From Bispira polyomma (Eukaryota), in the NCBI GenBank assembly GCA_965649765.1, contig OZ287757.1, forward strand, positions 10,850,001 through 10,914,000: a stretch of 64,000 nucleotides of DNA. Reading direction: 5' to 3'. The notes beneath the pieces are model-generated. The model worked only from the letters and a program-made list of their open reading frames with translations, did not search any database and was not told the origin of the DNA. Of this stretch, positions 1 to 64,000 are shown one piece after another. The position numbers and the translations under genes were made by a program. The stretch's first letter is position 1. Each line of letters begins with the position of its first letter.

Positions 1-2547
1 TTTACTAAAGGTGCTCAAATGTTATGCCTATATATTTACTTGAGGAATAACACGTGACAAATTTACCACAATTTGAGGCATTGTAACACAATGGCAAAGC
101 CTGGGTGTTTATACACATCACATTTCTAACACAACAAATTAAAATAATTAGCTGACTGTTGCTGTATTTACTGTGAAATCACCTTATTGAAGGAACTATA
201 TCCAATGGGCTCCAAGTACACTACAGACAAAATTAGTCTATGTGTATAAATTGTTTGAGCCAAAAAGAATAGGTGACACAACCGTGTCATATTAGAATAC
301 ATTATTATGGTGTATTTTTTAGGTTACATACAACCAGACTGTATTAAAACATGTGGAAACCAGAGTATGAGATACTTAGCCTAGGGATTTTCACACTGAA
401 TTAGTAATTTACATGTCCTGACATAAATTTGTCTTGAGTCATAAACTGCAGATTATCACTGTACATTTGTCCACTTTTCCCCATTCTCTAAAGAGACACA
501 TTTTACATCAAAAAGAGAGAAGCTGGGTGACAAAAAAGCCACCATAAAGTGACATATTCTTAAAGTTAGGGCAATTCTCTACAATCAGATGTAACCATAT
601 TTTTACTTCAGGTGGGAAAATGTTACACACCAGCTCTACAAACTTACACAGCTTAAACAAATAGCGCAGTGTTTCACAATAAACACAACCTTGAATGGAT
701 AGATTGTCTGAAGTTAAGTCTGTAATTTTTCCAAAAATAACAAGAGTTCTGTTTAAAAAAAACAGTGTGGCAAATTCAAGAACATCTTGACATTCATGAA
801 ACAAAAGAAATAGTACCAGCGGGCACCTCCCTGTTTTACTTTACCACAGCTTATCATATTATATACTGATGTATATTGTTAGAATTGCCTTATTTAGCAC
901 AGACATGGGAATGCTATACTTCACTTTTATTGCCCTAACTAAATACAAATCTAACAAAGCTTTAACTTTAAAAGATAAATTATTTTAAATTTATCTAATA
1001 CATTTGTGGAACTACTTAAACTTGATTCACAATAAATATTTCAACCTGTACAGTATCTACACATGTACCACTTAATTTACAATTACTTGGTAATTTGCAT
1101 CAGTAATATATACCAATTTTTGTTCAGCTATTGCAAATACTTACCAAAAAAATGGTATCAATCAATTATCAGCCGGTTGATCTCAAGATTTGCATTTGCA
1201 ATAGCCGTATTTGAGTAGCATGTGAATACATATTTTTCGCTATATTACGTCACCAATCCTCATGTCTCTGAATTTGGCTGGCGCTCATACAAAAAAAAAA
1301 TAAGTATAAAATTAATTCATATATATCGGCTGATAACTTCAGTAACTAACCCACGTGACTAAAAAATGTCAACACGTGATTTGTTGTAGTTAACTTTTAA
1401 GCACATGCAGCTATTTATACATGCGCACTCAAATGCTAATTTGCCTATCACATCTTATATAGTTTGTTTTTAAATAAACCGTATCTCATGTAATTATGAC
1501 ATAGTGAGTTGTAATATTACAAAATATAATATGTGGTTTCCTGTTTTTTTTAAAATTCTCTCTCGTTATTACGACAGAAACAAAAATCTGTCTAACAAGT
1601 TATTTCAATTACACTTGGGGTCCTTGAAGTTCATCTGTTACACACGCAGAAACAATAATCTTTGTGTTCTGTAATAGTACAGCCATTCTGTAACATACAC
1701 ATTTTCAATTCCAATTTTTTTTATTTTACTGGCGTGTTTTTCTAGTATTCATTCTGCTGGCATGTTATTCTATAAGTATTTATTTTAATGCGCAGGTGGG
1801 CGGGGCCTAAATACTTGGGGAAAACAACGCCAGTAGAATAGCTCTATTAATGTACATGCTAAATTTTTTTGAGCTATGACAAATACTTTCAGAGAAAAGG
1901 TAATAAGATATAGACCAAGATAGACCAAATCACTCAATTTTAGGTACTCAGGACTCAAGTATTGCATTGAGAAATTATCTGTATTATAAACTTCAATTTA
2001 AATTTATAATACATACCACGATACTTTAAGGATTTATTACATATAGTTAATCTCATTCATTGACTATTGGTCATAATACCCCAGATAAATATTTGATTTA
2101 TGCCTTTCATAGAAACATATAAAAAAGCTCGTACTTGCCTATCCTATACTGATTTTCTATATTATGCTTTACAATGTCTGGAATCTTATATCCAATGATT
2201 TAAACTTTTAAATGTTGTCATATTAATCCATAAATTTCATACATGCTGTCACTTAAATTGTCTCCGGAAACAATTAAACTCACATATCTCCTTTTGGTTT
2301 CGCTTTGACAAAACACGAACATACTTCTTGAAGAACCTGTGTGTTGATCGTATGAATTAGATCAATAGAGGTTACTAATTTATATTAGAGATATTTATTG
2401 GGTATATAATATTTTTTTAAAAATTGTTTCCGCACTTTAGTACAGCAGCATATCAATCGTAGTAAGGATTTGGGGAAATGTATCATGTTGATCCAGAACC
2501 AAAGTACTACTTCAGCAGGGACATGATTGACAATTTCTCTTGATTTA

Positions 2548-2701
2548 AAGTCAACGTCAAAGTTGAGGGTTTTACGTCCCATTCAACAGCCAGGGTCATA
2601 TTGGGAAAGGCCCCACAGCATTTGTCACTTGTGGAAGGCGAACCCAAACAGAGGTGACAGCGTGTGATTAGATGCCAAACTTGCTAACCACTCGGCCACT
2701 G
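2548..2701 (-). mobile_element. tRNA-derived SINE (family 1)
   Basis: A box TGGCCGAGTGG, degenerate B box GGTTCGCCTTCC, tail gggacgtaaaaccctcaactttgac. Confidence 0.75.
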
Positions 2702-2950
2702 TTTCATATCAGTTTCATGATTATATACAAATTTGGTTGGCATTTGTTAAAGAGAACCTCAGTTTGAACCTAGTCTCAAGCTCTCATATAGAGGCAGACG
2801 TGTATTAGCTTGGATGACACAATACATTAAGGGTATTGTATCCTATTGACTGCCCTGATACTAAGTTTCCCACTCTACTTGGTATGTAATTGGTATGTAA
2901 AGTTTTAAACTCATCAGTAATAAACCAATCTCATATTCTACAGAGAGCAT

Positions 2951-3286
2951 ATTATGTGCAAAATAACAAGAATAATGGTTCTACATAGGTATTACATTGA
3001 TTATGTGGGAAATAACAAGAATAATGGTTCTACATAGGTATTACATTGATTATGTGGGAAATAACAAGAATAATGGTTCTACATAGGTATTACATTGATT
3101 ATGTGCGAAATAACAAGAATAATGGTTCTACATAGGTATTACATTGATTATGTGCAAAATAACAAGAATAATGGTTCTACATAGGTATTACATTGATTAT
3201 GTGCGAAATAACAAGAATAATGGTTCTACATAGGTATTACATTGATTATGTGGGAAATAACAAGAGTAATGGTTCTATATAGGTAT
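2951..3286. repeat. 49-bp minisatellite, about 6.9 copies
   Basis: Unit attatgtg(c/g)(a/g)aaataacaagaataatggttctacataggtattacattg, starting at 2951, 3000, 3049, 3098, 3147, 3196, 3245. Confidence 0.95.
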
Positions 3287-6200
3287 GGACAGCAAGAGCT
3301 GTATACATCGAATGTCGGCATCTAAATGACACAACCCTAACTGATTGGATCCACTAGCCCATTCCTAGGATAGTTTAGAAGCCTTTATGGAGGAGTGTAA
3401 GTTGCTTTCCTACTTAGATTGGCAAAGTTGATGCTTGAAAACAGATACAGATCTCACGGACCATAAAAGGATTACCTTGGATAGCATGAGAAACTTATTT
3501 TTGTTCTCTCATGCATTTTGGTATAATATATGCCCCTAGTACATTTGAAATTTTGATGGATAAGATATTCTAACGTTTGAATCCTGAAATGGTTTAATCT
3601 ACGATATGAGGGTCATATTCAAAACCTTGGAACTATTTTGATGAACTGAAGTATTTTGGTTTAAAGCTCTGTGATTAGAAATGCCATTTGTTATAATTTT
3701 AGGACACATTATGTCAAAAAATTGTATTTTCACAGACCCTGAACAGATATGTGCGGAAGTTAACTGGCCTGTGCCCCCCAAAAAAAACATTTTTTTATTA
3801 TTAATAGTTTTGTATGTACAGGACTTCAGATTCCCAAAATGTTTTTGGAAAATTTGAGAAAATTTTTACCTCAAGCTTCAATTCAAATTTATCAAAATCA
3901 TCATCTTCAAGATGCCAGTAGCATTAGAGGTACTTGAAATGCAATAGATTATTGTAGTTAGGCTTCACCACAAAGTGAGAGTGATTACAGTGTAACCTAT
4001 TGTTGACACATACTTGTTTGGGCTTTTCGTCCTTATTCGGAGATGGCTTTAAATTTCAAGACTATAGAAAGTCAATTACGAATCTGGAGTGAATACATGT
4101 GGAGCATACATAGATATCTCTAAAAGTTCAAAGAAAATCTTTAAGCATTCTGCGGTTCATTGATAGGATCAACCAGAACGGGTTAAGTGGCTTAAGTTTT
4201 CTGGTTTTGAAACCAGTGTACTGCCATTGTATAAGGTTTTAAATGGAGTTACTCGTTTTTGTAATAGACATCACAATACAGTAGTATTTTAAAGAACCAA
4301 CTTTTAGTACAATTTTACAGATGGACTTGGAAACTTATTTCTCAATGAATATAAACAAAATACAAAATAGTAACTTGCCCTTTTGCTTTGCCCAATACTT
4401 GTTTTCCCAAATAAAGCCATATTCTTTACAGTAACACTATTTGATCTGCATTAATATTAACCTCTTATTTTAATATCTTAGTTTGTTCTTATAACTAAAG
4501 TTTCGTTGATTGGTTTCCACTTTATTATATTATATTATGCCATAACATAGGCAACAATTCCAAACTCTGATTATATTCATTCTTTGCTTTCGTTTTATTC
4601 AACAACCAAATAATTATGCCTGTATAAACAATTCACATATAATGAGTACACGTGAATCTTGATCATACCCTTGCGGACCAATACGTTTGTAAACAACAAA
4701 ACCTTACTTGTATAGTCCCACATGCAAATGGCTTCTTGGCTCTGATTACACGTGGCCATGTTCTAACGGGTCAAACAAGATGTCAGGAGGTTGGCTCTAG
4801 TATATTGTTATTCATATATCATGTTATACAAATAATAAGTATACTAAAAATAATTTTATGTATCTACTTCCTAATTCTAGTTGGGGTTTGGTGGTCTGAC
4901 AAAATTCTTTGGACATCTGGCCCTAGACCATCATCAAAAGCTTAAAGCTTTTCATATAGTCAAAGGTCCCTTTTCAGTACATAATGTACTAGTTCACTAA
5001 AAGCTTAAACTGAAATCTTCTACAAACTCTAATTTATGTAACGTCAAACTTTCTATCCTTTAAGTTTACACTCAAATTAAAAATTTTACTTGCCAACCTT
5101 AAACTCAAAATCCCCTCTAAGTTTAGACTCAAACGAAGAATTTAGGGTTAACTACTTCGCTTCAGATTGAAGCCTGACTTAATGCAAGGTGACCTTATGC
5201 TCTCCTTTATTTGCATCTTAACTGTACTTAGACTTCTTTAGTATAAATATTTTATATTAATAAAATTGTTTACCCGTAATTCTGTTGCTATCTGTCTTGA
5301 TAAAATTTAACTTCTAATCAGTTACTCTGACCAGTATCCTAGGATAATGAATGACAGGCTTTTCACTGATAGAATATCAGGGTAATTGGTCCAGACATTC
5401 TATTTTGCAAGCCACCAGCCTTCAGTCTATTGCAATTTTTATGTGAAGTTATTCTTATTTTATAGACATCACAATACCACAGGACCTCAAACACTGTTAG
5501 TACCATTTTACATATACAAATTAAAACTTAGTTATCAATAAAGATAAAACAAATTTCACAAACTTGCCTTTTTGCTTGGCCCACAACTTCTTTTTCAAAT
5601 ATAGTTGTGTCCTTCACAGGAGCACTATTTAGGTTGTTTAAAATATTATCTGATTTTTAATATCACAGTTTGTTCTCTATAACTACATCCTCACCGATTT
5701 CGTTCTTTTCCACATTATTATGTTCTTCAGTACCCTACAATTGCTAAACCCAGTTTCATCATACCCTAATGTAATGTAATTTAATCTAATTTTGATAGCA
5801 CTGATCTCCATGCTAGCTTACACTTATTGCATAAATATGCTCCATTAACATTTGGCATGGACACTGCAATACATTTGTGATATTCCTTGGGTAGCGATAG
5901 GCTAGACTACCACAATTCCCTGTACATTGGCCTTTTTAGGTTTGATTGAGACAGACTCCAAGTCATTAAGAACTATTTTTAAAATGCACCTCCGAACCTA
6001 CAAAACAGTAAACTTTCACCAACCAGTTCACCTCAAAGAAATTATATATCCATACAGATCATACAGAGTCCAGATATACATTTAGTTCAACAAATCAGCA
6101 TCTTATGTGGCTCCTTCTCTCTTCTGTAACAATCTCAACCAAGCCTTCTTTTCCCTTGGCTGAATGCTACAATTTTTGTTGCTTGGCTATTATGAATTTT

Positions 6201-6978
6201 GTTTATGATTAAGATGTTATGATGCTTTGAGGATTCCTAGAGAGGACATTTAGCACCGAAAAATTAACAGATTAGATTAGATGGGGAAACCCTCGTAATC
6301 ATACAGATTAGATTAGATTAGATGGGTAAACCCTCACAGTTTATTACATTGACTTAGCAAGCTGATTACTTCAATTATTATTATTATATATTATTTCATA
6401 ATATATAATTATGACATCAAAGTAACAGACAATAGTGCAAATGGAAAAAATGCTTATATGCTTATAGCCTTTCTTTGGACTGTTCATGTTACCCTGCCTG
6501 CAACACCTTAACACACTTGGATGTTAATATTATCTACGTTAAAATGTGCATACATTTTTAATATCATAACATAACAATATAGAGGTGCAGTTAACAAACC
6601 ATAAATAAGAGCAATCTGTATCATATAAAGTAAAACAAAGAATGTGTCAAGAAATAATAAAATACACAAACAGAATGCAGCTTGAACAGCTGCTACATTG
6701 TAAAGGAATGCATAAATATAACAGTCCAAGAATATCCATACATGCATATTATAAACACATGCATATGTACGATAATATATTACAAGTATGTGCCTAATTC
6801 AATGTTATACACACTGGTATCCTTTTTCTCAGTCTAGGCCATATATTTAACATTTATTTCCCTTTGAATGTTATTTTATTTTTCCTGAATATGGATTACT
6901 TTAGTTTGCACTCGATTTGCAGTAGCACTATTATCACCAATTATTACTCAGTCACTCATGTCAGCTGTAGTCCTACTA

Positions 6979-9900
6979 TTAGTCAGATAGAAAATCAATG
7001 GTTATTTGCATGGGGAACTCGTCCCCTCTACTGATATCCCTAGCCTCTATCATTAGCTCTGTGTGGCCAAATGTAACCTTGGTTTCAATCCGTTTCCCTA
7101 GCGATCCACTGGAACTACTCAATACTGCCTCGCCTAGTTTCTTAACACCTGGCTCATCAATATATTCAACCCTTTCCTTATCTGTTTTGAAAATGGTAAA
7201 GTGCATCTCTTTTTGATCTTGGAATGCCAGGCCATAAGTGAATGTTTTGGAACTCCCTGTTTTTACCTCTTCACCTTTAGAGAGAAAAACGCTGAAATGA
7301 TCTTTACATCTTGCTTTCCCATCTTTGCCAGTTATTTTCTTGGCAGGATCATGGACCCCAGTTTTGAAGATGCACCGGCTATCTGTACCGTAGGTGTACC
7401 GAGCTATGCGGCTTTTAATCTGAACTGGATTATGGCCAAATAGCACAGCCCCCTTAATGATAGCCAGTTGAGCTTCCCCTGGAATCAATACCTGAGCTAA
7501 CCTAGAGAACGCTTTTTGGCAGGCTTCCTGCAATACTTTACACTCTGCAAACCCACCCACTAGAAAGATGTATTTTAGACCATCCAACATTCCTTTAGGT
7601 GTAAGCATTTCCACATGACTTATTATCTCAGATACAGGTTCAGAGAAGAGGCCCATGGCCTTTTGATGCTTTATTATTACATAACCATTGGAAAAAGAAA
7701 TGTCAGTCTCTCTGGAAGCATTTAAAACATCTTGGATGTCTTGTCCTGTCTTGGCTTTCAGTTCTGTAGGAAAGGAGTATGGTAGCTGGACTTTAACACT
7801 GCTTTTACCATCAGGCTTTAAGCTTTTCTTAGACTTTTCAAAGGCGTTCATATAGTCAAGCCATTGCTGTGGTTGAGCCTTTTGGAAATGGTTGAGAACA
7901 TCACTTCCAAAAAGCTTGGCCATGAGTTTACAGAACTTCTTATCAACTTCTATTCCGCCCCACGGACCGCCAGATGGTGGGCAAATCTCTTTTGCATTGT
8001 CTTCTGCAAGAATCTCATGAGCTGTGATGTCTACAGTCCCACCTGGGAGAAAAGCCATACACATTTGTATATAACACAATGTATATCTGACAGTGGGTGT
8101 ATCTTACATGTAAATCATAACAAATAAGTGTGTAAAAAGAAAATGTATGTAAGATAGTCAAATTTATTCATGTGATCACAAGACAACCATTCGCAAATAA
8201 AGACTATTTGAAATCAGTTGGGTGTTGCTTTGGGTGTTACTTTCAACAGCTTCTGTTTTATTACGATGGTCAGATTTAATGCTGAAAGAAACCAGTGCTG
8301 AAGCACTGTAAATCACCGACCTACAGCAAGTACCCGACAAACTTTCCCACATGAAGTAACAAACAGGATTCAAACCCACTAAACAACCGCCATCTAATCG
8401 TCTTATCACCTAATTGTATGAAATTGTGTATTCTATTTGTATTGTATAGTTTGAGCCTGCCTGCCGATGCCTTGATCTTATGGTGCAACATGAGAATCAA
8501 TAAACCATTAATTAATTAATTAATGAGGGACCTTCTTATCTACAAAACCAACCAAGTACAACTTGGGAATATTGTGATCACTAGACTAACTCACTAACCA
8601 CAATGCCACAGATCACAATATTGTGAAGGTATTTTGAACTACTCTACATCCATTAGTTAGACTCATATGATCGCTTAAGTTGATCAATTCCAAATATTAA
8701 TATAGTCTACAGGCACGGATATTGTAAATCTAATAGCTTTGTTCTAACAAATGTGTGTCTATGTGTTTAAGGCCAAACTTACCTCCTGCATCTATAATGA
8801 GTATCTTTTCTCCAGGCTGAAACGTTTTTATCATTTGTTCATCCATGTTTTCGGAAAAATTCACATTCAGTGTTCGGCTGTAGATGGAGGCAACTTCAGG
8901 TTCTAAGGCGATCAAAAGCTGCCTGGACTCCTTTTCAGAAATTAGCCCAGCCTGTAAATGGGACATGGAGATTTTGGCCAGGACTAGATGGCAGCAGTAG
9001 TTTGGAACTAAATAAATGAATTGCCCAAAAAAATCTCCCCAGTCTAAATTTAAAACTAAGTAGTTTGTAAGACACAATATCTTCCTCAGCAAAAGTGAAA
9101 CCAAAAATCTGTTACAATAATTCCCATGCAATAATTTCCAATTAAGGGACACAAGCCATGTAGCTGACTGATGATTGACAATATTCAGTCAGCTCAGTTA
9201 GTATTCACCAATAGCCAATTTTGCTGGCATATGTTTTATAATATAGAAAGCCATGCATATTCGTGATTTGGAATCACCCATCGATTTTATATATTTCATT
9301 CATACAGTATTCACAAGGCGACAGCGTTTACTGCTAATGGGAAAAACTTAATTTGGGTAGGCCATAACCAATAGCTAACTTTTGAGAGAGTTTCGAAGGG
9401 AGGTCACAATGAGACATGATCCAATATGTAATAGGTACATAAAGTGAGCACAGTAGCCAATGCACTTAGTTTGTTAATACTCCAATAAAAAATTTGGAGT
9501 CTGAAGAAACGTAAGCTTGACACAACTGTGTCTGATGTTCCTGGTATATGAGAGAATATTGACGTAGACGGTTTGACATACTATACTTCACATATTTGTG
9601 TGCAACCAGGCCAGACTTTGAATTAAATTCCAAATTTAGGTGAGTTTGAATTTGTATATTTAACGTCCACTCTAGTACCTTTTAGTAGGTTATATTGGGA
9701 CAGGTATTTGGAAACACTGGAGGAAACACTGCATACAGTCAGTCAAGGTTCTGCAGAGAAACCAGCGGCCCACAGTAAGGAACTACCACCTTTTCACATA
9801 GCCATCGGTGGGATTCGAACTCACGCCGCCCAGAGGTGAGAGACCAAATTTAGGTGAGAGCCATGTGAAAACATAATAAAATTTACCCTATATGCAGCCT

Positions 9901-12900
9901 CTCTCATAAAACCTTTTGCCTCATCGCTCCAAATGGCAGGGACGGTCAGCACCCAGCGAATATCGGAAGTAGTGGGTAGGCTGTGGAATAGTAAAGATAT
10001 GTATGCATAGGGTTATTTCTGGTAGGCAAACCTACGTAAGGATTATTTACCTAAGTGACATAGCTGTCTTATTTCGTGCACTCATCACATATATAGACAT
10101 GTCAGTCAGCCAAGTAATCGTTATATTTATCACACATATAATAACCTATTAATTATATACTATATATATTTATATCATGTGAAAGTAATGACTCTCGACA
10201 GTATTAAAGCTGTATTTAAAGCTATGAACTAATAACAGAGAAGTAGCTCAGATAAATAACGCATAGAGTGCATAGATTTTACACTTTGAGAAACAAATGG
10301 TGATAGTTGTGATATGATAGCTTCACCATATATTTTTGTATTGGTCAGAAAACCACCAACAAATACAAAAGTTTGCTTCAGTGACAAGAAGGCCATAAAA
10401 TTAATGAAGGAGCAAGTAATATTCAAATTTACACTGCAGTTCTCTGTGGTAAAATATGAAGGTCAAATGAAAGTCAATATGATAAATTATAATTGAAGTT
10501 TAATAATGAACTATGGTTTTAGGTATTTATTTTTCTAAACATTTTAGTTAAAAGTATGTACAGGTAGGGGTAAAATAAGCAATTTTAAAATATAATAATT
10601 TTTAATTTTAACACCCACGCCAACTAAGGGGAAACTAGTATAGTACTGCTGGTATAGCAGAGGCAAAAGTGAGGGAAACCTCAGATGTATCTTCAGAATT
10701 TTGATGGAGGTAAGACCAAATAGCAGATGATCTCCAGAGACCATGTACCATAATGTACTGGAATAAAACATTATTGTTTAATGCAAGGGAGCATCTCGTG
10801 ATAATGGTCTGGATTGTAATAGCTGTTGAAGAGCCTGGACTGGACATAGGGTCAAATTTTTTAATTAAGGAATTTGTATGATGTGAAATTGTGACCTATT
10901 CTGGAGATTCGTAGCCCATTTAAACATCAAATGTGCTCCAGGATGACCAAATATGACTTATTTTCTAAGGAAATGGCATGTTCGGTCAAACTTAAACCTT
11001 GAATGGGGAGCTATTTTTGAGATACAGAGATATCCGAAAAAGGCAACCATAAAAATGGCCCTGAATAGTAGTTGATCATTAGATTGTCATAAGCTTTGGA
11101 AATGAGTAGTAAATAATGCGTTTGGAAAATGCCCTTAGGAGAAGGCCTGAAAGAGGAGGTATGTGTTAATCTCCTTGTAAAAAGTGAAACAGTGTTGTTT
11201 TAGAATATATTAATATCCCAATACAACTTGTTGGCCATATGTTTTATGGCTGCTTCTGAGTGATGAAGTTTGCACCTGTAATTATATATTTAAATCTAAA
11301 TTAAAATAGTGTAATGGAATATTCAACCATGTACAATAATCCCTTAAAATGTTAACCTGGCCCTTTGAGGGGGTTGGTCAGAAAAAAACCTTGACAATAA
11401 ATCAGCTATGATGTTCTTTTTCCCTTAATGTGTTGAATTTTGATTGTAATACCATAAGTTGCTGAAATTAACCAAAAGTGCCAAAAAAATTCTTCTTTAG
11501 TTTTGTTGGACCCAACTACTAACACTACAGCCATCTTGTCACAGTTTAAGAATATGCTTTTATGGCTCCACTGCTCACCCCATGCCTTAAGTGCTAAAAG
11601 TGTATTAAGCATCTCTATATGAACTATGGATAGGTTTCTACCATAAATATTGTAAAACGGTGTAGTATGTTCATGTATATTGCCCCCAATCCTGTGAGGC
11701 AAGCGTCAATAAAGACCTTGTTCTTGTGCTTTTTCACAATAGGGTCAATAAACTTTAACCCGTTATATGAGGGGAGAAATTTTACGAACCATAGAAAGTC
11801 AGCTTTCATTTCCTCTGATATCTCGAAACGTTTAGCTTGACTATTATTCCTGAAAGCCATTGATAATCTATTAATAAACATGTGAGCCGGCTTGACACAT
11901 TTGTGTACATAAAGTAGTTTACCAAGTATCGATTAGAATTTTGTATGTGAAATTCACGTTTTGTTGACTACTTCTACACAGATTTTGTAGGTTTCTCTGA
12001 GTTTATCTGGAGTACTACTAATTGTACCTTTTCCTATGTCAATATCTATACTTAGGCATGTGATTTTTAAACTGAGTTTTGAAATTTTTTCTAGATTAAG
12101 GGGAAACACCAATTGAGTAACCAGTTCATGTAATTCGTCAAAAGATATGTCTGCTTGTTCGGAAGTTGAAACTCCAACGTATTCGTTGATATAACAACAA
12201 TTTTTATGATTATTCTTATTCTAAGTATGAGCTATTACATCAGAACAAGGCTGAAACGTAGCCAAGCCCTGGACCCAGCCGAACGCCACTGTAGGATCAA
12301 TGTATTTCTGGTTGTCAAAATGGATGCCTAGTATCATTGCATTGACTGGATCAACCCTCAGGTTTCGAAACACCCGGGCTACGTCCAACTTGTAAATGTT
12401 CGGGTTGTATGTGTTTCGAATTTGTTCCAGAATGTCGTCAATAGTTGGAAATTTTAAAGCAAAATCCACCCCATCAAATTTTTGTCTGTCCATGTTATCG
12501 TTAACTGAACCATCCCTGTTGTGAGAGAGGTCAGCACATTCGTCAGAACAAGGCTGAAACGCCGCCAAATTGTGGACCTAGCCGAATGCCACCGTAGGAT
12601 CAATGTATTTCTGGTTGTCAAAATGGATGCCCAGTATCATTGCCTTGACTGGGTCAACCCTTAGGTTTTGAAACGCCCGGGCTACGTCCAACTTGTAAAT
12701 CTTCAGGTTGTGTGTGTTTCGAATTTGTTCCAGAATGTCGTCAATAGTTAGGAATTTTAAAGCAAAATCCACCCCATGAAATTTTTGTCTGACCCGTTAT
12801 CGTTAACCGAACCGTCCCTGGGGTGAGAGAGGTTTAAAATGACTCGTCTTTTGTCCTTATCTTTGGGTCTGGTGAGCAGTGGGAAACAGTAAAATAATTT

Positions 12901-15900
12901 ACTATCTATTTCTAGCTAGGGCCTAACATTGCACCACATTGTTTTTCTTTGTCAATATATTTCTCAATTGCTGACTTATGCTAAATGATGATTGATAGTT
13001 TCCTTAATCTGTAAACTGGCAGTGTCTTGCAAAGACAGAGGAAAGCCGAATTTAATATATTGGATAAGTAACTCATCTGTATAGTTTCTAAGAACTTCCT
13101 CCCAGGCCCCAACATTTAAACCTGAAATTAAGGGGACCCCTGCCCCTCTATAATTAGGACATTCCGTGTCCTTAATCATTTGTGCAACTTCAGACATTTG
13201 TTGGATGGGAGTAATATATACTGGGGCCCTGTCAGGTCCTATAAACTTAAATTTGTTTTCTGAGATGGTCAAGAAACTTTTGGTTTTGTGTGGAAAGTTT
13301 GTGTCCCTAGCTACACGGGTTGTACCTGTAGTGTCGTGTGAATCAATTTTTGGAAGTTCAACTGAGAAGTCGGACGACGCAACTTTACCTTTGTGACAGG
13401 ATTTAACTGTCTTGACCTCTATTGGTCTGTGATTGCTGGCTGTAGACATTTTATTTACATTAACATCTGACAACAACTCATCAATAATGTTACTTACATA
13501 CTCTGTGTAATCTACCTGATATTTCTCTTTACAAGTAATAAATTTTTGGTAATTGTACCAAGCATTGTTTGCTAACTTTCTATCAGTTTTGTTCCAATGT
13601 TGCACCATGTGCTTGTTATTTCTATAATCTAGCAGTTGGGAGAAAATTCAATTGTTGTAAAGATGTTGTAAACCTGTTTGTGATAACCATTTCCCGTACT
13701 GGTGGGTGGTCACACTTAAAGTATTGGTCTCTTTGACCAATTTTCCCATCCTCCAACATGTACAATCCTGAAAACTGTTCACACTGGATAAACACCACAG
13801 ACAGCCTCTGGTTCTTTACTGGAACATAATACAACCAGTTAGTGATAGAAATCATAACACTTACTGGTATGGGCTACAATGCCAAGTGTCATTTCCACAA
13901 ACATTATTGGGGCCGCGGTGGCCTAGTGGTTAGCAAGCATTGCGCTTCACAATCACTGGTCTCTCACCTCTGGGCGGCGCGAGTTTGAATCCCGTCGATG
14001 CCTATGTGGGAAAGGTGGTAGTTCCTTACTGTGGGCCGCTGGTTTTTCTGCAGAACCTTGACCGACTGTATGCAGTGTTTCCTCCAGAGTTTCCAACTAC
14101 CCGTCCCAATATAACCTACTAAAAGGTACTAGAGTGGTACCAAAAGTATTATTACCAGTATTTTTAATTATTCTATTGCCCGAGTTAGAATTGTCTACAG
14201 GAACCCTGTGGTTTATGTGTCATTCCAACATAGAAGCACAATCACTTTCACCTATTCCCTCGTCAATGTTTCTAGAAACCCAAGAGTATTTGTTATTGTG
14301 TTCACTAGACTTGGTACTTGTGATTACCTTCAGTGCACTGTCGTCAACAACTTTAGTCCCATTCGATTGGGACATATTGTCTTCAGTAACCCTGTTTCCC
14401 TTTTTGACACTGTTGTTATACTGGTGGAGTTTAGTTTCCGTTCTATACTTGGTAAAACTAGTTTAAAATATATCAGTTTATAACTTATCATTCCTTATGG
14501 TTTTCAGAACATTATTAAATAAATTTTTTATTATGAATTTAACCATTGTCTTAATCTTACGGTCTCATGTCCCCAGTACTAGTAGGTGGCCATTGTCCAA
14601 GAGGTTAGAAACTTGCCCGGAATCCAGCATTTCCCCGAGTTGTAAAGTTTACAAATAATCTTCGTCGCCCAGTTGTAACTAGAGGTAGAACTGCTACTGC
14701 TGCCTTTGGAGTTAAATATAGCTAGTTGTGATGCACTAATGCGGTTGAGCGCCCATTGGGTGCTGTCGCCCTGCTCCAATCCTCCTTCTTCCACATCTGT
14801 CATAATGGTGGCCCAAGCCGTGTGGACAACCTCCCAGGGTAACCAGGACGCATCCCGGAGTGTTAACCCAATTGCTAAATCATTTCCCTAGAAATCACAG
14901 AGTCTGTGACCTGAAGAGCGTTTGCCAGATGGCCGGAAGCCTACTGGGGTAGGATTAAATCATCGAAAGGAGGTTGTTTGCTTGCTGATCCGCCCGTCCA
15001 TCGCTCATTAGCCCATCTCAGGATTACTAGTCGGAATGTCCATCATATTGAATCTTCCTGATTTTTGTAAGAGGACAGCCTTACCTTGGCTAAATACTGC
15101 TTGCTCCTGCAAGTTGTATTCAGCGAGCCTCTCATTCACGATGGCTTGAATGTCTGGCAAAGTTCTTAGAATGTCTGCCTTCAGTAGGATGCCGTCAGTG
15201 GTATAGTCAGTCCTGCTGTGATGGCCAGGTATCGGTAGAGACAGAGGAGCTGTGATACTGCCTGCTAACGGGACCTGAGAGGTAGCACCCTCGGAAACCA
15301 GTCCAGGCGAGACCCTGCTGTGATGACCAGCTGTGATACTGCTCATTAAAAGTACCTGTGACTATGCATATCCACCCTCTTGGCAGTGCTTTTTCTTGTA
15401 GTAGATTTTTTAGTTTTGCCTTCCATTGCTGGAGTCTTTGTGGTACGAGTTCTCTCCATTATCACACAAATAAAAACGTAAAAAGTAAATAGTATAATTA
15501 AAAACAAACTAATAAGTAAAAAAACAAAATCAAATGGAACCAACAGGGCCTTCATAAGCTTAGCATAAAATGTATGTGTTCTCCTGTTGATTCCTTTACC
15601 AATATGGATGACAATATGCTAGCCAGAAGGTTAGCTTTTGGAGAGAATGGCTCTGATTGGTTGTATGAAAAGAGGATAGTGAAGCAACCATTTGCTAGGG
15701 GTTAAGGTAGAAGGTAAAATTTACTGTGGGTGAACTGAACTAGCGGACCCCTATTGGGTCTTGCTACGCAAAAAATGTGGAAATTAGTGTAACTAATGTA
15801 GAAGTGCATGCTTAATATGGGGCGCAAGGATAATATGATACATGAACATCTCTGTCTGTATTGCACATCGAATGATGATATCTCATGACTGAGTGGATAA

Positions 15901-18008
15901 TAAACTTACTTATTGGGTTATGTTAATGTCATACAATTCAATCGAAAACCACAGTACAAATTATGGCACATGGTGGTAGCAAGGTTGGTAGTCGTTGTTT
16001 TTCACTTATACAGCTCCCAGTGAGTTGAACTTTCAGACTGATATCCTTAATCATACAAGTTCATGCTTTCAGTCATAACTTTTCATGCAAGATTATCCCT
16101 CATAAAAGTTTCACTTAGTACTCACAGTCCAAACATTCATTTTATGAACTCCATTAAGTACCAGGATCCATATTCACCAAATAAATTTGAGTAGTTCAGA
16201 ATTAGACTCCATATGTATATCTTGTATACAGAAACAACATGTGGTTGTGACCATTCTGTTATATGAGTCACAGTTAAGCCTTCGATATCGGACTATTCTA
16301 TAAGTCAACTATATGGATATGGGGACCTCATAGGATGCCTGGACATCAATTGTGGGCTTTACCTTACAAGTGCCTTTGTTATAGCTTCCATCATGTGTTC
16401 CAGTAAATACTTAAGCGCCATGGTAAATATGTCAATGGCCTTGGTGATGTGTCCACTTGTGGAAACCACGGTGCTATTGAGGTCCACTTTCTGTTTTAAA
16501 ACAAGGTATCAACAGATTTTGTTTAAATACTTGCATAATGTAAAGATTCTATGGTAAGAAAACTGGGCTAAACTGCATTTCAATAAATTATGGTATGATT
16601 GATATCAATATATATCACAATATTCGATTTTGTCTTTCAGAGATGCCTCAAAACCTTCAAAAAAATATCTATCCCTATATTGTAATCCCTACACTCGTTG
16701 TCCTAATATATATGTTTACTTTAGACGTCAATTAAGAAACCAACTCTGTCCAGAAAATCTTTGATTATATCTTTTGACTATACCTTTATAGTCATTGTGT
16801 CCTGGTACAATTTTCCTGTCCACTCGACTACTGAACAAATATTTTGATTGTTGCGCTTTAGAATCATTAGATCAGATTAGATTAGTGACACTCACTTTGG
16901 AACAATCAAAGCCTGGAATGACCAGGTACACGCAGATTCAGTAGAAATTAGCTTGGATGAATAATTATGATTATCTGCCATTGGGTACTATTGAGAGTGT
17001 CAAGTAAAAGAACCTTTGGGACTTTATTTATCATCCCAAAGTCTCTCATTTCAGTTAAGAAAAATGCAGTTACCGATGTCAGTTGGATGTTCTTGCACTG
17101 TCACAAAGACCTTAATAGTGCTTTTAGTACCAGATAAACTTAAATAAAGTATACATTCAAATTTAAAATATTCAAATGTACAAAGAAGTCTACCATTACA
17201 GATGGCATGAGATGACTTTCTGCTATGTATAGCATTTTTCTGTTATTACTGAGAAAATAATTCAAGACTTTGTATCTCCTTTGCTCATCACCATCCTTTA
17301 CAAATTTGCCATTAATGCCAATAATTGTGTGTATTAGAGAAGTACTGATAGTTTTTGTCTTTGAGCTGAGATTAAGAATTTTTAGTCTCTGGCCGGGGAC
17401 TTAAAACAAGTGCAATTACTAGATCCTCTGTCCCTAATGGATCTGTGCTTTAGCTAGATCTTTTAAAGTCAGCCTCCCGAATGCAGATAAAAGGCAGACG
17501 AATCATTTACTTGAAAAAAAATCCAACCATTTTCCAGTATTTGTTGAGGTATTTAGTAAATATTGACAGAACACAATATAAACTCAGAATCCTCTCTCTG
17601 CACCAAACACCCTGGTAGAGGATTGAAACACAATATTTTGCAATTCATATACAAAATTACCTGATTATGGAGCATCATCTTAAAGTGTCTATATAAGTTG
17701 TACCCATTTGGTCCCCCAATCTCAACCTCTTCATCCGTTGAATCTAAATGACTGAACTCATGTTCAGCAGTATAGCCAAAACTGTGAAAGGATTTGTCTG
17801 GGTTGGTCATGACGCATGTAGGAGTCTTGTAGGAGGAACACCCCAGTTCGGCACCCCAGTTCTTGTTCATGCTGATGGCGCTCGGTTTGTACTTGAAGGA
17901 GAAGGCATAGCCGCTGAAGGTGGTACCAAAATCAATTGCTGCCACCAGTAGGTAGTTCTCCTCTAGTGAGAGGTTCTTTAATGTGTTTGACAGGGCCTCT
18001 GCCATCAT
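6979..18008 (-). CDS. HSPA12: Heat shock 70 kDa protein 12-like (copy 1), intact; coding exons 18008-17661, 16490-16363, 9980-9887, 8951-8783, 8042-6979 (1803 nt, 600 aa)
   Basis: HSPA12 motifs AIDFGTTFSGYAFSF, WVLTVPAIW, ALEPE, DAGGGTVD (across exons 4/5), SGGPWGG, LVGGFAE, IKGAVLFG. All four introns are GT-AG with compatible phases (0,2,0,1) and the spliced frame is open. Confidence 0.93.
8210..8610 (-). mobile_element. Old SINE-like remnant interrupted by a short plus-strand LINE-like 3' end with (ATTA)n tail (~8410-8524)
   Basis: Degenerate B box (ggattcaaaccc) and A box (ctaaccacaatgccac) separated by an AATAAA + attaattaatta segment. Confidence 0.4.
9645..9843 (-). mobile_element. tRNA-derived SINE (family 2), 5'-truncated, in HSPA12 copy 1 intron 3
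   Basis: 15-bp TSD ccaaatttaggtgag (9630-9644, 9844-9858); empty site at about 26230-26246. Confidence 0.88.
12240..12833. repeat. About 303-bp tandem duplication inside the El1 RT
   Basis: 12240-12531 vs 12543-12833; the peptide KFPTIDDILEQIR...AFG occurs twice. Confidence 0.9.
13909..14137 (+). mobile_element. tRNA-derived SINE (family 2), nested in El1, 3' tail lost
   Basis: A box TGGCCTAGTGG, B box GTTTGAATCCC; near-identical to 39636-39898. Confidence 0.85.
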
Positions 18009-18782
18009 TTCATGTCACACTCTGGGTACAAAGGAAAACAATAATACTTCTATTGCATTGTGTAATATATTTTTATGATAATTAAACGACGGCAATGACG
18101 CCACGTATTGGGGCTGACAAAAAGTGTAGATTTAAAAGTCGCTATCTTAAAATACATTATGTATCAATTAATGAGTGGGTGAACGGCTTAACGTCCAAAG
18201 GGCATATCTAAACATGTTATATAGTTATATATAGTCATATTTATATCAACATGTCTGTGTATCACAGCATACAGTTCACTGGTAAAGAAAATCAGAAATG
18301 AGTAGTTGCAAAAGGTTTTCTGTTGTGCAAACCACTGGCCATTAAGCAAATCTACTGCCACCATTCGCACATACACGTGGTGGCCTAGATTCAAACCCAC
18401 TGAGAGCCCTTGACATATATATTTATATTTACATCTAACTATATATAATACATAGCCTAAATAAATTATAAATAAATATACCTTTTTACACATTGGACAT
18501 ACATATCTATAAAGCCTGGGTATCAACTCAATTTCTCACATACACAAATTAAAAGTGGTTGATCCAAGAATTTGTATCAATTTATCAGATATTATTGTAA
18601 CTGCTGCCATTTGATAATTAAACAGTTTGTAAATTCACACATAATTGCAAAGAAATACTTACATTTGTTGCTAAATATGATGTTTCTGATCCAATGTGGT
18701 GCTTTTTAAAGTAGCACTTACACAAATGTTATCCCAAAAACAATTAAGCAAATTCCTTTTACTCACTCCCTCTCTCTCCAGA

Positions 18783-18834
18783 AATATATACACAAGGATT
18801 AAATTCACTACAGCGTACTTTTACTTTCGCTTTA
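18783..18834 (-). promoter_or_regulatory. HSPA12 copy 1 putative core promoter: ISRE/IRF-E-like AAAGCGAAAGTAAAAGT plus TATA-like TATATATTT; non-coding first exon probably ends at the gtaagt donor (18663)
   Basis: The ATG exon has an acceptor at about 18022, so an upstream exon is needed. The donor and the ISRE-like motif are retained in the duplicated copy. Confidence 0.5.
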
Positions 18835-20724
18835 GGAATTGGCATGTTTATCTAGCACAAATCAATTAATCCCCTAATATATATGAGGTGTTTCACCAGT
18901 TGCCTGTTCAATAAGTAAATTCAATATCAAGATCGTAGAAGTTTAAAAGTAGGTTCAAGAAAAAGCCAATAATTTCTAAATTCTAAAGAACGCCATTAGG
19001 ATTTACTGTCAATAGTTAATCAGTTTAATAATATTTGTGCGTGCATGTATGCCAACCAGCCTTACAATGCTAATTCAGTCGTATTACTTTACTTTCAGCA
19101 GATCTTATCAAATGGTAAAGGTTTGTTTTAAGTAAAGCCTAAGATTAATTAGAGGTAAAATTGTTTATTTACCTATTTAATTAGTAAATAAAAACATTTA
19201 ATTCCGAAGCAGAAAGTATGAAATTTAATAATTTTAATTAGCATAACATGTTCGAATTGATATGACATATACCCTTGTACCACAATACTTAAGGCATATT
19301 CTTACCTTATTCAGACGAAAAAGAGTTTATTTCATACTTCCTAATGTCGGATATCTGTTCTACAATAAATTATTTTAATGTTTTTGACATGTGATTATAT
19401 TCATAAAAAAAATGTTTCCTGTGGGAAAAAGTATACGTAACAAATCTGGCTTTTTTCTAAAGGAACTAGCATTCGTATTTCTAGTCAGATTTTTGTAATT
19501 CTTTCAGATTTTCAATCAGAAGAAGACGAATAATTTGATGCAAAATAACCATATCAAAATTAAAGTTCAGTGTGTGTCCAGCTTGCAAATGCGGCAAAAT
19601 CGGTAAAATTTAATTTTATTAAGGATTGATTTCATAGCCACATTTATAATAAAAAGTTAAATGTAGTTTAAATGACAAAATCAAACTGCTAGAAATTTAG
19701 ATGTATTTCGAAGGTCAATAATCACACAATTAAACTGCAGAAATATCATGTTATGCAGAAAAAAAAATGATTAAGCTCACAATGGATAAATAATGAACGA
19801 TTCTTAAAGTGGGCTTAGTTTTGCCGAATCAGTGATTGGCTACCTAGTGACTACATTCTTTATTGACAATCAGAAAGCAATAGATGTAACAATGCAGTGA
19901 CAAAACACTGTTATACATGCATGTACGATAAACTGGGTTATTAAAATACAACAAGGAGATAATTTAGACTGTTGTACAGGTGTCTTTTTTCCACAATAAA
20001 GTTTTTATATATTTGCTGATGAGCTGGTTGTGTAATATAAATTGAGTTAAAGTTCTACTTGTTTTGGTTAATTTATAACAGTAAAGCTTAATGACACAAC
20101 AGTAAGCACAATACTGCTGGGGCAAGGGCACACTAGTCAGCACTTTACATATATAATTTCCTAGCCATGGCCAATGGGAGATGGATGCTCTAGTAGGTTG
20201 TAATTGAGCTAGCAATATGTGAGGTAGTTGGTACTTTCCACATGGAGATAGCTAAATTTCTAGTGGAGGATTCGATATATTGTAATAATGTACCTTGGAA
20301 ATTCTTATCACATAACAAATAGGAAGTTGTACGATGATTTGTACATATTGGTGTTTTAAAAGGAATTACGCTGTATAATTACTTGCATATTATGGAGATC
20401 GGATATATCCAATACAAAGATGGATTGAAGATACAATATAACTCTGTGATCCTGAAAAGCTTAGCTTTTATTATAACACAAATCTGATTTCATTTTTTGA
20501 CACACCTTTACACAACCACTGGGTCAAAGTCCATCAGCCTCATTTTGATTTTGCACCATTTTGAACTTGTGGACGGCTAGACAAATTAACATACTGTCCA
20601 ATTATACTATATTGATACAGTTACATGTGTACATATGTTTACAGATATATTAATTTTATAAAAATGTAAACATGTGAATTAAGTAATCATATAACAATGT
20701 AAACATGTGAATTAAGTAATAACA

Positions 20725-22930
20725 TCGGCCACAGAGGCATTAGCAGACCAGGCCAGCCAACGCGGGTGAGGACCCAGCACCTATGGCACAGATTCGCCTA
20801 GCAGAGGGGAGTCCTGCGGCCCGTTACAGCTCACCTTGGCAAACCACGCACAAGTTGGAAGATAGGAGACAGGACCCGCCCTCCACACAGTGCGTGACTC
20901 AACCCATCTGAGGCTGACCAGGCAGATAAGTGGATATCTGCCAATGAACCTGAGACCCACAAACATAAAGTCTAACTAAAACTACTAAAAACTAAAATAC
21001 AATAAAAAAAACTAGCTAATGTTTACTAACTCGACCAGAGCTTGAACACTTACTTTCGTCCTTACAAAAAGAAAATACAAAAAACATGTAGCCTTCGCAG
21101 AGGCTTGTATATACATATAGCCTTGACAAAGGCTGCTACGGTGAAGTTGTATTCGCATATTGTTTACTTTACACATTATTCAACCTCTATATCGCCTACA
21201 GGGGGGAAAGCGATTCACCCATTATTCACGGCAATTAACAAATGTAAGCAAAAGAAAATAATGTTGAGGCAACTCACTTGTAATTTGTGAAGGTTGTTTT
21301 AATGGACGCAAATCAGACTCATACCCAATTACATGAAAGTATTTCTGATGAATTTAGCCAAAATTTAGTTGCCAAAGGGACTGGGTAAATATTGATTACA
21401 AGGTGGACAGTATTTCGCCATTTTTAAGCAATGATATATATTTGCATTACAATATTACTTATAAGCTATATTTACAATAATAACTATAATATTTAATAGT
21501 TTATCTACATGATGCATATAATGAGAAATTAAAAACAATCAGCAATACAGTCCAATAACTCATCAGAAGTACAGTGTAATCATCAATTTTATAATGTGAT
21601 TAGGTGTAATAACCATATTTATGGCGAAATGCTGTTCACCACAAATCGCTGTCCCCCCCCCCCCCCCCCCATGTATACTTGGGTAGATTGCCTTTTGGGA
21701 CAGATGGAGGGTGGGAAGGTTCCCCTCTAAACCACGAGACTTGGAATTCAGAAATGCCTCTGTGGCCCTGGCATTTTATGATATACAATATACATTTACA
21801 TTGAGAACAACATTAAATCACCAATGTGCAGTGATATTATATGCCTGTATTGTTTGGGCATTATTGGTGTCCTTGAGAGTGTTTTGTGTGCAAAGACACT
21901 TCGTATATCTGCTATTGACAGGGAGAGGGGAGAGGAGGTGTGGGTTTTAACATTTAATCATAACCTTGCAACAGACTCAAGACTGTGATCAAACTGATTT
22001 GATTAATAGAAAAAGATGCAAATAAGTAAAATCTAACACAGTACTTAACCATACTTATACTTTCCATATGAAGACATCAGTCTGTGACATTTTAGGAAAA
22101 ACCTTAAGAGCAAGTAATTGTTTAAATTTGATATTTTCGTAATCCAGTATTATTGTCTTCCCTGAGGCTTTTATATAATATATCAAAACTTGCAGCAGTT
22201 GCCAAAACTGGGTTGTGAAGTGAACTAAGGACGCGAATACGATTTAGGTTTAGTAGTGTGACCTATGGGATTTTTAGGTAGGAAACCAGATGCTGTTTGG
22301 GATATATATATTTCTATCTACTGCCTCTATGTACAACTATACAAATAAAATTTTAAGGTAAAATTTTAAAAATGCCAAAGCCAAATTAGAAAGTAGAAGA
22401 GACAATAGAGGCAAAGGTAGAAGGAATGATGGAGGCTGCATGAGGGATGGATTGTAAGTTTGACCAAATAGCATTGGATTTCCAGCAGCCATGTTTTTGT
22501 ATATGTTGAAGTTTTACATTTGAGTTGAATGCCAGTAAGGCACCAGAACATCTTAAATAGTGGAATGAATGACCTCCATGCGGGGTATGAAGGTGAGTGA
22601 GGATGTTTTTTAGGGTAAATCTGAGCTTTGTGTCTGATAGGCAATTACCTTTATCAGATAGGTTTGCTAGCAATGTAGCCATTGTGTCTAACGGGTATTT
22701 GTCAAATAATACTGTGACTGCTCTCACTGGGTACAACCAATGATTTCTTAATAAAGATAGTTGAATGATGTCTGGGTTTGACCTATTTTGATTGGTCTTA
22801 GTCTACTTAAGGATGAGGTGGACACCTGGTGGGGTGAATAATACGTCAGGCCTTGTGAGATGTCTTGTAGGATCAAAAGGTGAGCTTGAGGTGGTGGTAA
22901 GGATAGAAATCCTCAGAAAACCAAAGAAAG
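20725..22930 (-). mobile_element. 3' remnant of a further Ngaro/PAT-like YR element (El4): YR fragment ~22930-22386 and downstream non-coding region
   Basis: FLRIS, HSFHYLRCSGA, HGCWKSNAIWSNL. The AT-rich post-YR sequence and the GC-rich segment resemble El2. Left boundary approximate. Confidence 0.65.
21402..21640. repeat. 19-bp inverted repeats around an AT-rich core (MITE-like), followed by poly(C)
   Basis: ggtggacagtatttcgcca / tggcgaaatgctgttcacc, 2 mismatches. Confidence 0.55.
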
Positions 22931-23929
22931 CAAAGACAGTGGAAAGAGAGAAAACCCACCTCACCTGATTTGGGCAAGCATTTTATGACAGACTTTAAAT
23001 TTATTCAGAAAAAAAGGCGTCTGTGGTATGCCTGAACTTCCTGAATAAATGAGATACTGGCCAACCTGGACATCTGGTGGCGCTCCATGAGGGTACAGGC
23101 TAACATCCAGAGACGAAAAAAGCCTGGGCATGACCAGCATGCTAACAAAACCTGGGCAGGGGACCAGTGAACCAAAAAGTGAAAATGTTACAGTGGTAAC
23201 ACATTTCTGTTGCACAGTGTAGATTTGATATGTCAGTAAAAAAATTCTTACAGCCTATAGGTTAACAACTGAAATTAGCTAAATTAGTTGAAAGGTCCTA
23301 GTAAATACACAGAGCTGATTGAGTTTAAGTTTTTAAGTATGGGGACACTCACATGGATATGTTTAATACATGTGTGTATAACTGCTTTATACTCCCACAA
23401 GCAATGACTCACACACTATGTAATTGTAGAGCACAATTTTTTCTGTAATTTGAGTGAAAGGTTTATGTGCACACAAATTTCGAGTTAATGCTATGTAGAG
23501 TTAGTATCCTAACATAATTGCTTAACTATATATAATCCTGTAACTATAGATATAGATATTCGAACAGGACATTTGTTTACAAAGAAGTAAAAATGTAGGA
23601 GTTCCACCTTTTAGCTGATTTTTAAAACTACAGAATAATCCACAAAGTTACTTGAGGGAATATTCATAAAGTTCACATGTAGAATATATCAATTTCAGTT
23701 ATTGGCAATGTTTCTATGATTTCAAGCATATGTGACCGTTTCGGCTTGGCAGTTTAGCAATTGCCAAGTTTAGGGTTTAGTACCCACTCATTTGTAGGTT
23801 TAGGGAGTGCCCAGCACAGGAAGCATAATTCCGTATTGACATTTAAAAACAGTTATTTGACAGTGACATTGTCCCTTACTTGATTAAATAGATTTGTTTG
23901 ATTCTATGTATTCATGTAATTTATAAGGG

Positions 23930-26102
23930 TTTTTAAAATTTTTATAAACATTAATTTTTTTAACGACAATTACGCACAACTACAAGCCACTTGGGGATCT
24001 AGTCCCCCCCCAATTTTTTTTACACGGTTAAACAACAACATATGGTACAAAATTAAACATTGTACACTATGGAGTTATAATTTGGCAAAACAAGAAGTTA
24101 TTACATAGTACACAAGATAACTAACATGATGTCATAGTGTTCTATGAATTTTAAAAAGAACAGTGTATGAGTACTTATGTTCTGTTGCATTTCATCTCGA
24201 TGAGCAGCAAAAGCAGGGCATTTTGTAAATGTATCACAATTTCTGGACCAGTTTTACACATGGAGCAGCAGTCATGTTCTATGAAATTGTGTGATCTACG
24301 GTGGAAGACCCATTCTAAGCCTAATGTGGTATACTGCAGAATTACCGGTGTGCCCCAAATGTGCTTTATTAAATTCTACTTGATATTTTGATTTTAGCTT
24401 TGACTTAAAAACTTGAAGTGATAAGACTCATCTGATGTCAGAGTCAATATGGTTCCAAAGTTTTATCGATTCTAACATCATTTCTGGTTTAACAGAGCTA
24501 CTATCATACTATTCTGCCCCTTACTCTAATAGAGGTCTCGCACATATTTGTCTGTCTCTTAAGAGGGGGTTCCACATTCAAGTTCGATCGGCAAAATAGG
24601 CCCGATTTTAAGTCGGGAAGGTCGGGGCAAAAAAATCAATAAAATTCATTTTTGGGCGGGAAAATTCATATGTGGGGCGGCCTTCCCGATCGAAGATGAC
24701 GCTGACCCCGATCTTACTTGAACCAGGATAGGATCGAACTTACTGAGGATAGGATCTGACGTATCGCCCTAGGATCGAATGTATCGCCAATAGGATCTGA
24801 CGGATTTAGATCCCCGACCATAAAGATCGAACGTAGAAAAGTCAAAGTTGGGACTGTTATTGTATATAATATATATGACAAAATGAGATGACATTATGAA
24901 ATAAAAGAAATAATACCTGTTTAAACCTCATTTTTGATGAAAGTTTGTTGTAACTAACAGCAAATAATTTCACTGTTCGCGTACATGAACTGAACCAGAA
25001 GTGGGTTTGATGTCGCAAAGTTAAATATAACTTTTAAACTGATTTCCGTTATCGGGACAGACAAAATGATAAACTAGGCTTAAAATATGTGTCTATATTC
25101 TTCCCGACCTTCCAGACCACCCCGTTTTCGCGCCCGACCAATATTTTTTGATGGGCCAGCGTTAGGACAGGCCGGGAGTGATGTTAAGACCTATTAGACA
25201 GAATGTATTGCCAATAGGATCAGACTTATTTGCCGAAGCCAACCTTCCCGTTTTCAGAGGTCGGGGACACAAGTCGGGACACTTTTACAAAATATCAAAC
25301 TTTTTTGACATTTTTCTTGACCTTCCCAACCACCCCGTTTTCAGCTTCTGACCTATAAATTTTGCCGTTTTTCCTGTTATCGATCACAAATTCGGGAAGG
25401 TCGGGAACCAAATCCTGAGTGTGGAACCCTCGTTTTAGCTAAACGGGGCAACTTGAATAACAATTGCTTTAGCTGAGATACTAAATTGAGTGCTTTATCT
25501 GCTATATTTTGTAAAAGTTTGTTCCAAGAATTAAATGGTACTCGAAGATGGGTTAGACAACTTACTTTTTGGAGTTTATTGTCACCCAGATATAAGTCGA
25601 GATTATCTGTTGGTATCAATTTCTTTGAAAAAATTATGCATTTAGTTTTAAGAGGTTTGAAATGCACAACCATGTTCTTGTCCATTTTTCTTAAACAATC
25701 AAGGTTTTTCTTAAGGACCAAGAAAACAGATTCAGGACTTGATAGTGGCCTACACAAAGATGAGTCATCTGCAAATAGAAAATTTTCAGACACAAGATCA
25801 TCAGCTATATTATTAAAATAAATTAGGAAAAGTATAGACCAAGGATAGACTCCTGTGAAATATCATTTGAGCTCTTACCCCCAATCACAACTCTCACATT
25901 TTTAAAGTATTTTCTTAACCATTGAATATGTGTGGCACCAATTCCAACTCTTTTTAAGTTTATGTAATAAACTGGTGTGCCGAACTCGAACAAAAGCTAC
26001 TGTGGCATCAAGTGAAACCAAGCAACTGTCTTGTCCGTTTTCCACAACACTATAAATTTTATGTGTGATGGCATTGAACTCATTAATAGTGAGTTCTCCC
26101 AA
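23930..26102 (-). mobile_element. Decayed CR1/L2-like LINE fragment (RT 26102-25432; C-terminal Cys/His region ~24350-24170), split by a MITE
   Basis: LDATVAFVRVRHTSLLHKL, QESILG, LFADDSSL, FKPLKTKCIIFS; Cys-rich C-terminal remnant. Left boundary approximate. Confidence 0.7.
24565..25431. mobile_element. Non-autonomous DNA transposon (MITE-like) nested in the LINE
   Basis: TIRs gggggttccacattcaag / cctgagtgtggaaccctc; many subterminal tcgggaaggtcggg / cccgaccttcc motifs in both orientations; TSD not resolved. Confidence 0.7.
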
Positions 26103-26272
26103 GGTAAAATACGAAGAAACTTAAGCTTTATACAACAGTTCTGATGTTCCTGGTATATAGGACAGTCAGTAAACTGGTTGACTATACTTCAGAGCTTTGT
26201 GTGCAACCAGGCCAGATTTTGAACAGAATTCAAAATTAAAGTGAGTGCCATGGAAAACATAATAGAATTTAC

Positions 26273-29200
26273 CCTATAAGCAGCTTCTCTCATAAAACCT
26301 TCTGACTCATCGCTCCAAACAGTAGGGACGGTGAGCACCCAACGAATGTCGGAAGTAGTTAGTCGGCAGTGGTGTATTTTATGGGAGACAAACCTATATA
26401 AGATTTATTTACCCAAGTGACATATCTTTCTCATTTCATGCACCCGTGATATATATAGACATGTCAATCAGCTGAATAATCCTTATGATTGTTTATCACA
26501 CATATAACAATCTGTTTATTTTATATATTATATATTTATACTGTTTTATCATGTAAAATTAATTCTAGACATTCTAGAGTCTAGACATTATTAAAGCTGT
26601 ATTGAAAGCTGCAATGAAAGATAATTCTATGAACTAATAATAGAAAATAGCTCAGATAAATATTTAATCTTTCTAATGATATCCGAAAGTTAAAGTAAAA
26701 TCCACTGGATGGGTGAAAATATAAGGTGTTTTTATATACCACTCGAGTGACCTATATATCCTCTATCTTCACTCATTGATTGGGTGGGTGAACACACAAA
26801 GAAATATAACATTCAATATTAGGGCAGTTATTTTTACTGATACAGAAAAAATAAAGAAGATTGCATAGATGATAGCATTCAATATAAGGGCAGTTATTTT
26901 TACTGATACAGAAAAAATAAAGAACATTGCATAGATGATATTTTAAGGAACAAACGGGGACACTTGTGATGTAATAGCTTCACCGTATATTCTTGTATTG
27001 GTCAGAAAAGCACAAAAAATATGAAAGTGTACTTTAGCCACAAGAAGGCCATAGAGTAGCATGTAACAGTTAAATTTACACTAAATCATGCTTGTAACTA
27101 ATGTAGAAGTGCATGCTTAATATGGGGTATCAGGATAGTACCTTTACATTGCTGTCTGCATTGCACATCAAAGTATGATATCACATGAAACTTAATTATT
27201 GTACATCAAAGTATGATATCACATGGAACTTACTTATTAGGTTGTGTTGATGCCATACAATTGAATCGAAAACCACAGTACAAAATGAAATTACGATACA
27301 TGGTGGTGGCAAAATTGGTAGTGGTTGTATTAATCTTATACAACCTATTGAGTGGAACAAACTTTCCTACTGATATCATCAATCTGACACGTCCATGCTT
27401 TCAGTCATACCTTGTCAGGCAAGATGATCCCATAAAAGTTTGTCTTAGGCTTTGGTGATGTGTTCAATTTAGGAAACCACAGTACTATTGAGATCCACTT
27501 TCTATATTTAAACTTTTGTTAGAAATGCTGTTCAAAACTGCATTTTAATAAATCGTGGAATGACTGATATCTTTCAGATTTTGTCTTTCAGTGATGCCTT
27601 AAAACCTTTAAAACATATCTACCCCCTATATTGTAATCCCAAAACTCATTACCTTACCATAGATATTTACTTGAGAAGTCAATTTCGAAACCAATTCTGT
27701 CCAGAAACACCACAGCGTTTGATTATTTGTTTCAATCTACCGTTATTTTCATTGTGACTTAGTACAATATTTCTGTCCACCACAACGTGACTACTGAACA
27801 ACGATTTTAATTATTGTGCTTTAGAAGTCAATAATACAGAGAGTAATCCCCATTATTGAATTCATTAGATCAGTTCAGTTTAGTGACACTCACTTTAGAA
27901 CGAAGAGGATCTGTGTTGAATCCCGGCCTGGGATGACCAGTTACAAGCAGACTTAAGAAAATTATAGTTACCAGTGCTAGTTGGATGTACTTGGACTGTC
28001 ACAAAGAGCTTAATAGTGCTTTCAATTCCAAATAAAGTTAGATAAATACGCTAAGAGTACATTCAAATACAAAATATTCAAATACACAAAGAACACTAGC
28101 ATTGTAGATGGCATGGAGATGGTTTTCTGCTAAATATATAGATAATCTTGCATTACTAACATAATAATTTAGGACCTTGTATGTTCCTCGATTATCGCTC
28201 ATACTTTGAATATTTGCCATTAATGCCATAGTTGTGTAGTTGTTTTTGTTTTTCAGTTGATATTAAGAATATTGTGTCTCTGGCCGGAGACTTAAAACAA
28301 GAGCTTAAAACAAGACCTATACAGAACTGTTTGTCATGCTGGTCCCTGCTCATATACAACACCTCCGCCTTTTTTAAATGCACTGGCTGTCTATTCTGTT
28401 TTAATTTCAAGTTAATTTCCATGTGCAGCAACCTGTCTACTTATCATCTATGCTGTCTCTTGGCTATTTTACCAGAGGAAAATTTTCTCTCCACCTCTTG
28501 CTTCTTACCCCCAAAAATGCCTGATTCAAAAGGTGCAGCACCTGCTGGTTGGAATGGTTTCCCTACTAATCTCAGAGACAATTATCACAGGTTTTCAGGA
28601 AAAAGCTCAAAACACATCTGTATCAACTTACTTTTCCACCTAACCATTGTCTCCTGGTCATGACTAAACTCTGATCACAAACCTTTTCTCTTCTCAGACT
28701 ATTATTTGGCATACTGATTGGGATGTGCACCACAGATGATACCTGTTTATTGATTGCAGCACTATCGAAGTAAAACATTAACATAACATAACAGATCCCC
28801 CGCCCCTCATATATCTGTGTTTTAGCTACATCTCCTAAAGTCGGCCATCTGATTGCACATAAACATACTTACTTGACTGAAAAAAAACAACAATATTTGT
28901 TGATGTATTTAATAAATATTTACAGTACACAACAGACACTCATTGGTTCAGTTGTATTTTGTGCATAACAAACAAACCAACAGACATAGACAAAAGCATA
29001 GGCTCCTAATTATGGCGTGTCATCTTGAAGGGTCCATACAGGTTGTACCTATTTGGTCCCCCAATCTCAACCTCTTCATCCTTTGAATCTAGCTGGCTGA
29101 ACTCGTGTTCTGCAGTATAGCCAAAACTGTAAAAGGATTTGTCCGGGTTGGTCATGACGCATGTGTGTGTTTTGTTGAAGGCACATCCCAGTTTGGCACC

Positions 29201-29344
29201 TCATTTTTTTTTCATGTTGCTGGGGTTGTACATTAAGAGAAAGGCATAGCCACTGAAAGTGGTACCAAAATCATAAGCTGCCACCAGTAGGTAGTTCTCT
29301 AGTAAGAGGTTCTTTAATGTGTTGGACAGGGCCTCTGCCATCAT
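26273..29344 (-). pseudogene. Truncated HSPA12 pseudogene duplicated from copy 1: exon 1 29344-29006, partial exon 2 27501-27449, exon 3 26366-26273; exons 4-5 absent
   Basis: Starts MMAEALSNTLKNL like copy 1. TGG>TGA stop near 29201, CAG>TAG with lost donor at 29006, TAA in exon 2 followed by a deletion, mutated exon 3 acceptor (ccactg). Homology stops at about 26113, against a LINE. Confidence 0.9.
26810..26940. repeat. 66-bp tandem duplication
   Basis: cattcaatat.agggcagttatttttactgatacag...gcatagatgata twice. Confidence 0.85.
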
Positions 29345-30261
29345 TTGAAGTCACACGCTAGGTACGGAGGAAACCCATAATACTAAAATGTGTTTTTATG
29401 ATATGTAAATTGATGCCAGGCATCTTTTAAATCACAACATCTTTGACGAAGTAGCAAAATTTATGATCCTTTTGTGAGGCAAGTTTGTGATTTTGGAGTC
29501 AATGTGGACGATACAAGATACAATGTAGGGTAAATAAGATTGAAGAGAGTTTTAAGGCTCCTTCAGAAACCAGTGATTGTACACTGTGATCTGACATTGG
29601 CTCGGAAATTATGTCATGGGTTTGGTACTGTGACACAGAAGCATAATATATAAACTGCTTAATGATTCTAATATTAGCAACTGCAATTTTGTTTCCCCTA
29701 GTAAACATATTAAACAAAAGCAATGAAACAACATCCGGGGACTGACAAAAATGTACATACATACACGTGGTAGCCCAGATTCAAACCCAAGATATAAGAG
29801 GTGGGATCAAGTGTGGTATCATTATTACACCAATGAAGGCTGCCTTGACAAATATATATATATAAACTTCAAACAGGAATGCAATTTTTACAAGGCAGGT
29901 CAAATAAATTATCAATTAAAACAATGTATTTAACATATTTACACATTAGGCATACATGTGTATAAAGCTTACGTATTAACACAGGTTTACTGATAACAAA
30001 AATGGTGCATCCAACAATTTGTATTAAATTGTCAGATATTATTGTCACTTCTGCCATTTGATAATTAAACAGCCACGTTTGTAAATTCAAACATCTTTCA
30101 AAAAAAAAAAAATAGTTACATTTCTTGGTAAATATGCTCTTTCTGTTCCAATGTGGTGCTTGATAAAGTACAAATTTTATCCGAAAAATATTAAACCCAA
30201 TTCCCGTTCCTTTCTACCTCTTTCTCCAGAATAATCTACATTGGGATTAAATTCACCAGTG

Positions 30262-30279
30262 TACTTTCACTTTCGCTTT
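30262..30279 (-). promoter_or_regulatory. ISRE/IRF-E-like element AAAGCGAAAGTGAAAGT upstream of the HSPA12 pseudogene
   Basis: Tandem GAAA cores with IRF spacing (GAAANNGAAA), at the position homologous to 18817-18833. Confidence 0.5.
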
Positions 30280-31282
30280 AGGAATTGGCATGATTATCCA
30301 GCACAAATCAATTAATCCCCAATCATATATTCGGTTTTTCAATGGTAGCCTATTCAACAAGTAAAGACAATATGAAGATCACAGAGGTGCAAAATTATGT
30401 TCAAGAAAAAGCCAATAATTTTCAAAATCTAAAGTAGTTCATCGGAAATTATTATCAATCAGCTTAATAATATTTGTGTGTATGTATGCCAACCAGCCAT
30501 ACAATGCCAATTCAGTTGTATTACTTTGCTCTCAGCAGGTCTAATTAAATGGTAAAGTTTTGTTTTAATTAAAGCCAAAAATGAAAAGGTAAAATGGTTC
30601 ATTTAGTCATTTAATTAGAAAATAAAAATATTTAATAGCAATGTGTAGCAGATTAAAGCAGAAAGTATGAAATATAATAATTATAATTGGCATAACATGT
30701 TCGAATGTATGTGACATATACCCTTGTACCACAATAATCTTACCTGATTCAGACGAAAAAGATTTTTTTATGCTTTCCAACGTTGGATATCTGTTCTACA
30801 ATAGATTCCTTGAATGTGTTTTGCATTTTTTGTGATTACATTCACACAATGTTATTTCACTTTGTTTTTGTAACAATGTTTTCATCAAGAATAAAAACAA
30901 ATTGATATAGCTACTGGTTTAGATAATTGTCAACAGGGAATAATAATCAGATTTAGATAATATAGCGTGAGCATTCATATAACAAGTGTACGTCTATGTT
31001 CCATGTGTGCGGTTTGCGACAGTGGCTAGCGGATAGTGCTTGCACTAATATTTCTGTGGGAAATATGATAGGTACCAAATCTGGCATTTTATTTTAATGG
31101 AATTGACATTTATATTTCTAGTCCGATTTTTGAAATACTTTCAGATTTTTGATCAGAAGAAGAAGACGAATAATTTGATGCAAATGAACCATATCAATAT
31201 TAAAGTACAGTGTTTGTCAGGCTTGCAGATGCGGCAAAATTCGGTCAAATGTTTTCAATTCTTTTAAGGATTGATTTAATAG

Positions 31283-31939
31283 TGTTACATATAAGGACAT
31301 TGCGGTATGTTAAAGCAGAACCAGTCTAGTTAGTACTAATGTTTCTTACACTCTGCGAGAGTTATCTATTTATAGATTTGGGGAAACCCCTAAGCTTCTA
31401 GAAGCTGGTTCTATTTGTTTCTTTTTTTATTGGAGTTGTGTTAATGTGTGCTATACGAACTGCTATACTGTGAAACACTTTATTTCTTTTCCTGTGGATA
31501 TAAACTGATTTGTTTTATACGTTTTGTGGTGAACTCATTGGAGTGAACTGGATATAAAGTTGTGGATCTACCAGAAATTGGATTTGCTGCATATTGGATA
31601 TTGTTTGCATTCTGGACTGGATAGCTTAGTTGTGCAGATTCTCTAGATGTATACATTTTGTGTTCGTGGAGACCGAATGGATACCAGGCAGTGTGTGTTA
31701 ATGGACACAAAACAGATCTCAAGACCTCAGATTGCTGGATACAGTGGACAACCTTGTTTAATTGTTATTTACATGGACAGGACTGTGGTCAGGTCAGATT
31801 GGTATATCAGTTGACTGTAATTGTGTAATTGTTATTTTAATTGTTAAATAAATTTGTTAAATGAAACTTTTTGTGTTTTCCTGTTACAACTTGAAAGCAA
31901 CCGGTAATTGCTACCGCACTTGTTCCCATGACCGTAACA
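31283..31939 (+). mobile_element. Solo LTR (657 bp) upstream of the HSPA12 pseudogene
   Basis: TGTTAC...GTAACA termini, near-perfect 5-bp TSD aatag/gatag, AATAAA at about 31847; absent at the homologous site near 19637. Confidence 0.75.
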
Positions 31940-32825
31940 GATAGCCACACCAGAAAGCCCCAACTGGAAGCCACATTCATAACAATGAATAATGTAGTTT
32001 GAATGACAGAATCAAACACTGGAGATTTAGATGTATTTTAAAGGTCAATAGTTACACCAATAAACTTAAGAAAAAATATGTTATACAGGAAGAAATTATA
32101 AGGTTTTCACAGTGGATAAACATTTGTACCAATGAATGATTCTTAAAGTGAGCTTAGATTTTCCCAGTCAGTGACTGGTTACCTAGTGGCTACATTCTGT
32201 ATTGTCATTCTAAAAACAATGGATGTCACCTTGCAGTGACAAAACACTGTTTGTATAATAAACTTAGTGAGTAAAATATAACTAGGAAATATAATTTAGA
32301 CTGTTGTACAGGTGGCATTTTGAACAATGCTGCTATTTATCTATTTGGTGATGAGCTAGTTGTGTCATTCTCCAAGCCTTCCCAGAACAACCCAATAATA
32401 ACAGCAACTGCGTGCTTCAACTGTGCAATGCACGGATTCTAATTTTTCAATTTAGGTTTTTATCCTTTGTTACCATATAAATAAAACAATTTTGGTAGAA
32501 AAATCACCCAAAACCCTCAAAAACATCTAATTGAAGTTACACTTCTATTATGTTTTGGTAAATTTATAACAGTGGAGGGTACAATCACAAAAGGTGATAA
32601 TAGCATATTCTTGTTTACAATAACATTTTTAATAATACAATGAAAAATTAATTTTTGAGTTTTACTATATGGCGACATCCTATGATATGTAGTGTCTTAA
32701 AAATATATTTTTGTCTGCACTATGTTCCAGAGAGAGAGAGAGAGTGTTTGTTAAATGGGGGAAGAATTTTCAAAAAAAAAAAAATAAATTGTCTTTTGTT
32801 TTTATACTAAAGGTTATCAGTTCCT

Positions 32826-33089
32826 TACGGAAGCCATCTTATGGAATTACAAAATATATCTAAGAGATAGCACTATCTTTAAATTAACAAGATATATCTT
32901 GTAATTGTTAGATATATCTTGTAAATATAAGATGAGCCCTTCTTGTAATTTCAACGTATATTTGGTGATTACGAGATAACCTAATGTTGAAATTACAAGA
33001 TAACTTTATATTGAAATTACGAGAAAGCAATATCTTGTATTTACGAGACAATTTACCTTTTTTTTGTATGACCTGTATAGGCTTACATA
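32826..33089. repeat. MITE-like element with internal atatcttgtaa / ttacgaga repeats
   Basis: Imperfect termini tacggaagcc / ggcttacata; internal short direct and inverted repeats. Confidence 0.4.
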
Positions 33090-34452
33090 TTTCCTCGGGT
33101 TTAAAGTCAAGACACTTAAGTTTTAATCAGTATGTAACAGAGTAACAGAGAATAAGATTGCAGTAAATAATTTATTAGTAGCGACATCAGTAAAATCTAC
33201 CAGATTATATGTAAAGTTTAAGTTGAGAGTTTGGACATAAGATCACCATAAATTAAGGTTAAGAATTTAGTTAAGGTTGACTAAATTTTTGACAAGTAAG
33301 ATAAAGGAATGTGTGGTGTACTGTATAATGTAAGGTGACCTTAGAAAGACAAAACACAAACAGTAATAGTTATTTTACTGTAACATTTAAATCTTTTATA
33401 ACAATAATACTTGTATATAATATATTTACAGATGGTACTTAAGACTTTATAGAGATTAAAATTTTAAGAACTAAAAAAAGGAACCATTTAGTTACTCTCT
33501 TTGGTATATAGTTTGTCGGTAAAAATGTGTGTTAGTTATAACTATTGTGGGGGGCGAAGTTGTGTTGTATTCACGAGTATTTGCCATTTACATACTACAC
33601 CACAAGACCAAAGGGGGGGGGGGGTGCATTGCCCGGATCAATGTAAGAGTGGCGTCCATTTTGTATTGTCCAGTTTCAAACTTAAAAGATCCTTCCCCTT
33701 TATCATAGCTATATAACACACACCGACCAGTATCAAATATGTTTTTATTCCTTAGGATGGGTTCATAGTAATATTTTATACCAGTCAACGCTAACCGACG
33801 CACATGGCACTGGTGAATCCAATGGGCTAGGTCGTCATTGGGTTAATGATAATGCCACGCCGTGCTTTTCATTTGTATTTATTATTCCAACAAGACAAGC
33901 AACTTTCATTATTATAAACAAATACCAGATTGTACACACACAATACTTTTTGTGACATACCTTTTGAACGAAGGGCAATGATATTGACAACATGCACAAA
34001 GTAAGCAACAATGCATGGTCGTGTATCTGAGAGAATATCCTTCCACACATATAATCACTGCAAATGCTTTCATTCACTGGTTTTCTATATTACAGAGTGA
34101 ATACTTATGTATTTGACGAAAGTTCTGCGTGCATATATAGTTATATATTGTATATATATCAAAATAGGCTGTATGAAGAATAACTACAAATACTTGAAAG
34201 CCTAATATAGAGCTACAATGTACAGCTCCATTGTACAAACATATCAATCAGCATGCAATAAATGTAATATATTGTAAAATATCCTGAAAATGAAAAGTAA
34301 ATGTCACAAGCAAATGAAAAGTAAATGTCACAAACATATTCACTGACAATATGTAATATTTAAAGTCTATGGTCTGATAAGTGTGTGTATAGATTAGGTG
34401 TACTGTTCAAAATTTTGCAGTTTCCAAATTTACAAGCATACAACCCACTTGT

Positions 34453-37400
34453 TTAATCTGATATGAAGTCTACAGTAATGCTCAGTGGATAACAGTCACC
34501 TCTGGCTCCTTTCTCTCTTGCTTCAACGCGCAGTTCCGTATGACCAAATGTAATTTTTGTCTCAACACAGTCTGTCATAACATTGTGTAAGCTTGCTACC
34601 CCTAGCTTGTGAACACCTGATTCATCAACATATTTCACAACTGCTTTGTCTGCTTTAAATATTTCAAATGACACTAATGCGTTTGTTTTAGAACTTCGAG
34701 GAAAGTATTGAATTCTTGCTGCTCCAGAGTGCACTATATCTCCTTTTTTTATTAATGTATGGAATACATCATTGCACATTACTTTACCATCTATATTAAC
34801 AAATCTTTTGGCAGGATCGTGCATGCCTTCTTCAAAATAAGGTTCAACTGCAATACCATACGTGTATCTGGCAATACGACTGACTATGTGCAGTGGGTTA
34901 TGACCAAATAAAACAGCACCTTTCATGATGGCCACCTGTGCCTCAACAGGAATCAATACCTTGACTTTATCTGAAAACATAGACTGGCAGGCATCTTGTA
35001 AAATCTTGCATTCTGCAAAGCCTCCAACAAGAAGTATATAGTTGATTTCTCCCAGCGTCTTATCAGACAGCAGCTTCATCACATGGTCTACTATATTGGT
35101 GATGCATTCTGAAAACAAACCCTTGGCCATTTCATGTTTCACTACTATGTAACCATTACTGAAACGTATTCCTTTGACTTTTGACTGTTTAACAAATTCT
35201 TCAAGTTCTAACTGCATCATCTTCATAATATCTTTCTCAAAAGAGTAAGGGACAGGTATTTTAATGGAGCACTTTCCATCAGGCACCAAAGCTTTTTTGG
35301 ACTTTTCAAAATTCGTCATGAACTGCAGCCACTGCTGAGGTCGTTTTGTTTTAAACTTGTTGATAAAATTACTTCCAAACATCTTAGCTAGTGTGGAAAC
35401 AAACTTTCCGTCTACCTTAATTCCTCCCCAGGGACCTCCAGATGGAGGAGAGATTTCTTTCACCTGACCTTCCGTCAGTATTTCATGAGCAGTGATGTCA
35501 ACAGTTCCACCTAAGTAAATAATAAGTAAGTTTTTACATATTATTCGCAACTGTGCAAGGGTTACAACCTCCAAATATCCTCAAGGTTGATATCATGTGA
35601 TTACTTTCCCATGAATTGACTTTTACAGTGATATGAAATTATATTTTTATTACAGTAAAAATGTTATCATGAGTATAATTTCAAGCAGTGCTAAAGAGTA
35701 TTCTCACAAATGATTGAAGACAATTATTTGTGAATTTCCATAAAAAATTGTCCACACTAATATATATACTTGTTTCATCTATTTAACCATACACACCTCC
35801 AGCATCAATGATGAGCAGTTTCTCTCCAGAACAGAAAGTCAAACCATCCGATGAGTTACCTTCATCAGAGGTAAAAGTATTAACTTGAAGTGACCGACAG
35901 AAAATGGATGTAGCCTCAGGTTCCAAGGCAATCAGTAGGTTGCTGGAATTTTTCTCAGATATCAGTCCTGACTGGATAAGTAGAACATGGACAATGTAGC
36001 TCGGTATTGACCATAAGTCATTCACATGCTTATTAAAATACATTTAATAAATTTTACCTTGTTGTTTCCTTTTGATGCAATCTTTACCATAAGATATCAG
36101 TATAAGAGGAAACACAGAGTACTATAATATTAAAGACCAAATTTGAAACATGTTTTGCGTGAACTATAGTTTGTACCCTTGTTCAGATGTCAAATCATTT
36201 ATTGTCAGCGAAAACATAATAAATTTTAAACCTAAATTTAGAATGAAGTTTTCATTGATTTTGAGCGAAATGTGGCAGAATACACATGTAGTGAGAATAC
36301 TTACCCTGTAAACTGCTTCTCTCATAAATCCTTTAGATTCATCATTCCAGATTGCAGGGACTGTGAGGACCCATCGAATGTCTGAGACCTCTGGAGGACT
36401 GTTAATGTGTGGTAAATCACTAATTAGTGTGTATACCAAAAACATATCATCAAGCCATATGTATGCAGTAGATGCCTTATTGGTTATAGTGGAAACCAAG
36501 ATCTATAGGGTGATGATGTTACTTACAATCTGCATCAACGACCACTTTCAAACCATGACCATTTGGATATTGTTACAGTTGGGAAACCTCCAACAATCTT
36601 TGCATTAACATTGACCTTAAAAGCCATTAACCCAACCTTTAATCAATTACCTCCATGAGTATTATGTATCCCTGATTTAACTTGCATATATATATATATT
36701 CAGTGAGCAGTATTCTAATATCCACACAAAGTAAAGTGTCCCAACACTATGTGTTGTCATTTAATTCCCGCACTAAACCCAGACACTTGGACATTTTATA
36801 TCTGCAATTTTTCAGACTGCTATTTAAGACTGTGGTTAACTTCAAGAAATGTTGGAATAAAATTAATCAATAACAATATAACGGCTTCCATTTATATTTA
36901 GTAAAGTATGTTAGAATATAGAATTAACTATTATAATAGCTTCTATAATCTGACAATCTATTCAGTAATATTATTAATGCTGTAAAAGAGTAATATGTAA
37001 AGTGGGTTTCTCACTAACATATTATGAGAGACTCTTATGACATACGATTTTAGTGCTTTTTGTATGGGGTCCATCATGTGCTTCTTAAGGTGCTGTAATA
37101 CCATGACAAAAATGTCAATTGCTGGCCTAATGTGTCCACTGGTAGAAACCACTGTACTGCTCAAATTCACATCCTATTGGATAGAAACCAACAAGAAGAT
37201 TGAATAGTAATTTATAGTTGGGTTTAAAATCACAACTTCAGAGATTATAGGTTTCAATCTCGCTTTCGAGAAGAACAAATACACGTATGTGCAACATTTG
37301 TATGGGTATCTGCAGTGGTTTTCCTTAAAATTACCATAGACGTTTACTTAAGACACTATATATCAAATGGTGAAAAATGCATTATACATTCATACTGTAG

Positions 37401-37909
37401 TAAACTAGATCTCTTTACTCTTTCTTATAAACAGTTTAAAATAGGGAATAAATGTTAGAAAAAAAACCGATTTCACTCGTATTTTCATACCTAGACTATT
37501 GTGATAATATAATAACAAATCAAACACCCTAATTAATCGCAAATATTAAAAACTGCTATTTCCTTACTTGATTGTGCAGTAACATCTTAAAGTGCCTGTA
37601 CAGATTGTATCCATTTGGTCCCCCTATTTTATCATCATCAGGATCTAGCTGATTGTATTCATGTTCCGCCTTGTATCCAAAACTATGAAAGGATCCATCC
37701 GGATTGGTCATCACACAGGTTGGTGCTTTATAAGAGTCACATCCAAGTTCAGCCCCCCAGTTCTTGTTCATCTTTATGTCATTTGGACTTGTTCTAAAGG
37801 AGAAGGCATACCCACTGAAGGTAGTTCCAAAGTCTATGGCTGTTGAGATGATGTAGCTATCTTTAAGTGAAAGGTTTGTCATGCCATCATCTAGTGATTT
37901 TGTGGCCAT
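34453..37909 (-). CDS. HSPA12: Heat shock 70 kDa protein 12-like (copy 2), intact; coding exons 37909-37568, 37173-37046, 36398-36305, 35971-35797, 35510-34453 (1797 nt, 598 aa)
   Basis: Same motifs and intron positions/phases as copy 1 (exons 2 and 3 are 128 and 94 nt in both); GT-AG splice sites; open spliced frame. Confidence 0.93.
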
Positions 37910-39635
37910 ACTAACTACAAAAATAATCAAACAGAAAAAAAGTATAGTATAAAACATGTCCCAGTTGGCAATAACCAAAGCAGTGGATACAATTGCAAAA
38001 TCTACATTAATAGATCAAAGAGTTTTACACTGTTAATGTAATGATATGTGACACCAGGACTGGGAGCAACTATTATTTATTATTATTATGCATTTTTAAC
38101 GCGCTTTATTGATGTTAGGCATCTTCTAAAGCGCAACAGCAGAATCAGTGATCCAATCGTAAAGTCCATGGGCATAGCAAGGTTGTAAGGGTAGAGGGGT
38201 TAACAGCTGGTTAATCAGCAAGCAATCAGACTGGGTGTTAACCCACCTCATAGCATCCCGTTGAAGATTTGTGATAATTTTCAGCATGGTTCCTGCCTGC
38301 TTGTTTACCCTGGTTAACTGGAACTCACATGGATTACTGTGACCATCGTGGTGAAGCTGTACCTTACATCACCATATAATCCATTCAAAACTTAAAATTT
38401 AAACTTAGGCAGGAACAAGATATCGTAGCAGCAAACATATTCTAAAACTATGGTATGGCTAGCTGCAATAGGTTTTCTTAAAAAGTGTTAAAAAAATCTT
38501 GTGTCAGCCATTTTGTTTTTAGGCTTCGCCTGTTCAAACATTCACAAAAAGATAAATTGTGTAATAAAATTGGTGAATATATCTTGTTTAATCATATTAC
38601 ATCATGTTTAAAAACATTGGATCGGCTATCTTCTTTTTTTTAAATATGGCCAAATTTCAGCAGGAGAGAGATATTATAGCAATGAAATATCATTTGGTCG
38701 GGCTAGCCACAATGGTTAAGCTATGAGACTGTTAACGAAGAAATCTTTACTTCACTTATGGTGGCTATTTTGTTTTCCAGGATGAGAGCCAAATTCAATA
38801 ATTAGATACAGGCAAACTGTAAATTTGGTAAATATAAAAAATTATTTTTGAGTATTAGACATATACTAAATTTGGTAAATATATAATGGCTTCAATACGA
38901 ATGATATAACAACTTTTTAAAGAAGTTGTAGCATATTAGTTTTAAAATTAAGGCCAAACTTCAGGAGCAAAATATTATAGCATTCAACATATCCCGAAAC
39001 TTTTGTGACGCACACCCGACGATTATATTTATGCAATGTCATGTTGCAGTAGTAACAAATATGGTACTGAACAGGCACAAATAGATGTGATTTCATGTTG
39101 ATTATTACTTCATGTTTAACCAGCACCAGGAAGCAAATGTTTGTATTTCTGGTATATAATATTACAAAAGTAAAACGAAAGTAAACCAACATTAGGTGCC
39201 TTAATATATAAATTCGAAAAAAAAAAATAGTTTGCAAATAAATAATCACACAGTAAATTATATTTATGTGCAATAAATTGCTTGTAATCATTTCACCAGC
39301 GTTACAGTTAATTAGCCAAAATACAAGATTGGTGTTTACTCTGTTACTTGTTGGTTTTAACTATCCCTAAGATTACTGTTACATAATGTTCACAGTTGGC
39401 TCAAGATTGATAATTTTTTTTCATATATATTTGTACCAAATATTTGAAATCACTGAAAATTTACTAAAATTGTGATGAAAATAATTTATGTAATATTTAT
39501 TTTGTTTTTAGGCAGCAGAAAAGGTTGTTACTTTGAATATTAAAAGAATAACCAGTCAGTTTATTTATTTTTTTTTTTTTTGTCTTTCTGTTTTTACTGT
39601 CTAATACTCTAAAATCATTTTTCTGTCCTATAGAA

Positions 39636-39898
39636 TTTGAATTTTGAATGTGAATTTGGATATTTAACGTCCCTTCTAGTACCTTATAGTAGATTATATT
39701 GGGATTGGTAGTTGGAAACGCTGGAGGAAACACTGCATACAGTTAGTCAAGGTTCTGCACTAAAACCAGCGGCCCACAGTAAGGAACTACCACCTTTCCA
39801 CATAGGCATCGACGGGATTCGAATTCACGCCGCCTAGAGGTGAGAGACCAGTGATTGTGAAGCGCAATGCTTGCTAACCACTAGGCCACCGCGGCCCC
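39636..39898 (-). mobile_element. tRNA-derived SINE (family 2), full length
   Basis: A/B boxes, caaatt-type tail, 9-bp TSD cctatagaa (39627-39635 and 39899-39907). Confidence 0.88.
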
Positions 39899-40197
39899 CC
39901 TATAGAAGTAAACATAAAAACCCATCCCAGTGAGCTTAATTTCAACAAAGAATCTATTTTATGGGCGAATCCTGGATCTGGGTGGAATCTTTGGTTTATT
40001 GAAGGCCAGAAACATGAGCCCAACAACCAAATTTAACATTGATGTTCACAATATATCCTGGCAGCAGACCCACATTTCCTGAATCCTTCTATGCATTCAA
40101 AAGACATTAATTGTACGGAACAAAATTTACTTATCTCATTTGATATATTATATTTACCACTTGAGGTCCTTCTCTGTGAACAAACCAAGTACACCAA

Positions 40198-40335
40198 TAT
40201 CCTTTATTTTACGATATTTATTCAGAAGTAATTTCCTTATCCAGGTGCTATTTTCTCAAAAACTAATACCCTTTATTTTATGATATTTAATCAGTAAGTA
40301 AGTAATTTCCTTATCCAGGTGCTATTTTCTTAAAA
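40198..40335. repeat. About 70-bp tandem duplication upstream of HSPA12 copy 2
   Basis: cctttatttta.gatattta...gtaatttccttatccaggtgctattttct twice. Confidence 0.8.
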
Positions 40336-40564
40336 ATTTGTTCACTTTATGTTGGTAAAATTTTATCCAAACTATCAATTCGTTCATCATTTATTTCAGT
40401 TTATTACGTAAACCACTGGCACATCATCACTCTGGGATTATATTTATCCAATGTGGTTCCACTTTCCTTTTCTACACAATGTATTCCAGAACTACAAACG
40501 TTTGTTTGCTGCTGTGAGTCATTATGACAAATTTGTCATGTGATAAAATGCAATAGTACACTTA

Positions 40565-41710
40565 ATGCCCCAGTCTCACTCTTACAATGGCAAACTTAAG
40601 ATCCATAGCAGCTCTGTGGAGCTTATAGCGATCATGTGGGATCTGTGGGTGAACTCCATGCGATTGTCGGCATCCAGTCTGAGATCGTGGTGGGACTATC
40701 AAGACTACTTGCCATTTGTCGCACGGTGGTCTCTAATGGTGGCACATCCCCTCGATGAGCATATTGATCTGGCTAAAAATACTTGTACCAATGCAACCAG
40801 CCATCCGTATGCATTTAGTTATAGAGCAGTAAAGATTTCAGATGAATAAATTATGAGATATATTTTAAGACGGCATCTGTGGGACTAGAAGCAGCAGGCT
40901 AAAGCTTGGCTATGAGAAGGCATCATCAGCAGTGGTAGGCATCTGGCCTAGTAATGCTGCTATACCTTAGGAAGCAAAGGAGAGCCAGGCAGTATTGGAT
41001 CAGGCCCTGGATAAGCAGGCGCCTGCAATATGACAACCTTATGGCAAAGCTAGAAAAAGAATCTGATGGTGATTTTCTGAATTATCTCTGGATGGAACCA
41101 GCGATGTTTCGAGAGTTGCTGCAGAGGATAACCCACTGTCTGACTAAGAAGGACACCAACTGAAGTGGGCCATCACCTTTAGGTACCTGGCATCTGGTAA
41201 CATCTACCACAGCTTGAGCTATGCATTCAGAGTGCCTCACAACAGCATTTCTGTGTATGTAAAAAAGATATGTGACGCCATAGTGAAGGAATATGGTGCA
41301 GAGATGGTGTCCTCCCCTGCAACAGAGGGTGGCACTGAGTGACAGATTTGCAACCAGATGCTCTGGGTGCAATCGAGGGTAAACACATTGCAATCAAGGC
41401 TCCCAAAAAATCCAGCTCATTGTATCACAACTACAAGGGCTTTTTCTCCATCATCCTCCTTGGGGTTGTAAATTGTGTTGGCAAGCATTTGCTTACACAA
41501 TCTAATGCGCAAGCTGTGTCCGGCATTGCAGAATGCGGCAATGGATCATGAGAAGCCTGGAGAGATGAAGCTGTCTTCGCAGAGTGCCAAAATGTCAGGG
41601 ACCGACGCAGTTTTTACGTAGGGCCAAATGACAGAGGATCTACTTAAAACATTAGTACAATAACTTTGGTGCTGTACCATGGCAGAGAGACATGCTTTAA
41701 GTGACTGTGA
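40565..41710 (+). mobile_element. PIF/Harbinger transposon remnant (HARBI1-like DDE nuclease pseudogene)
   Basis: [86 protein letters not shown]; frameshifted and internally deleted. Confidence 0.85.
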
Positions 41711-43194
41711 CTATTTGTCGTCATATTTGTTACTAATATATTTGTTATATTGAAATATAAGTGAATTATTTATGCAAATAATTGCCTTTTCACAGAAGTT
41801 CATGTCATTGTTGTCATTTTATTTGTTAAAATTGGTATTAAAAGCACTAAAACCTTTTCTGAAACAGAGAAGCTTGACCATGACCACTTATAGAATAATC
41901 TTTAGCCTGGAACTGGGGGAAGGGACCCAGCGGCAGAGGACAACTATATGAAGTGTTCATCCTAAGCACTGACCAAAGCCATATTTAGATCTTGTCCAAG
42001 GATATTGTCCACCAATGGAAGTATGGAGCAAGAACCTTCAAAGTTACTGATCAAATCCTTAGCCAGTGGACCACAGGACACCATGACCTTGACCATGTAA
42101 GAGCTCCAGATAATAAATGTTTTGCTATACCATGCGAAAAATAACAATGAGACTGAATTATTCTTTCATTATGGCCCCCTCTAGATTGGGCAATAATGAC
42201 ACAATGATTGTCTTCATTGTTTTCTTCCTGTTATATCACAACATTTATGAACTTGATATTATTGCTGACTTTCAGATGAGGGCTTTAGTAACGTAAACAC
42301 AAAAAAGATCGCCGATAACCACGTTATGTGTGCTCGAGCTTCTCAGAAACTGCAAAACTTTTTCTTTGTGACCTTAAACTTGATTTATGGATAACATATT
42401 CACATTTTCATGAGTAGAAATGATAAAGAATGACACGCATTTTAATTATTTACTAATTCATATATTTTATGTATCATTTTAATAGGTATCTTGAGACATA
42501 CAATACATATAGCTGTGTGTAACTAAAATGGGTAATATTATTAAGTACATGCTTCACAAATGTGACACAATTCACATACCAAGAAAGTATCAATACTGAA
42601 GTATAGAACATGAACAGAAAAAGGAAAAATCATCATAATTAAACATGAATTCGTTTTTCAAAAAAAAGTTACACTATTCTAAACAAAAAGTTAGACTCTT
42701 CTAAACAGAAAAATGTTTTGTATTATTTGTTTTTATAAAATAGGAAAAAAAATATTGAAAATGTAAATCCTTTAAAATAATATACATGCTTTCTGGAGTT
42801 GTTTACTGCATATACTGTCTGCATATGTGTTGGATCAATACTCGTATTGTGTCACAACAGAAAGTCTTGTCTTCAAGATTTGTTTACACATATGACGTTC
42901 CATCATATAGTTCAAATTGTGTGATGTCACAATACAATAATCATTACATGGGTATTTGTATAGTTTTATAGCAACGTTTTAAATTGTTTAGCCACATTAA
43001 TATAAAAAATCATATTAAGGCTGCCATTGTGTGTATACAGGTGAAAATGAACTTGCGCAAACGCAGTATGAATTTGTGTGTCTACCTTAGTAAACCATTA
43101 AATAACTTTATTTAAAGCTTACATACGCTTGTATACACTGTTATCCTGGGAGAGTAAACATTTCATGCAGAAGAACAGCTGTAACACAGCTTTC

Positions 43195-44061
43195 CTAAAA
43201 GTAAGCATTCCACTTAACACTTAGAACTCTGCCAGTACTAATATAAGTTTTGCAGTATCCCATAACTGCTTTCAAACACACACACAGCTTTTGTGTCTCA
43301 TTTTTCAATCTCCTATATTCATCCCATGATAGTACCAAATCAAGATTACAAGGGGCATAATTTACTCTTTTTGCGGCAATTTTGCACCTCACAGCATCAC
43401 ACGGATTGGCTGAGCCATTGCAGAAATTAAGTATAAAACGAAATTTTCCATAAAGATCACTAACGGCATGGTCACAGCTGGGGTGGATGTTCGAGAAATG
43501 CAAGGGTCGAGTTGACAAGGCATCACCATTGCAAGTAACATAAAGTGATTGAATAAGGATCACCACAGTCGAGTAGGCCCACCATGGAAGCTATAAAGAT
43601 AGGTAACAATGCTTTCCCAAATCAAATATGACTAAAAATGCATTAAACACTTTATCTTTCAACAGTATAAGGGAATTGTGAAGTGATATCATGTGACATT
43701 GTAACACGAAGTGTACGTCACCGCATTAGGATACACAAAGAACAAGTTATAATTGAGTTATGGTGGAGTTGATAAAGCAACTTAGATGCTGGCAAACACT
43801 AAAACCAGTGCCGACGAGTGCAATTTGTAGATCACATGTATTGCCCATAAATTGCTAGTTTAGGTCGTGAAAGTGAGACCCGACCATATATAAAAAATCA
43901 TATATTTAACACCCAATTTCTCAACTTCACCGAAACCCCAAGCGACAAACACACTCATTTGAATTAGTCCTTGTGAATTACAACACTCACTATGTAACCC
44001 GATAATAATTATCCAATCACTGTAACCACTGACATCCAAAATAACAACTCACTGCAACCAT
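43195..44061 (-). CDS. Putative small secreted cysteine-rich protein, 134 aa; exons 44061-44053 (ATG GTT GCA) and 43590-43195
   Basis: Consensus donor GCA|gtgagt and acceptor tctttatag|CTT join in phase 0 to give MVALPWWAYSTVVILIQSLYVTCNG-DAL..., a signal-peptide-like N-terminus. Eight Cys in the mature part, sequons NGS and NET, TATA box about 120 bp upstream, AATAAA about 85 bp after the stop. No family recognised. Confidence 0.62.
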
Positions 44062-44181
44062 GTAATCTCCTCCATTTATGTAAATACAATGGAAGCTTCC
44101 TGGTGAAATGTTTTGCATCATGTAAATAGATTTCTAGAACCATCTGGAAAACAGTGTGTTTAAAGAATGACTACAGAATAC

Positions 44182-44212
44182 TATATATAGACACATGGGG
44201 AATTCTGGAAAT
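44182..44212 (-). promoter_or_regulatory. TATA box (TATATATA, 44182-44189) with adjacent NF-kB-like site GGGGAATTCT (44197-44206) overlapping TTCTGGAA
   Basis: Motifs read directly; spacing fits a core promoter for the 44061 ATG exon. Confidence 0.5.
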
Positions 44213-44884
44213 CACTGGTGAAAGAGAGATAAATGACTACAGTCCAAGTTCTAAGATGTGAAAGTTTTAAGAAGTTTATAAGTCAATGAAACTCTGTTTG
44301 AGGATTTGATTTTTTTACACGTTAGTATATATGTACATGTACAGATAAGATGTAAAGTAATAAAAATTTTAAAATTATTTTGAAATTTTTGACACCCACT
44401 AACAAGTGCCATACCAATAACACAGAATACTAACATTAAGATCCCTTCATCAAATAATACAGTAGGATCATGTATGCATACTAATGAACAAGACATAATA
44501 CTATAATGTTATATAGTGTTTATACAGGTAATTACTACCAGCAATATAATAATAGTATACTAAGATAATTAAAATAACTTCATTAAAATCTGAGGGACTA
44601 GCCCCATTTTAACTCGGCTTTGACAAAACAGAAAGCATAGGGTGTGTTATATATCCATAAGGCAGTGCCTAACCGAATCTTTCCCCTGAACATACTAGCG
44701 AACTAGTTCCTAACCCAGTACATGGCCATAAACCTGGCATAAACTGACTGTTAGAATAAACACGATTACCCCTGTACTGGGCAATAATGAAGCCATAATC
44801 ATGGCCATTCAAATAAAGTTGCCTTACTAAGACAACCTATACACATATTTATAATTACATACATAATCTACATATCCAGCAATT

Positions 44885-45178
44885 TTTAAATACTTGAAGC
44901 AAGCTTCTAATAATGGCGACCGCCCAAGAGTGCCAAGCTCCCTTGGAGCCGGTCTATATTACTCTACATCCTGTAGGTGGGGAAGGGGAAAGTAAATGGT
45001 GTAAGAATCTAAATTATTAAAGTTTTATTATTTAGCAATACTAGTGCACTGCAGTTTATAAATATATTTTGTCATTTATTTAAGTACTTGAGGTGAACTT
45101 CTAACATTAGCGACAGCGTAAGGGTGCCCAGCTACCCTAGAGTCAGCCTATATTACTCTACATCATGTAGGTGAGGAA
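44885..45178. repeat. Two diverged copies of a ~100-bp hairpin-forming unit in the El2 3' spacer
   Basis: 44885-44985 vs 45078-45178 share cttctaa, gcgac, gtgcc.agct, ctatattactctacatc.tgtaggtg.gga. Confidence 0.7.
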
Positions 45179-46034
45179 TAACCTTAAGGAAGCGATAAGA
45201 TGTAACTAAACCAGTAATTTAACCATTAACATAGCCATACCTCTAACTTACTTATCCCTAATTCATAAGGTCAAGCAATGGGTGACTTGGCCCTATTGTA
45301 ACAATGGAATGAGTGAGATCCCCCTGGAAAACTCTAAATTTTTCAAAGAAGTGTACAAACGAACTATGACAAACCATACCAAGTTCTAACTACAATATTG
45401 GGAGGCAATCAACCAGCCCGGAACGGATTAAACCCCGGACCTGCGACACCGACTCGCCTAGCCCCGGCCAGTCCCTGCTCGCAGAGCTCCGAATTCCCTT
45501 GACAGCCACGCCAAGGGCAAGTTTATGGAAGCAGGAACCGAACGTGACACGGTCAAGGCTCAACTTGCCCCTAAGCCAGCCGTCCCTCAATCAAGTATAC
45601 TTTACTGTGGTAAGGGGAGGTGGTGGGTTTCAAAATGTCTGTGTTGCTCGTTCAAATCTCGAGTTAATAATGCTAACAAAATGGAGGGGAGCAGTCATGG
45701 GTGACTAAACTTGAATTTGATTGGAGGTTATCACATAAACAGGAAAATAAAGATTATGTGTAACCTAAAATTTTTAAGGTTGGATAAATCTTATGTTGGA
45801 CTGAACTAACAGACCCCTAGAGTAGTCGTGTTGTGCACAGTCCAAGTTCTAAGATGTGAAAGCAATAAGTTAAGATGATTCCCAAAGAAGTTTGTTGGAA
45901 TAAGTTTATAAGTCAATGAAACTCTGTTTGAGGATTTGATTTTTTTACACTTAGTTTATATGTACATGTACAGATAAGATGTAAAGTAATAAAAATTTTA
46001 AAATTATTTCGAAATTTTTGACACCCAAGCCCAA

Positions 46035-47015
46035 CTAAGAGGAAGGAGGAATGGTGGAAGCGAAAGTGAGGGGGACAACAGAAGCTGCTTCTGATGTCCG
46101 TTGCAAATAGGTCCACACAGCTGAAGACCTCCATAAGCCATGTGACATTATATTCTGTAATGAAACGTTATTGTTGAATGCGTATGTGGCTCCAGATCTT
46201 CTAAAAGTATGGAAGTCATGTGATTTGTATTCAATGCCAATGTGTTCTATATTTTTTTGGAGACCTGCCCTCACGTGAGAATCCACAACAGGGTAGAAAG
46301 GTGGAGTAGCCAATGCAAAAAGTGGTTCTTTGTGTGAAAGATTCCTGGAAGCAAGCAATTTCCTTAAAGCTAATACAGGGCACAATATAATATTGTAAAG
46401 TTCAGGAATCAGCAGTATGTGTGTGTCAGATCTGTTCTGTAGGTTTTTTGCCCACTTAAGTGTTATATGTGCCCCAGGTCATCTAAATAATAGGTCTTGC
46501 CTGAGAAAATGTCTGGTAGGGTCAAAGGCAGATTTTGAATGTGCTGCTATGTTAGACAGTCTCAAAAATGCCAAAAATGCCATGAGGAATATAGCCCTTA
46601 ACAATATTGGATCTTCCAGGATATTGCAAGCTTTGAAAATACTAGCCAGTTGTTGTATGTCGAAAATGTCTTTGTGTTTTGGCTTTAAAGCTGAATTATG
46701 TGTCAAGCTTCTCAAGAATAATTGAATGTATTTGTGTGATAATGGTGTAGGGTCTAGTTGATATTTTTGTATCATGTATTTAATGGCAGCTACATAGTTA
46801 TTTATAGCCCTGGGTGATAACCCTGCTTGAACCAGATACTCTAGAAATACCAGTACTGAATGTACAGTTACTTGATAAATGCCAACAAAATAATTAAATA
46901 CCAGAAAGGTACTAAATTGTGACTTATAAGCACTAGCTGTCTTTGGTCTGATGGCAGTGTCAATTCTATTCCAGGCTGAGGCTACAAATTGGCTGCTGAG
47001 GTTGGTGGAGCCTGT
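46035..47015 (-). pseudogene. El2 tyrosine recombinase with one in-frame TGA at 46479-46481
   Basis: Catalytic residues R (FLRLSN), K (KWAKN), HxxR (HTFRRSGAT), H (HGLWRS), Y (VWTYL). Confidence 0.88.
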
Positions 47016-47017
47016 AA

Positions 47018-49639
47018 TTACACAGATAAATTAAGGTTAAAGTATTCCAATGGAACTTGTTTCCATTGAAAATTCTTGTTTAATACCTCCATCATTTCCA
47101 CACAAGGTGGGTTAGCTGAGTATACTCTAGATAAAGCGTCTGCTGTAATATTTTGTTTCCCAGGAATATGTTCTATAGCAAGTGTTATATTATGTACTGC
47201 TGCTATTAGCCACAAGTTCCTTAAACAGTGTGCTAAGAAGTCATCTTTAGTCTTTTGGGATCCGACAACCAATACTACAGCCATGTTATCACAATGAATG
47301 TTTAATTTGCTGTGGGCCCAGTCATTCGCCCAGATTCTAATAGCTATTATAATATTTAACATCTCGAGATGTGCAATATTTAAGTCTCGGTTATAAACGT
47401 TATGTATTGGAGTTGCATATACCTGGTCGCCCAAAACACCTCCAAAACCTGTGAGGCAAGCGTCCAGATACAGTTCGTTAGCGTGTGAAACTATGGTGGG
47501 GTTAATATATGTGACTCCATTGTAGGAAGGAAGAAATTTTAGAAACCATTGTAAATCACTTTTTATGTCCGCATTGACCTTAATGCGCTTGTCAGTATTG
47601 CCTCTAAATGCCATTAGGAGTCTATTTATGAAAGTACGCGCTGGCTTCACACATTTGTGAATGTACAGCAGACTACCTAGCAAGGATTGAAATTTGTTTT
47701 TTGAAATGAATTTTTTATTATAAATTTCCAAACAAAGATTCCAAATTTGGGTAATTTTTTCCTTGGTGATAGAAATTGTGCCCTTCTGTATATCAATATC
47801 TATGCCCAGACATGTCATAGTCTGTGTGGGTGGAGTGAGTTTCTCACTGTTCATGGGGAGACCTAAGAAAATCTGTCAGAATTTCAAAGCCTTCCTTAGC
47901 CTTATGTTTAGGTGCGATCCATATGTAGTCATCGATGTAGCAAAGTAAATTAAAACCTGACTTATTCATGTAGAATGCTACTGCGTCTGATCATCGCTGA
48001 AACGCCCCTCTCCCATGAACCCACCCGAATGGAATCACCGGATCCAGATACAACTCGTCGTTCCAAGATATGCCCAACTTTATGGCCTCAGCCGGATCGA
48101 CTCTAAGGTTACGAAACGCACGTGAAATGTCGATTTTAAACAAAGTCGGTTCCTGAGTGCAACGAATTGCCTGTGTAATATCATCTATGGTTGGAAATTT
48201 TAATTTAAATTCTACCCCGTCAAACTGTACTTTGTTAACATTGTCATTCAGAGAATTGCCCTGGGGATAAGAGAGATTCAAAATGACTCGCCTTTTGTCA
48301 ACGTCTTTCGGACGGGTTAATAATGGAGAACAATGTAATTGTGTAGAGTGAATGGCTTTGACTGGGCCCAATATAGCTCCATTGTCTTTCTCTTTGTCTA
48401 GATATTGACCTACAGCCTTAGTGTATTGTAAAGCAGAGAAGTGTTTTTTTTTTATTTTTACGTTGTTTAATCTATCAGGATTAGTAAGACTCAAAGGAAA
48501 CCCAAATTTAACATACTGGATTACCAGCTGGTCAGGATAATCAGAAAAAATGTTTTTCCAAGCACTTGGGTTCAAACCTGAAATGATTGGATACCTGGCT
48601 TTTTTGTAGTTAGGAAGCTCAGTGTCACTAACCAACTTGCCGATTTCAATAATTTTTTCTACCGAATCAATGTTGACAGGTTTCCTATCAGGACCTATAA
48701 ATTCAAATTTTGTAGAAGAAAGTGCCATAAAACCTGTAGTTTTGTCTGGATTCTTAATGTCAGTGTTACCAGAACTGGTAAAATTTCTGTCTACCTGGAT
48801 ATTTGTGCTATGACAGTTTTCGAAGAAGACAAACGGATGCGTATGTGAATACGGTAAGTCGTCTCTACTCACCTTTACCTGCTTGTTTTTATTAACAATC
48901 ATTTTATTTACATTTTGACTATTTCTGACATGACAGACATCTGCTGCCTGTGACTGCTTAATTAAGACATCAATAACATTTTCTATATAAGAAGTATAGT
49001 TATAATTATGTTGAGCAGAGGACTGCAGATCTCTTTCATGGTAATAGTAACAATTTTTTGCTTGTTTCCTGATATCATAAGAATAATTAGCAATTCTAGG
49101 TTGAATTTTTTCTATTATGCTATCTTCCAACCAAATTTCAGCTTTATATGTATCTATAATCTGCAGTTCACCTGTTGAATTAACAACTGTTGGAGAATAT
49201 ACCAATGGCAAAGGCAATAGAAGCCCTTGCTAAAGTTCTTATTTTCACTCTGAATATAAACCACTGGGGCCATGACTCCCCCATAACTAGAAATTTCAGA
49301 TAAATTTGTAACAGATATCTGCACTTGAATAGTCTCACCGGTAGTACAACCAATATCTTTACCATAGAACTTGACTGATAAAGTAGGACTAGTATCCTCA
49401 AAATTTTCCTGTAAACAATTACTTGTTAAAGCGTCAACTACTTTTGTACTATTTTTTAAATCATTCATAGTATCATAATGCTCCCTTGGTATGTTCTTCA
49501 CTATCTGCATGTGAACATTATTGGCAATATTAGAATTAGTCTTGGCATTAAAATAATCGTTATTTATATTACTACTGACTTCTTTACCTTCCTTACTGGT
49601 GACACAAGTTACACTACTTTCCTGCTTAACACTATACAC
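47018..49639 (-). pseudogene. El2 pol: reverse transcriptase plus RNase H, frameshifted
   Basis: CSPLLTRPK, RRVILNLSYP, KIDISRAFRNL, IPFGW, YIDDY region near 47930, CLGIDID, RNase H DACLTGFG, HLEMLN, HCDNMAVV, HIPGKQNITADALSR. Confidence 0.88.
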
Positions 49640-49672
49640 TTCCGATTCGCTGATTGGCTGACGGTATTGTCC

Positions 49673-51055
49673 CTAACGATTATTTGACTGTTCTGGGTTC
49701 TTGTTCAAATTGGCCCGAAATTTAAAGCATTTGAACTCAGGGTGCACTGCATCCTTGCCAAGTGTTTTCGAACAATACCAACAAATATGCCTGTAATTAG
49801 CATGGTCGGTTTTGTGAGAACATTTCCCATTGTTGTACAACTTACAGATCGTCTTAAATTAATTTTGTTTCCCCTTACTCAGATCATTGCTACCATTGTT
49901 ACCAGTATTGCTTACTAATGCCATTTGAGATGCACTTAATCTATTTAAAGCCCACTGCGTTTGGTTATCCCATGTAAGTCGCCCTTCTTCTATTTCCTGC
50001 ATACTGTGGCCCCAGGCCGTGCAAACCACTGGCCAGGGGAGAGCTGCCGCATCCCTGAGTGTGTGAACTAGTTGCTGGATCATACCTTTCATCAAGACAG
50101 GGTCTGCTACTAGAAGAGCATTGTTGAGCTGCCCAGCCGCCCATTGCGCCAAAGACAAGTCGTTAAAAGTCGGTTTCCGTTTCGTGTTAGCGCCTACCCA
50201 CCCCTCATTCAGCCATCGAAATTTGGGGTCTGCTGTGGAAATGTCAGAACTGTTATAACGCCCAGATTTCTGTTTTACTGGAGCCTTACCTTGAAGAATG
50301 TCTCTCTGGATATTGGTCTCATACCCCGCTAACTGCCTGGCTATGGCGGCCTGTATGGCTGGTATCGCCCGAAGAGTGTCCAGTTGTGGAACAACGCCGT
50401 CCTTAGCAAAGTCCTGATGACCTGAGGGTAATGGGGTTGGACCTGGATTCAACGGAGGTGGAGCTATTGACGCTGAAGCTTCCAACGTGGAGTGATGTGT
50501 TCCTGTGGTATCTGCTGCCGGCCTAGTAAGTAACGCTTGTTGGGTCTGAGTCGTTTTAACCTTACTGATTCGCTGACTGAGTTCTGTGTTTGAAGTTTCC
50601 AGTCGTCTGAGTATAGCCAGCATCTCTGATGAGCTGTCTGTACTAGCAGTAACGCTCGACATGGGCTGTTGACTCGCCATGAATGGTTGAGTAACAGTCG
50701 CCCCCAACGGGGTCTGCAAACGTGAAGGTGTAACCCCAGCATAAGCAAGGTCTCTGTTTGCAGTCGAGTAGCCCAGAGTATGTGGCAGTAAAGACTCGGT
50801 GGTGATGTTATTAGGTGCACGTGGAGGTGTAACCTGACTATAAGCGGCTCCGGAGTTGGTAGTAGTTGTGGACAAGAATTCTGGAGACGGCTCGAGAGGT
50901 CTAGCCGCTAAGGCAGTTAACTGGTCTTGAACCTTGGAAACTATGAAGTCTGATACCTGCTGACCTTTGCTGAGGTCTGTGGAAATTACCGTACTCTTCT
51001 TTGTCCTAGCTTTGTTCGCCCTTGTAACTGGCGTTTTCTTCGTCGTTTTGCCCAT
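49673..51055 (-). pseudogene. El2 gag-like ORF with C-terminal Cys/His zinc finger, interrupted by one in-frame TAA at 49859-49861
   Basis: MGKTTKK...QWALNRLSASQ, then after the stop KTICKLYNNGKCSHKTDHANYRHICWYC...HPEFKC, which is contiguous in El3. Confidence 0.8.
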
Positions 51056-54000
51056 TTTCTTCTTATGGATCACATTATACATAAATAATAACTGGATGTA
51101 TAAAACTAAAAACAAACTAAAATAAAACAAATAAAAATACTATATACATTCCAGTTTTTCAAAATGTCTGTGCTGCTCGTTCAAATCTCGAGTTAATAAT
51201 GCTAACAAAATGGAGGGGAGCGGTCATGGGTGACTAAACTTGAATTTGATTGGAGGTTATCACATAAACAGGAAAATAAAGGTTATGTGTAACCTAAAAT
51301 TTTTAAGGTTGGATAAATCTTATGTTGGACTGAACTAACAGACCCCTAGAGTAGTCGTGTTGTGCACAGTCCAAATTCTAAGATGTGAAAGCAATAAGTT
51401 AAGATGATTCTCAAAGAAGTTTGTTGGAATAAGTTTATAAGTCAATGAAACTCTGTTTGAGGATTTGATTTTTTTACACGTTAGTTTATATGTACATGTA
51501 CAGATAAGATGTAAAGTAATAAAAATTTTAAAATTATTTCAAAATTTTTGACACCCAAGCCCAACTTAGAGGAAGGAGGAATGGTGGAAGCGAAAGTGAG
51601 GGGGACAACAGAAGGTTACAAAATCAAGAGTGGAACCTATAAAATTTTGCTTTTGGATAATAATTTCGAAACATTTGCACAGATTTAATTCACATTTGAG
51701 GATGTAATTTGAGAAAGTTAGTTGCAATGCATATATACCGTAAAGACGGTAAAATCTGCGGTTTGTGTTCTCGCTTACATTCTATATGTATGCAACACTT
51801 TCTAAATTTGTTCATGGGGCGATTTTAGTGAACGGCTTCTCATAGCAAATGCACAAGCATCAATTTCGCTGATCACTTAAGTGCTTTCTGTTACTGGTTC
51901 TTGAATAAGTTATAACAAATCTGGCCAGTCTTACCCGTTCTTTTAGGCTTTATCACCATTGTTTTAAAATACATACCAACTAAGAAATTAGTACAAAACT
52001 TTACCTGCAAATATATTCAATCTTACATTTTGTTGAGCCTATTGTATGTGTTACCACTACATTACCAAGGCCCCCTGTTCGGCCCTACAGATATTCTCAG
52101 ATAATTAGACAAATGACAGAAACAGTTTAGGCCTATGGTTCCTTTCAGTCGATATTTGTCGGTCAACATCGGTCGAATATTTTGGTCCCTATTTGATGTT
52201 AGGAAGGGCTTTCTTTCAACATATTTTTGTCAGATCCGATCAGATGTCTGTTGATGTTCTGAGCAAAAAAACTGGGAGGTTATCTGATTTTTAAACAAAA
52301 ATGGAAAAATTTAAACTTCATGTCGTTAATGACTCCCAAAACTATAAGCCAATATTCATAGTTCTGATCTCAAAGTGTAAAAAACGAGAAATTACATAGA
52401 AATAGCAACACATGTAGAAACAAGCAATCAACAAATCAGAAACCAAAGATGGGTTCCTGTATTTAAACTTACATGTATCGACAGATTTTGATGGAATACA
52501 GTAAGCACAATAATCGCAATAAAATAGTATTTCTGACATCATTCCACCAACATTCCACATTCCACCAATATATAGTACATATTGGATGAAAGAAAACTCT
52601 ACATCAGCTGATGTCAGATCGGATTTAAAAAAAAACGGCTGACGTCGGGATTAGCGGAAAGGAAACGTAGGCTAACAGACAGGTATACAATATGTGATTT
52701 TCAGTGTCTATTTGATATGTTTCAATACAATATTTCAATTGTGATAGAGACTATTTTCAAGGAAAAACCTAAGCTATATAGACATTTGGAGTTGCTGGTC
52801 CCATATCTGAGGGAATGGCTGCATTGAATATCTCAGAAATGCAATGATTTTATAGAACAAATATTACATTTATATGTGTAATAAATTATAGCTTTGTATA
52901 TATATGTGCAGTTTATCAACCCTCAACACTGCATCACAAGTAAACCAATGATGTGCTAGATAAACACACCCAGAGATTAATATTTGTAGAAAGTGATGGA
53001 TCATGTGTTACACTCAGCATGAGTTTAATTTTACTGAGATAAGGCCAGAGTAGAGCATCACTTTAACTGGGCAGCAAAGTGTAGCAGTGATAAGGTTTTA
53101 AGTTACTTAATTCCCACTACACCAGCCCTATACAATCTCTCTCTTTACAGACAAATTTTAGGAGAGCAGATGCTGTTCTTTAATCAACTAGTTACTCTTT
53201 GTATGGGGCAATTAAAAAAAATAATCACTCTTCATAAAATATTTGTTAAATTCTTAACTTTTTAAAAGTTTGTTTTTGCTATCAGTATTGTGAATTGTGA
53301 ACCCTACTGGCGCCTCTATTACTGATTTTTTTTATTAATATAAAAAACAATATACCAGATTTGTAATGCCTATCGATTCCTAGAAATTATCTTTAACACA
53401 GAAATACACCCATATTAAGGAAAGGTCTTAGCCAGGTTTAAATGTTAATATACTGAGACTTTTTGTCTTAGTCTAAGCAGTATTCACAAAGCAGTTGGGC
53501 TAAAGTTTTAGCTTAGCCAAGGGCTTAACTTCAAGACAGGTAGGTAGTGGGCTTAACTTTAAAGAAGAGGGTCTTTGGCTTTTTTTTACATAACATTAAC
53601 AAATAAAGCCTTGTACTTTTAATATGAACCATAAGCAAATTACAGTTGATAGTATGATTTTAAATTTCAAACAAACTCAACTGTAAACTACAAAGAATCA
53701 GATAAGAGTTCCATTCAATATATTGCCACTTATCTGTTAATCAAATTCTCTTCTTGCATGTGTTTTTGTATTTCCCTAAAACTGTGTGTTCTGTACAGAT
53801 AAGAGTTCCATTTAAACTACATAGCCACATATCTGTAAATCAATCTTTCTTGCTGCATGTTATTTCCTTTAAAAACCAATGCAGTATGAGTGGCTGTAGC
53901 GCTACTTGCTGTATTATAGATCTACATATTATTAAAATTTTAGAAACACATAATGGCTGCTAACAAACAAGTTTGTCTGGTTAAATTTTGCCCAGTGATC

Positions 54001-55448
54001 GAAGAACCTGACCTATGAGGCACTGGTAGGAAAATCAATAGCATGTGTGAGGCTCAGCAAAGGGCATGGACAGAATGGTATAATCTTCAGTCAATTGGCG
54101 GACGTTATCAAAGAAATAACAAAAACTGGTAACAAGATCCCCTTCTGAAGGACAATGCAAATAAGGTGATGTGTTTTTAAAAATGGCTGGATCTGCTGTT
54201 TTACCTAAAACCCCAATACAAAGCACAGGGGCACATTTTGGGTTTCTGATAAACATTTTAGTTTAACAAGAAATCAAGTTTTAGTGAAGAGCACATGAAA
54301 TATTATTTTGTTGCAATAATTATGGTGAACATATTCAAAATTATACTTTCAATTATTACCACAGTATAAAGATGCGTCTATTAATGTGCCTCTAAATCAG
54401 ACACATATTATAAATAGCTCCAACAAGGTGCACTCTTTTAAACTAAAGTGATTTGGTGGGGGTGAATGTACGACAGTGTATGCTTAAATGTATGGTTTAC
54501 TCATTTGTTGAAATAAAGTACACAGAACAAGATGTGTTGCACAACACAGCTAGAGGTGTGTGTATGGGGGTGGGTGGGGGGTGTTACATTTGATACATAC
54601 AGCCAGGGAATTTGATATCTGCAATTAAATTTAATGCATACATCCAGGGAATGTCTTGCATACTATTTTTCCTTTGTTAAAAGAAGTCCCGATGAAACAT
54701 AGAAGAGCTAGCATTCCACAATCCTCAAATATGTCAAACTCTAGTTTCTCAAACTAAAGGAGGAATACTGTAGAACACTGTCAAACCAACTTTCAACCAC
54801 TGACCTGGTTTTCTTGTGAGCTCTGAAATATTTTTGTGTACATTTATGAAATAACCACATCACAAGCTGTGACAAACAAAATCAAAATCAACACATACAT
54901 TTTACATTATACTATTATTTTTATATATAACTAATGGGATAATTTGTATTTGTAAATAGTATTGGTTAATATTAAGACATTTATATATGTTCAGTTCGAT
55001 AAAAGAGTATTTCATTACAATGTAATGGCTCTGCTTACAGCTAGGGGTTTCACCAGGAAAAAGCTGAACTTGTTTATTCCCTAGTTATTTGGACATTTCA
55101 ATGTATTTCAGCAGATATGTTTTAAGTTGAGACTTGAAGGTCCCTAATATCTAAAGGTGACTAATGTTTCACATGAACATATCTTGACCTAACTGATTGG
55201 CAAAATGACCTATGACTTGTCCTTGTTTTAATATTGCGCTATGATATACAGGAAGATAAAGTATGACTGAAAAAATTGGCAAAAGACAACAAAAGGCCAT
55301 GTTTTTGATATACTGGCGTGTGTAACTAATATATTACTTCAGGATTCAATTAGAACCCATGTGAGTGAATATATTTTGAGGTTACATAGAAACCGGCTCT
55401 GGGCTATCACAATCATTCAAAACAAAGTGTTTCAAGACAAATTTTGAT

Positions 55449-57490
55449 TAGAAATACTTACCATTTCTTAATATAGCTTCTTGTTGGAGCCATCCAACCC
55501 ATTGGCCAACGCAGACATGGAAAAATTCAGGTATAGCACTACCTGAACCAGCCAATGAGCATACACAGTAGTCTGTCCTCCTGACAATAGGATCACATGA
55601 CCCCATTGTATGCTTCATTTTTTTTGTTGTGAAACTAGTAAAAGAATAACATGCAGGGATGGCAGGAGGGAATTTATGTACAGGGAGGTATTAGGCAATG
55701 GTAAGTATTTCTAAAAAAAAAATTAAATAAATAAATAATATTTTTTTTAATTTAATAGTAAAATACTACTACCATTTCCTAATGTAGCTGAATCTAACCT
55801 AATTGGATGTATTGATTTTTTACTGAGAACCCCTTCTACCGTAACAACAGTGTGAATAGTCCATAAGTAGACCTATTACACAACTACACCAGCTAGCTCG
55901 ATTATTAGAGTTTAGAATACCGTGCGGAAAATGTACTTATCATAGCAACATAAGGTAAAATACACAATACCTCACAAGATGCAAAGTATGAATCTGTTCT
56001 GTAAATCTACAGGTAGAAACTGTTCAACATATCACATATGTACAGACAACCATCACAAACAAATGCCTCGACTCTAAAGTGGTGAAAGTATTGTGTGATT
56101 TCCAATAGCAAGCACCCAACAAGTCATCAAAAAAAATGCCACCCTTAAAAGCCAATAAAGCAGTTATAGATTAGATATCATGAGATTTCACTTGACAAAA
56201 TTGCTGGTTCCCACTGTCTGACTTTTCATACGTAAGCAAGACAGTTTGTTTCAGCCAAGAGGAAATTGTGAATCGAGAAAAACTTTTGTTATGACCTTGC
56301 TTAATAGCCACAAAAAAGATTTTCTTTTTTCCAGGTTCTATCTAGGTAGTACTTCAAAGCTCTCACATGACATGAAAAAAGTGACCTATTCTCAACTAAA
56401 CTCAAATCTAACAGAGGTTTCAAAACTGGAATAACCTCAGACCAATTATCCTTTTGACTGAATGAATTATGAATCCAAGAAGGAATCTTACTTTTTTGCC
56501 AGAAGCCAAGGCCAAAAGAAAAACAGTCATTTAAGTGAACATCTCAACAGATGCCTTACCTAAAAGGTTAAACGAGCCTTGGTAAGTAAAACGAGTACCA
56601 GAAACAAATCCCAGTTTGCTATGATTATGTTTGCTACTGGCTTATCCCTATATAAACTAGCCATAAGTCCATTCAAGTCTCGAAGTTTAGACAGTGTTTC
56701 ACCTGGTACAAAGACCATCAACAATAACAGTCATATACCCTGCAAAAATGGATCGTTTGAAGCCTTACTCCCCAAACAAAAAATTAGGAGCTTTGCTACA
56801 TTTGGTATATTGAAATCTTCACCTACTCTGTTCACACCATTTCACTAAAATGGACCATCTTTCTAGAAGAATTCTTAAACCTTTTAACCATTTCAGGTGG
56901 CGACCATAAAGATTCAAGCATTCTAGACTATTGTGAAAGCTGTTGCTAAATGGCTGTTTCAACCAGATTTCCACCATACCGAAGCTTTATTAGTGGCTTT
57001 GTGGACCACTCTATGAGATCCCCAGGCCACCCAGGTGCAATCAAAATTAGTCTGCACCTGTAAGCCACCATCTTTTGCAGTATTTGAGATATGAGATATG
57101 AGAGCTACTAAACAAAAACCATAGGCACCCAGAGCCTCCCAAAAGATGCTTAACTCATCTATTTCCCAAGCTTGTCTGTCTGGGACCGGTGAGACATAGA
57201 CTGGCAGCTGGAAAATAAGATTTGTTGCAAACAAATCGACCAAAGGTTGATGCCAGATGTGACAAATCATTTAAAAGACCTGAAGATTCAAAGACCATAT
57301 GGTCTGAATTATCCTGTCTTACGGAGTCAGAGCATCTGCCAGAACATTCAAATTACCTCGAATGTGATTGGCTCTAATCTGGATGCCTCTGACAAGCATC
57401 GATGCTAGAATCCTCCTCACATGAACACACATTTCCATGGAATGTGTACCCCCTCTTTGTTGAGGCAAGATACCACTGTGGAGTTGTTTG
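55449..57490 (-). mobile_element. Decayed DIRS1-type YR retrotransposon (RNase H, downstream region, YR remnant, inverted terminal/ICR repeats), 5'-truncated at a LINE
   Basis: GGTHS...IRANHIRGNLNVLADAL; VDLFAT...YVSPVPD; WDLFLVL and FLLALASG. Inverted repeat tagaaatacttaccatt (55449) / aatggtaagtatttcta (55697) with a third partial copy near 55762. Confidence 0.75.
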
Positions 57491-60082
57491 TGGAAAGCAA
57501 TATGTTTTGATCTGGAATCTGATTTTGAAAAACTTGACATTGAAAACTATTTGTGGATTGGGCATAGCAGAATGTCAAAACATATGAAAGCTAAAAAGGC
57601 TAGTGGGGGTATTGGGATTCTAATTAAAGACAGGATACTGAATCAATACTGTGTTTGTAATATTGATAAATCTTTTGATGGTATACTCGTAATATCTTTA
57701 CAACATAATATCACAAACTTTATTCTAAACATTGTGAATGTTTATTTACCACCAGAGAACTCACCATGGGGGCGTAATTCTGATGCATTTTTTTTCACAA
57801 TTAGTGTCGGTATTATTTGTTTCACAAACATCTGATATTATTTTGATATCTGGTGATTGTAATGCTGGAACTGGCACAGAACTAGACTGTATTGTCGAAT
57901 TAGATGAAAATCTAAAGCGCCAAACTCTCGAAACTGTAAAAATTTCCTACGGTGAGTCTTTGATTGAATCTTTAAAAGATACAAAAATGGGTATTATCAA
58001 TGGGAGGATACGTAGTAATAATGATAATTTTACATGTATAAATAACCGTGGAAAATCTGTAGTAGATTATATGCTTATTCCTCATGATTGTTTTAGTTAT
58101 TGTACTTCATTTAGAGTGGCAACAATGTCTCAACTATTGGATCAGTATGAGTTATTTAATCTTATTTTGCATAGGTGTAAACCACCAGATCACTCTTTAT
58201 TATCACTGAATTTAAATTGCTCCTATATTGGTCAGTCAGAGAATGATACAGTAAATAATTCTGGTTTTAATCTTAGGAATGAGGATAAAAACGTTGAGAT
58301 TTCCAATGTAATAAACAACAGAAAAATATGTTGTTTTCAAAATAACCCTGAAAAATATTTTAAATCAGATTTATGGAAGCATGAACATGAAATATTCGTT
58401 GATGAGCAAAATGGGTTTCGGAAAAATTGTTCCTGTGAAGATCACATTTTTAGTCTGCATAGCATAATTCAAACTAATATTAATGTTAACAAACTAGTAT
58501 ATGCTGCTTTTATAGATTTAGAAAAAGCATTTGATTGGATTGACAGAGACTTACTTTTTTTAAAATTATTACAGAATAATATAAATGGCAAAATCTATAG
58601 AGCCATAAACTTGCTATATACCAATACGTTGCCTTGTATCAAAATTAATAGTCAAATTACTGAGTGGTTTGAAATATAGAGTGCAGATCGACAGGGGGAC
58701 ACACTGTCGCCAACACTCTTTGCTTTGTATATTAATGAACTGGCAACAGAAATAAAACAGTTAGGTCTTGGTGTTGATATAAATGGTAGCAAAGTCAGTA
58801 TTCTTTTATATGCAGATGACATGGTGCTTGTCTCTAATTCTGAGGAAGAGTTACAGTTAATGTTAAACACTATGTATGAATAGTGTAGAAAATGGTGTTT
58901 AAGAGTAAATCTCTCCAAAACCAAAATAGTACATTTTAGGAAAAGGAAATCCCAAAGAACTGCATGTAACTTTTTCATGGGGGTGAAAATATAGAAATTG
59001 TAAATTCATATAAGTATCTGGGTATTATCCTTGATGAATTTTTGCTATATGATGAATGTTGTAGAACTTTAGCTGAGTCTGGGGGTAGAGCCCTTTGTGC
59101 ATTACTGTCAAAATTTAAACATCTTCGAGAAAAAGGTTTTGAAACTTTTACACAGCTTTTTAATTCAGGAGTACAACCAATTTTGACATATGGATCCAGT
59201 ATATGGGGATTTAAAAAAGATAAAGAAATGGATAAAATATTTAGTAGAGCTTGTAGATATTATTTGGGAGTACACAAATTCACTCCAGTCACTGCATTAT
59301 ATGGTGAAATGGGATGGATGCCATCTTCATTCCATATAGAACTAAATATTCTAAAATTTTGGAATAGAATTTTGAGAATACCTGATGATAGGCTAAATAG
59401 AAAAATATGAAACATTTCAACATTTACAGATTTGTAATTTACAATTAGCTTATGACAGACTAAAATCAAAATTTGAAGCCAACTGTAAACTAAAAATTGG
59501 AAAGAAACCGAAGCTCCATACCTATATTACATTTAAAAGCCTTTTTGAAACTTCAAACTATGTTAAATGGAATTCAGACAAAAGTAGCCGATCATTGTTA
59601 CCACAATTTCGATGTGGTATATTACAACTGAGAATTATAGAAACTTGTCGTTTTATAAATATTAAAGCTGAAGAAAGATTTTGTCAATTATGCTTTGAAT
59701 TGTGTAGAAGATGAGTTACATTTCTTATGTATATGCCCTCTTTATATATAAAAACTTCAGGGAAGATTTGTATGCAAAATATTCACTCTGATTTTATGCA
59801 ATTAACACATGAGGAAAAATTTATTATAATGCAAAGAAATCCTACAAAAAAAAAAAATAGTAAATTATTTGAAGCTTACTTGGCAATTAAGGAAAGACAC
59901 CTTGTATAGATAAGTTTTTATGGTTTCTATTTCTACATGTGCACTCTATAATTTTTTTTCTGTTTAAAAGTGACTTATAAGCCCATATGGGCTGGGTAAA
60001 TGAATGAAAATATATATTGTACATGTGAATATTGTTACATGTCACTATAATAAATAAAATCCTATGTCATATCTTATGTCTT
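57490..60082 (+). mobile_element. Decayed non-LTR retrotransposon (LINE): APE endonuclease, RT, C-terminal zinc-knuckle region and 3' tail
   Basis: YLPPENS, GDCNA, VVDY, PDH (APE); EQNGFRK, AFIDLEKAFD, RQGDTLSPTLF, LYADD (RT); AATAAA and a short tandem tail at 60048-60082. Confidence 0.88.
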
Positions 60083-60147
60083 GATTATTACATATTGAAC
60101 TCTTGTGATTTGTTTGGGAATAATAACTAGTGCCCTAAATGCACATA

Positions 60148-60320
60148 CAGTTGAAACCTGTTAAGTCAAATCTGAAAGGACCATAAAATGTTTTTCTACT
60201 AAACAGATATTCTACTTAACAGGGCATTTTTACTTCAAATATAGCTATGGAACTTTAAAATAGCTCGTACTTCAGAGGTAAATTCCATTTATCAGAGTTC
60301 TACTCAAATGAGATTTACTG
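60148..60320. mobile_element. Tc1/mariner-type MITE
   Basis: TA|cagt...actg|TA ends with imperfect ~19-bp TIRs. Confidence 0.55.
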
Positions 60321-61939
60321 TACATGTAAAATGTATAAGTTTACTTCCATTAAGGCGATGGATGACTCGATTTTAATTGGTTTTTAAATATCTTTTTATG
60401 TGTTTGCGTTTGACAGTGACTGGTGGTTGTTGTATCCATATCTTAAGGTTATCTGCATCTAGTAAAAAGTATCTGTTAATACGACAATTGTTATGTATAA
60501 GTCAAACCAAATAAAAAATACATGTCTTTCTTTATTATGTATGACTCATAAAATCTGAGTAGGTATTTTGCTGATACATTAAATTTAAGGCCACGAAAAT
60601 AAAATAGTACCTTAGAAAGAAGCTCTTTTGTGTTTGGCATGGTTTATCAGTGATTGGTTATTGTACATGGGTGGTGCTGGCCCATGGCCTCGGCCACCTT
60701 TGTGGTACAAATTAATTAAACCCCCTAATTGTAACAAAACAAAAAATATATCATTGAAAACATGGTTAATTATATAACAAGCTAAACCATTTACCTTTAC
60801 ACACCTCAAACTAATAAACACAAACTGACTATTATTTATCCATAAAAACTCAAACTGTGTCATGAAATGTAAACATCACGTGTGAAACTGTGTCAGCCAG
60901 TCCCTTATATCAATAATAAATATAGAGAAAACCCTATATTTTTATAACAATTTATTTCTTCTATGGAATACATACAAAAACTTATGTTAAATAAAACTTT
61001 GACATCATGAAATGTTACATTTAAAAAATATTAGTTATTTACAGAATTTGAAAAAAACCTCATTTACTTTTTTATTTGTTCTTATTGATAATTCATTCCA
61101 GCCTCGTTTTGAGTTTGACAATTGTTTACATTGAAAGTTTAACTTTGCCTTGAATTTATTACAAATAATAACTTGTAAGTCGTATTAAAATACTTGTTTT
61201 ATATTGAATTAAATGCACTCTACTTTTGTAACAGGTCTGTACATAATTTTTTACTAAAGGCAAATTTTTTTATTCATGTTTTGTTAAAATATAAGACCAT
61301 TTGCTTTTGTTTGTTTATATTTAAGAGTGCACAATGGAATGTTTTTACTGTAATACACAAAAATTTTGCTAATTATTACTTTATTTGTTATAATTCTCTT
61401 TGTGGACATCAAGTAATCATAAGTTATGAATGGATTATTTTTTAGAAGCACTATAACAGCCTTAAACTATCTTCTTATCTGTAGAATGTTATCTTAATGT
61501 GCTTTTAATGCACACGGGAAAACACTATATGAGAACATTGAGAATATTGATGTATGTAGAGTTGCGTAACCAAAATGTTCTCTTAAAGGTTTACCAATAA
61601 TTGATGCAATAAGTGGTTTTTCTTCTCCCTTTTGTGTTTTCCCCACCCCCTCAAACTTCTGTTTTTGGCAAGTGAATACAGGTAGTTTTATTTAGTTATG
61701 TACTTTTATGATATATTTTGTAATTTTTCTCGTTAGAAAAATGAAAGTGAAGTCACCCAGAAAGTGTAGAGGCAAGAAATCAAAGAAGTGTAGGCTATAC
61801 ACAGAAGGCTCTTTTAAAAGTGCTTTGATCAGTGTGAGGTAAGTATGTGGTATTTATTTAGTATTGAATTTTTTGAGGAGACCCAAAATGTTGTTGTATA
61901 TAATATAATTAGTCTATGCAGTAACATTTGTAATTTGAC

Positions 61940-64000
61940 TAGCACGACCACTTTAGGGGCCTGCTGTGTCAGTTCACCCTCCCACTAGCAATCCCTTTTT
62001 CAAAAGCACTTTTCTTGTTCCACTTTTTGTCCATCCCCACATAGAATCAATAACCAATCGTCCCCTTTCTGAAATTGAATATGCTGCCCCAAGTTGGGCA
62101 CCATTTTGTACAAGATCTCAAGGAGTCAACATTGGGATTTTGTATTTGTGAAAATTATTTTAGGATTTTATTTTTTTTACGTTGAGATAAATTTACAATT
62201 ATACTATACTATACACTACAACATATAGAGTATGGGGAAAAGCAAGGTAGTTCCCGGTAGTGCCCCACAGGCTAGGAAAAACCGTCAACTATAACAAGAA
62301 AAAAGAAGACTGCCGACCCGATCTTTAGGAATCTGCAGGAGGACATATCACCAACCAGTAATGGTAACAACGATATGCAAGAGGTAATGGGTATTCTTAA
62401 ACGCCTCGAATCTGCTAATGCAGACATTAATAGACGGTTGGACAGAGTTGAGCTGAAAGGAGCGTCAAACACAGAATCTGCGACCAACACTGCCCTACTC
62501 GTTACACGGCCGAGAGGCCTCGCAATAGGGATCACACAATGACTACCAGCGTGACGGGATAGTACCGAGACTGGATGCCTTAAAAACCATACCTGATGTG
62601 ACTGCTGCTGTGAACCAGCGACTAGCTGCCTATGATACACAATTGAGACAAGACTTGTCGCAAGGTAAGACCTCACTTAGACATAAATCAGGCAGATATA
62701 ATACAACCGACGTTTGTGTCGCTGACCCCCAGTCGAGATGGGCAAATGAGGGCTGGCTGGGGGGCACAGCTAAGAAAAGGCCCAATTTTGATGAGTTAAC
62801 GCTTCCCCAATAGGCGGCTGGGCAATTAGCGAATGTAGCTCAGGTATCAGACCCGACTATGATGAGAGACATGATTCATCAGATGATTTACACGTTTAGA
62901 GACGTGGCGTCCCTACCCTGGCCAGCAGTACGAGCTGCCTGGGGGGCAAACATGCAGGAACTTGAGGAAGGACGACTAGACTGGTCGAATTCGACACAGT
63001 GGGCACTCAATAGGCTAAGTACATCCCAGTTGGCACTAGTGAACCCACAGATTTCGCAAGGTCTTCAGAATCAACAGAAGCCCAAAACCGTGTGTAAGTT
63101 CTACAATAACGGATCCTGTTCGAACAACAGTGACCACGGGCAGTACAGGCACATCTGTAACCACTGCTTTCTCGTTTTAAATAAAGAAAATGTGCATCCG
63201 GAGTTTAAGTGTGTGAAAGCTAATGTGTCAAAAAGAGCAGCAGAGGTAACTACATCAAGTAAATAGGATGCTGGTCAACGACTAGATATATGCACATTAC
63301 TGAGGAGCGAGAACTGTAAGGGCAATAGTATATTAATAGAAAATCAGGCTGAAAGCAGCAATGACAGTAAAGAAATATGTTGTAATAATGATAAAAGTAT
63401 TTTCACAACGTCCACATATAAGTGATGATAAAGTAGTCTATGAAAATGACAATCAGAAAATGGTAAATCATAATGTTAATAGAAAAAGTGAGAGTTATTG
63501 GGAAAGTACAACCCAATCAGCTGTATGTCATGTATATGAACAGAATGACTTGTATGACTATAATGCTCTGATATATGAGAGTTATACTAAAGTTACATGT
63601 GTGGTTTCCAATATTAACTACACATATTGTGTGCAACAGGGCACAATGGGATATCAGGTGGTACAGTTGAACTTTGGTCCACTAAATAGTATGTCAGGTT
63701 TTTGCTATGTAAATAACATGGGTAGTGAAAAGATATACATTCGGCTAATGGGTATACCGGGCATACCACTCGAGGTGTCGAGTACTGTAACAGTAGCAAT
63801 GCTGGTACTTATCAGAACCAATGTCTATCAATACACCGAGTTACAACAAAAACAAGCAAACACGGATTATGATAGTTATAAAAGAGACCTGGTATGCTAT
63901 AAGGATTACAAATGTAACTACACAGATTACATGTGTGATATAATTGATAGAATTTTTGATCAAGATGGCATCAGTCATGTGATAAAAAACACACACACTG
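61940..64000 (+). mobile_element. Ngaro/PAT-like YR retrotransposon (El3), 5' part: A repeat, decayed gag 62232-63266, start of pol; runs off the window
   Basis: gag similar to El2 (KSGRYN, QWALNRLS, CKFYNNGSC...HPEFKC); conserved 5' terminal motif at 61940-61980. Confidence 0.85.

Follow-up and report, generated by a model that had tools for sequence, protein, structure and literature searches.

Layout of the locus

In the window, a 64,000-nt stretch of the 1.04-Gb Bispira polyomma genome, there are several remnants of retrotransposons whose genes are gag, RT/RH and a tyrosine recombinase (YR). The island at 20725..20970 is an old, broken copy of an approximately 145-nt RNA module of Ngaro-like tyrosine-recombinase retrotransposons, and this window copy is dead and rearranged. 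The island and its surroundings comprise the following features:

20727..20741, no strand: left copy of a 15-bp inverted duplication, at an inversion breakpoint at the module 3′ end; exact reverse complement of 21753-21767
20738..20946, minus strand: outer stems specific to the subfamily, present; 75-79% paired in 12 copies, weak covariation
20760..20908, minus strand: module core, a three-way junction, in a decayed copy of an old subfamily; 100.6 bits with model R1 (this copy being in the training set), and covariation
20971..21195, minus strand: upstream spacer of the same subfamily; BLAST homology to 21135, local alignment to L037 until about 21195
21240..21700, no strand: unrelated very high-copy repeat in the inverted segment; contig depth hundreds- to thousands-fold above background
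21753..21818, plus strand: right copy of the 15-bp duplication and displaced B-repeat start; matches what lies just past the module in 14 of the 27 other copies
22193..22937, minus strand: YR gene remnant (22386-22937) with its own B1 near 22193, of another subfamily; tblastn, relatives at 77-89%

Because 20727-20741 and 21753-21767 match in inverted orientation and the sequence at 21753-21818 adjoins the island elsewhere, about 1 kb has been inverted here with a 15-bp duplicated breakpoint, an event that broke the copy. In L036, whose layout is B-A-module-B, the displaced B-start sequence flanks the module on either side. Contigs from three runs of one study, perhaps of the assembly's own sample, cover both junction regions without differences, with one contig spanning 19500-21264.

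The island had been placed downstream of a YR gene, which holds for the family and is probably coincidental for the window copy. The relatives of the YR remnant carry a B repeat and a module version both unlike the island's, so that the island is probably not the tail of this remnant, nor the remnant its parent. The very high-copy repeat and the inversion breakpoint lie between the two, no A2 follows the remnant's B1, and the matches of its relatives stop at 22188-22281. The island has 27 other genomic copies (67-86% identity, mostly fragments). No intact parent element of the island's own subfamily was found. At L172, a YR fragment on the same strand precedes a module-less copy, with a break between them. 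C9 copies of the island's subfamily adjoin another element in opposite orientation; three of these had suggested the window plus strand as the sense strand, a reading that we dropped, since there the B2 of another element abuts the module copy and many intact elements have the opposite orientation.

A conserved three-way junction

The initial annotation described the island as a rod-like structured RNA on the minus strand, built of nested long-range inverted repeats, and all of these are present in the sequence. On that strand the outer stem (20738-20747/20937-20946) is paired at 10/10 positions with one G-U, the next (20751-20758/20912-20919) at 8/8 with one U-G, and the third (20764-20770/20898-20905) forms seven pairs and a bulge, while the hairpin 20845-20851/20890-20896 matches perfectly over 7 bp; in the two outer stems, the mismatches are indeed G-U pairs on the minus strand. 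As a structure of the family, the nested stems were not borne out in 12 copies of the same subfamily: jointly, the four have 75.5% of cells paired and 7/32 pairs changed on both sides (70/500 shuffles), and the weakest, the 20845/20890 hairpin (68.3% paired), clashes with the covarying fold. A competing perfect hairpin does exist at 20921-20928/20935-20942 and is unsupported across copies (64.8% paired, 315/500 shuffles). The rod model itself is not supported, the covarying fold being a three-way junction inside a long closing stem.

This fold was drawn from a MAFFT alignment of 26 diverged copies; of 41 non-redundant candidates, those that were broken, inverted or false were left out, and L095 was added. 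It consists of a closing stem P1, a long P2-P3 arm topped by a hairpin P4, and a 4-bp hairpin P5 that follows a UA linker:

20770..20900, minus strand: closing stem P1 (20900-20887 with 20784-20770); 12/14 pairs changed on both sides
20801..20886, minus strand: P2 (20886-20881 with 20806-20801); 4/6 pairs changed on both sides
20801..20886, minus strand: P3 (20877-20868 with 20818-20809); 10/10 pairs changed on both sides
20834..20854, minus strand: apical hairpin P4 with a conserved G/U-rich loop, damaged in the window copy; 5/7 pairs changed on both sides
20785..20800, minus strand: UA linker with P5 (4-bp hairpin, 6-nt loop), where the sequence is most conserved; 99-100% paired

Across the 26 copies, 85.8% of cells of the named structure are paired and 31/46 pairs have changed on both sides, with 0/500 shuffles on all five measures; since the rows share ancestry and also supplied the structure, the shuffle counts are not probabilities. 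Slid controls pair at 39-50% of cells. All 20 held-out loci match the model (88.4% paired, 27/41 pairs changed on both sides, in an alignment fitted to the structure), and in 22 held-out matches, again fitted to the model, covariation once more exceeded shuffles and slid controls. P5 is nearly invariant, with no pair changed on both sides, and in some young copies energy folding favours a continuous helix over it. P1 contains a near-invariant A at 20782, drawn bulged, beyond which two pairs vary mostly on one side. A candidate pseudoknot that would join the P4 loop to a pentamer downstream is 83.9% paired, also without change on both sides. In the window copy, pair probabilities in P2 and P3 are close to 1.0 except for the last P3 pair.

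The 246-nt island folds more stably than its shuffles on the minus strand (z = -2.91, 0/200 shuffles), the plus strand having z = -1.55, and the 149-nt core of this decayed copy taken alone reaches only z = -0.97. Young copies have z-scores of -5 to -6.5 on either strand (-6.5/-5.9 and -5.2/-5.4) and others of -0.9 to -3.3, and windowed z-scans do not separate the two strands. The minus strand as element sense, which the initial annotation had assumed, is borne out by 204 G-U versus 36 A-C cells on the named pairs and by a same-strand YR directly upstream at 26/50 pattern-selected loci. Conservation is not codon-like: only 322 of 1209 pairwise indels, in comparisons that are not independent, are multiples of three, and 10-11 of 78 frames per strand are free of stops, which argues against a protein-coding remnant. 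In Rfam no family matched within the island (four chance-level matches all lie outside it), and covariance models gave 0 matches at four loci with young copies. The fold is thus real, conserved and well supported, among copies that all come from one genome, and what had been proposed as a structured sense-strand RNA domain without a known family holds as a non-coding domain of YR retrotransposons.

In L097 the P3 arms enclose the inner part of the module in inverted orientation (L097:8362-8497), and in L307 and L313, two distant elements with near-identical repeats, the module is shortened, P4 being missing or reduced.

The host element

Intact relatives have the layout A1-gag-RT/RH-YR-B1-A2-unique spacer-B2, with the module homologue on the sense strand of the A2-B2 spacer. 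The three genes all have the same orientation in tblastn maps, and both repeat pairs (A1/A2 and B1/B2) were recovered at 12 of 20 loci. Pfam gave phage-integrase SAM and RVT_3-like matches, partly below the cut-off; an RH frame of 285 amino acids continues into YR and has no Dam match, and hence no methyltransferase domain. Judged from these maps, the host element matches Ngaro in gene set, split direct repeats and missing methyltransferase, with the A2-B2 spacer in addition.

In 14 elements, the unique spacer measures 421-1259 nt and contains no ATG ORF longer than 88 amino acids. AATAAA or ATTAAA is present in all 14 B repeats, and in the A repeats TATA occurs in 4/14 and CCAAT in 9/14. In intact copies, A1 and A2 share 94-100% identity. 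At the A2 end lies a C-rich tract, with a mean C fraction of 0.69 versus 0.18 after A1 in 14 chosen elements; in eight further ones the A1/A2 identity ends at this tract exactly (five), within 10 nt (two) or not there (one). It stops there in L089, L091, L095, L102, L147-L151, L154, L250, L262, L263 and L267, among others. The C-rich tract is a polypurine tract on the antisense strand, and no consistent self-complement that could act as its self-priming partner was found. A G/T-rich tract precedes B1 just past the YR stop, and most B repeats terminate in ACTG. The ends of insertions map to the B|A joint, a long way from the module.

The window also carries a near-complete element of this kind:

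45420..45570, minus strand: second, younger module copy in its spacer; R1 109.8 bits, the copy being outside the training set and its subfamily inside
B1 46027-45838, A2 45837-45628, B2 44398-44239, minus strand: its repeats

At its 5′ end (51157-51614), the last YR codons, B and A are found instead of A alone, resembling a head-to-tail remnant. Within its spacer a 100-nt unit (44885-44984 and 45079-45178) is repeated at 79%, a trait of this subfamily that is kept in relatives.

Distribution and portability of the module

An 18-nt core pattern has 667 exact matches in the genome and a second core pattern 172, with 0 in the control for each. Thirty pattern-selected loci comprised 16 with YR directly upstream, three with RH upstream and YR downstream, and 11 without a coding match upstream; 20 more comprised ten with YR upstream and flanking B repeats, two A/B-flanked minis, two coding fragments and six with none of these. 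Neither core pattern had a match in metagenome or viral contigs, and an RH protein query returned no locus in metagenomes.

In a quick tree of 30 elements (L095 scored as with and L263 as without the module), a clade of 15 has the module, as does the L139 lineage, and a lineage of 13 lacks it. When relatives were collected by their YR and tail DNA, independently of the module, it was present at 8/9 and 11/14 loci, some of the 14 overlapping. The lineage without it gave a single weak opposite-strand match in 30 short loci and a single decayed match, away from the element tail, in 20 long loci, and a structured counterpart was sought there with scattered z-scores only (12 shuffles), none common to subfamilies. 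Because this lineage is large and young and has the same repeat layout, the module is not universally needed. Its members also have the C-rich tract, the G/T-rich tract and the ACTG end.

Proteins of L139 are 34-36% identical to those of L089, L151 and L156; the module cores are 92-95% identical and are the sole match between the elements themselves. Elements of the L139 family carry the module between RH and YR. Seven older copies of this relocated family retain a core 83-96% identical, flanks 62-79% and YR coding sequence 86-90%; the family was recently mobile and holds copies 95-97% alike. Among L139-L141 and L269-L291, which have the module in this position, 17 distinct copies have a readable B end: 15 end at B, L276 continues into A2 and a second B, and L291 is an A-B mini. 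Module and protein trees (short alignment, FastTree) disagree at L148, L095, L139 and L295/L311. The module is portable between lineages and positions. Precise stand-alone units without it also exist (L096, L291).

Possible roles of the module

We tentatively favour a role in cis, in which the module would mark the full-length RNA for capture and copying by the element's own Gag and reverse transcriptase. The A repeat would act as promoter and the B repeat as poly(A) signal; since B carries the poly(A) hexamer and A promoter-like words, a transcript from A1 would reach the spacer only by read-through of B1. A module positioned between RH and YR would fall inside a hypothetical gag-to-YR intron, and spacer and intron would both be missing from a plain spliced, B1-ended mRNA. 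LTR edges are set by priming sites, and the similar end of A1/A2 identity at the C-rich tract suggests that first-strand synthesis may start there, at the A2 end, 150-350 nt before P5 of the module, which would then hold the 3′ part of the RNA until the spacer is copied last. The same C-rich pattern at the A2 end holds in the module-less lineage. For DIRS-1, the accessible parts of the literature give the primer as unknown and the RT as acting in trans (PMC7192593).

Several observations weigh against parts of this proposal. The discordant module and protein trees would suit a partner from the host, or an autonomous activity, no less well than a Gag or RT partner, the relocation to a place distant from A2 speaks against a fixed role at the site of priming, and the stand-alone units without the module count against the cis role. 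Rival explanations stay alive because one lineage lacks the module and because it has been swapped between distant proteins. Of the functions that the initial annotation had offered, packaging or priming would still fit, and self-cleavage is disfavoured, given that the module sits in mid-element in one family that was recently mobile.

Less probably, the module may bind a host factor that exports or stabilises the unspliced read-through RNA, by analogy with CTE and RTE, which are retroviral transport elements. It would work with proteins only 34-43% alike, has been swapped between lineages and is flexible in position, and the hypothetical gag-to-YR splice would create a need to export unspliced RNA. 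Yet the CTE loop hexamer occurs in 0/23 cores; no paired internal loop that is U-rich on both strands, like that of an ENE (poly(A) clamp), was found, a run of four U occurring in only 1/23 cores; and the module is absent from one active lineage and has no Rfam match.

A separate non-coding RNA, running from an A2 promoter to B2 and serving in trans as an RT scaffold or primer, is an unlikely alternative; the module would be its working part. The near-identity of A2 to A1 and the spacer without a long ORF would suit such an RNA, as would A-module-B minis that begin exactly at A in 6/30 loci, of one subfamily, and the SIRE of VIPER, which in the accessible text shares the A2-unique-B2 make-up (PMC6681497). 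One family, however, keeps the module constrained between RH and YR with no A promoter ahead, and the minis may come from A1/A2 recombination, as has been proposed for solo AB repeats (PMC8547959).

A new ribozyme class, self-cleaving or branching via the bulged A, is a shade less likely still. Invariant unpaired or wobble bases do cluster at the junction, the module is portable, and hammerhead or HDV-like ribozymes are described from other retrotransposons in the accessible text (PMC6765202). No core sequence or topology of a known small self-cleaving ribozyme was found by Rfam or by core words, those of hammerhead, twister and pistol being absent on the sense strand except for GAAA in 1/23; the candidate pseudoknot lacks changes on both sides, and mid-element cleavage would cut the genome of the family with copies 95-97% alike. 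Equally doubtful is a broader reading in which split-repeat YR retrotransposons would use the module as their initiation device, an RNA that is portable, binds RT or is catalytic, and may prime via the bulged A; B1-A2 would then behave as one LTR between two priming tracts, and the spacer would be copied last, closing the circle.

Least probable is a fold that acts in plus-strand single-stranded DNA (cDNA completion or recombination) or is a template-switching by-product between inverted repeats: the DIRS-1 cDNA is largely linear and single-stranded in the accessible text (PMC7192593), young copies fold about equally on both strands, and the inner segment is inverted in L097, but G-U pairs and loop bases are conserved on one strand, insertion ends lie far from the module, and constraint on it is far above that on its flanks.

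Relation to known systems

According to the accessible parts of the literature, Ngaro, of the order DIRS, has the structure A1-ORFs-B1A2B2 (PMC9210276, PMC4157794, PMC8547959, PMC3783388) and shares several traits with the host element: the genes run gag, RT/RH, YR, the direct repeats are split, RH and YR leave no space for a methyltransferase between them, and solo A-B copies occur. It differs in that the elements described here have a unique A2-B2 spacer of 0.4-1.3 kb with a covarying RNA module, which Ngaro descriptions in these published parts lack. No paper on structured RNA in Ngaro spacers was found in the openly accessible literature searched. VIPER/SIRE of Trypanosoma cruzi likewise has an exclusive internal region between A2 and B2, and an A2-to-B2 unit that occurs alone, but this region is about 30 bp long, with no structure reported in the text available, and gene order and host are different (PMC6681497). 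DIRS-1's internal complementary region (ICR) is also a non-coding internal cis element downstream of YR-retrotransposon genes; as described in the accessible text, it pairs with the ends of the element, whereas the module folds on itself outside both repeats (PMC7192593). In self-comparisons of intact elements we found no inverted match between the module and the element ends such as an ICR has.

Retroviral packaging signals, the hepadnaviral epsilon and CTE/RTE are compact cis folds that single out the full-length RNA; with no sequence or Rfam match, they resemble the module by analogy of role alone. The hammerhead and HDV-like ribozymes of Penelope, R2, L1Tc and retrozymes are portable folded RNA modules in retroelements too, but in the accessible account they sit at element ends to free the RNA, and their cores are absent here (PMC6765202).

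The way in which YR retrotransposons choose and prime their RNA is an open question, stated as such for DIRS-1 (PMC7192593). With the module there is a defined fold of 145 nt that covaries strongly and exists in hundreds of copies, along with natural swaps between lineages, relocation and absence, from which deletion, swap and binding tests can be designed, and the C-rich tract at the A2 end would offer a second, base-precise prediction of the cDNA start.

Other features of the window

Two further YR-element remnants lie at 10600-15230 and 62535-63270. Relatives of the former carry the module (11/14 loci, some overlapping), and the window copy is without it. The retrotransposons are interleaved with segments at 6979-9188, 17553-18014 and 34453-38014, which look like exons of duplicated genes resembling HSP70-12 and have no Pfam match. 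A short interspersed tRNA-like repeat is present in three copies (9641-9846, 13909-14137 and 39645-39898), and a repeat of the same type is inserted in the module-bearing copy L042. Finally, a broken non-LTR retrotransposon with an RVT_1 match occupies 57464-59410.
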